Source: an uncultured bacterium (lineage in GTDB: Bacteria > Patescibacteriota > Minisyncoccia > UBA6257 > 2-01-FULL-56-20). Taken from it: a stretch of DNA of 50,826 nucleotides. Numbering within the stretch: position 1 is the first letter of the stretch; each line of letters begins with the position of its first letter. The stretch lies in assembly GCA_963844965.1 (NCBI GenBank), contig CAWJQC010000002.1, forward strand, positions 1 through 50,826. The letters are read 5' to 3'. Under the pieces are notes generated by a model. It did not search any database. It was not told the origin of the DNA and saw nothing but the letters and a program-made list of their open reading frames with translations. Shown here piece after piece: positions 1-50,826 of this stretch. The position numbers and the translations under genes are program-made.

Positions 1-700
1 TCATCAGCGAGAAGTCGCGCCCCACGGCCTGGTTGAAGTTGAACTGCACGCCGAGCATGCTGATCAGCTCGACTTCGCGGGCCACCACCTTCTTCGGCAG
101 CCGGTATTCCGGCATCGCGTAGCGGAGCATGCCCCCGGGCTCCGCCTTGCATTCGTAGACCGTAACGTCGTGGCCCAGCAGCGCCAGGTAGAACGCGCGG
201 CCAGGCCCGTGGGGCCGGCGCCCACTACTGCCACCTTGCGGTCCCGGCGGCGACATGCCGCCACAATGAACGCGCCGCCAGCGCGTCGAAACGGTCCCAC
301 GGCAGAATGGAGTCGGCGATGGTGCGGTGACCTCGCGCATGTTGACCGCCGAATCCAGCGTGCTGCCGCCGGCAGCGGTTGTCGCAGGGGTGCTGGCAGA
401 CCCGGCCGGTGGATGCCGGCAGCGGGTTGTCGATGATGACCGCCTCGAACGCGTCCGCGATGCGGCCTTCCAAGAGTTCAGGAACCGCGGGATATTCATG
501 TGCAGCGGGCAACTGTTTTCGCAGGGCGAAGCGCCAAGTCGTCGCACACGCCCGCGCGGCAACGTTTGGCGCGATGATGTGGTCTCAGAACTCGTGCCGG
601 AAATGGCGCATCGTGGTCAACACCGGGTTCGGCGCCGTCTGTCCCAGGCCGCACAGCGAGGTGTCGCGGATCATGCGCCCGAGTTCGTCGAGCAGATTCA
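1..700 (-). pseudogene. Remnant of a NuoF-C-terminal / GltD-like (glutamate-synthase-small-subunit-type) FAD/NAD oxidoreductase. Pieces lie in three frames and the gene runs off the window edge.
   Basis: Minus-strand translations: LCGLGQTAPNPVLTTMRHFRHEF (NuoF-type C-terminus, 585-700); NPLPASTGRVCQHPCDNRC (GltD-type Cys motif, frame of ORF 225-512); KVAVVGAGPTGLAA dinucleotide-binding motif (frame of ORF 64-300); MLGVQFNFNQAVGRDFSLM from revcomp of 1-58 in a third frame. GC content is visibly higher than the rest of the window. Confidence 0.45.
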
Positions 701-759
701 ACTGCGCCGCAGTCCGCTTCCAGAATGGCGGCCTGCTTCTTGGCTTCCGCACGCAAAAT

Positions 760-1010
760 GGCCGCCTGCCATCCGCCTCGGCGGCCTTGATGACCGTAGC
801 CTCCAGTTCTTTCTGCTTGCGTTGTACCTCCTGTTCCTGGACGGCAATCTGCTCCTGGGTGCGCACCCTCTCCACACGCACCTCTTCCATGACCACTGCC
901 TGCTTGGCCTTGGCCTGCGACAGCGGACCGGCTTGCGCGGCCGTGGCCTTTTGCGTTTCCACTTCGGCCAGGAACTGGGCCTGCTTTACCTGAAAGTCAC
1001 ACTGCGCCCC
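760..1010 (-). pseudogene. SPFH/flotillin-like EA-rich coiled-coil fragment, fused in frame to the oxidoreductase remnant
   Basis: Minus ORF 585-1283 contains QAQFLAEVETQKATAAQ...EEVRVERVRTQEQIAVQEQEVQRKQKELEATVIKAAEA, typical of a band-7/flotillin C-terminal coil, with no stop before the NuoF-like piece. Confidence 0.2.
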
Positions 1011-1057
1011 AGCAATGTTGGCGTCGGCGTCGAACTTCGCCTTCTCGCCTTTCCTGC

Positions 1058-1124
1058 ACCACCTTTTCGGAAAAAGGTGGGGGTCAACCCCCACCTTTTC
1101 GCGCATCGCCCAAAAGGTGGGGGT
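1058..1124. repeat. Two G-rich hairpin repeats (CACCACCTTTTCGGAAAAAGGTGGGGG; CCCCCACCTTTTCGCGCATCGCCCAAAAGGTGGGGG), followed by a reverse copy of the conserved promoter block (revcomp GGGACGGTGTATAAC at ~1144-1158)
   Basis: Perfect inverted repeats read directly. Same family as at 3793-4259, 4587-4654 and 10377-10418. Confidence 0.6.
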
Positions 1125-1235
1125 TGTGTTCCGGGGCCAATCTTCGGTTATACACCGTCCCCGCAAATTCACGCTATTCGCGGAGCTATAATGTAAACGT
1201 AGCTGCGCAAAGGTCGAAAGCTTAATCATTAAAAC

Positions 1236-1787
1236 ATGGAGAAAAAAACAACAGACCAGCCGGCAGGGCCCCGAGCAGGTCAATTGACGGGGGAGAGGGC
1301 GCCCTACCGCGCGTTTGAGGAACGGAAGATGGAGCTGCAGAGGTCAAAAAATATGTGGCGAAATTTGTTTCTTGTGAACATCGTCCTCCTTCTTTGCGTG
1401 GCGTTTTTCGCGTTTTTGGGGCTGGCCGCGAACATCGGACTTACCGCGGTTCTGTGGCTTGAGCTCGCCCCGGCTCTGCCGCTTGTGTACTCCGCCGTTT
1501 TCATTCACGCCCAGCACAGCAGAGACCGGGAATATCTGGAAGAGTACTCGTTCAAGTCGGTTGTGGCGCGGTCACTGGAGTCGTACCGGATATTACTGAA
1601 GGAAGATATCAATCCGGAACACGCGGAAGAGCAGAAGAAATTCTTGGATTTCGTCATTGGCTCGGTGAATAATCTCTACGCATCCCCGCGCGCGGCGATA
1701 TCAAAGAATCCGGTGAAAGACGAGGAGGACGTGGGGGTGGGCATCGTTGAAAAACTCGGCGACGTCTTCAAGAAATTCATTCCCTAA
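1236..1787 (+). CDS. Hypothetical membrane protein (two predicted TM helices)
   Basis: ORF of 183 aa with hydrophobic stretch LFLVNIVLLLCVAFFAFLGLAANIGLTAVLWL. No recognisable motif. The true start may be an internal Met (1329 or 1356). Confidence 0.45.
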   Translation: MEKKTTDQPAGPRAGQLTGERAPYRAFEERKMELQRSKNMWRNLFLVNIVLLLCVAFFAFLGLAANIGLTAVLWLELAPALPLVYSAVFIHAQHSRDREYLEEYSFKSVVARSLESYRILLKEDINPEHAEEQKKFLDFVIGSVNNLYASPRAAISKNPVKDEEDVGVGIVEKLGDVFKKFIP

Positions 1788-1873
1788 GTCCCGTTTCAAA
1801 TTTCGTGGTATGTTTGCGCGATTTTTTGCGCGATTCTTGCGCGATTATGCGTCGTGCGGTATAATGGCAGTAT

Positions 1874-2933
1874 ATGTTCAATCCGCGCTATAAGCTGACC
1901 AATAAGATCGTGAGCATGCTTACCGCGATCGCCGAAGCGCGGTCGGTCATGAGTCGCGCCAAGCTTCTCCCGAAGCAGGAATTGCGGCTGCGGAGGCAGG
2001 CGTTGGTCAGGATGACCCATGCCTCGACGAAGATCGAGGGCAACGCCTTGAATCTCCGCCAGGTTGAGGCAGTGGCGGAACACAAGAAGATAGACGCGCC
2101 AGCCCGCGATATCTACGAGGTGGAAAATTATCTGAAGGCGCTCCGCTATATCAGCAAGGTCGTCGAAACGAAGCGCCCGGTTACCGAGAAGGTTGTTTTG
2201 CAAATTCATAAGCTGGTTACCGACAAAACGCTTCCGAAGGACCAGGCGGGCCATTATCGTTCCGTTCCCATTTACGTCGCAAGGCGGCGGTTGGGCATGC
2301 CGCAGGAAGTGATGTATACCGGGCCTGGCGCGAAACAAGTCCCGCGGCTCATGAAGAATCTCGTGCAATGGATTCAGGTAAGCGCGAATCGCGATATTCA
2401 TCCAATCGTCGCCGCGGGAATCGTCCATCAGGAAATAGCCGCGATCCATCCATTCGTGGATGGCAATGGCCGCACCGCCCGGGCGCTTGCCACGCTTATT
2501 CTCTACCAGCGAGGGTATGATTTCCGGCGACTCTTTGCGCTGGAGGACTATTACAATCGGGATCGGGCGCAGTATTATAAAGCCATCAACATCGGCAAGA
2601 ATTACGAAGAGCGTCGCGTTGATTTCACGCCGTGGCTTGAGTATTTTGTGAAAGGATTCAAAGAAGAAATTAATGGCGTAAAAGCCCAGGTCGTTTCACT
2701 TTCCAGGCGGAAAATTCATAACGTCGTTGAATCGCAGATTTTTCTCGCCAAAGACCAGCTGAAGAATCATTGATTTTCTTGAACAGGTGGGAAAGATTAC
2801 GGTCTCCGACGCGATGGACATCTTGGAATGCCCAAGGCGAACGGCGCAGCTGCAACTCCAGAAGCTGAAGAAGCTCAACATGATAACACAGGTGGGTAAA
2901 GGGCCGTCGTCGGCTTACGTACTCGCGCGATAG
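1874..2933 (+). CDS. Fic/DOC family protein. Core Fic domain is 1874-2773. The C-terminal winged-HTH is encoded in the +2 frame (about 2765-2933), so there is an apparent frameshift.
   Basis: Fic motif HPFVDGNGRTARAL in the ORF. After the stop at 2771, the shifted frame gives IIDFLEQVGKITVSDAMDILECPRRTAQLQLQKLKKLNMITQVGKGPSSAYVLAR, the typical Fic C-terminal wHTH. Confidence 0.8.
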
Positions 2934-3076
2934 CCACGACGTAGAAACGGCCGTTCCGAGTCGATTATGCCGGGGGAAATTTGGCGGTAAATTTCATTCT
3001 GTGACGGCCAATATTCCGCCTGCGCCGGCTGGCGGAAGGGGACGACCCGGCCTAAAACCGTCAAAAGGCGTTTTTG

Positions 3077-3105
3077 TTGACAAAACAAATCGCCGGGCAT
3101 ATAAT
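3077..3105 (+). promoter_or_regulatory. Consensus sigma70-like promoter TTGACA-N17-TATAAT
   Basis: ttgaca at 3077-3082, 17-nt spacer, tataat at 3100-3105. It points into a region with no + strand ORF (antisense to CDS 3253-3714). Confidence 0.5.
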
Positions 3106-3180
3106 TGAACCGGCAGTACTTATCCACAAGCACATAGAAATTTCATTAAAAGCGTTTTGGTATAATTTAAGTGTTATAAA

Positions 3181-3292
3181 TTGTTGTGGGGCTGGAAATG
3201 CAGAAAGGCTCTACTGCGGGGTATAAGTAGGCTCTTCGGAGCATCGAAAGTACTACGATGAGGGTCGCCGTTCCTCCCAGCTCCACAACAGT
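3181..3292 (+). ncRNA. Candidate structured small RNA / antisense RNA (strand uncertain)
   Basis: 14-bp closing helix TGTTGTGGGGCTGG / CCAGCTCCACAACA (1 mismatch). Internal hairpins GCAG..CTGC, GCTC-TTCG-GAGC (UUCG tetraloop) and CATCG..CGATG. Lies downstream of the perfect promoter at 3077-3105 and an extended -10 TGGTATAAT at 3158-3166. Confidence 0.25.
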
Positions 3293-3714
3293 TCGTAATT
3301 CTTCAGATAACCCCCTGCGGGCGCAAATGCGGTGGCTATGGTAATGCCTCCGTCGTTAGTTGTATCTATTTCGAACGAGACAAAATAATCCGTCCCCCGC
3401 ATTTTCTTTAAGAAACACTTTTCCCCTCGTTTCCCGGACTTGTTTGCGAGAATATGGTCGGGGTATTTTGCTATTGAAAATAAGTTGTCTAATAAAAAGT
3501 CAAACTCTTCTGCCGGTCTTTTATCGTACATATGCTTTAGGGCTCTGGTGTTTATGTAAACCTTTGCGGATACCGGATTAAGTTCACTTATGACTACTTT
3601 TGTGAGATGGCAAATTACAACCGTTACATCCGGGACTATCGCGCCCTTAATCGTTCCTTTTATGTATTTTTCGTAAAGATCGCGAACAACACGATTCGGT
3701 TTTTTGTGACTCAT
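3253..3714 (-). CDS. Hypothetical protein (153 aa), possibly a nuclease-like accessory protein
   Basis: Clean ORF with no confident motif. Weak resemblance to small phage/plasmid-associated RNase-like domains. Not verified. Confidence 0.45.
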   Translation of the reverse strand: MSHKKPNRVVRDLYEKYIKGTIKGAIVPDVTVVICHLTKVVISELNPVSAKVYINTRALKHMYDKRPAEEFDFLLDNLFSIAKYPDHILANKSGKRGEKCFLKKMRGTDYFVSFEIDTTNDGGITIATAFAPAGGYLKNYELLWSWEERRPSS

Positions 3715-3792
3715 GTTAACTATCGTACCCTAATTTGTATCCGTTTTTCAAATAAGCGCGCGGCAAGCGCCCGCGACGGCTTGGAAAAGATT

Positions 3793-3898
3793 GGGGGGTT
3801 GACCCCCACCTTTTCAGGAAAAAGTGGGAGGGTTGACCCCCGCCTTTTCGGAAAAAGTGGGAGGGTTGACCCCCACCTTTTCAGGAAAAAGATGGGGG
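3793..3898. repeat. Tandem array of three G-rich hairpins (unit ~37 bp: TTGACCCCCACCTTTTCAGGAAAAAGTGGGAGGG)
   Basis: Direct reading: three consecutive perfect or near-perfect inverted repeats, each separated by GTTGAC. Confidence 0.7.
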
Positions 3899-3927
3899 TT
3901 GACAAGAAATTGGGACGGGTGTATGAT
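3899..3927 (+). promoter_or_regulatory. Consensus promoter TTGACA-N17-TATGAT with conserved spacer block GGGACGGGTG
   Basis: ttgaca 3899-3904, tatgat 3922-3927. A paralogous block is at 4096-4125. Confidence 0.5.
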
Positions 3928-3993
3928 GCTCCCGTAAAAGTAAAGGCCGTTTGGTACGCAAAAAACAGCGAATAAACTCTAATTTCTCGGAAA

Positions 3994-4055
3994 CATAGCG
4001 AAGTTTTCCACCGGATGTCCAGAAGCATAACGAAGTTTTCCACCGGATGTCCAGA
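3994..4055 (+). repeat. Two tandem 32-bp direct repeats (CATARCGAAGTTTTCCACCGGATGTCCAGA) inside a short non-coding transcript unit
   Basis: Copies at 3994-4023 and 4026-4055 read directly. Located between promoter 3899-3927 and hairpin 4066-4095. Confidence 0.5.
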
Positions 4056-4065
4056 GGGGGGGATT

Positions 4066-4125
4066 GACCCCCACCTTTTTCAGAAAAGATGGGGGTTGAC
4101 ACCAGGACTGGGACGGGTGTATAAC
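4066..4125 (+). promoter_or_regulatory. G-rich hairpin (4066-4095), immediately followed by promoter TTGACA-N18-TATAAC (4096-4125)
   Basis: ccccaccttttt cag aaaagatggggg, then ttgacaccaggactgggacgggtgtataac. Same module as 3793-3927. Confidence 0.5.
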
Positions 4126-4174
4126 TCTAACTATTAAACACAAAAAGCAAAGGCCGGTTAGTGCCATAAATTCA

Positions 4175-4259
4175 CCCCCACCTTTTCGCGCATCGCGCAA
4201 AAGATGGGGGCAAAACAAATTCACCCCCACCTTTTCGCGCATCGCGCAAAAGATGGGGG
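4175..4259. repeat. Two long-stem hairpins (CCCCCACCTTTTCGCGCATCGCGCAAAAGATGGGGG), each preceded by AAATTCA
   Basis: Copies at 4175-4210 and 4224-4259. A third partial copy at 4264-4276 runs into the GIY-YIG start. Confidence 0.65.
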
Positions 4260-4282
4260 TCAGTCCCCACCTTTTAGGTCTT

Positions 4283-4543
4283 ATGTTCTATGTCTATATA
4301 CTGAAGAGCGCGAAAGATAAGAAATTGTATATAGGCTACACGAACAATCTTAAAAGGCGGATGGAAGAACATAAACAAAAGAAAGTTTTTTCAACTGCCT
4401 TGAGGAGCCCGCTTTCTCTTGCATACTACGAATCGTTTCGGTCACAGCAAGACGCTACGGCAAGAGAGAAGCAGTTGAAGCAGTTCAAGAGCGCATACGG
4501 TCAATTAAAAAAGCGCATCGTGAACAGCTTGCGTGAGGCCTAA
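4283..4543 (+). CDS. GIY-YIG nuclease-superfamily small protein (YhbQ/UPF0213-like)
   Basis: MFYVYILKSAKDKKLYIGYTNNLKRRMEEHKQ matches the GIY-YIG core (YVY..S....YIGYT.NL.RR..EH). A paralog is at 18509-18790. Confidence 0.75.
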   Translation: MFYVYILKSAKDKKLYIGYTNNLKRRMEEHKQKKVFSTALRSPLSLAYYESFRSQQDATAREKQLKQFKSAYGQLKKRIVNSLREA

Positions 4544-4586
4544 AAGGTTGGGGTAAACAAATAAATAAAAATTAAAAACAAATTCA

Positions 4587-4654
4587 CCCCCATCTTTTCA
4601 GAAAAAGGTGGGGGTCAATCCCCACCTTTTCGCGTATCGCGCAAAAGATGGGGG
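4587..4654. repeat. Two G-rich hairpins in the 5' leader of the giant surface-protein gene
   Basis: CCCCCATCTTTTCAGAAAAAGGTGGGGG (4587-4614) and CCCCACCTTTTCGCGTATCGCGCAAAAGATGGGGG (4620-4654). Confidence 0.6.
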
Positions 4655-4667
4655 TAAAAACAAAAAC

Positions 4668-7600
4668 ATGAAAAAAATTATTTCGGTCGGTTCGGTTTTA
4701 ATGCTTTCGTTTGGCGTTTTGGTTTCCAGCGCACCAATGGCGTTGGCGGCAGTTGGCACCCCGGTAAGCATTGGGCAAAATTCCAGCATAAGCAATAGTT
4801 CCAGTATTAGCATCACCGTACCTTCTGGCGGAGTGGCTACTGGAAATACAATAATTATTAGTTTTGCGATGGATCCGCAAACCGGCACTGTAACTGCTTC
4901 AGACACCAAGGGCAATACTTATAATAAAGATACTGATGTCTCAAATGGGACAGGGTCTTCTGGTGTTAGGACTATAGTTTTTTCCGCACCCGTAACTACG
5001 GCATTAGTATCGGGTAATACTATAACGGTTAGTTTTCCTACGGCCAAATCCAAAGCGATTAGCGTTTATTATGTTAGTGGTTTAGTTTCAGCATCTCCCA
5101 CAGACCAAACTCACACCGGGACGGCGGATAGTAGCAGCCCAAGCTCTGGTGCCGCAGCAACAACGACACAAGCCAATGAATTGCTGATTGGGGTGATAGG
5201 AAGTGAGTCTTCTTTAGGGAATGGCCACACCATTACAGCGGGTTCTGGCTTCACTGGATTGACAGGTGCCTCTGCCGACACCAGATCTTCTGATACATCG
5301 CAGCAAGTTTTTCCAGAATATCAAACTGTGAGCACGACCGGAGCTTATACCGCAACTGGTTCAGTAGCTGGTGCTTCTCACAATTGGGCAGCCGCTATCG
5401 TGACATATAAAGCCGCTACTACTAAATCAACCCCCACCTTTTCCAATTTAACAGCTAACTCGTCTGTCACTTATGGTGCAAGCAATATAGCTCTTAGTGG
5501 TAGAGTTAGCGCTACCGGCCCTGTTTATCCGGCTAACGGAGAAACAATCACTGTCACAATTAATGGGAACGCGCAGACAACCACAATCAACGATTCAACT
5601 GGCGACTTCTCCATCAATTATAATCCCTCTACTATACCCTATTCAGCTAGTGCCTATACTATAACGTATTCTTATGCTGGCGATCCCTCATTAAATCCTG
5701 CGACCGATACTAGTAGAACTCTCACGGTAAACAAGACTGCACTTAGCATCACCGCCAATAATGACAACAAGACCTATGGTCAGACCAAAACATATGGAGC
5801 TGGATCTACGGCCTTTATAAGTAGCGGCCTACAGAATAGTGAAACAATCGGGTCGGTTACAATTACGGCTAGCGGAGGCACGACTGCTAATTCAAATGTG
5901 GGTAGTTATAACTTAACGCCCAGTACTGCAACTGGTGGAACATTTAATGCTAATAACTACACAATCACTTATAAGGAGGGCACTCTTACTGTTAATCCTT
6001 TGGCCGTAACTCTAACCGGCAGTCGCCCTTACGATGGTACGGCTAATGCGTCCTATTCCATTTTATCTGTATCCAATAAGGTTGAAGGCGACGTCGTTAA
6101 TGTTGTTTCCGGCAACGGAACTTTGGCTGGAGCAAGTGTCGGCTCACAAAACATTACATCAGTTGGAACTTTGGCGCTGGGCGGCGCGAATGCGGGTAAC
6201 TACACATTAACCGGCGCGACAGGTTCCGTTTCTATAACCAAAGCTGGCCAAACAATTACTGTTACAACTCCAGCTCCGGCGTCTGCTGCGTACAACTCGA
6301 CCTTCGGGGTTGCCGCCACCTCTGATTCCGGCCTCGATGTCGCGATCACCACGAGCGGTTCCTGTTCTGGTTCTGGCACCAATTCCGCGACGGTCACGAT
6401 GACCAGCGGCACCGGCACTTGCACTGTTCACTACAACCAGGCGGGCGATGCCAACTATTCTGCGGCGACTGAAGTGACGAGCGATACTGCCGCCGCCTTA
6501 AAGGCACAAACGATAAACGTTACAACTCCAGCTCCGGCGTCTGCTGCGTACAACTCGACCTTCGGGGTTGCCGCCACCTCTGATTCCGGCCTCGATGTCG
6601 CGATCACCACGAGCGGTTCCTGTTCTGGTTCTGGCACACAATTCCGCGACGGTCACGATGACCAGCGGCACCGGCACTTGCACTGTTCACTACAACCAGG
6701 CGGGCGATGCCAACTATTCTGCGGCGACTGAAGTGACGAGCGATACTGCCGCCGCCTTAAAGGCACAAACGATCAACGTTACAACTCCAGCTCCGGCGTC
6801 TGCTGCGTACAACTCGACCTTCGGGGTTGCCGCCACCTCTGATTCCGGCCTCGATGTCGCGATCACCACGAGCGGTTCCTGTTCTGGTTCTGGCACCAAT
6901 TCCGCGACGGTCACGATGACCAGCGGCACCGGCACTTGCACTGTTCACTACAACCAGGCGGGCGATGCCAACTATTCTGCGGCGACTGAAGTGACGAGCG
7001 ATACTGCCGCCGCCTTAAAGGCACAAACGATAAACGTTACAACTCCAGCTCCGGCGTCTGCTGCGTACAACTCGACCTTCGGGGTTGCCGCCACCTCTGA
7101 TTCCGGCCTCGATGTCGCGATCACCACGAGCGGTTCCTGTTCTGGTTCTGGCACCAATTCCGCGACGGTCACGATGACCAGCGGCACCGGCACTTGCACT
7201 GTTCACTACAACCAGGCGGGCGATGCCAACTATTCTGCGGCGACTGAAGTGACGGATACCACAAGCGCAACCAAGGCAGACCCCGGTATGAATACATGGC
7301 CGACAGCCAGTTCGATCACTTACGGCCAGACGCTGGCGGATTCCACCTTAACCGGTGGTAGTGCAACGCCTGCTGGCAGTTTTGCGTTCACTACGCCTTC
7401 CACGGTGCCCGATGCAGGCACTGCTTCGCAAGATGTAACATTCACACCGACCGATACAGCCGACTACAATACAGCCGCTGGCACGGTGAGCGTGACGGTT
7501 AATGCGGCGCCCTCGCTGACCTCCGCCACGATTACGAGCGACGGTTCATCCATCGGTGATCTTACCGGCGCCACTCTTACAACCACTGATTCCGGTTCTT

Positions 7601-9654
7601 GCAACGGCAGCAATAGCGATTCTTCCGCCTGCCATACCTTAAATGTCAGTAGTGTGTTGGTGAGTAATGGTCCTTTGCTGAAAGAGAATGATGGATTTGC
7701 ATTACAAGCCGATGCTACGCAGCAAGCCGCCCTCACGGCATATTTCGCCGCCAAAGGATGGCCAGCCGGTTATGTCACTCAAATTGATTCAGAAATAGCT
7801 GGCAGCGCACCTTTCTTCTACTTTGTTTCCGACGGCAGCGGCAACTACAGCTTGGCTGACGGATTCCAATGGGGATTGGGCAACCACAACCAGCCCTTGG
7901 TCATTGACGACAATTATCCCGCCGGAACGTACACGTATGCCGGCACCGTTGGTGGCAATTCGGTGACCGTGACTTTGACGGTGACGAAAGCGCCAGCGAC
8001 TGTTTCCGTCACCGGCGTTTCTCTTAACGAAAATAGTAGGACTCTTAGGGTTGGCGACACCGACCAGCTTACGGCGACCATTTCTCCATCTGGCGCTACC
8101 AATCAAGGCGTTACTTGGTCGTCAAACAATACAAGCGCGGCGACCGTTGATAGTAGCGGCCTTGTGACCGCAGTTGCGACTAGTTCGGCGACTATCACCG
8201 TGACAACGGATGACGGCGGCAAGACCGATACCGATGCAATCACGGTGGAAGCGCCTCGTTATACGCGCACGCCGAGTGGCTCGTCGCCGATTCCTCAAGG
8301 CACAACCGTAACGATTACAACCGCCGGAGATAGTATGTATGACTTATTAAAGGATTATGTGACTGCATTTAAGTTGGTCTTTAACACGGGAAGCGGCGGC
8401 ACAATCGTTTCTCCTTGCGAAGCAAGTCCGAATGTTATTTGGGAGCTGAAGAATTTATCGCCTGATACCTACACTTTAGGAGCACCGCTTGTTTATAATG
8501 ATGCAGTTGGTAGCGACTACTGCACAACGCCGGATGGATCGGTTTGGCTCAGTAGCGATAGCTTCACCGTTGTAGCTTCGCCCAGTGACGCCACGATCAC
8601 GTCCGCATCCTATACCGTGGATTCCACTCTCAACACAATCATCAACGTTCCTTTCGGAACGGCAAAGGCCACTTTCTTGGCTGCTCTAACGCCGGCAACG
8701 GGAGCAACCTTGGATGATTCTGGTATTACCGACCCAGTGGTATCTGCCAACACCTTAAAAGTTACCGCTCAGGACGGTGTGACGACCAAAACTTATACCG
8801 TTACCGTGAACACCGCACCGAGTGCTGACGCCACGATCACGTCCGCATCCTATACCGTGGATTCCACTCTCAACACAATCATCAATGTTCCTTTCGGAAC
8901 GGCAAAGGCCACTTTCTTGGCTGCTCTAACGCCGGCAACGGGAGCAACCTTGGATGATTCTGGTATTACCGACCCAGTGGTATCTGCCAACACCTTAAAA
9001 GTTACCGCTCAGGACGGTGTGACGACCAAAACTTATACCGTTACCGTGAACACCGCGCCTGCCGCGACGAGCACATTGAACGTATATCTTACGGTTGACA
9101 ATTCGCAGGGCGGCTCGGCGGCACCATCCAACTTCACGGTCAGCGTGATAGCAAGTCCGACATCTACTTTCCCCGGAGACGCTTCGGGCACGGCAGTCAC
9201 GATTGATGCCAACGAATCGTATGGCGTGAATGTTTCCTCGCTCACGGATTACACAATGGGAACAAGCGGCAGCTGCAATGGCACGAACGCTCTTCCGGCG
9301 AGCAGCTCAATAACCTGCGCAATTACGGAAACCTTCTTGCCCCTTATTTCACAACAGGGTTCGTCCAATCCGACCACCGATTCCATCACCGTAACCTGGA
9401 CTACGGACCATCCGGCAACGAGCCGTGTAATCTACGACACCGTGTCGCATCCGGACCCGCTTGCGACCTCGACGGCGAATTATGGCTACGCTAATTCCAC
9501 GGTTGAGGACTCCACGCTTCTTACGAGCCACAGCGTGACTGTCTCCGGTCTTGCGGCTGGCACGACTTACTACTTCCGTGCTGTTTCCCATGGCTCTCCC
9601 GAAACTGTAAGCGATGAATTTACCGGAACGACAACCTCGCCGGCGCCGCTGTGA
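4668..9654 (+). CDS. Giant secreted surface/adhesin-like protein (~1660 aa) with MBG-like, Big_2-like and FN3-like domains and internal tandem repeats. There is an apparent +1 frameshift near 6636-6640.
   Basis: Signal peptide MKKIISVGSVLMLSFGVLVSSAPMALAAVG. YG..KTYG / NNYTITY MBG-like segments. Big_2-like segment VSVTGVSLNENSRTLRVGDTDQLTATISPSGATNQGVTWSSNN. FN3-like C-terminus (TVTWTTDHPATSRVIYD...TTYYFRAVSHG). The ORF track splits it into 4608-6731 and 6568-9654 because repeat copy 2 reads ggcacacaattcc versus ggcaccaattcc in copies 1, 3 and 4. Confidence 0.75.
6245..7255 (+). repeat. About 3.9 near-identical tandem copies of a 258-bp (86-aa) unit inside the surface-protein gene
   Basis: GTTACAACTCCAGCTCCGGCG recurs at 6261, 6519, 6778 and 7036. 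The period is 258 bp, or 259 bp for the copy carrying the extra base. Confidence 0.85.
8581..9060 (+). repeat. Two tandem 240-bp (80-aa) repeats inside the surface-protein gene
   Basis: GACGCCACGATCACGTCCGCATCC at 8588 and 8828. Peptide ATITSASYTVDSTLNTIINVPFGTAKATFLAALTPATG... occurs twice. Confidence 0.8.
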
Positions 9655-10343
9655 CAACTGGCGGCGGTGGCGGCGGCGGAGGCAGTTACTATAATCCCTA
9701 CACCGTTACAATTAACGGCGGCGCCACTCAAACCGCTTCGGCGAACGTAACGCTCGCGCTTACGACAATCGCGGGGATGAACCAGATGTGGATTTCCAAC
9801 GACCCGACTTTCGCGACGGCGGGAAGCGGCTGGATTCCGTTCCAGGCAACCTATCCGTGGACTTTAACCGCGGGAGCGGGCTATAAGACCGTGTACGCGA
9901 GTTTCGGTAACACGACTCTGGCAACGCCCGCGGAAAACGCGGAGGCCAGCATAACGGTTGGCGGCGCAAACGCTTCGGGCGGACAGGTCTTGGGCGCAGC
10001 CACCTTTAGGTTCACGAAGAATTTGTATCCGGGCATGACAGACAGCGACGTGACCCAATTGCAGCTCCGGCTTACGGCTGAAGGCGTGTACTCCGGGCCG
10101 ATAACCGGTTATTACGGCTCGCTTACCACGGCCGGAGTGAAGGCCTATCAGGCGAAATACGGCATTCAGCAGACCGGCACGGTCGGTCCGCTTACGAGAG
10201 CGCAACTGAACGGCTCCGCGGTTGAGGGAGCGTCAACTGTGAATATCGGAGCGCTGCAGGCGCAGATCGCTTCGCTGCAGACCCAGTTGCTTGCTCTGCT
10301 CCAACAGTTGGCGCAGATGCTGCAGTCGCAGGTTGGACACTAA
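9651..10343 (+). CDS. Peptidoglycan-binding (PG_binding_1-like) domain protein with N-terminal Gly run. Possibly the detached C-terminus of the upstream surface protein.
   Basis: LQLRLTAEGVYSGPITGYYGSLTTAGVKAYQAKYGIQQTGTVGPLTRAQL matches the PG-binding-1 repeat. GTG start overlaps the upstream TGA. There is no signal peptide of its own. Confidence 0.55.
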   Translation: MTTGGGGGGGGSYYNPYTVTINGGATQTASANVTLALTTIAGMNQMWISNDPTFATAGSGWIPFQATYPWTLTAGAGYKTVYASFGNTTLATPAENAEASITVGGANASGGQVLGAATFRFTKNLYPGMTDSDVTQLQLRLTAEGVYSGPITGYYGSLTTAGVKAYQAKYGIQQTGTVGPLTRAQLNGSAVEGASTVNIGALQAQIASLQTQLLALLQQLAQMLQSQVGH

Positions 10344-10376
10344 GAGCGAAAGCCGCAATGGCGGTTTGAACTTGGA

Positions 10377-10418
10377 AAAGCCCCCACCTTTTTCCGAAAA
10401 GGTGGGGGCTTGCTTTTT
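10377..10418 (+). terminator. Rho-independent terminator built from the G-rich hairpin family
   Basis: AAAAGCCCCCACCTTTTTCCGAAAAGGTGGGGGCTTGCTTTTT: GC-rich stem followed by a T-run, 34 nt after the stop at 10341-10343. Confidence 0.7.
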
Positions 10419-10441
10419 CCAGATATATATGTTACAATTGA

Positions 10442-11440
10442 ATGGTGAAAAACCTGCTCAAAAAATACTTCATCCCGCACGAAGACAACGATAACCGGCC
10501 GCATATACTGCGCCGGGAAACAATAGTTTTTATCGGGCTTGTGGCGCTGGGGATTGAGGCGCTGTTTCTGCTTAATTATTCGGGAATTCTTCCGACGAGC
10601 AAACTTACGGCGCTTGTGCTGCCGGATGTTTTGGTTGACGAGACAAATACAAATAGAGTTGCCGACGCGCTTTCGCCGCTCAAACCCAATGCCCTCCTTG
10701 AACTTGCCGCGCAGGAAAAAGCCAACGATATGGCAGCGAACGGATATTTCGCGCACACGAGCCCCAGCGGCCTCACGCCGTGGTATTGGTTTCAAAAAGT
10801 CGGTTACAACTTTACTTACGCCGGGGAAAATCTGGCCGTTAATTTCACCGATTCCGAGGACGTGATAAACGCCTGGATGAACTCGCCGAGCCACAGGGAG
10901 AATATTTTGAACGGCAATTTTACCGAAATAGGAATAGCGACTGCGCAGGGCACGTATAACGGCAAATCGGCTGTTTTTGCCGTGCAGTTATTCGGGACTC
11001 CTGCCCCTGTCGTCGCCTACGTTCCACCCAAGCCGGTTGCGCAAGCGGGCGCGCCGGGAGCCGGCAGCGCGGTAAATCCGGCAGCCCCGGTGGTTCTCGG
11101 AGAATCTTCAAGCAGCAACAGATCCGGCGAGAGCACATTCATCGCCGTGAAGGGCGCCGGGGAAGCGGCCGTTTCTCCCAGTGCCAAACCGGCAGCCGCC
11201 GCGCCGGCGGAGATATCCAGTGAGACGGCAAACATATTGGCTTCTCCGCGTAAAACGGTTGATTACGTCTTTTATGCCGCCGTTGTATTTGTTGTTTTGG
11301 CCCTCGCGCTTAACATCTTTATAAAAATCAGGATTCAGCATGGTTATCTGATACTGAACGGTTTGTATCTGCTTGTATTCCTCACGGCGATGCTGGTTTT
11401 TAATCATTATTTGACCGCCCAGCAAATAATTGTTTTATAG
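10442..11440 (+). CDS. CAP/SCP/PR-1-like (YkwD-type) domain protein with N- and C-terminal TM segments
   Basis: GENLA...AWMNSPSHRENIL..NFTEIGIA matches the CAP-domain signature. Hydrophobic N-terminus and C-terminal TM. Confidence 0.65.
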   Translation: MVKNLLKKYFIPHEDNDNRPHILRRETIVFIGLVALGIEALFLLNYSGILPTSKLTALVLPDVLVDETNTNRVADALSPLKPNALLELAAQEKANDMAANGYFAHTSPSGLTPWYWFQKVGYNFTYAGENLAVNFTDSEDVINAWMNSPSHRENILNGNFTEIGIATAQGTYNGKSAVFAVQLFGTPAPVVAYVPPKPVAQAGAPGAGSAVNPAAPVVLGESSSSNRSGESTFIAVKGAGEAAVSPSAKPAAAAPAEISSETANILASPRKTVDYVFYAAVVFVVLALALNIFIKIRIQHGYLILNGLYLLVFLTAMLVFNHYLTAQQIIVL

Positions 11441-11719
11441 GGCGACGGCTTCGCGTTTCCGTGACGCACAGACAGAGATAACAACCGGCAACAAAGCTCT
11501 TGCCGCGACCGTGGACTAAAAGCCGGCTGTTCCGCCGGGGTTTTGAATTGCGCGCAAGTTTTTGCCCGTGCCCGCGTGCTATAATTAAACCAAATGGTCC
11601 CGTTAGAAGCCGCTTCGCTACAGAAACGCTCAAATAAACAATGGTCGTTGCAATGATAAAATTAATAAACAGCACAACGTCTTCGCTTCTATGGCGAAGC
11701 GTTTCCTGCTTCTAACGGG

Positions 11720-12790
11720 ATGGTACAGCAACAACTTGTGGATTACATAAAAGCCCAGCTTGGGGTCGGCGTGGGCGAAGAAGAGCTTGAGAGTTCTCTT
11801 CTTGACGCCGGCTGGAACGGAACCGATATTGACGATTCCATGAAAAGCGCCGCAAGCTCCGGAGGGGCGGCTTCGGATTTTTCGGCGGCGCCGGGCACGG
11901 CCGCGGCCGGAGACCGCATAGTTGTGAGCGACCTCATACCGAGCGCTTCCAAAATGGAAATTGCGGCGGTAAAACCGGAAAAGGAGAAGAGCGCGAATTC
12001 CGAATCCAAAGCGCCCCCCAAATCGCCTCCCGGCCCGAAATCGCCGGAATCGGGAAAACCCGATTCCAAAACGACGGTCGTTATCATTCTTGCCGCGGTC
12101 GCTCTCGGGCTTGCCGGGGCGTCCGTTTATCTTTACACGCGAATGAAGAGCGCGGAGGATAAATCGGCATCGCTCCTGGCCGCGAGTAGCGCGTCCGACT
12201 CCCAGATCACCGCTTTGAATTCCCAGATTACCGATTTGACGAACGCGAAAAACGATCTGACTTCGCAAATTGCTTCGCTGAGCAGCGATGTTCAAAAATT
12301 CACCGACGAACTTTCTTTCTTCGTGGCTTTGCCTACCACTTCCTCCGTCTCCGGGACGGCGCCAGCCGCGATTCCTTTCACCCTGAGCGGAGTTTTGAGC
12401 TGGAACGCGAAAACATCGTACACTCTGACCACCGCCGACGGAGTTAAGATACACGTCAAGAATTCCGGCGACGCCGGCGTGGACGCGGCCCTGAAGCCGC
12501 TCGTTGGCCAATCGGTTGAAATTTCCGGCACGCACGCCCCGGCGTCAAAAGAAGCCGCGGTAACCGCCGTTAACGGCGCGGACGTAAGCGCCCCGCCCGT
12601 GGAGGCGAGCACTTCAACTCCGAGCGGCGCTCCCGCTGCGGGCGGCGCCACTTCTTCCGTGCCAAGCGGCGCTTCCGCTCCGAGCAGCACATCTCCGAGC
12701 AGTACGTCTGTTCCCAGTAGTACTCCCGCAGGCAACGCTACGGCGCAAAACGGCACTTCCACTTCAAGCGGCACTTCCACGCAGCCATAA
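11720..12790 (+). CDS. Hypothetical membrane-anchored protein with Ser/Pro/Ala-rich low-complexity tail
   Basis: ORF of 356 aa with TM helix TTVVIILAAVALGLAGASVYLY. Remainder is low complexity. Confidence 0.45.
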   Translation: MVQQQLVDYIKAQLGVGVGEEELESSLLDAGWNGTDIDDSMKSAASSGGAASDFSAAPGTAAAGDRIVVSDLIPSASKMEIAAVKPEKEKSANSESKAPPKSPPGPKSPESGKPDSKTTVVIILAAVALGLAGASVYLYTRMKSAEDKSASLLAASSASDSQITALNSQITDLTNAKNDLTSQIASLSSDVQKFTDELSFFVALPTTSSVSGTAPAAIPFTLSGVLSWNAKTSYTLTTADGVKIHVKNSGDAGVDAALKPLVGQSVEISGTHAPASKEAAVTAVNGADVSAPPVEASTSTPSGAPAAGGATSSVPSGASAPSSTSPSSTSVPSSTPAGNATAQNGTSTSSGTSTQP

Positions 12791-12894
12791 GCGGTCCTCC
12801 GCCGATGGATTTTTCGTGCCACGGGTCAAGGAATTAAACAAACGCGAACTCCGGTTCGCGTTATTTAATGTCATTCGCGTTGTTACGGATTCTC

Positions 12895-13461
12895 CTAACC
12901 CAGCAGTCCCAAATCCTTGAGCGCCTCTTCGTAAATCGTAAGCGCCCGCTCGGCGATGTCGCGGCTCAGTTTGAAATTGGTTTCGTGCACGAGGCGGTTT
13001 CTTAGCTTATGCGCTTCCCAGACCTCTTGGATATGCGGCAATTCTTCCGAACTTAGTTTTTTGAGTTTGTCGCCGAGCGTTTCTCCCTGGAAACCGGCGA
13101 GGCGCAGCGCCTCGTCCAGGATTTTGTCCGCTTCCAAAAGCGCGAGCTTCAAATTTGCTTCGTCGCCGGCGAAGAAATGCCTTTTTATTCCCTGCCACGC
13201 CTTTGTTGAGCGTTTCTTCGGCATGTCGCTTTTCAAAACCGCGTCTCCTACTCTGTCTATCCTTAAAGCGAGCCAGCCCGTCTTGATTACGAAGTAAACA
13301 ATGCCGGCGATGAAAAGAGCTGAGATCAAAATACTCGCGGCTTTCAGCATGTCCAGGTTTGAAAAATAGAACGCGACCGATTTCTGTTCTATCTGCTGGA
13401 CTTGCGGACTTTTAAGAACCTGACTTACCTGCGCGAGGAACGTTGTCGTTGAGGTCGGCAT
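12895..13461 (-). CDS. TM-anchored protein with C-terminal HEPN-like R-x4-H motif
   Basis: TM helix AASILISALFIAGIVYFVI. C-terminal EVWEAHKLRNRLVHE resembles the HEPN Rx4-6H motif. Confidence 0.45.
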   Translation of the reverse strand: MPTSTTTFLAQVSQVLKSPQVQQIEQKSVAFYFSNLDMLKAASILISALFIAGIVYFVIKTGWLALRIDRVGDAVLKSDMPKKRSTKAWQGIKRHFFAGDEANLKLALLEADKILDEALRLAGFQGETLGDKLKKLSSEELPHIQEVWEAHKLRNRLVHETNFKLSRDIAERALTIYEEALKDLGLLG

Positions 13462-13601
13462 GTGTTTTAATTTCCAATCACTGATATCTAATTTCTAAGT
13501 AATGATAAAATTTTAAATTCCAAATTACAAACGTTTGCGGCTTTTGTCTGGTTTCCGGGATTTCGCGGCTTGGGATTTGTTTAGAAATTAGTAATTAGGA
13601 A

Positions 13602-15093
13602 TTAGAGATTTGGGGCGGTAAGCCGCTCGTAGTATTGCCCCAGTCCCAATATGTCCGCTTCACGCCATTTTTTGCCGATAAGCTGGAAACCGACGGGCAA
13701 TTCGCCGGGTTTGAGTTCGCGTTCTACGGGTATGGAGATCGCCGGCACGCCGGCAAGGTTCACCGGACCGGTGAAGATGTCGGAGAGATACATGGCCAGG
13801 GGGTCGTCTATTTTCTCGCCGATATTGAAGGCCGCGGTCGGGGCGACCGGCGTGAGTATCACGTCAACCTCTTTGAAAATTTCGTCAAAGTCTTTTTTTA
13901 TCAGTGCCCTCACTCTTTGCGCTTTTTCGTAATAGGCGTCGTAATAACCGCTTGAAAGGACGAACGTTCCCAAGATGACGCGCCTTTTCACCTCGGCGCC
14001 GAATCCGAGGCCGCGCTGTTTCATGTAGATGTCGTGCAGGTTCGTCATTCGGGATCTTTTGCTTGCGACGCGCGAGTATCTGATGCCGTCAAAACGCGCG
14101 AGGTTGGCGCTCACTTCCGCCGGCATGCTCAGGTAATAGGCGGGGACGGCATATTTCGTGTGCGGCATGCTCACTTTCCTGAACTTCAAGCCCAAACTTT
14201 TTATTTTTTCTATCGCTTTTTCCATGGCCGCGCTTACGTCGGCCGCGGTTACCTTTATGAAATATTCTTCCGGCAAACCGACCGAGAGTTCCTTTATCTT
14301 CTTGAAGTCCGGGTTCGTAAGTTCGTCGCCGTATTCCACCGGTTTCCGCTCGTCCGCGGGCATGCTCGTCGCATCCAGGTCGTCGTGTCCGCTTATGGCT
14401 TTGAACAATATTGCCGCGTCCTCAACGGTTTTGGTTATCGGCCCGATCTGGTCCATGCTTGAAGCCATGGCGATGAGGCCGGAGCGGGAAACCGAACCGT
14501 AGGTCGGCTTGAGACCGACCGTGCCGCAGAAAGATGACGGTTGTCTGATGGAACCGAACGTGTCCGAGCCGAGCGCTGCCACGGCCATGTGCGCCGCGAC
14601 CGCCGCCGCCGAGCCGCCCGAAGAACCTCCGGGGACGCGCGTCGTGTCATGCGGATTTTTCGTGATCTGGTAGGCCGAGTTTTCCGTTGACGAGCCCATG
14701 GCGAATTCGTCCAGGTTCGTTTTTCCGAGGAAGACGGCGTGTTCGTCTTTTAGTTTTTTTATGACGGTCGCGTCGTAACTCGCTACGTAATTTTCCAGGA
14801 TTTTGGAGGCGGCGGTGGCCGGCAGGTCTTTTATCAAAATATTGTCCTTTATGGCGAGCGGTACGCCGGCCAAGTTCTCCCAGCGGCTCGTCTTTCGCGA
14901 CTATGAGGTCAACCTGTTCCGCGTCTTTTAGCGCCCGTTCTTCGGCCAGGCTTAAATACGCCATTATCGTCCTGTCCGTTTCTTTGATGTGTTTGAAGAA
15001 TGCCTGGACCATTTCCAGCGCTGAAAATTTCTTATCAAGAAGTCCTTCGTGGAAGGACTTAATGGTTAAATTGTGTAATGCGACATGCGACAT
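13602..15093 (-). CDS. gatA: Glu-tRNA(Gln)/Asp-tRNA(Asn) amidotransferase subunit A, with an apparent single-base frameshift near 14873-14880
   Basis: Amidase-signature region GGSSGGSAAAVA...DTFGSIRQP. N-terminal 60 aa (LTIKSFHEGLLDKKFSALE..) are in ORF 14647-15093; the body is in ORF 13602-14873. The junction reads PLGEL / AGVPLAIKDNI. Confidence 0.85.
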
Positions 15094-15170
15094 GGAATCG
15101 TTTAGTTAAATGTGTAATGCGACATGCGACATGTTTGTTAAATTGTGTAATGCGACATGCGACAGGGCGG
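15063..15170. repeat. Three tandem copies of a ~37-bp unit TTAAATTGTGTAATGCGACATGCGACATG
   Basis: Read directly. The first copy overlaps the annotated gatA start codon. Confidence 0.6.
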
Positions 15171-15174
15171 AAAT

Positions 15175-15537
15175 TTATTTTGCCAGCGATTTTATAAATC
15201 CCGCAAGGAGTTTGCCAACGTCGTCGCGCAAGCCGGAAATTTCTTTGTGCTCCATTTCGCTTACGTACTCCAATTGGCGCGATAAATCTATGTAGTATTC
15301 AAGTTCGTTTAAAGAGCCGCGTGCTATATAGTAAAATTGCAGTTTGCCTTTATCTGTTTTTCTGCCATAGCCCTCGACAATGTTTGCCGGTACAGAAATC
15401 ACGCACCTGCGTATCTGCGAAACGAGACCAAAAAGCTCTTCCTTGGGAAATTTTCTGGTAACTTTGTAAATCAATAAAACCAGCTCATTGGCTTTGGTAT
15501 AGACATTTAGATTTTTATAGCCGGCTATGTATGCCAT
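15175..15537 (-). CDS. Four-helix-bundle protein (TIGR02436 / 23S rRNA intervening-sequence protein family)
   Basis: YKKANELVLLIYKVTRKFPKEELFGLVSQIRRCVISVPANIVEGYGR matches this family. Confidence 0.75.
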   Translation of the reverse strand: MAYIAGYKNLNVYTKANELVLLIYKVTRKFPKEELFGLVSQIRRCVISVPANIVEGYGRKTDKGKLQFYYIARGSLNELEYYIDLSRQLEYVSEMEHKEISGLRDDVGKLLAGFIKSLAK

Positions 15538-15562
15538 GTCGCATTAAACATTTCACATTTTA

Positions 15563-15856
15563 CTATTCAAACACGGGCGGTATTTTGAGGTAGCCGTCGT
15601 GTTTTTCGGGAAATTGTTCGGTGCCGGCCCCGCGGTCGGTATTTTCTCTTTCGCCATCCTCGCGGAAGATATTCCTGAAGTCGGTGCCGCCGGAAAGCGC
15701 CGCCACGTCGGATGTGTCAAGTTCCTGTAATTCCTTGAAATGCTCCAGGATGTTTTGCAGGTCTTTAAGAAGTTTTTCTTCCTCGCGCTCCTCAAGCTCA
15801 ATGCGCGCGAGTTGCGCCAGATGTTCCAGTGTTTTTTTGTTGATAGGGGAGGGCAT
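15563..15856 (-). CDS. gatC: Glu-tRNA(Gln) amidotransferase subunit C
   Basis: LEHLAQLARIELEEREEEKLLKDLQNILEHFKELQELDTSDV is typical GatC. Located upstream of gatA on the same strand. Confidence 0.7.
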   Translation of the reverse strand: MPSPINKKTLEHLAQLARIELEEREEEKLLKDLQNILEHFKELQELDTSDVAALSGGTDFRNIFREDGERENTDRGAGTEQFPEKHDGYLKIPPVFE

Positions 15857-15948
15857 ATAAAGTTATTGTACAGGTTAAGTCGCTCAATTTCAATAAAAAA
15901 GACACAAGCCGTAGCTTGCGTCTTTCGGGCCGATATCTTTCATCTTGC

Positions 15949-16542
15949 CTATCTTGCCCGAATACTTGCCCGAACATCGCGTCTTGCCCGACCACCACGA
16001 AGAAATGTTTTTATGAATTCCTCATGTGGTCCGACCATCGGCCGCGGCAAATGATTTACCGGATAAAATTTCCACCCCAGTTTTTCTATAGGACCGATAA
16101 GTATCGCTGCTAAAAATACCGAAAGTGGTCTTCCGATAGGATGCTCGTCCTGACGATTTCCATGCTTCCACGGCCTCCACCACTTGATCCATAATGGCTG
16201 GCTGGGCGATGGAATGTACACTTCGGTGCCGAGTTCGCGCATAGCAATGCGGTTGCATACATCGGCTATGTCCCAGTTGTCTATCCGGTTATAGCCACCG
16301 GGCAAATGATACTGTCCGTTGAGCAACGCCATTTTCCCCGCGCCGTTGTAGGGTGCAAGAAGAATTTCCAGGCCATCATGATCCAATGCTTGTTGTGTAA
16401 TTACAAGTTCCGGCGCCCACATGGAAAATGTTCCGTGGGTGACATCAAACGCCTCATTATTAGGCGCATCGGGGATTAAATAACCACCTTCTTGAATTTC
16501 TTTCAAGAGTTCAATATAGAGCCGTACCCTTTCCGGTGTCAT
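15949..16542 (-). CDS. NUDIX-fold protein with a degenerate Nudix box
   Basis: LLNGQYHLPGGYNRIDNWDIADVCNRIAMRELGTEV only partly matches GX5EX7REUXEEXGU (RE..E retained, other Glu lost). Confidence 0.4.
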   Translation of the reverse strand: MTPERVRLYIELLKEIQEGGYLIPDAPNNEAFDVTHGTFSMWAPELVITQQALDHDGLEILLAPYNGAGKMALLNGQYHLPGGYNRIDNWDIADVCNRIAMRELGTEVYIPSPSQPLWIKWWRPWKHGNRQDEHPIGRPLSVFLAAILIGPIEKLGWKFYPVNHLPRPMVGPHEEFIKTFLRGGRARRDVRASIRAR

Positions 16543-16559
16543 TCTCGTCTCCTCTCTGC

Positions 16560-16919
16560 CTAATTCATCCAGGCATTCGCGGATCTTTTCTGCGCAGAGC
16601 CGAGAGAACCCAGCTCAACCCAGACTCTTTCTTGCTCTTGCTGGACGGCTTCTTCCAGGTTTTTTTCCGGAACAATGAACCTGACCTTTCCTTTGCCTCG
16701 GTTGCTCTCGATCAGGGCTTCAAAAATGTAACCGTTCATCTGCGGTCCGAGCGAAGCAGTTTTGAATTCCGTGGCAACTTCACCTTCCGCATCTTCCATT
16801 TTTAGCGGAAGTCTCTTCAGTTTGCGTGATACCATCTCGACCGCGGTCTGGAAAAGAGATTCGCACATATCCGCCGAAAGGGAAATTCCGGATGTCATCA
16901 AGCAGCAGATCTGAAACAT
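16560..16919 (-). CDS. Hypothetical small protein
   Basis: ORF with start assumed at MFQICC. No motif recognised. Confidence 0.35.
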   Translation of the reverse strand: MFQICCLMTSGISLSADMCESLFQTAVEMVSRKLKRLPLKMEDAEGEVATEFKTASLGPQMNGYIFEALIESNRGKGKVRFIVPEKNLEEAVQQEQERVWVELGSLGSAQKRSANAWMN

Positions 16920-16984
16920 TCCAGCTCCTTTTTTGCGGCAACTTCTCGCCGTCAAGTTGCTGACAAAATATTAGCACCAAGCGC

Positions 16985-18487
16985 TTATATTGTCAAGCGA
17001 TGCACTATTTTTTTGAATTTATCGCCTCTGTCCGCATAATTCTTGAACATATCAAAACTCGCGGCGCCCGGAGAGAATAAAATCACGGTAGGTAGTAGGT
17101 AGTAGGTAGTAGGTAGTTTGAGCGCAAATTTGTAGGCGGTTTTAACCGCCGCGCCCAAATCACGAGCGAATTTTATTTTAACGCCAGAATTTTTGATTGT
17201 TCTATGGATTTTATGTTTATTCTCCCCGAACAGGATAATTAATTTCGTTGAGGAATTTTTCAGCGCGTCTGCAAGCGGTTTGTAATCAAGGCCCTTGTCA
17301 AAACCGCCGGCGATCAAAATTTTCGCCTCATTCGGAAACGCCCTGACGGCCGCGGCGGTTGTGTGCGGGTTCGTGGAAGCCGAATCGTTGTAAAAATTTA
17401 CACAATGCGAATGATGCGAAATTTTATGCGAATGCTGCGAACCACAATATATTTTAATGCGGCGGACGAATTCCAAACGGTGTTCCAGTCCGCGGAAATT
17501 TTTTACCGTCCGGGCGATCGTTTCTGCGGAGACGCCTAAGCTTTGCGCGACGGTCGCGGCCATAACGGCGTTTTTGAAATTGTGTATTCCGGGAATTCTC
17601 AGGTCAACCGGTTTAAATAGTTTGAAACTTGCCGCGTCAACGGCGATCTTTTTGCCGCGGCCGCCTTTGGCGAGCCTCGCTGAGAGTGGGCTTTTTGAGG
17701 CTGCCCAGCTGCTTCGGGAGCCATTTTTTCCGCCGGAGGCGCCACGCCTGCCGGCGGGCAGGGATCCGCCCTTGGCGGAAAAGAAGAAAATTTTATCGGC
17801 GGCCTTCTGGTGGCGCGCGATGTTCGTTTTCGCCTCGTAGTATTCGCGGAGATTAAGATGCGCGTCCTGGTGGTCGGGAAAAATATCCAAGACGACGGCG
17901 ATGTGCGGCGACATTTCAAGATCTTGAAGCTGGAAACTTGATAATTCCAAAATTACAAACGCGGATTCTCGCGGACTTGACACGGACAGGCGCGGAAGAA
18001 TGTCCAGTGCTGATGTGCCGATATTGCCGGCAAGGAAAACTTTTTTGCGCGCGGCCTTGAGTATTTTGTAGAGCAACGTGGCCGTTGTGCCCTTGCCCTT
18101 GGTGCCCGTAATTCCGATTATCGTCGTACCAATTCCCTTCTGCGTTAATCCGCGTATGGTCCGCGGCGATCCGCGAAGTTGTTCGAAGAACAACTTAGTG
18201 GCGCTGGAAAATTTTATGCCGACGCGGCGCGCCTTTCTGAGTTCCGGCAGATTATAGGGGACTCCGGGGGAGCGGAAAACCAAGTCAAACCGGCTGAGAT
18301 TTTTGAGCCAATTTTTTCCGAGCTGCGACCCAACCTCACGAGGAACTTTTGTCTTCGGATTTTGATCAAGAATCCAGATATCTTCATCCGCGTTTATCAG
18401 CGTACTAATCCGCGATAATCCGCGGTTTTGCAAAAAACGCAAAACAGATTTCCCTTCGCGGCCATATCCTAGAATTGCGATGTGCAT
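16985..18487 (-). CDS. murD: UDP-N-acetylmuramoylalanine--D-glutamate ligase carrying several low-complexity insertions
   Basis: MHIAILGYGREGKSV N-terminus, GITGTKGKGTTA P-loop, C-terminal ..FYNDSASTNPHTTAAA. Confidence 0.85.
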   Translation of the reverse strand: MHIAILGYGREGKSVLRFLQNRGLSRISTLINADEDIWILDQNPKTKVPREVGSQLGKNWLKNLSRFDLVFRSPGVPYNLPELRKARRVGIKFSSATKLFFEQLRGSPRTIRGLTQKGIGTTIIGITGTKGKGTTATLLYKILKAARKKVFLAGNIGTSALDILPRLSVSSPRESAFVILELSSFQLQDLEMSPHIAVVLDIFPDHQDAHLNLREYYEAKTNIARHQKAADKIFFFSAKGGSLPAGRRGASGGKNGSRSSWAASKSPLSARLAKGGRGKKIAVDAASFKLFKPVDLRIPGIHNFKNAVMAATVAQSLGVSAETIARTVKNFRGLEHRLEFVRRIKIYCGSQHSHKISHHSHCVNFYNDSASTNPHTTAAAVRAFPNEAKILIAGGFDKGLDYKPLADALKNSSTKLIILFGENKHKIHRTIKNSGVKIKFARDLGAAVKTAYKFALKLPTTYYLLPTVILFSPGAASFDMFKNYADRGDKFKKIVHRLTI

Positions 18488-18508
18488 ACCCAGTAGAGGA
18501 ATTTCGAA

Positions 18509-18790
18509 TTAGTTTCGCCTCAGAAAGTTGCGCAATTGCAACTTGAGAAATCTGCGACCTTGGGTTGTTTTGAGATAATTTTCACGTCGTTTTGCATCAT
18601 CTTCGTTCTTGCATACTTCTGCATAGATAAAATCAAATGGTGCCCTTGGTGCCGTTGCGAAACTTTTTTTGGCATTATGTTCAGCGAATCGGCGCCCGAT
18701 GTTGGTTGTATATCCGATATAGAAATTGCCATCTTTTCTACTGCACAGCACATAAACATAATGCCAGTTCGAAATTCTCCTACTGGGCAT
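18509..18790 (-). CDS. GIY-YIG nuclease-superfamily small protein (paralog of 4283-4543)
   Basis: WHYVYVLCSRKDGNFYIGYTTNIGRRFAEHN. Confidence 0.75.
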   Translation of the reverse strand: MPSRRISNWHYVYVLCSRKDGNFYIGYTTNIGRRFAEHNAKKSFATAPRAPFDFIYAEVCKNEDDAKRRENYLKTTQGRRFLKLQLRNFLRRN

Positions 18791-18855
18791 GTTTTTATCA
18801 TCGCACCAACGGCATTTTTTGACAATTCGCGGCGGAGTTTTATAATTCTTTGGTA

Positions 18856-20436
18856 TTAAAGGCGCGGGAGGGCTGGGGAAGGTTTTCTCCGGGGAGCCCC
18901 ATAAGCTCCTGAAGCGGGTTCAATTCCCGCCCCCGCAAATAAATGTGACCTATCTCCTGTAAACCCCCTGTTTAGCTCGAAGATGGGCGACAAAACAGCG
19001 GTTCCATACTTTCCGGTGGATTTATCAAAAATGATTCCACTCGGGAAGATTAACCTTTGGAATCGCTGTTTTTGTTCAACGTCCATGTCCTGCCACTGGC
19101 GAGCAGGGTCTCGCAGAAATTGAAAAGCGTAATCAAGGGACGCCTCGATGTTCAGTTCGTCGGTTTTGGTTTCGTTGTTCGATATTCTAATGCCTGCAAT
19201 CTGGTTTTCCAGGGATTCCTTAGTACCTAAAAACTCCTCTTTTGTTAGTTCGCCGTTTATCCGCATTTGCATAAGCCGTTCCTTTTTTGATTCCAGCAGC
19301 CGCAGTTCCTTTTCGTAGCCCTCTCCAGCGTTTTTAAGCTCGCCTTGCTGGTTTTGCCAGTTATCTATCACCACGGCCCTAAAAGCCGACAAAAACCCTT
19401 CTGTCGGCGTTACCTTGCGGAGTTTCTTAATAAATTCTTTTTCCAGCTCTTGTGCATCAATGCCCTGGTTTTTATGCTGGCAGCCTTCGTTATGGCACTC
19501 GTAATAGGCGTATTTCTTGTTTCTGCCGGTGTGCCAACTGCCGGTGAGTTTCCTACTACAAGGACACAGAACAAAGCGCCGCAAAGGAAAGTCGGGGTTT
19601 AATCGGAGGCGGGGGATATTCTTGATCCGCGAATAGTGGCTTTTTAGATATTGAATTTGCTCGTATTCCTCCGTGGCAATCATTGGCTGATGCAATCCCC
19701 TATATTCTTTACCCGTCCACGGATCAACCAAAATTCCGGCATAATACTTGTCCTTAAGTATTCTCTCGAAAAGTTGTTTAAACATCGGCTTGCCGGTCCT
19801 TGTTCTAAATCCCCACTGGTTCATTAGCTTGACTACTTCTTGCATCGAGCGGCCACCCTGTAAATAGGTTTTTAAGCCACGCTGGACGAGATCAAACCTT
19901 TCGGGGTCCGGCTCGTCCGGCCTTGTTTTCCTCCTGTCGCTTATTTTTTTGGCATGAATGTATCCGATGGGCGGTTGCCACGGCCAAATCCCCTCCATGA
20001 TTTTCCTTTGTAGACCGCCCTCGCAGCGCTGTTTTCTGATGTCATTCTCGAATTGAGCGTAACCGGCCAAAACCGCCTCGGTCATCTTGCCGATTGGATT
20101 GTCGCCAATTGGTTCGGTCACTGAGTGTAAGATTGTGCCGTATTTTACGAGCTGGGCTTGTAAGCCGTAATGGTCGGTTGTATTCCTTGCGAACCTATCT
20201 ATTTTCCAAACGATAAACGCTCCAATTTCTCCCTTATGTTCTCGGCAGTATTCCAGTGCTTTAATTAGTTCCGTTCTGTTAGCTGCCGTGGCCGATTCGC
20301 CCTTCTCAATAAAAATTTCGGTTATTTTGATACCTTTTTTTCCGGCGTATTCCAAGCAGGCCTGTTTTTGGTTATCCAGGCTTGTGCCGGAAACCTGCTC
20401 TTGACTTGATACGCGGCAATAAATGATTCCTTTCAT
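18856..20436 (-). CDS. Large serine recombinase (resolvase/invertase N-domain + recombinase domain + Zn ribbon)
   Basis: MKGIIYCRVSSQEQ catalytic-Ser region, FARNTTDHYGL, C-terminal CPCSRKL...YYECHNEGCQ zinc ribbon. Confidence 0.85.
   Translation of the reverse strand: MKGIIYCRVSSQEQVSGTSLDNQKQACLEYAGKKGIKITEIFIEKGESATAANRTELIKALEYCREHKGEIGAFIVWKIDRFARNTTDHYGLQAQLVKYGTILHSVTEPIGDNPIGKMTEAVLAGYAQFENDIRKQRCEGGLQRKIMEGIWPWQPPIGYIHAKKISDRRKTRPDEPDPERFDLVQRGLKTYLQGGRSMQEVVKLMNQWGFRTRTGKPMFKQLFERILKDKYYAGILVDPWTGKEYRGLHQPMIATEEYEQIQYLKSHYSRIKNIPRLRLNPDFPLRRFVLCPCSRKLTGSWHTGRNKKYAYYECHNEGCQHKNQGIDAQELEKEFIKKLRKVTPTEGFLSAFRAVVIDNWQNQQGELKNAGEGYEKELRLLESKKERLMQMRINGELTKEEFLGTKESLENQIAGIRISNNETKTDELNIEASLDYAFQFLRDPARQWQDMDVEQKQRFQRLIFPSGIIFDKSTGKYGTAVLSPIFELNRGFTGDRSHLFAGAGIEPASGAYGAPRRKPSPALPRL
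18873..18918 (+). other. tRNA-like 3' fragment (anticodon arm with CAT, 4-nt variable loop, T-arm, acceptor 3' strand). Probable attachment-site core.
   Basis: GGAGC-CCCATAA-GCTCC, TGAA, GCGGG-TTCAATT-CCCGC, CCCCGCA-A. No matching 5' acceptor strand or D-arm upstream. Confidence 0.4.
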
Positions 20437-20605
20437 GGTTTAAAAACTTAAAGGGACGGTCTGTATTGCCCAATCCACTTGCTCCGAAGAGTAGCCGTAT
20501 CGGCAGACCGCCCCTTTAAAAGGCGATACGACAATAAAAAACTCCTCGGATTTCCTTATGAATTGGGCAACGCTTTGATTATAACACATTTGAATATGTA
20601 TGCAA

Positions 20606-21430
20606 TTAGGAATTTTGTAATAAGATTTGTTTTACGATGCCCTGAAAATAGGCACGCTTATTTCTTATTCCTTTGTTTCTTAAATCCTCCCGAACAATAC
20701 CCCAGGCCTCTTCGATGACCCCAATCCCATGTTTCCGTAGAACGGCAAGAATGGGATTAATATGTTTTTCGCCCAGTTCGTTGGCTATATCCCGACATCG
20801 TTGTTCGTTTGAATTACCAGGATTAAAGGCTACTACCGTAGTTAATCGTTCTTCCTTCAAAGGCATTTTGCTACGATTAACGTATTTATAATTTTCTTTA
20901 TCAATATCAGTATCGTTATTAGCACCTCTGACCGGCGCATCAAAGCAATCTAAAGAAAAATGTTTTAAAATCGTCTCTTTTTGCTCTTCCAACGTCTGAC
21001 TGGGTGGGTTCAAGTTCTGCTTATCTTCTGACTGGGTACGCGCCTCCCCTGCGTCCTCACCTCTTACCCCGCCTCGTCCAAAGAAAACATCCAGTGTCTT
21101 TATTGTCCCGTCGGGACGCACCCAATAGTCCAAATGAACCTCAAACGAACCTCTGCGTCCCCTCCGCTCCTCGTAATAGATATACCTCTTACTCTTCAGT
21201 GATAAGACAACCCCATTTAAATAATTTATGCTTGGGCGCTTTGTGCCCTTATACAAATCGTTTCTAATATCTTCAAGGCTTATATCGGCACTTCCGTAAG
21301 GATTCCCGTATTGCCGGATATACATAAAGACCTTCCACTCATCTGGCGTTAATTTGCCCGACCGTAGATCTCGCCCTATTCGGCGCGGTGTTATGTAAAA
21401 ATCTTTTAATCCCTTTTTGTCCATTGCCAT
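20606..21430 (-). CDS. Replication-initiator-like protein (N-terminal wHTH, DnaD-like C-terminal region)
   Basis: LTPDEWKVFMYIRQYGNPYGSADISLEDI (wHTH-like) and INPILAVLRKHGIGVIEEAWGI...RAYFQGIVKQIL (DnaD-domain-like). Assignment by resemblance only. Confidence 0.4.
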   Translation of the reverse strand: MAMDKKGLKDFYITPRRIGRDLRSGKLTPDEWKVFMYIRQYGNPYGSADISLEDIRNDLYKGTKRPSINYLNGVVLSLKSKRYIYYEERRGRRGSFEVHLDYWVRPDGTIKTLDVFFGRGGVRGEDAGEARTQSEDKQNLNPPSQTLEEQKETILKHFSLDCFDAPVRGANNDTDIDKENYKYVNRSKMPLKEERLTTVVAFNPGNSNEQRCRDIANELGEKHINPILAVLRKHGIGVIEEAWGIVREDLRNKGIRNKRAYFQGIVKQILLQNS

Positions 21431-21507
21431 CTGCCGTTCCTGGCATCGGCCTTGGGTGAGCAGATGGCCTACTTACACCCAAAGCCAATGCCAAAAACCA
21501 AGTTATT

Positions 21508-21681
21508 TTAGGTTTGTAATGTTTTATAATTTTTCGCCTCTTTGCATTTGTGCTCCTTGCGATACTTCTCAAAAATGATGTCGGCAAGTTCATAGAGATC
21601 GTCTCTAATACGCCCCACCTCCTCATCGGAAAGGTTGGCTAAATTAAGGTCAATTTTTCTTAATTGTTCTATGGTAAGCAT
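21508..21681 (-). CDS. Small hypothetical protein (57 aa)
   Basis: MLTIEQLRKIDLNLANLSDEEVGRIRDDLYELADIIFEKYRKEHK. No motif recognised. Confidence 0.3.
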   Translation of the reverse strand: MLTIEQLRKIDLNLANLSDEEVGRIRDDLYELADIIFEKYRKEHKCKEAKNYKTLQT

Positions 21682-21996
21682 TGCCCCTTTTGGGGCTGCT
21701 CCCCTTAAACAAAAAGAAAACAACCCCTATTTGGTTGTTTCCCGCTTGCGAGACGGTGGGTACTACTTTGTTGAGCTTTCCAGCCCAAGTTGAGCCTCTC
21801 GGCCCAAAACCCATTGGCTTAATCATTCCGAGCCTCCGCCAGTATTTAGTTATATAGTAATTATACCATACTTTGGATTAAAAAAGCAAGGGCGGTGTAT
21901 ATTTGAAAAATCTTCAAGATAGGGGGTAGAATGTAAGTACAACTCAATATCAGCGGCCTAAACCATTTGACAACGGGTGGCATGGCACAAAAATCC

Positions 21997-22095
21997 TCCT
22001 TCCAGATACCAAACACCACGTTTGGCCTACTTCTGGAAGGAGGTCGCCCCGAAAGGGTGCGGGTGCCGCAAGGCATCGGGTCGGCGTGGTGTTTT
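21997..22095 (+). promoter_or_regulatory. Candidate structured 5' leader / riboswitch-like element ending in a terminator-like hairpin
   Basis: Nested hairpin CTTCCAGA-T-ACCAAAC-ACCAC-GTTTGG-CCTAC-TTCTGGAAG (21997-22038). Long-range pairing AACACCACG (22009-22017) with CGTGGTGTT followed by TTTGTG (22083-22095). Candidate promoter TTGAAA-N18-TAGAAT at ~21905-21935. Confidence 0.3.
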
Positions 22096-22097
22096 GT

Positions 22098-22306
22098 GTT
22101 ATATCGTGAAAACCTTTTTAAAAATAAATAAATCTTTGCTGATTATTCTTAGCTGCCTCGGTGCGGTCTGCTTCCTCGTGGGTTGGTGGCGAGAAGATTC
22201 AGTTTTATCCGGAGTCATTTTTGCCATTATATATTTCTTCGGAATGTCTGTACTCGGTATTCTTACAGGCGGTATATCTCTTAATAAACACATTGTAGAT
22301 GATTAA
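22098..22306 (+). CDS. Small hydrophobic membrane protein (~69 aa, GTG start assumed)
   Basis: VKTFLKINKSLLIILSCLGAVCFLVGWW...VIFAIIYFFGMSVLGILTGGISL: two TM helices. Confidence 0.3.
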
Positions 22307-22338
22307 AAGGTCGAGCCGATCTTAATTAAGATAAAACT

Positions 22339-22515
22339 ATGAAAAAATATTTACTGATAATTGCATTGGCAGTAATTTTGCTTGGTAGTTTTGGGTTTGC
22401 TCAAGCTCGTGGTCGTTACGGCAGTTTCCGAGTTGGGGGTTACACGAGTCACGGCAAGGGCAGCCACTACGTAGGAGGTTATGTAAGGTCGTGCCATTTC
22501 CCATTCTGTTGGTAG
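22339..22515 (+). CDS. Small secreted Gly/Tyr/Cys-containing peptide (58 aa)
   Basis: MKKYLLIIALAVILLGSFGFAQA signal peptide, then RGRYGSFRVGGYTSHGKGSHYVGGYVRSCHFPFCW. Below the ORF-track size cut-off; read directly from sequence. Confidence 0.4.
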   Translation: MKKYLLIIALAVILLGSFGFAQARGRYGSFRVGGYTSHGKGSHYVGGYVRSCHFPFCW

Positions 22516-22519
22516 AATT

Positions 22520-22825
22520 ATGAATTTATTAAAACGAAATTGGAAAAATATAGCGATTTGGACGGTTGTTTTAGCTGTGGTTTTTGGGATTTATTCCTAC
22601 TATCACTGGTATGTTCCTTATTGGGATTTGAAACACGGGTTCGTGATGGTTAGTGGGTTCGATTGTCCGAGCGATCATCCGATTAAGGCTCACTTGGGAA
22701 GCATGATTTACCACCTACCAGGCGACCCTTACTATGCCAGAACCAGCGCATCAAACGGGGAATGTTTCGATACGGCCGACCACGCGGTTATGCAGGGATT
22801 TAGAGCACCATTTAATTATCGATAA
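22520..22825 (+). CDS. TM-anchored small Cys-containing domain protein
   Basis: TM helix IAIWTVVLAVVFGIYSYY, then DCPSDHPIKAHLGSMIYHLPGDPYYARTSASNGECFDT. Confidence 0.45.
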   Translation: MNLLKRNWKNIAIWTVVLAVVFGIYSYYHWYVPYWDLKHGFVMVSGFDCPSDHPIKAHLGSMIYHLPGDPYYARTSASNGECFDTADHAVMQGFRAPFNYR

Positions 22826-22841
22826 TACTTTAATAAATATA

Positions 22842-23819
22842 ATGAAAAGGGGGTTTGTTGCTATCGCCCTCATAATCTTTGGCTTGACGAGCTTTAGTGT
22901 TGCGGGAGCAATCTCCGGCGCTTGTTCTTCACATGGCGGGGTAAATTGTGATGCTGGCCCGGACGCATTTGGCTATGCTCAGTGCAACGATGAATGGACG
23001 AGCTCGGTAAGTTTTTATTCAGTGGACGAGTGTAATTCCAGCCCGACCATTAACTGCGCCCCACCTATCGCCATAGGATGTGTGGAACAGGGCTCGCTTC
23101 AGGCATATCAAAACAGCTATGCTCAATGGCAACAAAGTTGTCAGCAGGCCGCCATGCGAAGCGGCAATTCCCCAAATTGTACTGACCCTGCTTCAGAACA
23201 ACGTATTGCGACTTGTCAGCAAGAAATTCAATCATGGCAAATGCAACAACAAGCATATAATACCTGCGTCCGAAATGCCGAGGACATGCTCCTCAAGGTG
23301 GATTCTCAAAAACAACAGCTTGAATCAGAGCAACAAAATCAAGAGTTACAAAATGTAGCAAATGAAACTAAGTTGGTTCACGACGAAATGGTGAAGGCGC
23401 AGAATGACTTAGCGTGTCTTAAAAAGTACTCCGATTCTCATTCAGACCCATCAAATCCTGGTCAGTGTTTGTGCGACGACGGCTATCAATTCGCCACCAG
23501 CGTTTTCGACCAATCTAAAACAATCTGCATTTTGAGTCACGCTTTTTCTATTTTTTATAATCAAAATCTGAATGAGGTGGCTACCTCAAGTCCGGCCAAG
23601 ATACAAAAAATCAAGAACCCATTTTCGCAAAAACAAAAGTCGAGGCTGGACACAATTTGGGGCGCCACTTCGTCATCTGCAACGACCTCTTTGAACTCCA
23701 CCTCAGCTTCTGCTCTGGCAACAACCTCATCTCGGCCCGAAGTCAATAAATCAGGACAACTTCCGCCTAACGATGTTTGGTGGAAAAAGATTTTGAGATG
23801 GTTCGGATTGATGAGATAA
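22842..23819 (+). CDS. Secreted Cys-rich, Gln-rich coiled-coil protein
   Basis: Signal peptide MKRGFVAIALIIFGLTSFSVAGA. At least 14 Cys in the N-terminal half. QQ-rich heptad region. Confidence 0.5.
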   Translation: MKRGFVAIALIIFGLTSFSVAGAISGACSSHGGVNCDAGPDAFGYAQCNDEWTSSVSFYSVDECNSSPTINCAPPIAIGCVEQGSLQAYQNSYAQWQQSCQQAAMRSGNSPNCTDPASEQRIATCQQEIQSWQMQQQAYNTCVRNAEDMLLKVDSQKQQLESEQQNQELQNVANETKLVHDEMVKAQNDLACLKKYSDSHSDPSNPGQCLCDDGYQFATSVFDQSKTICILSHAFSIFYNQNLNEVATSSPAKIQKIKNPFSQKQKSRLDTIWGATSSSATTSLNSTSASALATTSSRPEVNKSGQLPPNDVWWKKILRWFGLMR

Positions 23820-23828
23820 AGCCGAAAT

Positions 23829-24206
23829 TTACTTTTGATGGTTTTTTTCTCTAATCTTTCTCGCCATCCTTATGGCTTCTAAGAAAGTGAGGGATGGGTC
23901 GCTGTTTATGTTTAATTTCTCCGGCGGTTTAAATCCGGCTCTATCAAGTATGTCCCGCGAAGCATGAAGCCTCACGTTCTCGTTTTTTGCCTCCTGCGAT
24001 AACTTATAAACCATAGACGCGGCATCCTCCGCCTTCTCGTCTAAATACGCCCTAATCGCAGGTTTTCGTAGGTTCTCTGCCCCTATAGAGTGCGCCGTGT
24101 TGCGATTCTTGGGCTTATAGGCGCGACTGGCGGCTTCCGTGGCGTTTCCCGTCCCAAGATACTCATTAGCGAATTTTTGTTGCCTGAGCGTCATGTTATT
24201 TTTCAT
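23829..24206 (-). CDS. Phage terminase small-subunit-like protein (Terminase_2-type N-terminus)
   Basis: MTLRQQKFANEYLGTGNATEAASRAYKPKNRNTAHSIGAENLRKPAIRAYLDEK matches the TerS consensus LT.KQ..F..EYL...NAT.AA..AGYS.K.A...GS.LL..P.V..YI. Confidence 0.65.
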   Translation of the reverse strand: MKNNMTLRQQKFANEYLGTGNATEAASRAYKPKNRNTAHSIGAENLRKPAIRAYLDEKAEDAASMVYKLSQEAKNENVRLHASRDILDRAGFKPPEKLNINSDPSLTFLEAIRMARKIREKNHQK

Positions 24207-24299
24207 ATCACGATAAGACTATCTATGCCGGTGCGCAGGATACGACTGCCTGTTGTAATGCTTTCCACCCCTGCAATTCCCTCACAATTTGTTTCCAAT

Positions 24300-24780
24300 T
24301 GCGTAACACTTCCGCAAATGGCCCCAACTTTCTGTTTTTGAGAACCGGCGTCGTGAATGCTCCGGCGGCATTCGTGCGCCTGCATCTCGGCGGCAAAACT
24401 TTTGCTTTGCAAAAGACCAAGCTTTCGCCGCCTCCGATAGCTTCTCAAAAACAGAAAGTTTCCGCTGTAGGTTTTATTGTGTTTTGCCCTTGGCAAAACA
24501 GCAATTTAATTGAGGCGGGAATTGGACACGAAAGGGGGTCGGGGAAAAGTGCCAGGGTTTCCCCGTCGAGGTGACCGAGCGGAGCGAGCGAGTAGTGAAG
24601 TCTCCCGCCCCCGCAAATGGCTCCAGTTTTCGTTTCGCGAGGGTCGCGTCGTTTTCTGCTGAAAACGCGCTGCATCTCGTCGCCTTCGCTCCTGCGATAC
24701 ACCCTTGCGAAACGAAAACTTCCGCTGTGGTAGTAAGGTGTTTCGCTCGCGCGAAACGGCTTTATTATGGGCAGCCCCGG
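24300..24780. repeat. Non-coding region made of two diverged tandem ~290-bp units. Contains the right-hand att repeat and a copy of the GGGTCGGGGAAA..GTTTCCCC element family.
   Basis: Paired segments GCAAATGGCCCCAACTTTCTGTTTTTGAG (24309) / GCAAATGGCTCCAGTTTTCGTTTCGCGAG (24611), CGCCTGCATCTCGGCGGC / CGCGCTGCATCTCGTCGCC, GAAAGTTTCCGCTGTAGG / GAAAACTTCCGCTGTGGTAG. Confidence 0.4.
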
Positions 24781-24800
24781 TTTTTTGATAGAATAAACAC

Positions 24801-25512
24801 ATGACGAGAGAACAAGTTTTAGAGTTATTGAAACAAAATCTTTCTAACCGGAATCTGGTCAAACATTGTCTCGCGGTGGAGGCCGTGATGAGAGACCTTG
24901 GCCCGCCGTTTTGGGGAGGACGAAGAAAAGTGGGGGATGGCAGGGATATTGCACGACATTGATTACGAAAAAACGAAAGACAACCCAAGCCAGCATTCTT
25001 TGGTCGGAGCCCAGATGCTTGAAGATGCGGGGTTAGACAAGGAAATTTGCCAGGCGATAAGGGCTCATAACGCGACGCACGGAATTCCCTTGAATACGCC
25101 GATGGACAAGGCCTTATTCGTCGCAGATCCCATAACTGGTTTGATAGTGGCCGCCACTTTGGTCTTGCCCTCAAGAAGGATAGCTGATTTGACCGCCGAA
25201 AATGTTCTGAATCGTTTCCATGAGAAATCTTTTGCGAAAGGAGCGAACAGGGAAATAATCAAGCGATGCGAGGAACTTCTGGATATTAAGCTGGAAGAAT
25301 TCGCCGATATCAGCGTCAAGGCGATGCAGCGGTATCGGCGGCGAACTGGGACTTTGATTTCCATTAAAATTCTGATATTGCCGAGCCGAAAGCCGCAGCA
25401 AAGTTTCGGTGGTTTGTTTCGGTTGTATAGCGCTTCTGTTGCAAAAGAAAAGTCCGCCACAAGTGGCGGACAGAGTGGCGGACAGAGAGGCGAATCGCTT
25501 TTCGTTAAGTAA
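24801..25512 (+). CDS. HD-domain phosphohydrolase (HDIG-type) with an apparent 1-nt frameshift near 24893
   Basis: Frame 1: MTREQVLELLKQNLSNRNLVKHCLAVEAVMRDL. Frame 3: ARRFGEDEEKWGMAGILHDIDYEKT...: HD motif split across frames. Confidence 0.65.
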
Positions 25513-25516
25513 AATT

Positions 25517-25753
25517 CTATTGGCTGAAATGGGCTGTCGGAAGCGGAGGTTCGGTTTTCGTTGAATCTTTTACCACTTCCCTTGCTTTCGCCGCTATTCT
25601 CGCAAGGTCATCAGGACTTACGCGAACGAAACCTCTTATAAAACAGTCGCCCGTGTAAAATCCATCTTTTCCTATGCGGCCGAAGTCCGTCTCGGTCCTG
25701 TCTACTACGATGACTTTATATTCGCCCCCTCCGGTGAGTTCGAATCTGACCAT
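25517..25753 (-). CDS. Small hypothetical protein (78 aa)
   Basis: ORF only. No motif. Confidence 0.3.
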   Translation of the reverse strand: MVRFELTGGGEYKVIVVDRTETDFGRIGKDGFYTGDCFIRGFVRVSPDDLARIAAKAREVVKDSTKTEPPLPTAHFSQ

Positions 25754-25904
25754 AAGCGCCTCCTCGGATAAATAAACAACCGTTAGAGATGATACTGCCC
25801 GGAGAACGACTTGTCAAATCTCCGCGCTGATAAAATAGCCGGGGGGTTGTTTACAAACAAAACCACGACTGTTAGAATACGAATTAGTTTTTTACTTCGC
25901 ATTC

Positions 25905-26522
25905 TTGGAAGGAGGCGGTATGCTCACGCCCACGCAATTTTTTGGGGCCGACTTATTCTCACGGCTTTGCAGAAAAAAATGGTCAACACGAAGTCGCCTA
26001 ATGTTTGATCTCGGCGCCGTCTTGCCGGATCTGCCGATGATACTCGCCGGTTTTTATGAACTGCTTAAATACTGTGCCCTGCACCCGCGAGTTTTGAGTT
26101 TTCATTTAATAGGACACCGCGCTTTTTATCTGCTCGTGAAGAATGAGCACCCGCCGCTCTTTAACGCCTTGTCAACTGGAATCGGGTACCATCAGGTCGC
26201 GTGGTTCGTGACGCAAGCTCTTCACACCTATTTTTTCTGGATTATGTTTTATCTGTTCTGCCGAATGCTCTTACCGGAGTTCAAGAACCTGGCGTTGCTC
26301 GTCGCCGGCGCCGTATTTTTCCATGTGACGGTTGACATGTTCACGCATTCCTCGGCCATCTACGCATACTTTTGGCCACTTGTTACTCGCCGCATCCCCG
26401 GGTTTGTTTCGCCGGCCACGCCCTGGTTTTTGAAATTGGAGTTCGCGATTTGTGCGATATGGATATTTACGGAGCTCGTCACGGCGTATCGCCACTTCAA
26501 ACGGAGAAACACCGGAACATAA
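25905..26522 (+). CDS. DUF457-like membrane-bound metal-dependent hydrolase family protein (paralog at 33376-33960)
   Basis: Polytopic membrane ORF with conserved His residues (HLIGH, HVTVDMFTH). Start uncertain (25905, 25920 or 26001). Confidence 0.45.
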   Translation: MEGGGMLTPTQFFGADLFSRLCRKKWSTRSRLMFDLGAVLPDLPMILAGFYELLKYCALHPRVLSFHLIGHRAFYLLVKNEHPPLFNALSTGIGYHQVAWFVTQALHTYFFWIMFYLFCRMLLPEFKNLALLVAGAVFFHVTVDMFTHSSAIYAYFWPLVTRRIPGFVSPATPWFLKLEFAICAIWIFTELVTAYRHFKRRNTGT

Positions 26523-26719
26523 AAAGCGACCCCAAAGCCCTGGGGCCGCTATTTATTTGATTGGAAAAATATTTTAGGCGCTCTATCTCTCTTGGGACCA
26601 TGATTGTGTAAAGCGAGATTTTGTGGTAAAAATTATTTAAGCCGGCGTAGCTCCCCGAGGCAAAACCTTCGGTTTGCAACGGGGCAGGCAGGGCAAGCGT
26701 TTCACCCGCCCAAATTTCT

Positions 26720-26906
26720 GGCTGGATAGCTCAGCGGTAGAGCAGACGTTTTTCACCCGCCCACCTTTTATGCCAGGGTAGCTCAGCGGCAGAGCAGACG
26801 TTTCATAAGCGTCGGGTCGTGGGTTCGACTCCCACCCCTGGCACTAAGCAAAAAGGTGGGCGGGCAAGTAAGCGTCGGGTCGTGGGTTCGACTCCCACTC
26901 CAGCCA
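26720..26906 (+). tRNA. Split/interrupted tRNA gene: exon 1 is 26720-26755, exon 2 is 26871-26906, and a 115-nt intervening sequence contains a whole second tRNA
   Basis: GGCTGGA-TA-GCTC-AGCGGTA-GAGC-A-GACGT-TTTTCA ... A-GCGTC-GGGTC-GTGGG-TTCGACT-CCCAC-TCCAGCC-A. Acceptor and anticodon stems pair perfectly across the interruption. Confidence 0.5.
26772..26843 (+). tRNA. tRNA with anticodon CAT (elongator Met or Ile2-lysidine type; G1-C72 paired, so not initiator-like)
   Basis: GCCAGGG-TA-GCTC-AGCGGCA-GAGC-A-GACGT-TTCATAA-GCGTC-GGGTC-GTGGG-TTCGACT-CCCAC-CCCTGGC-A: canonical cloverleaf, no encoded CCA. Confidence 0.85.
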
Positions 26907-26948
26907 CAATTTGGGATCCGAGTCGAAACCATTTGCTATAATCTTTTT

Positions 26949-27506
26949 ATGATTGGTAGAAAAATGCTCATCCCGCTCGCCCGCGACTTTGCCCTTAAGG
27001 CGCATAAGAAACTTATAACGACAACAGTGGGCGGTCTTAAGCGTCCGAATATTTTACATCTCCAGGAAGTTGCTGACCTCGTATGGGCTTCGGGTGGCAC
27101 CGATGAAGAAATTGCGGCTGCCTGGCTTCATGATACCGTTGAAGATACTCCCACTACGCTCACAATTATTGGAAAAAGGTTTGGCAGCAGAGTATCTCGC
27201 GTTGTAGCTGGCCTCACGGATACTAAAGGATTAAACAATCTGCCGCTTTTCGAACGTAAAAGGTACCAAGCCGCACGCCTTAAAAATGAAAATACGAGCG
27301 TACGCCGCATAAAAATAGCTGACCAAATTTCTAATATTCACTCGTTGGGACTGGATCCTACTAACACCATGACACCTGCCGAATGCAGGGATTATATTGA
27401 AGGGGCAAGGTCGATTGCCTGTATGTGTCGAAGTATTAGCCCCCTTCTAGATAGATTGTTTCTCGAGGTTTATAAAAAGGGAAGAGCACGTTATCGCTCG
27501 GCCTAA
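26949..27506 (+). CDS. Small HD-domain protein of the RelA/SpoT ppGpp-hydrolase (Mesh1-like) type
   Basis: LARDFALKAHKK..., AAAWLHDTVEDTPTTLTIIGKRFGSRVSRVVAGLTD matches the HD region of SpoT-type hydrolases. Start moved to MIGRKM to clear the tRNA. Confidence 0.6.
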   Translation: MIGRKMLIPLARDFALKAHKKLITTTVGGLKRPNILHLQEVADLVWASGGTDEEIAAAWLHDTVEDTPTTLTIIGKRFGSRVSRVVAGLTDTKGLNNLPLFERKRYQAARLKNENTSVRRIKIADQISNIHSLGLDPTNTMTPAECRDYIEGARSIACMCRSISPLLDRLFLEVYKKGRARYRSA

Positions 27507-27542
27507 GCAATAACTCGGTTAGCACCCTTCCGATTTTCATTA

Positions 27543-28163
27543 TTGTTCGAACATCGTCCCATCCTGCTCAACATGGAGAAAGACATAAATTCTCTCCGGC
27601 ACGATATCGTATTCAACGCCACCCTGCGCGGGCAGGCGTTCACGTTCCACAGCACGTGGGGGCTTTTCAGTCCGACGGAAATTGACGAAGGCAGCCGCCT
27701 GCTTCTGGAGAATCTGGAAATCCAGCCGGACGATGTCTGCCTGGATATCGGCTGCGGCTACGGAGCGCTCGGCGTGCCTATCGCCAAATTTTCGCCGCGG
27801 GGAAGAGTTCATATGGTGGACAAGGATTTCATCGCCGTGGAATATGCGAAGAAAAACGCCGCTGCAAACGGCGTCAAAAACTGCGAAATTTATTTGAGCA
27901 ATGGGTTCAGCGCCGTGCCGAAGGAACAGAAGTTTGATTTAATCGTTTCCAATCTTCCGGCGAAAACCGGAAAAGAGTTGTTTTGGATATTACTTGAAGA
28001 TGCGCGGAAGCATTTGGCTTCCGGCGGCAGGATTTATGTCGTGACCATTTCCGGCTTGCGCGAATTTATCAGACGCAATTTTCAGGAATTTTTCGGGAAT
28101 TACGAAAAGGTGAAGCAGGGGAGAAGCTACACGGTGGCGAGGGCCACAAACTTCCTTTCTTGA
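27543..28163 (+). CDS. Class I SAM-dependent methyltransferase (RsmC/small-MTase family)
   Basis: VCLDIGCGYGALGV (motif I), DLIVSNLP (motif IV). Confidence 0.7.
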   Translation: MFEHRPILLNMEKDINSLRHDIVFNATLRGQAFTFHSTWGLFSPTEIDEGSRLLLENLEIQPDDVCLDIGCGYGALGVPIAKFSPRGRVHMVDKDFIAVEYAKKNAAANGVKNCEIYLSNGFSAVPKEQKFDLIVSNLPAKTGKELFWILLEDARKHLASGGRIYVVTISGLREFIRRNFQEFFGNYEKVKQGRSYTVARATNFLS

Positions 28164-28220
28164 GGGACGGGTCACTGCATACTTGCAGTGCCCTTACTCT
28201 CGCCGCCTTCGCGGCTCCGA

Positions 28221-28240
28221 CCTGCCTGCCGGCAGGCAGG
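28221..28240. repeat. 20-bp perfect GC palindrome CCTGCCTGCCGGCAGGCAGG (also at 35473-35492; shorter copy at 50056-50067)
   Basis: Read directly. Here it is flanked by inverted copies of the upstream gene's last 16 bp (AACTTCCTTTCTTGAG 28150-28165 / CTCAAGAAAGGAAGTT 28249-28264). Confidence 0.7.
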
Positions 28241-28315
28241 GAAACTCTCAAGAAAGGAAGTTCTACGCTTGGACATAATTTTGTTTTCTTCGGCGAATTT
28301 TGCTACAATTTAAAA

Positions 28316-29344
28316 ATGGCTGAATTAGCCGACATCAAAAAGAACTGTCTCGCGGAAATTGAAAAAGCGGCGACGACCGACGAGCTGGAAATTATCCGCG
28401 TTAAGTACGTCGGCAGGAACGGCGAGGTAACCGCCGTTTTGCGTTCTTTGAAGGACTTGCCGATTGAAAGGCGGCGGAAAATCGGTCCCGAAGCGCAGGC
28501 CTTGAAACGAGAAATTGAAAAATTGCTTGACGAGAAGGCCGCGGCCCTCGGCCAAAAAGCACCGGCTTACGGCATTGACCTTTCCGCTCCAGGCAGGAAG
28601 GCGGAACGCGGACATCTCCATCCTTTGACCCTCGTGGACCAGGAGATAAGGCGCATATTCTCGGCGATGAATTTTTCCGTCGTGGAGGGGCCGGAAATGG
28701 AAACCGAATATTACAATTTTGACGCCTTGAATATTCCGGCCGACCATCCGGCAAGGGATATGTGGGATACATTTTGGTTGCTGCGCAACCAAAATGCGGC
28801 AAAGCGCAAAGCGCAAAGCGCAAACGATTCGCGCTTAGCGATTTGCGATAGGCTGCTTTTGCGGACGCACACCTCACCGGTGCAGATGAGATATATGGAG
28901 GAACACAGGCCGCCGTTCCAGATAATCGTGCCGGGCCGCTGTTTCCGTTACGAGGCGACAGACGCGTCGCACGAAGTAAATTTTTATCAACTTGAAGGGT
29001 TAATGGTCGGCAAGAACGTCAGTTTGGCCAATTTCAAATTTGTCGTGGAGGAATTTTTCAAAAGATTTTTCGGCCGGAACATTGAATTTTACTATCGGCC
29101 GAATTATTTCCCATTTGTCGAACCGGGGCTGGAAGTGGCAATCAAATTTGGCGGTAAGTGGTTGGAGGTTATGGGCGCCGGCATGGTGCATCCGCGCGTC
29201 TTTGAGTATGCCCATTACAACCCGCGCGACTGGCAGGGATTCGCCTTCGGCATGGGCATTGACCGCTTGGCCATGATCAAATACAAAATTCCCGACATCA
29301 GGATGTTTTACTCCGGAGATTTGAGGCTTGTAAAACAGTTTTGA
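28316..29344 (+). CDS. pheS: Phenylalanine--tRNA ligase alpha subunit
   Basis: ADHPARDMWDTFW, LLRTHTSPVQ, FRYEATDASHEVNFYQLEG, GMGIDRLAM motifs. Confidence 0.9.
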   Translation: MAELADIKKNCLAEIEKAATTDELEIIRVKYVGRNGEVTAVLRSLKDLPIERRRKIGPEAQALKREIEKLLDEKAAALGQKAPAYGIDLSAPGRKAERGHLHPLTLVDQEIRRIFSAMNFSVVEGPEMETEYYNFDALNIPADHPARDMWDTFWLLRNQNAAKRKAQSANDSRLAICDRLLLRTHTSPVQMRYMEEHRPPFQIIVPGRCFRYEATDASHEVNFYQLEGLMVGKNVSLANFKFVVEEFFKRFFGRNIEFYYRPNYFPFVEPGLEVAIKFGGKWLEVMGAGMVHPRVFEYAHYNPRDWQGFAFGMGIDRLAMIKYKIPDIRMFYSGDLRLVKQF

Positions 29345-29385
29345 AGTTGAGAAGTTTTGAAGTTTAGAAGTTAAAAATTATTTAA

Positions 29386-29571
29386 ATGGCGACAGGATTG
29401 TCTAATTTAAAAATATATCAAATGTCAGAAGATTTAGAGTTACGGGTTTTTGAACTGACAAAATTATTTCCGAAAGACGAAAAATATAGAAGTGTTGACC
29501 AGCTTCGTAGGTCGGCATCATCTGTAACAAATAATATCGCCGAGGCCCATCAAACTTCCAAACTACGATGA
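29386..29571 (+). pseudogene. Truncated four-helix-bundle protein gene fragment (61 aa), stop overlapping the pheT start
   Basis: IYQMSEDLELRVFELTKLFPKDEKYRSVDQLRRSASSVTNNIAEAHQ is the N-terminal half of the family seen intact at 15175-15537. Preceded by GAAGTT-type oligo repeats at 29340-29380. Confidence 0.5.
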
Positions 29572-31608
29572 AGTTTTCCTATTCGTTAATCAAAAAACTT
29601 CTGCCGGGGGCGCCGTCAAAAGCGCGGCTGATTGACGGTCTCAGCATGCATTCTTTTGAAACGGAGGACGCCGGAGGCGATATTCTGGAAATTTCTTTGC
29701 CGGCGAACCGCTGGTCGGACGCGGCATCGCACATAGGCATCGCGCGCGAAGTGGCGGCAGTTTTCAGCCTCAAATTCAAAAATCCGGTGAAGCTTATGGT
29801 GAATTATCCGGCCGAGAAGGGTCTTGTTTCCGTGGATGTGAAGGACGCGAAACTTTGTCCGCGCTATTCGGCACGCTATTTTGAACTGCAGAAACTCGGC
29901 GATTCGCCGAAGTGGATGCGCGATACTCTTATCTCCTGCGGTTTGCAGCCGATAAACAGCATCGTGGATATTATGAACTACGTTATGCTGGAAACCGGTC
30001 AGCCGTTACATGCGTTTGACGCGGATAAATTGGTGCCAAGTACCAAGCGTCAAGCGTCAAGGAAGAAGCGGAAATTGACTGCGGGAATTGTCGTCCGAAG
30101 AGCGGCGAAAGAGGAAAAAATGACGACACTTGACGGCCAGCATCTGGTTTTGGACCAAAGTGTGCTTGTTATCGCCTCAAGCCCGGCGGCCGGCGGATTG
30201 CCGCTCGCGGTCGCGGGCATAAAAGGAGGCCAAGGTCCGGCCGTGGGGCCGAAGACCAAAAGAATCGTCGTGGAAGCAGCGAGTTTCAATGCGGCGTCTG
30301 TCTATAGAGCGGCGCGCAAGCTCAACTTGCCGACGGACGCTGCCCAACGTTTCGGCCACGGCTTGAGTCCGGCGCTCGTGGAGATCGGCTTGGACCGCGC
30401 GACCGAACTTTTGCTCAAGAACAAGGCCTGGCTCCTGGATTCCGTGGATGTCTACCCCCGGCCGGTCGGCGATGAGGTCATTGAATTTGACGCGCGGAAG
30501 TATGAATCCGTCATCGGCGGGAAGGTTGACGAAAAAAAGGCGCGGAAATATTTTGAACTTCTGGGGTTTGAGTTGGAAGAGCCGAAATCTAAAACCATCG
30601 GCCAGAAATTATTGGTCAGGATCCCGTCTTGGCGCACCGACATAGAAGAGCCGGAGGACTTGATTGAGGAGATAATCCGCCTTGAGGGATACGGAAAACT
30701 GAAGCCGAGGCCGCCGCTCGTAAGTTTGTTACCCGCGCGTGAAGAAGATACGGTCATATTTAAAGACAAGGTCCGCAGAGTACTTCATGGTTATCGATTG
30801 GATGAGGTTTACAATTCATCCTTCCTCGGCGATGCCGACCTTGCGATGGCGGAATCAGCGGGCTTCGGCGGCGCGCGTTCGGCGCTAATTGAAGTGGAAA
30901 ATCCCATTGCCGACGACAAAAAATATTTGCGGCCCAGTTTGCTACCGCTTCTCGTGAAGAATATCGGAGACAATGCGCGATTTTTCGGCGAGATGGGAAT
31001 TTTTGAAATAGGAAAAATTTTTGAGGAGTCGCCGGGAAAAACGCCGGTGGAAAAATTGTCGCTTGGCGTCGCGCTTGCCGGGAAAAAAGAGCCGAAGCTG
31101 ATTTTGGAGCTCAAGGGACTCGCGGAAGATGTGCTTCGCGGTCTCGGCGTGGACGATTTTTCAATCATTGAACGGGGCGCGGCTTTGCGCGTTGAGGCGG
31201 ACCACAAGGTTTTGGGAATTATGCGTCAGGCAGATTCTCGGAAGGGGATGGATTGCCGCCCTCGGCGAGTTTGATCTGGAAAAAGTTTTGGAATTTACGG
31301 AGGAAGAGAAAGAATTCATAGCACCCAAAAGATTCCCGTCGGTAATGCGCGACATTTCCGTTTTGGCAAGCCGTGACACGCGCATCGGCGAAATTTTGGA
31401 GGAGATAGAGGACGCTTCCCCGAAATTCCTTGAGAATGTTGACTTGATCGACGAATATGTTGACGAACGGTTCGCGGGTAAACAGAGCATTACCTTCCGC
31501 ATCGTGTTTCAGGCCGACGACAGGACGCTTACCGATACAGAAGTGAACGCCGCGATGGAAAAAATTTCCGTGGCTCTCAAGAAAAGATTTGGTGCGGAGA
31601 TAAGGTAG
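29568..31608 (+). CDS. pheT: Phenylalanine--tRNA ligase beta subunit (short form), with an apparent frameshift near 31235
   Basis: MKFSYSLIKKLLPG N-terminus, B3/4 and B5 regions. C-terminal FDX-ACB domain (EFDLEKVLEFTEEE...RIVFQADDRTLTDTEVNAAMEKI) is in the +1 frame (ORF 31129-31608). Confidence 0.85.
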
Positions 31609-31675
31609 GAATAAATTTTGGCTATCATATGCTGGCAGCTTGACCTCGCACGGTTATTCCCTTATACTTCTCTCT

Positions 31676-32062
31676 ATGTTGGCTATCAAATTACAGCGCA
31701 TAGGAAAAAAACATCAGCCGAGTTTTCGGATTGTCGTGGCCGAGAAGCGCTCCAAGCTGGGCGGGCCGCCGGTTGAGGACCTCGGTGCTTATAATCCGCA
31801 GACGAAGGCGGTGACCGTGGACAAGGAAAAAGTGGCGCATTGGCTTAGTGTCGGTGCTCAAGCGACGCCGACGGTTCATAATCTTCTTGTGAAAGCGGGC
31901 GCGGTTCTTGGTCCCAAAATTGCCGTTAAGATCAATAAGCCAAAAGCGGCGGCGGAAACTCCGGCGGCTCCAGTTGCAACGGCGGTAAATATGGAGGAAC
32001 CTGCGAAAGCGGAAGAAGCGGCGAAAACCGAAGCAAAAACCGGACCGGAGGCGGCGGCATAA
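31676..32062 (+). CDS. rpsP: 30S ribosomal protein S16 with Ala/Pro-rich C-terminal extension
   Basis: MLAIKLQRIGKKHQPSFRIVVAEKRSKLGGPPVEDLGAYNP. Confidence 0.85.
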   Translation: MLAIKLQRIGKKHQPSFRIVVAEKRSKLGGPPVEDLGAYNPQTKAVTVDKEKVAHWLSVGAQATPTVHNLLVKAGAVLGPKIAVKINKPKAAAETPAAPVATAVNMEEPAKAEEAAKTEAKTGPEAAA

Positions 32063-32211
32063 GGGGGTCTTGCCCGGTAGTAGTTCTGCGATATTATTAT
32101 TCCCGCGCTTTTGAATAAATCCTCGCAGCTACCCGCAGGAAGATCAGTAAATAAAGCAAATTTCTTGATTTTGTATTAATTTGGGGCTACAATCGCAGAA
32201 TTACTACCGGG

Positions 32212-32240
32212 CTTGACATACGATTTTATTAGGAGTATAA
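32212..32240 (+). promoter_or_regulatory. Consensus promoter TTGACA-N17-TATAAT upstream of the KH-domain gene, inside a 19-bp inverted-repeat-flanked segment
   Basis: ttgacatacgattttattaggagtataat. Inverted repeat CCGGTAGTAGTTCTGCGAT (32074-32092) / ATCGCAGAATTACTACCGG (32190-32208). Confidence 0.5.
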
Positions 32241-32385
32241 TAAGGCATAATTCAAGTTAAGAATCGCGACGCGTGAATATAAGATATCCGCGTTAATCAG
32301 CGCGATAATCTGCGTAAATCAGCGTTTTTGCGAAGCAAAAAAAGAAAGGTCGAAAAGATAGTCAGGAAACACTGCATAAATTATC

Positions 32386-32700
32386 ATGGCTAGCAAAACA
32401 GCCGATCAGGAATTCCTGGAATATCTGGTCAAGTCCTTAGTTGATCACCCGGACGATGTGAAGGTTGATCGCAAGGTTGACGAAATGGGAGTTCTGCTTT
32501 CTCTGAAAGTGAATCCCTTGGATATGGGCCAGGTAGTCGGACGCCAGGGCGCCACGGCGAAATCCATCCGCTCGCTTTTGAGGATCGTGGGCATCAAGAA
32601 TAATGCCCGCGTGAATCTGAAGATTGAAGAGCCGGAGGGCAGCACCCGCGGACCTCGCATAGACCGCGGCGACAGGCCTCCGAGGCGTGAAGAATACTAA
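32386..32700 (+). CDS. KH-domain RNA-binding protein (YlqC/UPF0109 family)
   Basis: GQVVGRQGATAKSIRSLLRIVG, the KH GxxG-type core. Typical neighbour of rpsP. Confidence 0.8.
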   Translation: MASKTADQEFLEYLVKSLVDHPDDVKVDRKVDEMGVLLSLKVNPLDMGQVVGRQGATAKSIRSLLRIVGIKNNARVNLKIEEPEGSTRGPRIDRGDRPPRREEY

Positions 32701-32783
32701 TTCGTATCGCACAAAAACGGTCGCCTAAGGCGACCGTTTTTGGTTGCAAAATTGCCTTCTATCGCTTATAATTTTTACTTGTA

Positions 32784-33374
32784 ATGCTTTCTTACACCGA
32801 CCTAACAAAAGGAGTTTTATTTGTCATGGACGGCGAGCCGTGGGAGGTTTTGGAGTCCCATTTTTTGCGCATGCAGCAGAGAAAAGCGGTTGTGCAGACG
32901 AAAATCCGCAACTTGATTACCGGGAAAATTGTTGACCGCAATTTCCAGCCGTCGGACGGATTTGAGGAGGCGGAAATAGAAAAGAAGTCGGCGATGTTTA
33001 TTTATAAAAAACCTGGCCGCGGCCCTGACGGAGTGGACGAATACTGGTTTAACGAGGAAGGCAATCCCAAAAACCGCTTTATGCTTCCCAGTTCCGTCTT
33101 GGGCGAGCCGGCGCAGTTCCTGAAGCCGAACACGAAAGTTCAGACGGTAGTTTTCGGCGAAAAAGTCATCAAAGCCACTCTGCCGGTCAAAATGGATTTT
33201 GAGGTGACCGAAGCGCCGCCGTCAATCAAGGGCAACACGGCCCAGGGCGGTTCAAAAGTTGTGACACTTGAGGGCGGAGCGAAAATTTCTGCGCCGCTTT
33301 TCGTGAACGAGGGCGACATAGTCCGAATCAACACGGAAACGGGGGATTACGTTGAGCGGGTGGAGAAAAAATAA
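32784..33374 (+). CDS. efp: Elongation factor P
   Basis: MLSYTDLTKGVLFVMDGEPWEVLESHFLRMQQRKAVVQTKIRNLITGKIVDRNF, the three-domain EF-P layout. Confidence 0.85.
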   Translation: MLSYTDLTKGVLFVMDGEPWEVLESHFLRMQQRKAVVQTKIRNLITGKIVDRNFQPSDGFEEAEIEKKSAMFIYKKPGRGPDGVDEYWFNEEGNPKNRFMLPSSVLGEPAQFLKPNTKVQTVVFGEKVIKATLPVKMDFEVTEAPPSIKGNTAQGGSKVVTLEGGAKISAPLFVNEGDIVRINTETGDYVERVEKK

Positions 33375-33375
33375 A

Positions 33376-33960
33376 TTATTGCGCCGTTGCGGGGTTTGGG
33401 TTCGCTTCGCGAGCCCCTTTCTTTTTTCGCCAGAGGATGAGATAGACGATAGCGAGCGCCGAATAATTCAAAATCATAAACCACGGCGTTGCCCAGGAAA
33501 TGCCATGGAATTTCCAGTCGGAGAGCGGCCAAAAAACGGGCGTCGGATAGAATTGATAGGAATGAGAAGGAATATCAATCAAAATATGCAGAAGCCAGCC
33601 GCCCATCTCGTATATCGGGCGGCGCGCGATGAGCCAGACGAGCACGAAAACGGAAATAAAAATAATGGCGCTGTGGCTTATGCTGTAAAGCGAGCTCGCG
33701 AGGCGCATGACCGTGTAAAGTTTTCCGTCGGCTGGCGGCTCAACCTGGTGCGGCCGCGGGATATCGGCGGTCGTGAGATTGCCGGAGATAAAACCCCAGG
33801 CGATCCAGACGAAGGGAATCGCGAAGGCGAAGAGGTCCGGAAATATACCCCAAAACGCAGCCCACCAGACATTCAGTAGTTTACGATTTGCCCTTTGTAA
33901 TTTGCCATTTGCAGCCTTGGCGGCCGCTGCCGTCCAGAGACCGTGTGCGAAAATATCCAT
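33376..33960 (-). CDS. DUF457-like membrane-bound metal-dependent hydrolase family protein
   Basis: MDIFAHGLW..., HILIDIPSH. Polytopic. Confidence 0.45.
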   Translation of the reverse strand: MDIFAHGLWTAAAAKAANGKLQRANRKLLNVWWAAFWGIFPDLFAFAIPFVWIAWGFISGNLTTADIPRPHQVEPPADGKLYTVMRLASSLYSISHSAIIFISVFVLVWLIARRPIYEMGGWLLHILIDIPSHSYQFYPTPVFWPLSDWKFHGISWATPWFMILNYSALAIVYLILWRKKKGAREANPNPATAQ

Positions 33961-34039
33961 TATGTTTAATTGTATTTGATTATAAATTTTTTGACTATGT
34001 ATATTGCCAGAGCTAAACTAGTTTTAAGTTTCAATAGTT

Positions 34040-35308
34040 ATGAATAAAAAGGACGCGGAGAAAGTTTTCGTGGCGGTGTCCCCGCACCAAAAGGGGCATA
34101 GCGTCCTCCGCGCTTCCGCGCGGAGCGAAACTAAAAATGCCCCTTTGGTGACGGGGCGAGCCGGCGACGGTCTGAAAGAACATAAAGAGACTGTTTTTGT
34201 TGCAATGTCTGGAGGAGTTGATTCAAGCGTCGCGGCATTTTTATTGAAGGAACAGGGTTACGACGTCGTCGGCGTTTTTATGCGATGTTACAATCTTGAC
34301 GGCTGCGCCGAGCGGGACGCCGAGGACGCGCGCCGAGTTGCGGCGCGCCTCGGCATTCCTTTTTATGTTTGGGATTTTGAGAAGGAATATAAGAAACTCG
34401 TTGTTGATTACATGATTCGTGGCTACAGGAAGGGGATTACGCCGAATCCGGACGTGATGTGCAACAAGGAAATAAAATTCGGTTTGTTCTTTGAAAAAGC
34501 GCGCTCTATGGGTGCTGATTATGTCGCGACAGGGCACTATGTGCGCCTACGGCGCACATTGGAAAATGTTAATAGCGACACGCGAAATGGAAATCCAAAA
34601 TCCCAAATCCCATGTCGCATGTCGCTTTATGCTGCACGCGATAGCGCGAAGGACCAGAGCTATTTTTTGTGGACTTTGACGCAAGAGCAGTTGAAGCACT
34701 GCTTGTTTCCTATAGGCGATTATCTGAAATCGGAAGTGCGTGAGATCGCGCGCCGCGTTGGTTTGCCGACCGCCGAGAAAAAGGACTCGCAGGGAATTTG
34801 TTTTTTGGGACAAATTGCGCTCGGCGATTTTCTCAAGAAATATATTAAGCCGAAGCGCGGCGTGGTTCTGACTGTTTCCGGCGAAAAGATCGGCGAGCAC
34901 GAAGGCGCATATTATTACACGATAGGGCAGAGACATTTGGGTATTGCAAATCGCAAAGCGCAAAGCGCAAACAGCGAGCCATTTTACGTTGCAGAGAAAA
35001 ACGTGAAAACCAATACCATCACCGTTGCCGAAGGAGCGGAAAACCCGGCATTGTACAGGAAAGAAGTTGAACTGACCAGCCCCAATTTTATTGATTCGGC
35101 GTATCACTCCACCATTCGAGCGAATGGTGGAGTGAGCGTGCTTGCGCGGGTCAGATACCGTCAGCCGCTATTTAATGCATCATTCATAATTCGCAATTCT
35201 TTATTTAAATTAGTATTTGACAAGCCGCAGAAATTCGTAGCGGCGGGGCAATCGGCAGTATTCTACGCGGAAAACGGAGAATTACTCGGTGGAGGAATTA
35301 TTTTGTGA
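34040..35308 (+). CDS. mnmA: tRNA-specific 2-thiouridylase MnmA carrying oligo-repeat insertions
   Basis: VFVAMSGGVDSSVAAFLLKEQGYDVVGVFM PP-loop, KDQSYFLW, QGICFLG. N-terminal 50 aa contain an internal near-duplication (KVFVAVS / TVFVAMS), so the start is uncertain. Confidence 0.85.
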   Translation: MNKKDAEKVFVAVSPHQKGHSVLRASARSETKNAPLVTGRAGDGLKEHKETVFVAMSGGVDSSVAAFLLKEQGYDVVGVFMRCYNLDGCAERDAEDARRVAARLGIPFYVWDFEKEYKKLVVDYMIRGYRKGITPNPDVMCNKEIKFGLFFEKARSMGADYVATGHYVRLRRTLENVNSDTRNGNPKSQIPCRMSLYAARDSAKDQSYFLWTLTQEQLKHCLFPIGDYLKSEVREIARRVGLPTAEKKDSQGICFLGQIALGDFLKKYIKPKRGVVLTVSGEKIGEHEGAYYYTIGQRHLGIANRKAQSANSEPFYVAEKNVKTNTITVAEGAENPALYRKEVELTSPNFIDSAYHSTIRANGGVSVLARVRYRQPLFNASFIIRNSLFKLVFDKPQKFVAAGQSAVFYAENGELLGGGIIL

Positions 35309-35495
35309 TTATAGCTTCCGCCGCTGGGAAGTGGGTCGGGGAAACGGGAGTTTCCCTGCGTAGGAAATTACTCAAAACCGAGAGGTTGTGAGGGAACGAG
35401 CCACGACATAGTGTCGGGGCGAGCGACGCGGCGGGCCAGTCCGCAGTATTTTATTCCGCTAAGGAGGGAGACCTGCCTGCCGGCAGGCAGGTGCT
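35309..35495. repeat. Mini-insertion at the mnmA 3' end. Contains the GGGTCGGGGAAACGGGAGTTTCCC element, ends with the 20-bp palindrome, and is followed by a degenerate direct copy of mnmA's last 23 bp.
   Basis: mnmA ends ...CTCGGTGGAGGAATTATTTTGTGA (35284-35308). After the insert the sequence reads CTCGGCGGCGGGATTATTTTATAA (35496-35519). Confidence 0.5.
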
Positions 35496-35600
35496 CGGCG
35501 GCGGGATTATTTTATAATTTCCCCGTTACTTTGTCGGAAAGATCTTTTCAAAATGCCAAGGTCGGGATATTTTATTTTTATTTGTGTATAATTGTGATAT

Positions 35601-36362
35601 ATGGCCCGCCGCCTGAAGAAACAACTGATATATGCCGCTTCGTTCGCGGTGCTTTTGGCGATCGTGATCGGCGGTTTTTATTGGCGCTACCTGAGGCCCA
35701 CGCCGACCTGTTTTGACGGTATTCAGAATCAGGGTGAACAGGGGATTGACTGCGGCGGACCGTGCACCAAAGTTTGTCTTCCGAGCAATCTGATGCCGCT
35801 CGCGCGCGTTGATAGGATCCTGGTTTTGAGACCGGACGCTTCCCACATAAGTTTGCTTACGCAGGTTAGCAATCCGAATTTTTCCTACGCCGTGAGGAGC
35901 TTCTCTTATAGTTTTGAACTTTTGGATGCCAGCGGCACGGTGACACAGGAATTTACGGGAGATTCATTCATTTATGCCGGAGAGGTCAAGTACATTCTGG
36001 TTCCCAATGTCCCAGCGTCGCCGTTCGTTGATGTTGAATTCAAAACGAGCGGCGAAGATTGGATTTCGGCGCGTGACTTACCGGGTCCGCCGAACTTTAA
36101 CACCGCCGGAGCGCAAACGAATATCTTGCCGGACAAGGTGAGCATTGATGGCACCATTACTAATATGGAAGCCATGCCCTTTTCGCGGGTTACCGTAATC
36201 GCTGTTCTCCGGGGAAAGCTTGGCCAGGTTGCCGGCGCTTCAGAGACCGAGGTTGATAATCTCCAGCCACAGAGCCCCCAGCAATTTTCCATAATCCATC
36301 CGCCGCTTACGGATGTTGACCCGCTGGGAACGAAAATTTACGCCTACGCCTCGTGGTGGTAG
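35601..36362 (+). CDS. Hypothetical TM-anchored extracellular protein
   Basis: N-terminal TM AASFAVLLAIVIGGFYW, Cys pairs CFDG..CGGPCTKVC. Confidence 0.45.
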   Translation: MARRLKKQLIYAASFAVLLAIVIGGFYWRYLRPTPTCFDGIQNQGEQGIDCGGPCTKVCLPSNLMPLARVDRILVLRPDASHISLLTQVSNPNFSYAVRSFSYSFELLDASGTVTQEFTGDSFIYAGEVKYILVPNVPASPFVDVEFKTSGEDWISARDLPGPPNFNTAGAQTNILPDKVSIDGTITNMEAMPFSRVTVIAVLRGKLGQVAGASETEVDNLQPQSPQQFSIIHPPLTDVDPLGTKIYAYASWW

Positions 36363-36877
36363 AATACAGAACTTAGAATACGGGCATCACGAGTTTGCCA
36401 GAAATAAAAAAATAGGGACTCCGCTACAGGCCACGCGGAATCCCCATTCACGCACTCACGCCGCCCAACGGCGAGGGTGATAAGTTCGTACAATCCCCAT
36501 CGGAGGGGGTAGATCAGGCCTGAATGCTGATTAACGAAGTCAAGAACTTCTTTGAGGTTTTCTGGAGATGCCACGATTTTCTCCAGAAAGCCTTTTAGGT
36601 TGTTGATGGAGCTGATGGAGTCGTTGTGGTTATAGACGAGGAAAAGTTGTGCCTCAGAAGCATTGTTGAAAAAGGGTTTTGCCTCAGGAGTACTGTCAAA
36701 AAAAGATTGTGCCTCAGAAGCACCACGCTTCAAACCAGTTCTGAGAATAAAGCCCTTTGTTCTGCCGCTACTGGAACGGCGAAATTCAAGCTCCCAGTCG
36801 CCGCCCTCTTCGGAAACTTTCAGAAGTTGTCGTAGCATCTCAGCACACCTCCCAGGGTGCTGAATGAATGATAGCAT
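36344..36877 (-). CDS. Hypothetical protein with short internal tandem repeat (EAQSFF / EAKPFF / EAQLFL)
   Basis: ORF plus ~30-bp DNA repeats at 36640-36730. Confidence 0.35.
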   Translation of the reverse strand: MLSFIQHPGRCAEMLRQLLKVSEEGGDWELEFRRSSSGRTKGFILRTGLKRGASEAQSFFDSTPEAKPFFNNASEAQLFLVYNHNDSISSINNLKGFLEKIVASPENLKEVLDFVNQHSGLIYPLRWGLYELITLAVGRRECVNGDSAWPVAESLFFYFWQTRDARILSSVFYHHEA

Positions 36878-37043
36878 ATAAATTATTTTATGTCAAGTAT
36901 TGTAGAAAGAGCGCGGAAACCCAACTGGGACAGCACTTGGTAGGCGCAAAAGTGGCGGAATTCCCGATTTTTCTGTATCCTGATTTTAGGTCTACGAACC
37001 ACGTATCACATAGCACACAGCACGAATCACGAGACACACATTT

Positions 37044-38096
37044 ATGCTATCCCTATTTATCCCAACAGGAATTCTCGTCGCCGCAAGCTTGGTTATTCTC
37101 TCAAGCATTTCCGTGCATCTCTTTTGGCTGCAGCTTGTTTGGATTGTCGTCGGCTTGGGCTTTGTCGTTTTGTTTTATTTTGTTGATTGGCGTTTTATCC
37201 TGAATTACCGCTGGCTTATCGGCGGCTTGTACGCGCTTTCGGTAGTTCTTTTAGCTCTCGTTTACTTCGCTGGACCGGTCGTGAGGAGCATCAGGAGCTG
37301 GTTTGTGCTCGGCCCCTTCAATTTCCAGCCGGTTGAACTCGCGAAAATCGCCCTGATACTCTTATTCGCAAGTTACTTCAGCCGTCGTCACCTTGCCGTC
37401 GCGCGCTGGCGGAACGTTTTGACATCATTCGCATTTTTTGCCGTTCCCGCGGCACTTACCGCCATTGAACCGGAGCTTGGGTCGGTCCTGGTTCTTTTCG
37501 GCATCTGGTTCGGGTTTTTGCTTCTTTCCGGCCTGCCGCCGCGCCGCGTGCTTATTGCCTTTCTCGTGTTCGCGGTAATCGGAGTTCTCGCCTGGTCATT
37601 CGTGCTCAAGGATTTTCACCGCGCCCGCGTCATCGGTTTTCTTTACCCGGAAAAAAATTCTTTGGGAGTTAACTACAGCGCGATCCAGTCCAAGATCGCT
37701 ATTGGCTCCGCTGGTTTCTGGGGAAAGGGCTATGGGCAGGGGACACAAACGCAACTCGGATTTTTGACGGAGCCGCAGTCCGATTTTATCCTTGCTTCGT
37801 TCATTGAGGAATGGGGAGGTATCGGGGGGCTTGTCGTGGTTGCGGCGTTTCTTTTCCTGATTTACGGAATATTGAAGGTCGGAATAAGGGCGGTTCGTAA
37901 CTTTGATAAATTTATCTGCTTGGGAACCGCGACCGCGTTCGGCATACAATTTTTTCTTAACGCCGCCTCGGAACTTGGCCTTATACCCGTCATCGGCATA
38001 ACTTTTCCGTTCTTGAGCTACGGCGGTTCCAGTTTGGTCGCAAGCTTTTTTCTTCTCTCGCTCGTAAATGCGATTGGGAAAAAGGTGGCGGTTTAG
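37044..38096 (+). CDS. SEDS-family peptidoglycan glycosyltransferase (FtsW/RodA)
   Basis: 10-TM protein with GSAGFWGKGYGQGTQTQLGFLTEPQSDFILASFIEEWGGIGG and FPFLSYGGSSL motifs. Confidence 0.8.
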   Translation: MLSLFIPTGILVAASLVILSSISVHLFWLQLVWIVVGLGFVVLFYFVDWRFILNYRWLIGGLYALSVVLLALVYFAGPVVRSIRSWFVLGPFNFQPVELAKIALILLFASYFSRRHLAVARWRNVLTSFAFFAVPAALTAIEPELGSVLVLFGIWFGFLLLSGLPPRRVLIAFLVFAVIGVLAWSFVLKDFHRARVIGFLYPEKNSLGVNYSAIQSKIAIGSAGFWGKGYGQGTQTQLGFLTEPQSDFILASFIEEWGGIGGLVVVAAFLFLIYGILKVGIRAVRNFDKFICLGTATAFGIQFFLNAASELGLIPVIGITFPFLSYGGSSLVASFFLLSLVNAIGKKVAV

Positions 38097-38182
38097 CGAC
38101 GTAGGTCTCCATCTCGGACTTCCCGCAACGAAAATCAATTATAACTTATAGAACTTATTTGCTATATTGCTATACTTAACTT

Positions 38183-40096
38183 ATGAATCGAGAAGGTTTC
38201 GCAACGATTATCGCCCTGTTAGTTTTAGCGGGCGTTTTAGTTGCCAGTGGGGTATGGTACTATTTTACCTACAAAGCCTCGGTTACCCCATCAGCGATCC
38301 AATCCAATCAAACTTTCTCGGGAACTGCGTCGACGAGCACGATTAATAGTCTAGCAACTTCCACTTCGGCTATTCCACCAATTTCTGCAACAAATCAAAA
38401 TGGAAATTGGCAGATAAATGATCCGAAGGACGACTTTCAAATAAGTATCCCGTCCATATGGTCGCTTCTATTGAACAACGGAAGCACTACAGGAGCATCG
38501 ACCGCTTCCACCACCGAGAATATGCGGTCATATATCTATTCCCCCCGATATGCAATCGACGCTGGCGGTGCGTGCGGCAGTATTGATAACAGCATGTTCG
38601 AGCAAGAAGGATTAAATCTTTTGGGATTAAGTGCAAGCAGTTCACCAAGCATCCTTGAGAGCCATGGGTATGCGACTACTACGCGTGTGGCCGTCAATCA
38701 ATATGGCGTGAAAATGGTGTACACAACAGGAGGATATGGATGCGGCGGAGCGGGGATCAGCTTATCGGCACAAATCTATCACGCCGGTGCGGTCTATGAA
38801 TTCAGTGTGGGTATGCCGTTGCAAGAAAGCGATATCCCTGCCGCATACAATGTGCCCTGTGAAGACGGACCAGATTGTATAGGGGAATCGGAATATATAA
38901 TTGATCCTGTTGAAAATAAAATCGTCGATGCCCTCATGACAGGAACGGCCGCTCCTTACTATCAGAACGCCTATGCCGATTTTCATGATGCAATGAACAC
39001 GTTGCGATTCTTGACATCCGATCCTGACCCAACCTCATGGATCAACTATCAAAATTCTGAATTCAGTCTCAAATATCCTCCCGATTGGGATCTTGTCGCC
39101 ACATCCGGCGGCGCAATGGTTTTCTCTTCCTCATCACCTTCTTTATCGTTTGCTGTCCTCTCGGTGAGTTCCGGGACCGACGTGACATACATGAACCTGG
39201 CAAATGCGGATGCCAACCCGTTCACGATACTCAGCATCGGAGGCCCCGTTGATGTCAATAATGCAACCTCAGATTTTGAGATGATCTTTGGCAACAAGCC
39301 GTTCGTCGGCAAGCAAGTCGTTTTCAATGGTCCATATAATGACGTTGATATTTTTGATACGATCGTGAATGCAACGTCCGACATGATACTTTCAACGTTC
39401 AAGCTCGGAGACCTATCTAAGTCGGACCCTAATGCAATATCGTTCACGGTACCTCCGGCAACGGTTTCGCTCACGGTGAACGGATCTCATGGGCCGATTA
39501 TACTCGCTACCAGTACTGCACCTCTTGCATTAAGTTGGCAAGGGGAGAACGTGAGTCGGTGCACACTGAATGGAACATATCTGCCCGACAAACTATGGAG
39601 CGGCCAAGTGATTTTCCCACCGACCGGTACCACAACGACCGCACTTATTGGAATTCCAGAGGCGAATTTAAAAACAACATTTGGCACTTTTGTAGGGATC
39701 AACTGTAATGGATGGGGTGCGGCGCAAGCTTCCGATATGATACAGATTATCATCCCTAGTGCAATGACGTCGCCAGAACCTTATGCGGTCGGGCTTGGGT
39801 TGGACCCCTACTATCAAGTGAAAGTTCCAGGAAAGCAATACACAATCTGGTGGACGGGTGGCGCACCAACGGTCGATGTATCGCTTTGGCAGACCACGGA
39901 TCCTACGAGTGAGGGGCATAGCGTGGCCACCATCGCGGAGAATATCCCGAATACGGAATATTATACATGGACGGTACCAACCGCCTACACCGGAACGTGG
40001 TTTGAAATACAGGTCGATTCGGTCGGTGTCGATGCGAACGGGGGGAACTTCGGATTCAGCGGCAGGTTCGATATCGCAACCTCTACATCGCCTTAG
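38183..40096 (+). CDS. Hypothetical secreted protein (637 aa)
   Basis: Signal/TM N-terminus MNREGFATIIALLVLAGVLVASGVWYY. No recognisable catalytic motif. Confidence 0.5.
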   Translation: MNREGFATIIALLVLAGVLVASGVWYYFTYKASVTPSAIQSNQTFSGTASTSTINSLATSTSAIPPISATNQNGNWQINDPKDDFQISIPSIWSLLLNNGSTTGASTASTTENMRSYIYSPRYAIDAGGACGSIDNSMFEQEGLNLLGLSASSSPSILESHGYATTTRVAVNQYGVKMVYTTGGYGCGGAGISLSAQIYHAGAVYEFSVGMPLQESDIPAAYNVPCEDGPDCIGESEYIIDPVENKIVDALMTGTAAPYYQNAYADFHDAMNTLRFLTSDPDPTSWINYQNSEFSLKYPPDWDLVATSGGAMVFSSSSPSLSFAVLSVSSGTDVTYMNLANADANPFTILSIGGPVDVNNATSDFEMIFGNKPFVGKQVVFNGPYNDVDIFDTIVNATSDMILSTFKLGDLSKSDPNAISFTVPPATVSLTVNGSHGPIILATSTAPLALSWQGENVSRCTLNGTYLPDKLWSGQVIFPPTGTTTTALIGIPEANLKTTFGTFVGINCNGWGAAQASDMIQIIIPSAMTSPEPYAVGLGLDPYYQVKVPGKQYTIWWTGGAPTVDVSLWQTTDPTSEGHSVATIAENIPNTEYYTWTVPTAYTGTWFEIQVDSVGVDANGGNFGFSGRFDIATSTSP

Positions 40097-40172
40097 GGGG
40101 TGTTCCTAAATTGGATTGTTGGATAGATTCTAACGTCGTCTGCCACTCTCCGGTTTAGAATATCAAGAGCAA

Positions 40173-41192
40173 ATGTTTAAATTAAAAGAATTCGCGGCAA
40201 TCTTGGGAATCTGGCCGCCGCGAAGAAAAATTATCGTCGGTGGAGCTGTTTTTTTATGCATCGTTCTCGTCGCGGGCTATTTCGTTTTTGAACTTGGACC
40301 CGTGGCTGGAGGAATAGCCGCCACCCAAAACTTTGAAATAAGATCCGGCGACGGTTTCCGCGAAATTGCCGGACGTCTCGCCTCCAATGGATTTGTCCGT
40401 TCCAGGCTCGCTTTTGAATTTCTGGCTCTTTTCACGGGGAACGCCGGAAAATTGAAAGCCGGCATTTACGAATTGAATCAGGGAATGTCTTCATGGGAAG
40501 TGCTGGACGAACTTGTTTCCGGCGCGCATAAGGAGGTTACCGTGATGATTCCGGAAGGCGCGTCCGTTTACGACATAGACAGGGTTTTGAGCAATGCCGG
40601 CGTAATAAGCCCAGGCAGCTTGGTCTCCGCGAATACCGCGAGCGGAATTGAAGGAAAATTGTTCCCCGACACCTATGTTTTTTTCACCGGCTCCGATACG
40701 AAGGATGTTGTCCAAAAATTCCTGGCGAATTTTGAAACGAAGGCGGCGCCGCTTTTCGCAGGCAGCACGAGTGACGAGGAAGCCGACTTAATCCTCGCTT
40801 CTCTTGTGGAAAAAGAGGTTCCGGAGTATAAAGACCGGCAGATTGTTGCTGGCATCATAATGAAACGCCTGAAAGCGAACCTTCCCGTGCAAGTGGACGC
40901 AACCATCTGTTACGCTAAAGCAGTTTCGGTCTATCCGGAGGCATCCTCCTGTTATCCGCTCGCCCCCCTTGACTTCAAAATTGATTCGCCTTATAATACG
41001 TACTTACATACTGGCTTGCCGCCGGGGCCTATCGGAAACCCCGGTTTATCGGCCATAAATGCGGTTTTAAGCCCCAAAAGTTCGCCATACTGGTTCTATT
41101 TGAGCGACCCCGTGACGCACAGAACCGTGTTTGCGAAGACGCTTGACGAACAGGAGCAAAATCGCGTAAAATACTTAGGAGGCAACAATTGA
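40173..41192 (+). CDS. mltG: Endolytic murein transglycosylase MltG (YceG family)
   Basis: N-terminal TM, GIYELNQGMSSWEVLDEL, FPDTYVF, YNTYLHTGLPPGPIGNPG motifs. Confidence 0.8.
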   Translation: MFKLKEFAAILGIWPPRRKIIVGGAVFLCIVLVAGYFVFELGPVAGGIAATQNFEIRSGDGFREIAGRLASNGFVRSRLAFEFLALFTGNAGKLKAGIYELNQGMSSWEVLDELVSGAHKEVTVMIPEGASVYDIDRVLSNAGVISPGSLVSANTASGIEGKLFPDTYVFFTGSDTKDVVQKFLANFETKAAPLFAGSTSDEEADLILASLVEKEVPEYKDRQIVAGIIMKRLKANLPVQVDATICYAKAVSVYPEASSCYPLAPLDFKIDSPYNTYLHTGLPPGPIGNPGLSAINAVLSPKSSPYWFYLSDPVTHRTVFAKTLDEQEQNRVKYLGGNN

Positions 41193-41371
41193 GCGCAAAC
41201 CTCGAAAAGAGGGGGTTTTCTTTTGTCAAAATTTTTCAGGTAAGGATTTTCTCGGGGACGCATGGTTAATAACTCTGCGCGCGAATTTATAGGATGGGCG
41301 TTCGCATGATTTGCATAATCAAATAGAAAACAAGTGAATATCGCCGAAGCCGCGCAAGGGGCCGTTGGTTT

Positions 41372-44300
41372 TTGGCGCGTTTGATTTTTTTGAATTTCGT
41401 CCCGGCAATTTTTGGCATGCCTAAATTTTTACCGGTTAAAAATTTTGCAAAATCAAAAACGCTCCTCGCGCCGTTCAATTTGAACGAGACGCAGCTCAAA
41501 TCATATGAGTGGTTCCTGAAAAAGGGACTGCGCGAGCTTTTGGATGAAATTTCTCCGATATACGACCATACCGGCAAGGAATTGGAATTGAATTTCAAAA
41601 ATTATCATTTTGACGAGCCGAAATACGACGAAGCGACTGCGCGCTATAAAGACGCCACCTATGAAGCGGCGTTGCGCGTTGAATTGGAGTTGATCTACAA
41701 AAGGACCAATCGCAAAGAGAAACAAGAGGTGTACTTCGGCGACTTTCCGGTAATGACCTCGCGCGGCACGTTCATAATAAACGGTGTGGAACGCGTCGTT
41801 GTTTCGCAGCTCATCCGTTCGGCAGGAGTTTATTTCACCTCCGTCCCCTGGCGCGGCAGGCAGCTTTTCGGCGCGAAGATAATTCCCAACCGCGGCGCTT
41901 GGCTTGAATTTGAGACCGATGTTGACGGCGGGATAGGCGTGAAGATTGACCGCCACAGGAAAGTCGCCGTCACCGAACTTCTTCGGATCTTCGGCGCGTC
42001 CAACGATGACATAGGTTCCAGATTTTCCGACATTGACCGCGGACAGGTCAAACACATTGAAGCGACTCTCAAGAAAGACGTGGCGAAAGACGCCGATGAA
42101 TCGTACATGGAGATTTACAGGCGTCTTCGGCCCGGCGATCCAGCCACGCCGGCTACGGCCAAAAGTTTGATAGACGCCATGTTCCAGCGGGCGGACCGTT
42201 ATGATCTTTCCACGGTCGGTCGCTTCAAGGTAAATCAGCGCCTGAATTTTGATAAGAGCAAAGAGAACCGGCTTTTGGACTCGGAGGATATTATTGCGAT
42301 TGTTCGGGAAATTATTTCTTTAAATAACAATCCGCGGGCGCAGGCGGACGACATTGACCACCTCGGGAACCGCCGTCTGAAGGCCGTGGGAGAACTTTTG
42401 CAGGGTCGTTTGCGCATCGGTCTCGCCCGTCTCCGCCGCATTATCCAAGACCGCATTTCCACGGAGGATAAGGAGAAAGTCATGCCGGCGCAGCTCGTGA
42501 ATTTCCGTCCGGTCTCCGCCGTAATTAAAGAATTTTTCGCATCCTCCCAGCTTTCGCAGTTCATGGACCAGGTGAATCCCTTAGCTGAGCTTGAACACAA
42601 GCGAAGGATCTCCGCTTTGGGACCGGGCGGGCTTACGAGAGAGCGCGCGAGCTTTGAGGTCCGCGACGTCCATAGATCGCATTACGGCAGAATTTGTCCG
42701 GTTCAAACGCCTGAAGGCGCGAATATCGGTCTCATAAACTACCTTGCGAGTTTCACGAGAATCAATGATTTCGGATTTCTGGAGACGCCATACATAAAAG
42801 TAGTTGACGGCGGGGTTACAGGCGATGTTGTTTGGCTGGACGGTCTTGAAGAGGAGAAATACAGGATTACCCATGCCGGTACGCCTCGCGACGCCGATGG
42901 CAAACTGCAGGGTTCCGTCGTGGAGGCGAGAATTTACGGCCAGCCTGGAACTTGCACGCCGAGCGAGGTTGATTTGATCGACGTGGCGCCCAATCAGTTT
43001 GTGAGCGTGGCGACATCCCTTATACCGTTTCTCCAACACGATGACGCGAACAGGGCTCTTATGGGTTCTAACATGCAGCGGCAGGCCGTTGTTTCCGTGC
43101 GGCCCGACGTTCCCTATGTCTCTACGGGGGACGAGGAGAAGGTTGCTATTGATTCCGGTTATGTCATCGTGGCAGAGGGTGATGGCAAAATAGCGGAAGT
43201 GGACGCCAATCACATTAAGGTTAAGTATGCGAGAACCACCAAGGATTACGTTTTGGAGAAATTTAAGCGTTCCAATCAATTTACTTGCATTTCGCAGCGG
43301 CCGCTTGTCGGGAAGGACCAGCCCATCAAGAAGGGCGATATTCTCGTGGACGGGCCGTCAATAGAGAACGGGACGCTTGCTTTGGGACAGAATCTTCTCG
43401 TGGCGTTTGTTTCATGGGACGGCGCGAACTTTGAGGACGCCATCGTGGTTTCCGAGCGGATCGTGCGGGACGACCTGTTCACGTCGATACACATAGAAGA
43501 TTTTTATCATGACGTGCGCGACACGAAGCTTGGCCCGGAAATAACGACCCCCGATATTCCCAACGTTTCCGAGGAAAAACTTAAGAACTTGGATGAGGAA
43601 GGGATTGTAAGAATCGGTGCCGAGGTGAAATCCGGCGATATTCTCGTCGGCAAAATTTCTCCCAAAGGCGAAGCCGAACTCACTTCCGAGGAGCGTCTTT
43701 TGCGGGCGATCTTCGGCGAGAAAGCGCGCGACGTGAAAGACACTTCTCTTACATTGCCCCACGGAAAACGCGGCAGGGTCGTGAGTATAAAAGTTTTTGA
43801 CAGAGAGAGGGGAGATAAGCTCGAGCCCGGCATAATAAAAAGGATTCAGGTTGAGGTCGCGCAGCTACGGAAAGTTCAGGCCGGGGACAAATTGGCCGGA
43901 CGTCACGGGAACAAAGGCGTAATTTCGCAGGTGCGCGCGATTGAAGATATGCCGTACTTAGAGGATGGAACTCCGGTGGACATAGTTTTGAATCCTTTGG
44001 GCGTCGCTTCGCGCATGAACCTCGGGCAGATTTTTGAAACACATCTCGGTTGGGCGGCGTCCAAACTTGGCTACCGTGCCGTGACTCCGGGGCTTGACTC
44101 GGCGAGCGAGGGAGATATCAAGGAGGAACTCAAGAAAGCCGGCCTTCCCGAGGACGGCAAAGTGACGCTTTTTGACGGCAGAACCGGCAAGCCATTTGAT
44201 AATAAGGTCATGGTCGGCCAGATTTACATGATGAAGCTCAATCACCTAGTTGAGGACAAGGCGCACATGCGCTCCATCGGTCCCTATTCTTTAATCACGC

Positions 44301-47300
44301 AGCAGCCGTTGGGCGGCAAAGCCCAATTCGGCGGCCAGCGCTTCGGAGAAATGGAAGTTTGGGCTCTTGAAGGATACGGAGCGAGGCACGTGTTGCAGGA
44401 AATGCTGACCATCAAGTCCGACGACGTTTTGGGCAGGGCCGCGGCTTACGAGTCCATAATCCGCGGCGAGACCATAAAGGAACCCAACCTGCCGGCGTCC
44501 TTCGGCGTTTTGGTGAATGAGCTTAAATCCCTCGGTTTCAACATTGAGCCGGTTTTTGACTCCGAATCGGCGCGCCGCGAAAATTTCCGGGCGCTAAAGA
44601 TAAGCGTTGCTTCTCCCGAGGAGATCCTCAAGTGGTCGCATGGCGAGGTTTTGAAGCCGGAGACCATCAATTATCGTACCCAGCGGCCGGAAAAGGACGG
44701 ACTTTTTTCCGAACGCATTTTCGGTCCGACAAAGGATTATGAATGTTATTGCGGCAAATACAGGCGTATCCGCTACAAGGGAGTGATCTGCGACAAGTGC
44801 GGAGTTGAGGTCACGAGAGCCGTCGTGAGGCGGGAACGCATCGGGCACATTTCGCTCGCTACTCCGGTTTCTCACATTTGGTTTTTGAAGAGCGTGCCGT
44901 CGCGCCTGAGTTTGCTTCTGGACGTGGCGACGCCGAAGCTGGAGCGTGTGATTTACTATTCCGCGTATATCGTCACTGAGGTGAACGAAGAACTCAAGAA
45001 GCAGGCACTCACCGAGCTTGAACGCGAGCTCAAGGGCAAATTGAAAGTCGGCGGCAGGGATAAAAGAACTAAAGTTGAGCTTGAAGAGGCGGCCGAAGTT
45101 ACAGGAAGTTATTTGAAGAACCTGCGCGTTGGGCAGGTATTGACCGAGATGGAGTATTTCAATCTTTCGCGGCGTTTCGGCAATGCGTTCAAGGCGGCAA
45201 GCGGCGCCGAATCCGTGAGGAAAATTCTTGAGGGCATGGATCTGAGGAAGGAGATTCAAAAAATAGAAAGGGAACTGGATGGGGCGAAAGATCCAATGTC
45301 GCAGTCAAAGCTCCTCCGCCGCCTTAAGATGTTCCGCTCCATGATCAAGAACAATAGCCGCCCGGAGTGGATGGTGATCACAACGCTTCCCGTGCTGCCT
45401 CCGGATCTGCGGCCGATGGTCGCCTTGGACGGCGGCAGGTACGCGACTTCCGATCTGAACGATCTCTACCGGCGCGTCATCAACAGGAACAACCGCCTGA
45501 AGAAACTTTTGGAAATAAAAGCGCCGGACATCATCGTCAAGAACGAAAAGAGGATGCTTCAGGAAGCCGTTGACGCTCTCATAGACAATTCGGCGCGTTT
45601 CGGCGTGCAGCAATTGTCCGCGCAAAGGCGGCCGCTCCGTTCGCTCGCCGACATGCTCAAGGGCAAGCAGGGCCGGTTCAGGCAGAATCTTTTGGGAAAA
45701 AGAGTTGATTATTCCGGCCGCTCGGTTATCGTCGTCGGTCCGAAGCTCAGGATTGACACCTGCGGCATACCGAAGCGCATGGCGCTGGAACTTTTCAAGC
45801 CGTTCGTGCTTTCGGAGGTCATGAAGAGGGGTCTTGCCCACAATATCAGGAGCGCTTCCAGGTTCATAGAGGAAGGCAGCGACGAGGTTTGGGGAATTTT
45901 GGAAGAAATCATCAAGGACAGGCGGGTGCTTTTGAACCGCGCGCCGACTTTGCACAGGTTGAGCGTCCAGGCGTTCCATCCGATTCTGGTTGAAGGCCTC
46001 GCCATTCAGATACCACCTCTCGTCTGCGTCGCTTTTAACGCTGACTTTGACGGCGATCAAATGGCGGTTCACCTGCCGTTGTCTGAGAACGCCCAGCGGG
46101 AAGCGGAAGAAATCATGGCGGCGGGGCGGAATCTTTTGAAACCCGCGACCGGAGAATTGATTACCACTCCGACGCAGGATGTCGTTTTGGGGATTTATTA
46201 TTTGACGAGAGCCGGGCTGGAGAGCGGTGCGAAAGCAAGTAAGGCCTATGCGTCCTATGAAGAAGCGATTTTGGCGCACGAGAACGACTATTTAGGTTTG
46301 CACGAGCCGATGAAATTCAACGGCATGGAAACGACGTTGGGACGCGTCATATTCAACCGCGCTCTTCAGGGGAAGGTGGATTTCGTGAATGAGACCATGA
46401 ACAAAAAGAAGCTTTCCAAGCTTATAGAAAAAGTGCTTGAGAATCATGGTTTGGATGTCACGCGCGACGTTTTGGACTCGGTGAAACTGCTCGGCTTTGA
46501 CTCGGCGACGCGCTCCGGCATAACTTGGTCAATGTCGGACTTGGTCACGCCGTCTGCCAAACCGGAAGTTATCGCCGAGTCGGAAAAGGAAATAAATTTG
46601 ATCCGCAGCCAGTATGGCGAGGGACTTTTGACGGAAAACGAGCGGCGCGTCCGAACCATCAGTGTTTGGGAAAAAACGAAGGAAAAAATAGCGAAGCTGG
46701 TCACGACCGCGATGTCGCCGGACAATTCCATTTACCAGATAATCGATTCCGGCTCGCGCGGCTCCTGGGCGCAGCCCATCCAGATGCTCGGCATGAAGGG
46801 CCTTGTTGCCAATCCGAAAGGCGAGACCATTGAACTGCCGATAAAATCGTCTTTCAAGGAGGGGTTGTCGGTTCTGGAGTATTTCATTTCAACGACCGGA
46901 GCGCGCAAAGGCACCACCGACACGGCTCTGAAAACGGCGCAAGCCGGCTACCTCACGCGCCGGTTGGTTGACGTTTCCCAGGATCTCATCATACGCGAAG
47001 AGGACTGCCGCGCGAAAGAAGGCATAGAAATTTTCCGTGAAGACGGCAAAGAATTCAACCAATCCTTCGCGAGCCGCTTGTTCTCAAGAACCGTTCTTGA
47101 GGATATCCGCGCAGGCCACAAGATTGTCATCCGCGCGGGAGAGATCATAGACAAACAGACCGCGGAGACCATAGAGAAATCAAAAATCGAATCGGTGAAA
47201 GTAAGGTCGCCAATTACTTGCAGAACCCTTTATGGTGTCTGCGCCACTTGTTATGGATTCGATCTTGGTAATAATAAACCGGTCAAGATCGGCAGCGCCG

Positions 47301-48175
47301 TAGGCGTTTTGGCCGCCCAGTCCATCGGCGAACCGGGGACGCAGCTTACGATGCGCACTTTCCACACCGGCGGTATTGCCGGAGTGGATATTACGCACGG
47401 TTTGCCCCGCGTTGAGGAAATATTTGAGGTGCGGCCTCCGAAGGGTAAGGCGATTTTGGCACCCGTAGACGCCACGGTGGAAAAAATCGAGGAAAGGGGC
47501 TCGATCAAGGTTATCAAGCTGATTCCGAGTGAGTCCAAGTCAAAGCAAAAATCCAAGTCCAAGACACTTGACTTCAGCGTTCACCGCTCCGCCCTCGTTT
47601 ACATTAAGGCCGGTGATAAAATAAGCAAAGGCGAGCAGCTTTCCGAGGGCCACTTGGACCTCCGCGAACTTTTGGCGCTCAAAGGCGTTTCCACCGTTGA
47701 GCGTTACATCATCAACGAGGTTCAGAGGATTTACATGTCCGAAGGCGCGTCAATAAACAACAAGCATATTGAGGTCATAATCCGCCAGATGTTCTCGCGC
47801 GCGAGGATTAGGGATTCCGGAGACGCCGAAGATTTTGTGATGGGAGAAATAGTTGAGAAAGACAAGGTTTTGGAGGAAAATCGTGAACTTAAGAAGCAAG
47901 GTCTGCGTCCGGCCAAAGCCGACGAAATGCTTTTGGGAATTACGCGGGTCGCGATCTCGGCGGAAAGTTTCCTCTCGGCGGCATCCTTCCAGGATACGGC
48001 GCGGGTGCTCGTTAAGGCGGCAATCGAAGGGAAAGTTGATCTCCTGCGTGGCCTTAAAGAGAACGTTATTATCGGCCGCCTGATTCCGACCGGTCCGATA
48101 AGAGACGAAACGCCGCCGGAAGCGAAAATTGAAGAGACATCTCGGGGCGAGGCAGGAGTGGCGGGAGAAGTATAA
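41372..48175 (+). CDS. rpoBC: DNA-directed RNA polymerase beta-beta' fusion (rpoB and rpoC in one 2267-aa ORF)
   Basis: rpoB motifs ([50 protein letters not shown]) continue without a stop through ...[55 protein letters not shown] into rpoC motifs ([35 protein letters not shown]). Confidence 0.85.
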
Positions 48176-48259
48176 TAGGCGTCAGGCGTCATGGGTTAAG
48201 AGTCAAGAGATAAAAGGCACGCTTGACGCACGACGCTTGATGCGTGATACTAAAATACC

Positions 48260-48700
48260 ATGGACAATCCAATAACCGAACCAGCGGACAAAAAAAGCTA
48301 TGAGCTGTCTTTTCTCGTGAAGAACGAGGACGACGCCTTGGAAGTCCGGAAATTGGTCGCGCAGCACGAGGCCGAGATCCGCGGAGAAGGGGCCCTTCGG
48401 AAGCTTAATTTGGCCTATCCGATAAAGCATGTGTCTCAGGCGTATTTTGGATTCATGAATCTCGCGGTCCTACCCGCCGATGCCAAATCCCTTGAACGCG
48501 ACTTAAGTGCGAACACCGCGGTCCTTCGCGCTCTGATAATAAAGTTACCCAAAGAGAGGACGGCGGCCGCGGTGATGGATTTCAAAAAATCGGTGAGGCC
48601 GACGGCGCTGAGGAGGCCGCTGAGAACGGAAGTGCCGCAACAGCCGAAACCGCTGAGCAACGAAGCGCTTGAAAAAAAGATTGAAGAGATATTGCAATAA
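48260..48700 (+). CDS. rpsF: 30S ribosomal protein S6 with C-terminal extension
   Basis: YELSFLVKNEDDALEVRKLVAQHEAEIRGEGALRKLNLAYPIKHVSQAYFGFM. Confidence 0.7.
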   Translation: MDNPITEPADKKSYELSFLVKNEDDALEVRKLVAQHEAEIRGEGALRKLNLAYPIKHVSQAYFGFMNLAVLPADAKSLERDLSANTAVLRALIIKLPKERTAAAVMDFKKSVRPTALRRPLRTEVPQQPKPLSNEALEKKIEEILQ

Positions 48701-48706
48701 AAAGTA

Positions 48707-48778
48707 GTTAGTAGGTAGAATGTAGTAGGTGGTAGACTGGGTCGCCTACTACTTTCTACATACTACTTACTACCTACT
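48707..48778. repeat. Imperfect long palindrome built from GTAGGTA-type heptamers between rpsF and ssb
   Basis: GTAGTTAGTAGGTAGAATGTAGTAGGTGGTAGA ... TCTACATACTACTTACTACCTACTAA. Confidence 0.6.
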
Positions 48779-48781
48779 AAA

Positions 48782-49243
48782 ATGAATCTGAACAAAGTAT
48801 TTATCATCGGCCGGGTCACTGCCGACCCGCAGTTGCGGAACACGGCGGGCGGGCAGGCGGTTACGAGCTTCGGCGTGGCGACAAACAGGGTCTGGACGGA
48901 TAAAGCCGGCGCGAAGCAGGAGAGCGCCGAGTTCCACAATGTTGTTGTCTGGGGAAGGCAGGCGGAAGTGGCAACGCAATATTTGGTGAAGGGCAGCGAA
49001 GTTATGATTGAGGGGCGTCTGCAGACGCGCTCCTGGACGGACAAGAACGGTCAGCTGAGAAAAACAACGGAAATAATAAGCGAGCGTCTCCAGCTTGGCG
49101 CGCGTCCGATGGGTTACGCTAAGGGTGGCGGAGCGAAACAGCCACAGCCGCCGGCGGAGGAAATCGTGACTCCGGCCGAAGAAATTCCGACGGTGAACCT
49201 TGATGAACCAGCGGACGTGAAACCGGAGGACCTGCCGTTCTAG
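48782..49243 (+). CDS. ssb: Single-stranded DNA-binding protein
   Basis: OB-fold VFIIGRVTADPQLRNTAGGQAVTSFGVATN...FHNVVVWGRQAE and C-terminal acidic tail ending DLPF. Confidence 0.85.
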   Translation: MNLNKVFIIGRVTADPQLRNTAGGQAVTSFGVATNRVWTDKAGAKQESAEFHNVVVWGRQAEVATQYLVKGSEVMIEGRLQTRSWTDKNGQLRKTTEIISERLQLGARPMGYAKGGGAKQPQPPAEEIVTPAEEIPTVNLDEPADVKPEDLPF

Positions 49244-49252
49244 TGCTTACGA

Positions 49253-49340
49253 AAGTACGAAAACATACGAAATTACGAAAGGCGGCTAATATTCCCTTTC
49301 GTACATTCGTAAAATTTCGTATTTTCGTAAGATAATTTCG
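49253..49340. repeat. Imperfect long palindrome built from TACGAAA heptamers
   Basis: TACGAAAGTACGAAAACATACGAAATTACGAAA .. GGCGGCTAATATTCC .. TTTCGTACATTCGTAAAATTTCGTATTTTCGTAAGATAATTTCGTA. Confidence 0.6.
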
Positions 49341-49341
49341 T

Positions 49342-49506
49342 ATGGCTAAGAAGATAAAAACAATTCTAAAAATCCAGATAGAAGCCGGCAAAGCGAATCC
49401 CGCGCCGTCGTCGCTTCGCTCCTCCTTAAAACCCAGCGGTTTTAATATTTCCGCCACAGGAAAACTCCCGTTTTCCCGACCCCTTTCCCGCGGCGCGGGA
49501 TTGTAA
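49342..49506 (+). other. Degenerate duplicate of the rplK 5' end (first 22 codons conserved, then divergent). Acts as a 54-codon upstream ORF.
   Basis: [22 protein letters not shown] then SSLRSSLKPSGFNISATGKLPFSRPLSRGAGL*. Contains inverted repeat AATCCCGCGCCG / CGCGGCGCGGGATT. Confidence 0.5.
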
Positions 49507-49518
49507 TATATTTTTACG

Positions 49519-49944
49519 ATGGCAAAAAAAATTAAGACAGTACTTAAAATACAAATAGAGGCCGGTAAAGCGAATCCCGCGCCGCCTATCGGCACGGCTT
49601 TGGGCCCACAGGGAATCAACATTCAGGATTTCTGCAAGAAGTTCAACGACATGACGAAAGACATGGCGGGCGACGTTGTTCCCGCGGAAATCACTATTTT
49701 TGAAGATAGAAGTTTTACGTTTAAATTAAAAACTCCGCCGGCGTCAGCTTTGCTCAAAAAAGCCGCCGGTATTGAAAAGGGCTCCGGCGACCCATTAAAA
49801 AACAAAGTGGGGAAAGTTACGCGCGCCGATATCAGGAAAATTGCCGAGCGAAAGATGCCCGATTTGAACGCTAACGACATAGACGCCGCGATGAGAATTA
49901 TAGAAGGCACGGCGCGCAATATGGGAATTGAAATCATAGATTGA
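49519..49944 (+). CDS. rplK: 50S ribosomal protein L11
   Basis: [43 protein letters not shown]. Confidence 0.9.
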
Positions 49945-50076
49945 TTTCGATTCCCATGTTGGGGTAAGGAGGGGTCGGGAGGAGATGGAAATATACTCCC
50001 ATGTAGGAGATTATTCAGAACCGTGGGGTCCCGGAGGAGCGAGTTGCTGTATAGCCCTGCCGGCAGGCAGGGACTC
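49945..50076. repeat. Mini-insertion at the rplK 3' end, with GGGTCGGGAGGAGATGGAAATATACTCCC element and CCTGCCGGCAGG palindrome. Followed by a degenerate direct copy of rplK's last ~30 bp.
   Basis: rplK ends CGCGCAATATGGGAATTGAAATCATAGATTGA. Sequence at 50077-50110 reads CGCGACGGAACATGGGCATCGAAATCGTAGAGTGA. Confidence 0.5.
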
Positions 50077-50119
50077 GCGACGGAACATGGGCATCGAAAT
50101 CGTAGAGTGATTTAAGTTT

Positions 50120-50419
50120 ATGAGAAGAAGACCATTCATATCTACCTCTGGTTTTGAACGAGAAAATAAGCCCGCTTTAATGGAGGTAGGAAAATTTTAT
50201 GACCTAATTCCTCCAGTAGAGGTAGCGTCTGGAAAATTTCATCACGTACAGTGTGAAATGCCGTTTCCCGACGGAATACATTACCGAGTCCAAGGAATAC
50301 CGGAAGGCGGCAATGAAATTAAAAAATTCGTATTAGAATTTGGCCGTGAGGGAATCAAGGTTACTCTATCGGATAAACAAGATTTTGATTCTAAAGGTGT
50401 TGGGGACAGGACAAACTAA
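50120..50419 (+). CDS. Hypothetical protein (99 aa)
   Basis: ORF only. Confidence 0.3.
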   Translation: MRRRPFISTSGFERENKPALMEVGKFYDLIPPVEVASGKFHHVQCEMPFPDGIHYRVQGIPEGGNEIKKFVLEFGREGIKVTLSDKQDFDSKGVGDRTN

Positions 50420-50472
50420 ATATTAACCGCTCGGCGGGATTTTTCTTTTTGAAAGGTGTTAGAATAATAGTA

Positions 50473-50826
50473 ATGCCCGACGATAAGCAAAACATTCTTT
50501 TCCCCGCGCGGAAGCAAAAACCGCTTTTTATAGTTCTTGAGGGCACGGATGGCAGCGGCAAGACGGAGCAGTTCAAGAAGCTCGCTGCGAAACTTATTGC
50601 CGACGATTACGAGATCGCCACTTTTGATTTTCCGCAGTACGACAAGCCGTCATCTTATTTCGTGAAAGAATATCTGAACGGCAGGTACGGCAGCTGGGAA
50701 GAGACCGGGCCTTACAAGGCATCTCTTTTCTACGCATTGGACCGCTTTGACGTCGGCAGGCAGCTCAAAAGCGTTCTCGCCGAAGGCAGAATCGTCATCT
50801 CCAACAGATATGTCGGCTCCAATTTG
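50473..50826 (+). CDS. tmk: Thymidylate kinase, 3' truncated by window end
   Basis: FIVLEGTDGSGKTEQ P-loop, DRF. Confidence 0.8.
   Translation, partial: MPDDKQNILFPARKQKPLFIVLEGTDGSGKTEQFKKLAAKLIADDYEIATFDFPQYDKPSSYFVKEYLNGRYGSWEETGPYKASLFYALDRFDVGRQLKSVLAEGRIVISNRYVGSNL

What the first reader, a model, noticed from the sequence alone, without database searches (positions are those of the whole stretch)
35309..35520. Family of mini-insertions at gene 3' ends that carry a GC palindrome and re-create or duplicate the host gene terminus
Three loci share one architecture. (1) mnmA ends at 35308. A ~185-bp insert follows, containing GGGTCGGGGAAACGGGAGTTTCCC and ending in the perfect 20-bp palindrome CCTGCCTGCCGGCAGGCAGG (35473-35492), then a degenerate direct copy of mnmA's last 23 bp including a second stop (CTCGGCGGCGGGATTATTTTATAA). 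(2) rplK ends at 49944. A ~130-bp insert follows, with GGGGTCGGGAGGAGATGG..ACTCCC and CCTGCCGGCAGG (50056-50067), then a degenerate copy of rplK's last ~30 bp (..ATGGGCATCGAAATCGTAGAGTGA). (3) The methyltransferase ends at 28163, followed by a ~80-bp insert with the same 20-bp palindrome (28221-28240); here the gene's last 16 bp reappear inverted (28249-28264). A fourth related copy (GGGGGTCGGGGAAAAGTGCCAGGGTTTCCCC..GAGCGGAGCGAGCGAG) lies at 24525-24600 next to the right end of the integrated element. Element DNA followed by a displaced copy of the gene 3' end is the footprint left by integrative elements that target the 3' ends of genes (established for tRNA- and gene-end-targeting integrases). 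These look like miniaturised or decayed versions of such elements, or small non-autonomous elements mobilised by the serine recombinase in the window (inference).
Basis: partly seen in the sequence, partly recalled or inferred. Interest (0 to 1): 0.55.

Follow-up and report, generated by a model that had tools for sequence, protein, structure and literature searches.

The report
Hairpin element that replaces gene ends
A non-coding hairpin element of about 100 bases, common in Patescibacteria, sits between a working gene end and an older displaced copy of that end, which shows how tiny mobile DNA can enter essential genes without breaking them; the GC palindrome is a separate 20-base hitch-hiker.

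Summary
The window is a whole Patescibacteria contig.

At mnmA and rplK a conserved, structured, ORF-less element ("E", core about 75 nt) lies between the functional gene terminus and a displaced stub of the same terminus.
- rplK is bracketed by two inverted E copies, with stubs of both its 5' and 3' ends.
- The mnmA stub is 90 nt, not 23.
- Functional ends and stubs differ almost only at third codon positions (24 of 26 differences).

E is absent from Rfam, and no paper in the searched library contains its core strings. It occurs in more than 120 metagenome loci, mostly about 70 nt after a tRNA gene and followed by an exact repeat of that tRNA's 3' end. A locus-specific arm upstream of E is complementary to the target.

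A related genome has empty rplK sites and two have occupied ones. In one of the occupied genomes, functional end and stub are swapped relative to the window.

The 20-bp palindrome is an independent micro-insertion. It occurs exactly in more than 120 loci across many phyla, and it entered the mnmA stub and the rplK E copy secondarily. The methyltransferase locus has the palindrome but no E and no direct duplication.

Best reading: E is a non-autonomous integrative cassette that brings a replacement gene end. The enzyme is unknown, and nothing links E to the window's serine recombinase.

The parts
35240..35308 (+). Functional 3' end of mnmA (copy A, AAGQSAVFYAENGELLGGGIIL*), duplicated downstream
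35318..35324 (+). Short 'arm' CCGCCGC, complementary to the first bases of the stub (GCGGCGG)
35325..35427 (+). E1: copy of the E element. The core 35325-35400 scores 64.6 bits. Then follow hairpin CGACATAGTGTCG and GGGGCGAGCGAC
35428..35517 (+). Displaced mnmA 3' end (stub B, 29 codons plus stop). It is 70/90 identical, ungapped, to the functional mnmA end of a Jorgensenbacteria genome that carries the same in-frame insertion
35472..35491 (.). PAL: 20-bp perfect palindrome CCTGCCTGCCGGCAGGCAGG, in frame (LPAGRQ) inside stub B; an independent micro-insertion
34040..34081 (+). Displaced mnmA 5' stub (MNKKDAEKVFVAVS), repeated as ETVFVAMS at 34187-34210
34082..34186 (+). In-frame palindromic insert at the PP-loop motif (not an E copy). 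A homologous insert is present in at least 6 other mnmA homologues
49342..49407 (+). Displaced rplK 5' stub (first 22 codons). Its ORF runs through inverted E3 and stops 13 nt before the real ATG
49408..49490 (-). E3: best E copy in the window (core 49417-49490, 92.3 bits), inverted relative to rplK
49491..49502 (+). Arm CGGCGCGGGATT, a perfect inverted copy of the stub end AATCCCGCGCCG (49396-49407)
49519..49944 (+). Functional rplK, bracketed by the inverted E3 and the direct E2
49945..49960 (+). Arm TTTCGATTCCCATGTT, an inverted copy of the rplK end (15/16 to the stub; 14/16 to the functional end, where both mismatches would be G.U in RNA)
49964..50083 (+). E2: degenerate E copy (core 49964-50043, 35.3 bits). 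Its last hairpin carries a PAL remnant
50056..50071 (.). PAL remnant (4 nt deleted) inside the E2 terminal hairpin. The 20-mer is present with 1 mismatch in L248 and absent in L247
50084..50110 (+). Displaced rplK 3' end (NMGIEIVE*). The same sequence type is the functional end in L248
24528..24616 (+). E4: truncated E copy (second hairpin missing), followed by a tRNA-like 3' stub CTCCCGCCCCCGCA
28148..28264 (.). Methyltransferase locus: a 16-bp inverted repeat made from the gene end brackets an 85-nt insert containing PAL (28221-28240). It is not an E copy and has no direct duplication
26720..26906 (+). Related phenomenon: tRNA-Met (26772-26844) between 14-bp inverted repeats, nested at anticodon position 35/36 of an older tRNA-Met (halves 26720-26755 and 26869-26906)

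Best explanation
The region holds three things: a copy of a previously undescribed non-coding mobile element of Patescibacteria (E), the displaced original 3' end of mnmA, and an unrelated 20-bp palindrome inside that displaced end.

E has a core of about 75 nt with two covarying hairpins, one long-range base pair and a variable terminal hairpin. A locus-specific arm precedes it; this arm is the reverse complement of the target sequence.

E always has the same polarity: working gene terminus, then arm, then E, then a stub of the same gene terminus that starts at a highly conserved motif. These motifs include the tRNA T-loop, the L11 NPAP|P and TAR|NMG motifs, GQSAVFY in mnmA, and GTPase G1 motifs.

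I read E plus the adjacent terminus copy as a small non-autonomous integrative cassette.
- It enters a gene by recombination within the terminal segment it shares with that gene (Campbell-type or site-specific).
- Its own copy completes the gene, and the resident end is pushed beyond E.
- The arm, E and the terminus segment can fold into a hairpin that mimics the target duplex, probably as single-stranded DNA.
- Excision and re-entry, or gene conversion, at different crossover points shuffle which copy is functional.

Shown: the anatomy, family size, structure, empty and occupied alleles, coding-type divergence, the swap, and the independence of the palindrome.
Inferred: the circular or cassette intermediate, the single-stranded fold-back as the active form, and a trans-acting recombinase or nuclease, which was not identified.
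For: FAMILY AND STRUCTURE
- On 101 sequences, 96.2% of cells are paired, with 140 double-sided changes against 39 in shuffles (0 of 500 shuffles reach this). The long-range pair between columns 43 and 64 is included.
- Rfam gives no match, and no paper in the searched library contains the core strings.

ARCHITECTURE
- 52 of 116 loci have a same-strand tRNA (29 species) ending 30-100 nt upstream.
- 38 of those 52 have an exact direct repeat of at least 12 nt of that tRNA's 3' end after E (control 0%).
- 37 of 52 have an arm with at least 10 nt exactly complementary to that tRNA's T-loop region (control 10%).
- Protein-gene loci show terminal duplications on either side of E at rpsI, histidine-kinase and GTPase genes.

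INSERTION EVENT
- L249 is empty at both rplK ends and keeps a normal terminator. L247 and L248 are occupied exactly as in the window.
- mnmA relatives L252 and L253 are empty.

BOTH COPIES ARE CODING-TYPE
- 24 of 26 differences fall at third codon positions (P = 5e-10).
- The stub is 70/90 identical to a functional mnmA end elsewhere.

EXCHANGE BETWEEN COPIES
- The window's functional rplK end matches the L248 stub type (23/27), and the window stub matches the L248 functional type (23/27).
- The L247 stub and functional 5' copies share derived changes next to the junction.

SINGLE-STRANDED DNA RATHER THAN mRNA
- E is sense at 3' ends and antisense at 5' ends.
- G.U-type and A.C-type mismatches are about equal.
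- The terminal hairpin loop is usually C-GAA-G.
Against: - No recombinase, nuclease or transposase recurs next to E and none was found in the window apart from a large serine recombinase 15-30 kb away. The enzymology is therefore unknown.
- A cassette must carry a terminus segment and an arm matched to each of dozens of targets. How new specificities arise is unexplained.
- The spacers between the gene end and the arm are not conserved between loci, so no travelling cassette sequence other than E itself is visible.
- Some E copies sit between tRNA genes with no arm and no duplication, so duplication is not obligatory.
- The tRNA repeats are short (12-23 nt), which is short for RecA-only recombination.
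- GNRA-like loops and the tertiary pair would also fit a functional RNA.
- The pattern used to collect family members fixed 22 bases, so apparent conservation is inflated.
Confidence: 0.5

Rival explanations
1. Homing driven by an endonuclease. A nuclease, either a homing endonuclease acting in trans or one once encoded beside E and since lost, cuts the conserved motif in E-less alleles. Repair copies the donor's gene end, terminator and E, using the gene body and the stub as homology arms.
For: - All junctions lie in the most conserved motifs of essential genes and tRNAs, the usual signature of homing-endonuclease targets.
- In the same kinds of genome, GIY-YIG and LAGLIDADG ORFs lie in or beside tRNA genes. 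The GIY-YIG ORFs of L107 (Pfam GIY-YIG, E = 2e-14) and L038 sit between a tRNA stub and a complete tRNA.
- Duplications run past the gene end into diverged terminators, as expected for donor flanks that were co-converted.
Against: - E has no ORF yet is conserved, with compensatory changes. A decaying endonuclease gene would not be.
- The occupied allele still contains the intact target in the functional copy, so immunity to re-cutting is unexplained.
- No nuclease is consistently linked to E.
Confidence: 0.2
2. These are miniaturised or decayed remnants of larger integrase-borne islands (attL-attR scars), or small elements moved by the serine recombinase encoded in the window. The GC palindrome is their recombination site.
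For: - The repeat at tRNA genes resembles attL/attR and starts in the T-loop.
- A large serine recombinase and prophage-like genes lie at 18.8-24.2 kb, with a truncated E copy at 24.5 kb.
Against: - The palindrome is absent from most E copies (5 of 121 have one nearby) and from the orthologous E2 in L247.
- The palindrome occurs in phyla where the Rfam-independent E model finds nothing.
- E is uniform and structured, not a random deletion remnant.
- No integrase recurs beside E.
- 5' ends are also affected.
Confidence: 0.08
3. E is primarily a functional small RNA or cis-acting RNA module, for example a processing, stability or terminator element co-transcribed with tRNAs and ribosomal-protein genes. 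The duplications are by-products of how it spreads.
For: - The first hairpin mostly has GNRA-type loops and there is a covarying long-range pair.
- Several copies sit exactly between two tRNA genes with no duplication, where RNase P and RNase Z would release them.
- The arm of E2 pairs with the functional rplK end, with a compensatory C-G/A-T change between L247 and the window and two G.U-compatible positions.
Against: - The orientation is fixed relative to the stub, not to transcription. E is antisense to the gene at 5' ends.
- There is no excess of G.U over A.C mismatches.
- There are many copies per genome at unrelated genes.
- There is no Rfam family.
Confidence: 0.12
4. E is a miniature single-strand transposon of the IS200/IS605 or REP type. 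Its two similar hairpins would be the left and right ends bound by a Y1 (HUH) transposase. It would insert into hairpin-prone DNA, and the gene-end copies would arise separately.
For: - The two hairpins share AAAAC..GTTTT.
- A DNA-type C-GAA-G mini-hairpin is present.
- The left flank and the element's right end both finish in GAC/AAC, complementary to GTC upstream of the first hairpin.
- The strands show symmetric mismatches.
Against: - This does not explain the regular direct duplication of gene termini or the target-specific arm.
- No Y1 transposase was seen in the window or near E.
Confidence: 0.08
5. Assembly artefact or chance similarity.
For: The source is a metagenome-assembled contig.
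Against: - The same architecture, at the same rplK positions, occurs in independent assemblies from NCBI, JGI and Logan.
- Chance expectations are far exceeded.
Confidence: 0.02

Closest known systems
Integrative elements that target the 3' ends of tRNA and protein genes (tyrosine-integrase islands; integrase-less attL-attR derivatives such as CIMEs). Recalled from memory: Williams 2002 NAR on tRNA sublocations; S. thermophilus CIMEs.
   Same: - The incoming DNA carries a replacement gene end.
- The resident end is displaced to the far junction.
- At tRNA genes the repeat begins in the T-loop and runs to the 3' end.
   Different: - The whole 'element' is about 100-200 nt with no integrase.
- The same conserved core is associated with at least 29 tRNA species and many protein genes.
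- 5' ends are targeted as well.
- A locus-specific inverted arm is present.
- The core is a folded structure with compensatory substitutions.
Gene-end duplication caused by free-standing homing endonuclease genes in fungal mitochondria. Recalled from memory: Allomyces atp6, Paquin et al. 1994 PNAS.
   Same: - There is a foreign-type C-terminal coding segment followed by inserted DNA.
- The native C-terminus persists downstream as a pseudo-fragment.
- Junctions lie in conserved motifs.
- Differences between the copies are synonymous-type.
   Different: - E has no endonuclease ORF.
- The host is bacterial.
- tRNA genes are the main targets.
- The inserted non-coding part is itself the conserved unit.
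Folded single-stranded recombination sites: integron attC sites and the CTX phage attP(+) hairpin used by XerCD (recalled from memory).
   Same: - Two inverted arms enclose a region of about 60-120 nt.
- The arms form a stem that resembles the duplex target, with mismatches at defined places (GGGAATCGAAC opposite GTGAGATTCCC).
- Structure is conserved more strongly than arm sequence.
   Different: - No IntI-type or Xer involvement is shown.
- The central region is highly conserved in sequence, whereas in attC it is variable.
- The copies are singletons at gene termini rather than arrays at attI or insertions at dif.
Very small palindromic insertions: Rickettsia palindromic elements (in frame within genes) and cyanobacterial small dispersed repeats. 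Recalled from memory: Ogata 2000; Elhai 2008. This comparison concerns the 20-bp palindrome only.
   Same: - It is tiny and palindromic, and makes no target duplication.
- It is tolerated in frame in protein loops: the mnmA stub, and the functional mnmA of P0082.
- It is nested within other repeats and within itself.
   Different: - It is only 20 bp.
- The exact sequence is shared by Patescibacteria, Bacteroidota, Omnitrophota, Planctomycetota, Gammaproteobacteria and others.

Membership tests
Site-specific integrative element (integrase-type attL/attR) | Direct repeat (core) at both junctions, with one copy completing the target gene | tested here: met
   - 38 of 52 tRNA loci have an exact repeat of at least 12 nt.
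- mnmA and rplK show a functional end plus a stub.
Site-specific integrative element (integrase-type attL/attR) | An integrase or recombinase gene within or next to the element | tested here: not met
   - No recurrent recombinase lies within 2.5 kb of E in 120 loci.
- There is only about 70 nt between the tRNA and E.
Site-specific integrative element (integrase-type attL/attR) | Empty (attB-only) alleles in relatives | tested here: met
   L249 is empty at both rplK ends. L252 and L253 are empty at the mnmA 3' end.
Site-specific integrative element (integrase-type attL/attR) | Excised circular form carrying attP | not testable with these tools
   This needs read-level data. The swap of functional and stub copies between the window and L248 is only indirect evidence.
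Homing endonuclease cassette | An endonuclease ORF (GIY-YIG, LAGLIDADG, HNH and similar) inside the inserted segment | tested here: not met
   - E copies are ORF-less.
- GIY-YIG and LAGLIDADG ORFs occur in neighbouring tRNA cassettes but not in E units.
Homing endonuclease cassette | Insertion at a long, highly conserved target in a conserved gene | tested here: met
   Junctions lie at the T-loop, the L11 NPAP and TAR|NMG motifs, mnmA GQSAVFY, and GTPase G1 motifs.
Rfam RNA families (all 4227 models) | A covariance-model match at or near the gathering score | tested here: not met
   There is no match for E1 or for 8 canonical E loci at E up to 0.1-10. Only tRNAs were hit.
Structured RNA gene in general | Covariation that supports a fold | tested here: met
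   96.2% paired, 140 double-sided changes against 39 in shuffles, 0 of 500 shuffles reach this.
Structured RNA gene in general | Strand-specific signature (G.U tolerated, A.C not) and an orientation tied to transcription | tested here: not met
   - G.U-type and A.C-type departures are about equal.
- E is antisense to the gene at 5' ends.
IS200/IS605-type single-strand transposon or REP element | Subterminal hairpins at both ends and no target duplication | tested here: inconclusive
   Two related hairpins are present, but long direct duplications of the target are the rule.
IS200/IS605-type single-strand transposon or REP element | A Y1 (HUH) transposase or RAYT in the genome | not tested
   Only 50 kb of the genome is available. 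No Y1 (HUH) transposase match was returned for the 19 window ORFs scanned against Pfam.
Integron attC site | R''/R' boxes (RYYYAAC...GTTRRRY) and arrays next to intI/attI | tested here: not met
   - Arms are locus-specific, and only the tRNA-type arms resemble the boxes, because of the T-loop.
- The copies are singletons and no intI was seen.
Diversity-generating retroelement (template/variable repeat at a gene 3' end) | Differences between the repeats confined to adenines of the template; a reverse transcriptase nearby | tested here: not met
   The differences are third-position changes of all kinds. No reverse-transcriptase domain was returned for the 19 window ORFs scanned against Pfam.

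The most novel reading that the evidence does not exclude
E is a retargetable insertion module. Its upstream arm acts as a guide, complementary to the intact target across the insertion point. It would program an unidentified trans-acting recombinase or nuclease, or the fold-back itself would serve as substrate for a host recombinase acting on imported single-stranded DNA. The result would be insertion at whatever conserved motif the arm matches, with a rescue copy of the gene end keeping the host alive. That would be a natural 'cut or integrate, then rescue' system in ultra-small bacteria. Independently, the 20-bp palindrome would be the smallest known horizontally spreading insertion, preferring hairpin loops.
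Probability: 0.15. Interest if true: 0.9.

Novelty: new variant of a known kind. Interest (0 to 1): 0.66.

Why it matters
- Patescibacteria have tiny genomes in which almost every gene is essential. Here a non-coding element of about 100 nt repeatedly occupies the ends of ribosomal-protein, tRNA-modification, GTPase and tRNA genes without inactivating them.
- The element is unannotated: it is absent from Rfam and from the searched literature. It creates pseudo-fragments and N-terminal extensions that mislead gene callers. For example, mnmA is called as 422 aa from the stub's start codon.
- It gives markers for recombination between lineages.
- If the target-complementary arm really directs insertion, this would be a compact programmable integration system.
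- The cross-phylum 20-bp palindrome raises a separate question: how is an exact 20-mer spread or regenerated in unrelated bacteria?

Tried and rejected
1. Rfam, at gathering thresholds and at permissive E-values, on the window and on canonical E loci: only tRNA and LOOT were found.
2. Literature searches for the palindrome and for E core strings: zero papers. Topical searches found only work on group I introns in Patescibacteria tRNAs, which is relevant to the 35/36 position but does not cover E.
3. Diversity-generating retroelement (template/variable repeat): rejected because the differences are not adenine-specific.
4. Stop-codon reassignment or read-through of TGA: rejected, because long ORFs are intact under the standard code.
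5. Target-site duplication that then drifted neutrally: rejected for the window, because 24 of 26 differences are at third codon positions and the stub matches a functional allele elsewhere.
6. Palindrome as part of E: rejected.
7. Methyltransferase insert as an E copy: no covariance-model or BLAST match.
8. Viral origin: one pattern match in the viral collection, which the E model did not recover at E up to 0.001 in a run with default speed filters.
9. Exact-protein look-ups for near-identical strains of the source genome: only a 1.7-kb contig was found.
10. A search for a conserved neighbouring enzyme by clustering all ORFs within 2.5 kb of 121 E copies found housekeeping genes and a few homing endonucleases, with no consistent partner.
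11. I could not derive a single consensus insertion motif across tRNA and protein targets.
Full report
SOURCE AND CONTEXT

The window is an entire 50,826-bp contig of a Patescibacteria (Paceibacteria-type) metagenome-assembled genome. The mnmA and L11 proteins are on record only from a contig of exactly this length. Their nearest relatives are annotated as Wolfe-, Lipton-, Jorgensen- and Harrisonbacteria. The gene order rpoBC-rpsF-ssb-rplK and efp-ydjM-mnmA is shared with relatives.

CHECKING THE OBSERVATION

A scan of every ORF for a downstream repeat of its C-terminal peptide found only mnmA and rplK; the only other hits lie in a tandem-repeat protein. Translating the 'insert' changed the picture.
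- Frame 3 of 35428-35517 reads AAGQSAVFYSAKEGDLPAGRQVLGGGIIL*, a full alternative mnmA C-terminus of 29 codons.
- The 20-bp palindrome (PAL, 35472-35491) lies in frame within it, encoding LPAGRQ.
- A translated self-comparison then showed that the first 22 codons of rplK are also duplicated (49342-49407 versus 49519-49584).
- mnmA's N-terminus is duplicated too (EKVFVAVS / ETVFVAMS).
- tRNA-Met has partial copies on both sides.

THE REAL REPEATED UNIT

BLAST of the mnmA spacer against the window hit the minus strand just upstream of rplK. Aligning the three copies defined an element I call E:
GGGAAAG-GGGTC-[GGGAAAAC-GNRA-GTTTTCCC]-G-TGGCGGAAATA-[CTAAAACC-NNNN-GGTTTTAG]-GGAGC-[variable hairpin]-GAC.

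The E model did not recover that viral match at E up to 0.001 with its default speed filters.

On 101 sequences both hairpins and one long-range pair (columns 43-64) covary.
- 96.2% of cells are paired.
- There are 140 double-sided changes against 39 in shuffles, and 0 of 500 shuffles reach the observed values. Slid controls are far lower.

A caveat applies. The pattern fixed 22 bases, so sequence conservation is inflated. The covarying columns were not fixed by the pattern.

A covariance model built from this alignment finds four copies in the window:
- E3, 49417-49490 on the minus strand (92 bits);
- E1, 35325-35400 (65 bits);
- E2, 49964-50043 (35 bits);

The methyltransferase insert is not a member. 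Rfam has no family for E, and no paper in the library contains its core strings.

ARCHITECTURE

The order is always: working gene terminus, then a short locus-specific arm, then E, then a stub of the same terminus.
- In 52 of 116 distinct loci a same-strand tRNA gene (29 different species) ends 30-100 nt upstream.
- In 38 of these, an exact repeat of at least 12 nt of that tRNA's 3' end follows E (0% in controls with swapped loci).
- In 37, the arm has at least 10 nt exactly complementary to that tRNA's T-loop region (10% in controls).
- The arm tracks unusual T-loops (for example GTGCAAATCC in L129), so it is templated by the local target rather than being a fixed terminal repeat.

In the window the arms are:
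- CGGCGCGGGATT, 12/12 with the 5' stub end;
- TTTCGATTCCCATGTT, 15/16 with the 3' stub;
- CCGCCGC at mnmA.

At gene 5' ends E is inverted relative to the gene. Its polarity is therefore fixed with respect to the stub, not to transcription. This holds for rplK and for several GTPase and Rossmann-fold genes in other loci.

Junctions fall in the most conserved motifs: the T-loop; KANPAP|P and GTAR|NMG of L11; V|AAGQSAVFY of MnmA; and G1 motifs of GTPases. A minority of copies lie exactly between two tRNA genes with neither arm nor duplication.

EVIDENCE THAT THESE ARE INSERTIONS

Three syntenic rplK loci were recovered.
- L249 (L11 89% identical) has neither E nor stubs. It has 74-nt and 81-nt intergenic regions and an ordinary terminator.
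- L247 (92%) and L248 (94%) have the same two E copies, arms and stubs as the window.
- For mnmA, the syntenic relative L252 and also L253 lack E, the stub and PAL at the 3' end.

NATURE OF THE DUPLICATED ENDS

Between functional ends and stubs, 24 of 26 nucleotide differences are at third codon positions (P = 5e-10 under equal positions). A copy that had drifted neutrally since a target-site duplication would not look like this.

The mnmA stub is 70/90 identical, ungapped and including the palindrome, to the functional mnmA end of a Jorgensenbacteria genome (P0082, locus L122). The window's working end needs a 21-nt gap to align with it. About 10 of 120 MnmA homologues carry in-frame insertions at exactly this loop.

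The two rplK 3' ends are exchanged between close relatives.
- The window's functional end matches the L248 stub (23/27).
- The window's stub matches the L248 functional end (23/27).
- The same-position comparisons give only 19/27.

In L247 the 5' stub and the functional copy share derived substitutions next to the junction that the arm lacks, and its stub begins like the window's functional copy. The two copies therefore exchange sequence or position, and each type is functional in some lineage. That explains the coding-type divergence. GC3 of mnmA and rplK (0.52) is below that of their immediate neighbours (about 0.60-0.70). This is compatible with foreign input but is not decisive.

THE PALINDROME IS A SEPARATE ELEMENT

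These come from Patescibacteria, Omnitrophota, Bacteroidota (including cultured Winogradskyella, Flagellimonas, Longitalea and Flavivirga), Planctomycetota, Gammaproteobacteria, Bdellovibrionota, Thermodesulfovibrionia and Chloroflexi.
- It makes no target duplication.
- It often has A..T flanks.
- It sits inside tRNA stubs at D-loop or anticodon-loop borders, and is nested in other copies of itself one base off centre.
- Its flanks are complementary more often than in controls (11% versus 2.5% with at least 7 nt).
- No E was found in 24 PAL-bearing Patescibacteria loci, and only 5 of 121 E copies have a PAL-like sequence within 200 nt.
- In the rplK E2 copy the palindrome lies in the terminal hairpin. 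It is complete with one mismatch in L248, has lost 4 nt in the window, and is absent in L247. It therefore entered after E2 did.
- At the methyltransferase locus it lies in an 85-nt insert bracketed by a perfect 16-bp inverted repeat made from the gene end, with no direct duplication.

MECHANISM

Shown:
- a conserved folded non-coding unit;
- fixed polarity;
- a replacement terminus plus a displaced terminus;
- an arm complementary to the target;
- presence/absence polymorphism;
- exchange between the two copies.

Inferred: E together with the adjacent terminus copy behaves as a small integrative cassette. A circle consisting of terminus segment, spacer, arm and E, recombining with the chromosomal gene inside the shared terminal segment, yields exactly the observed order. 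Excision at one end of the homology followed by re-entry at the other end swaps which copy is functional, as seen between the window and L248.

In such a circle, or in imported single-stranded DNA, arm, E and terminus would fold into a stem-loop whose stem mimics the duplex target. In the tRNA-type copies this stem has regular mismatches (GGGAATCGAAC opposite GTGAGATTCCC). That recalls integron attC sites and the CTX phage attP hairpin (from memory).

Three points favour DNA over mRNA as the active form:
- the orientation rule;
- the equal numbers of G.U-type and A.C-type mismatches;
- the C-GAA-G loop of the last hairpin.

However, the GNRA-type loops and the tertiary pair keep an RNA role open. 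The enzyme is unknown. No recombinase, transposase or nuclease recurs near E. In the window, the scanned ORFs yielded only a large serine recombinase within a prophage-like block.

A nuclease-driven homing model is the main rival. Patescibacteria tRNA genes in the collected loci (L107, L038) do contain GIY-YIG cassettes with a tRNA stub on one side and a complete tRNA on the other. L107 gives a Pfam GIY-YIG hit at E = 2e-14 and L038 shows the same layout.

COMPARISON WITH KNOWN SYSTEMS

The principle is that of integrative elements targeting gene 3' ends, and of the homing-endonuclease-mediated C-terminal replacement described for fungal mitochondrial atp6 (both from memory). E fails the membership tests that require an encoded integrase or endonuclease. 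It differs in its size, its conserved fold, its locus-specific inverted arm, its use of 5' as well as 3' termini, and the breadth of its targets. The palindrome resembles Rickettsia palindromic elements and cyanobacterial small dispersed repeats in behaviour, but it is shorter and is shared exactly across phyla.

VERDICT

It is wrong about the palindrome, about the unity of the three loci and about the serine recombinase.
- E appears to be an undescribed family: a new variant of a known kind of system, with an open and potentially interesting targeting mechanism.

Noticed in passing
It makes no target duplication. It sits inside tRNA stubs at loop borders and nests in copies of itself one base off centre. 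No paper in the searched library contains the sequence.
   Followed up: partly
window 26641-26906; L016 3990-4225: tRNA-Met (26772-26844), flanked by 14-bp inverted repeats (CCCGCCCACCTTTT / AAAAGGTGGGCGGG), is nested at anticodon position 35/36 of an older tRNA-Met whose two halves are intact. A still older layer lies upstream. The same junction sequences occur in another Patescibacteria genome (L016). Position 35/36 is also the group I intron site reported for Patescibacteria tRNAs (PMC13011429).
   Followed up: partly
window 34040-34210; proteins P0022, P0067, P0082, P0084, P0093, P0108: mnmA starts with a displaced 14-codon stub followed by an in-frame palindromic insert (105 nt in the window) placed exactly before the SGGVDSS PP-loop motif. 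A homologous stub plus insert (xVFVAMS|PxKSLRDxTGQAGG..|VFVAMSGG) is read as an N-terminal extension in at least six other MnmA proteins.
   Followed up: partly
L107 3650-4110; L038 2060-2560; L227: Small GIY-YIG (Pfam E = 2e-14 for L107) and LAGLIDADG-like ORFs lie in or beside tRNA genes. In L107 and L038 the GIY-YIG ORF sits between a 5' tRNA stub, which has picked up the palindrome, and a complete tRNA. This is an endonuclease-bearing counterpart of the E architecture.
   Followed up: partly
window 49918-49944 and 50084-50110 versus L248 455-483 and 631-657: The functional and stub versions of the rplK 3' end are swapped between the window and its closest relative (23/27 cross-matches against 19/27 same-position matches).
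   Followed up: yes
window 18856-24206: A prophage-like block: a large serine recombinase (18856-20436, minus strand), LOOT RNA (21955-22077, 74 bits), a terminase small subunit (23829-24206, minus strand) and two ORFs without Pfam hits. The truncated E4 and a tRNA-like 3' stub lie just beyond it, at 24528-24616.
   Followed up: no
window 41372-48175: rpoB and rpoC are fused into a single 2267-codon ORF. The syntenic loci L246 and L247 also show a product of about 2230-2246 residues.
   Followed up: no
window 13602-15537: gatA appears as two overlapping ORFs (14647-15093 and 13602-14873, minus strand). Next to it are perfect 33/39-nt tandem repeats (15065-15164) and a gene for a 23S rRNA intervening-sequence / bAvd-like protein (15175-15537).
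   Followed up: no
window 29568-31608: pheT is split into two overlapping ORFs (29568-31274 and 31129-31608). This suggests a frameshift or another small insertion.
   Followed up: no
window 3790-4660: A dense set of direct repeats with 33-, 49-, 67- and about 200-nt periods lies upstream of a large Ig-domain surface protein gene, which itself contains long tandem repeats (6.4-9.3 kb).
   Followed up: no
L144, L150, L163 (about 19 nt before the E core): A variant palindrome, CCTGCCTGCCGGTAGGCAGG, is inserted at the same point of E (between GGGAAAGG and GGTCGGG) in three different loci. Either this point is a hot spot, or an E subfamily spread after acquiring the palindrome.
   Followed up: no
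L252 2350-2760: About 440 nt of GC-rich, ORF-poor sequence follows mnmA in the syntenic relative. It may be a structured RNA gene; this was not checked.
   Followed up: no

Follow-up and report, generated by a model that had tools for sequence, protein, structure and literature searches.

The window analysed here, a stretch of 50,826 nt, carries a single forward-strand open reading frame (ORF; 41372..48175) in which a complete rpoB sequence is followed by a complete rpoC sequence, an arrangement that is shared with relatives and that makes this gene a natural rpoBC fusion (Table 1). The ORF counts 2267 codons from a TTG before reaching its stop, and the remaining two frames across 44400-44800 were packed with stop codons. 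It lies between a yceG/mltG-like gene and the genes rpsF, ssb and rplK, and these three also occur in the same order 3' of the fused gene in a relative (L081) on a 914-kb contig. Promoter-like and terminator-like sites in 41000-48500 were no commoner than in shuffled sequence, and an Rfam search of the rpoBC gene gave no match.

The homologs share a conserved N-terminus, MxKxLPxKxFSKSK, and its 14-residue counterpart in the window opens at ATG 41417. The start was placed at this codon because the homolog N-terminus is conserved there, and the product is likely to comprise 2252 aa rather than the 2267 aa given in a preliminary description of this DNA; the fusion of rpoB and rpoC in one ORF, which that description had also claimed, was upheld by both the reading frame and the domain content.

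The Pfam domains along the ORF comprised all those of Rpb2 (beta) and then all those of Rpb1 (beta'), in order. Against the NCBIfam models, the rpoB equivalog PRK00405 (NF001616) scored 1506 bits (cut-off 896), with profile positions 4-1093 of 1096 aligned to aa 8-1044, and TIGR02013 scored 1483 bits (cut-off 801). The rpoC model TIGR02386 scored 1548.7 bits (cut-off 963.5), with profile positions 2-1139 of 1147 aligned to aa 1060-2226. The window protein is thus an RpoB by a full-length equivalog match above the curated cut-off, and an RpoC by a full-length match together with the NADFDGD motif and the N-terminal zinc-binding cysteines. The earlier statement that the hallmark motifs of both subunits lie in one frame agrees with the presence of the catalytic and zinc-binding motifs and of every Rpb2 and Rpb1 domain.

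Table 1. Coordinates of the fused gene, its parts and its neighbours within the window
Feature	Position	Strand	Details
Fused rpoB-rpoC (rpoBC) coding sequence	41417..48175	+	2252 codons plus stop TGA/TAA at 48173-48175; 251.7 kDa (~252 kDa)
In-frame 5' extension, 15 codons from TTG 41372	41372..41416	+	Probably untranslated; homolog consensus opens at Met = 41417
Beta (RpoB) module, aa 1-1046	41417..44554	+	PRK00405; Pfam Rpb2_1,2,3,45,6,7
Last conserved beta strand FNIEPV	44537-44554	+	Strand E142-147 in AlphaFold fragment model
13-residue connector	44555..44593	+	Junction alignment, 112 homologs; unfused beta' N-termini
Connector part 1: 5-residue beta tail FDSES	44555-44569	+	
Connector part 2: former initiator-Met position, now Ala (GCG)	44570-44572	+	
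Connector part 3: native beta' N-terminal residues RRENFRA	44573-44593	+	Aligns with unfused MRVTDLExIRIKLASP
Rest of beta' (RpoC) module, opening with conserved strand LKISVASP	44594..48172	+	TIGR02386; Pfam Rpb1_1-5
Beta' N-terminal zinc-binding motif CYCGKY...CDKCG, aa 1110-1129	44744..44803	+	Columns invariant in homolog alignment
Catalytic Mg2+-binding motif NADFDGD, aa 1541-1547	46037..46057	+	Kept in 40/40 aligned homologs
5' neighbour, yceG/mltG-like gene	40173..41192	+	Pfam PF02618, E 1.4e-68
3' neighbour rpsF	48260-48700	+	Pfam
3' neighbour ssb	48782-49243	+	Pfam
3' neighbour rplK	49519-49944	+	Pfam

The junction and its connector

The beta part ends with NIEPVFD at 44560 and is followed by 11 residues encoded by 44561-44593 and by a 10-residue beta' segment from 44594. 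These junction peptides were present as the preliminary description had given them, but the 11 residues that it called a linker are mostly native beta' N-terminus. Alignment of the junction with related sequences, a check proposed at that time, revealed that the fusion is shared and that the spacing between the flanking anchors is 46 aa, the same as in the window and equal to a 13-aa connector, in 109 of 118 family members. Residues R154 and F158 (AlphaFold fragment numbering) were conserved among homologs, and the connector was seen to change faster than its flanks, with 5-9 non-synonymous changes in its 13 codons. In the alignment of 112 homologs no conserved in-frame start (ATG, GTG or TTG) was found at or near the beginning of beta'. 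The sole nearby candidate in the window, a TTG at aa 1079, falls within conserved beta' sequence where relatives have I, T or V.

An AlphaFold2 model of a 501-aa fragment across the junction placed strands on either side of the connector at pLDDT 59-76; the model as a whole was poor (mean pLDDT 57.5) and was used for local secondary structure around the connector only, not for fold or geometry. A search of PDB sequences gave 139 matches, and among the best 60 of these there was neither a chain spanning the junction nor any structure of a beta-beta' protein that is fused in nature. An alternative genetic code or stop-codon read-through was considered and rejected, as the junction is without any standard-code stop codon. 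The tryptic peptide that spans the junction in this genome has 16 residues.

Fused relatives and unfused neighbours

All 120 of the best database matches to the window protein were themselves fused proteins (2240-2322 aa, 70-100 % identity), and a search with the most divergent member as query re-found 108 proteins and added 12, again all fused. This fusion was found in at least 132 distinct clusters at the 90 % identity level, whose identity to the search queries was 69-100 % and which were drawn from NCBI, JGI, ENA and Logan assemblies. The fused gene was present on relatives' contigs of 914 kb and 808 kb, a near-identical fused protein (P0441) came from a different contig, and two relatives that were compared at the DNA level (L001 and L081) were also fused, with many synonymous differences and with frame and length kept. 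One of the clusters (P0119) includes a member of 1227 aa, which may point to a secondary fission.

The names among the fused matches were Liptonbacteria, Ryanbacteria, Paceibacterota, Minisyncoccia and Parcubacteria group bacterium LiPW_15, and the NCBI lineage of Liptonbacteria runs from the Patescibacteria group to the Parcubacteria group. With its closest homologs in Parcubacteria-group genomes, the window DNA is assigned a Parcubacteria/Paceibacteria (CPR) origin. A simple neighbour-joining tree, built from the beta' part alone, grouped 121 fused tips, and no unfused ones, in a clade that sits on a long stem, and 116 unfused Wildermuthbacteria-like tips in a separate clade, with other Patescibacteria also outside the fused clade. 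On this tree the sampled fused proteins are monophyletic; the neighbouring groups are unfused, and the origin of the fusion is separate from that of the Helicobacter fusion. Comparison of the homologs confirmed that this gene fusion is genuine but, as a new case of a kind already known, unsurprising, and it appears to be fixed throughout one Parcubacteria (CPR) clade. The survey of this clade covers the best-scoring database matches, and secondary fissions or extra fused members may lie beyond it.

Unfused comparators were taken from a genome scan with a 240-aa junction peptide, which returned at least 600 taxonomically mixed rows and is no census of fused genomes. Among the matches listed, separate rpoB and rpoC genes were found in loci named Nomurabacteria, Zambryskibacteria (Zambryskiibacteriota) and other Paceibacterota, and also in two loci named Saccharibacteria, one of which is identical to a protein that NCBI calls Wildermuthbacteria. 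The earlier suggestion of a lineage marker therefore holds for one Parcubacteria sub-clade but not for the CPR overall, where Nomurabacteria and other loci are unfused. Likewise, the survey of fused versus separate genes across the CPR that had been called for resolved a fused sub-clade and unfused neighbouring groups, in so far as the best-scoring matches cover them.

The nearest unfused group found was the Wildermuthbacteria-like Parcubacteria, which share 77 % identity with the window over the C-terminal 400 aa of beta and 65 % over the N-terminal 400 aa of beta'. As in the window, both of their subunits are small and without large lineage-specific insertions, whereas their genes are separate, each pair being divided by a stop and an ATG, and the best 120 beta' matches were all 1139-1254 aa. 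The spacing of these genes was -14, -1, +3, +4 and +9 nt, and in two of the five loci they share a frame. As the genes adjoin and may already be in frame, loss of the stop would suffice for fusion, and the event is not as demanding as it had been portrayed, with the stop, the intergenic region and the rpoC start all having to be lost while the frame was preserved.

Proposed origin and competing explanations

Taken together, we consider it very probable that the window holds a fixed, in-frame rpoB-rpoC fusion of single origin that encodes one ~252-kDa beta-beta' chain from ATG 41417. The ancestor probably resembled the nearest unfused relatives, with an rpoB stop and an rpoC start that abutted or overlapped (-14 to +9 nt), and loss of the stop, or an indel of a few bases, would have joined the frames in a single event, in the ancestor of one Parcubacteria sub-clade to which genomes labelled Liptonbacteria and Ryanbacteria belong. 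The connector would then have been built from a beta C-terminal tail shortened to 5 aa and a complete beta' N-terminus with its initiator Met replaced, so that 13 residues would tie FNIEPV, the final strand of beta, to LKISVA, the opening strand of beta'. The one polypeptide is predicted to fold into the two-lobed catalytic core that is usual for bacterial RNA polymerases, and the outcome would be obligatory 1:1 synthesis and tethering of beta and beta'. The effect of the fusion is most likely neutral or mildly helpful to assembly, and the protein presumably stays uncleaved and active.

An assembly or sequencing artefact, in which an indel or a chimeric join removed the rpoB stop and brought rpoC into frame, might be suspected from other possibly disrupted genes on the contig (an overlapping ORF pair at 4608-6731/6568-9654 and a gatA ORF without its N-terminus) and from two junction-spanning library fragments (P0162 and P0154) that resemble frameshift artefacts. 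However, the recurrence of the same fusion and of a near-invariant junction length across the clusters described above, which come from independent projects and assemblers and include contigs of 808-914 kb, together with relatives' DNA that varies at many synonymous sites while the frame is kept, makes this explanation extremely improbable, in agreement with the earlier opinion that an assembly indel was unlikely. It is also unlikely, if less remotely so, that the fused gene yields two proteins, by internal initiation of beta' or by proteolysis of the connector, and that the fusion couples expression only. The fast evolution of the connector would fit an exposed loop accessible to a protease; however, the absence of any conserved start codon at or near beta', with the TTG at aa 1079 not kept, lends indirect support to a single polypeptide in the cell. 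The natural Helicobacter fusion is described as being produced as one polypeptide (PMC9696931), which also speaks against two separate proteins. Furthermore, an engineered E. coli beta-beta' fusion has been cited as functional (10.1101/2021.11.05.467461), and a fused rpoBC construct of M. tuberculosis, pMP61, has been used for expression and purification of RNA polymerase (10.64898/2026.04.06.716786). In both, the beta C-terminus is covalently joined to the beta' N-terminus as in the window; they are artificial, with designed linkers, whereas the window fusion evolved, but their usability supports the mode of action that we propose for the natural chain.

The remaining alternative is that the fusion came, by inheritance or transfer, from one of the known fused lineages, for instance Helicobacter/Wolinella (Zakharova et al. 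1998, 1999, as cited in PMC9696931 and PMC7483510) or Wolbachia (Lane and Darst 2010, as cited in PMC7483510). By raw score the top NCBIfam matches were indeed the fused models, the Helicobacter-type NF007172/PRK09603 and the Wolbachia-type NF011417/PRK14844, as is expected for any two-subunit query, but at 2210 and 2065 bits the protein fell far under their cut-offs of 5372 and 4632. The Helicobacter/Wolinella protein resembles that of the window in having a complete beta and then beta' in frame without a stop, in linking the final strand of beta with the opening strand of beta', and in being fixed in a whole clade. In contrast, its connector is of about 28 aa in H. muridarum, against 13 aa here, with no sequence similarity, its model length is about 2890 against 2252 aa, and both window modules are nearest to unfused Patescibacteria sequences rather than to Helicobacter, which points to an independent origin. 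Wolbachia RpoBC is likewise a natural single-ORF beta-beta' protein in a bacterium with a reduced genome, yet it belongs to another lineage, has another connector and is about 600 aa longer than the window protein. Descent from either lineage is accordingly given almost no weight, and the in-frame joining of adjacent Parcubacteria genes is preferred.

Recurrence and significance

The preliminary description was right to cite fusions in Helicobacter and Wolbachia, although they are not restricted to these two. About 20 further fused cluster representatives with unrelated connectors were found in public data, among them Mycoplasma wenyonii WP_014849752.1 ('Multifunctional fusion protein'), an Anaerolineaceae MAG, a Deltaproteobacteria MAG and many metagenomic clusters, most of which were placed only roughly, through the labelled loci that they matched best. 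Their architecture is that of the window protein, and the fusion therefore recurs across Bacteria; the connectors measure 3 to 62 aa, with sequences unrelated to that of the window, and they fall in separate 50 % clusters with at most 61 % identity to the window across the junction region. Tethering of the large RNA polymerase subunits has thus been repeated well past the two textbook cases. Our search of the full-text literature turned up no account of rpoB and rpoC being fused in CPR, Patescibacteria or Parcubacteria.

As a rare genomic change, the fusion offers a discrete marker for a Parcubacteria sub-clade whose relationships otherwise come from sequence trees only. We would go further only tentatively, and with more doubt than conviction, in proposing that it is both a synapomorphy of this sub-clade and one of at least 20 independent fusions, perhaps concentrated in host-dependent lineages with small genomes (Wolbachia, haemotropic Mycoplasma and CPR), which would suggest a selective driver over neutral drift. 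If true, that driver could be, for example, easier RNA polymerase assembly or enforced stoichiometry after the loss of assembly helpers, and the 252-kDa protein would be among the smallest natural single-chain RNA polymerase cores in this sample and attractive for structural work. The compact version of 2252 aa would be a convenient candidate for a first fused beta-beta' structure, given the content of the best 60 PDB matches. In practice, automated pipelines count rpoB and rpoC as two single-copy markers, and here both models match one gene; the source annotations of the fused protein are inconsistent, naming it as beta', as beta or as a hypothetical protein.

Integrity of the fused rpoBC gene

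ORF listing and translation revealed a single + strand ORF from 41372 to 48175, of 2267 codons when counted from TTG. Read codon by codon, the end of beta (15 residues, at 44560) is followed directly by 11 residues at 44561-44593 and then by a further 29, with no in-frame stop at the junction and many stops closing the remaining two frames. Pfam assigned, in order, Rpb2 domains 1, 2, 3, 4-5, 6 and 7 and Rpb1 domains 1-5, and the NCBIfam models for rpoB (PRK00405, profile positions 4-1093 of 1096) and rpoC (TIGR02386, positions 2-1139 of 1147) matched end to end above their curated cut-offs. The preliminary description of one fused rpoB-rpoC ORF was thus confirmed, with a continuous frame, both modules complete and their motifs intact (see table), although not its start: the consensus N-terminus of homologues (MxKxLPxKxFSKSK) indicates ATG 41417 as the true start, for a predicted protein of 2252 aa and 251.7 kDa, and translation probably does not include the 15 codons upstream that begin with TTG 41372.

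The full-length protein was searched against 5.8 billion protein clusters, and all of the best 120 matches were fused (2240-2322 aa, 70-100 % identity), originating from NCBI, JGI, ENA and Logan assemblies. A second search with P0119, the most divergent fused member, returned 120 matches, again all fused; 108 of these had appeared in the first search and just 12 were new. Sampling of the fused family, with about 132 clusters (90 % identity), therefore appears nearly complete. Contigs bearing fused genes include ones of 913 682 and 808 089 bp, and a second, near-identical fused protein (P0441) in the window's own cluster came from a different contig. Alignment of the junction with relatives, as had been proposed, found the frame unbroken, with the beta and beta' anchors 46 aa apart in 109 of 118 members, 47 aa in 6 and further in 3. 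At the DNA level, two fused loci (L001 and L081) kept both frame and length around the junction, while differing from the window across 48 codons by 12-17 synonymous and 15-16 non-synonymous codon differences. Our data indicate that the fusion is not an artefact. One 1227-aa protein (P0449) was seen inside the P0119 cluster of otherwise fused 2258-aa proteins; this protein may be truncated by the end of its contig, or may come from a fused gene that was secondarily split.

The single frame is continuous and conserved across two complete modules, and the fused clade would make one beta-beta' chain of ~252 kDa that joins alpha in the core RNAP. Cleavage of the chain after translation, or internal initiation of beta', would instead yield two products. 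We regard these together as improbable, as no conserved internal start codon was found near the junction in the alignment of homologues, the Helicobacter fusion is produced as one polypeptide according to PMC9696931, and 10.1101/2021.11.05.467461 cites a functional E. coli rpoB-rpoC fusion made synthetically. A fused rpoBC construct also serves to express and purify M. tuberculosis RNAP (10.64898/2026.04.06.716786). Promoter-like and terminator-like sites across 41000-48500 showed no excess over shuffled sequence. A single chain would enforce equimolar synthesis and proximity of beta and beta', with little other effect.

Connector and origin within Parcubacteria

The fused consensus, (D/A)R(K/R)(D/E)(D/N)F(S/R)ALKI(S)VASP, was found to align residue for residue with the beta' N-terminus of unfused Parcubacteria, MRV(T/A)DL(E/Q)xIRIKLASP. 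On this alignment, the 13-residue connector between FNIEPV and LKISVA is therefore a 5-residue beta tail (FDSES) plus an intact beta' N-terminus, with no beta' sequence lost and no dedicated linker. The nearly invariant connector Arg aligns with residue 2 of ancestral beta', and the former initiator Met position is occupied in the window by Ala (GCG, 44570-44572). The stop-free join noted previously therefore stands, but the 'short linker' is mostly native beta' N-terminus. An AlphaFold2 model of aa 900-1400 (mean pLDDT 57.5) placed a strand either side of the connector (local pLDDT 59-76), which hints that the last beta strand (FNIEPV) and first beta' strand (LKISVA) may be joined in a hairpin-like manner.

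Neighbour-joining inference on an alignment of the beta' part with 245 sequences and 1156 columns placed all 121 fused sequences in one clade with no unfused members inside and a long stem (0.145, compared to a mean internal depth of 0.21), and 116 unfused Wildermuthbacteria-like sequences in a separate clade. Names within the fused clade comprise Liptonbacteria (in NCBI taxonomy, Patescibacteria group > Parcubacteria group), Ryanbacteria, Paceibacterota, Minisyncoccia, Pacebacteria and Parcubacteria group bacterium LiPW_15. Identity to the window across the final 400 residues of beta was at least 82 % for fused members and at most 77 % for the nearest unfused sequences. Loci confirmed as unfused at the DNA level were L002, a Patescibacteria group MAG, a Parcubacteria MAG, another Paceibacterota MAG, and Nomurabacteria, Zambryskiibacteriota and Saccharibacteria. 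The suggestion of a lineage marker thus holds for this one clade, but not CPR-wide, since these loci are unfused. The L002 record (CAZWDJ010000006.1) is titled 'uncultured Candidatus Saccharibacteria' but is probably mislabelled; it shares its exact beta' sequence with a protein named Candidatus Wildermuthbacteria by NCBI, and its relatives are Wildermuthbacteria.

The nearest unfused group was represented by five loci, with distances from the rpoB stop to the rpoC ATG of -14, -1, +3, +4 and +9 nt; the genes are already in frame at +3 and +9. Starting from such an ancestor, fusion would therefore require no more than a single substitution in the stop codon or a minimal indel, which contradicts the earlier argument that several coordinated losses were needed.

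Searches of full-text literature revealed no account of rpoB and rpoC being fused in CPR, Patescibacteria or Parcubacteria, and none of the 60 best PDB matches had a chain spanning the junction. The fused proteins are already in public databases, auto-annotated variously as beta', beta or hypothetical. The Parcubacteria fusion is apparently unreported so far, although the kind of rearrangement is known; it is usable as a clade marker and calls for caution in marker-gene pipelines, without being a mechanistic surprise.

Relation to other beta-beta' fusions

The window protein scored well below the cut-offs of the fused NCBIfam models of Helicobacter type (2210 versus 5372 bits) and Wolbachia type (2065 versus 4632 bits), and both its halves were closest to Patescibacteria sequences. 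The Helicobacter muridarum connector, of about 28 aa, is unrelated in sequence. An exhaustive search of 1.84 billion 50 %-identity representatives, using the junction plus 200 aa each side, recovered the entire Parcubacteria fused family as one representative (P0051), alongside about 20 other full-length fused representatives (within P0122-P0263; 2031-2836 aa). These include Mycoplasma wenyonii, an Anaerolineaceae MAG and a Deltaproteobacteria MAG, and many appear alphaproteobacterial. The connectors of these proteins are between 3 and 62 aa long with no common sequence, suggesting that fusion has occurred independently many times. Where papers refer to natural fusions, they name Helicobacteraceae/Wolinella and Wolbachia only; given these 20 or so representatives, such fusions are evidently much more widespread than the two usually cited lineages. 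Two further sequences, the short junction-spanning fragments P0162 and P0154, instead resemble frameshift artefacts.

Gene order and other features of the window

Features of the window and of the predicted rpoBC protein
Feature	Position	Strand	Remarks
Zn-binding motif CYCGKY...CDKCG	aa 1110-1129		intact
Catalytic motif NADFDGD	aa 1541		intact
rpsF, ssb, then rplK	48260-49944		downstream of rpoBC; S18 gene absent between ssb and rplK
Two large ORFs	4608-6731 and 6568-9654	+	Ig-like, YDG, MBG surface-protein domains
Amidase (GatA-like) ORF	13602-14873	-	Pfam profile match only from position 48
Large serine recombinase	18856-20436	-	Resolvase, Recombinase, Zn_ribbon_recom domains
LOOT RNA (Rfam RF03000)	21955-22077	+	full-length match, 74.1 bits vs gathering score 46.4

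The gene order in the window is unusual, as rplKAJL is not upstream of rpoBC. The rpsF, ssb, rplK order recurs in L081 (12829-14574), and the unfused Wildermuthbacteria-like group has rpoC-ftsK-recA, then rpsR-ssb-rpsF on the opposite strand.

GC content in the window is lowest at 20-24 kb (0.43-0.44), where the LOOT RNA is situated, and the serine recombinase adjoins both this stretch and the RNA, so this region may be an integrated mobile element. The two large surface-protein ORFs share 164 nt, read in different frames, and may be one frameshifted gene of ~1700 aa, fitting the other frameshifts mentioned previously. The amidase ORF is overlapped upstream by an ORF in another frame (14647-15093, - strand), and a frameshift or miscalled start is possible. 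GC is 0.596 at positions 1-2000 and about 0.50 in most of the window; this first stretch carries several overlapping ORFs on both strands.
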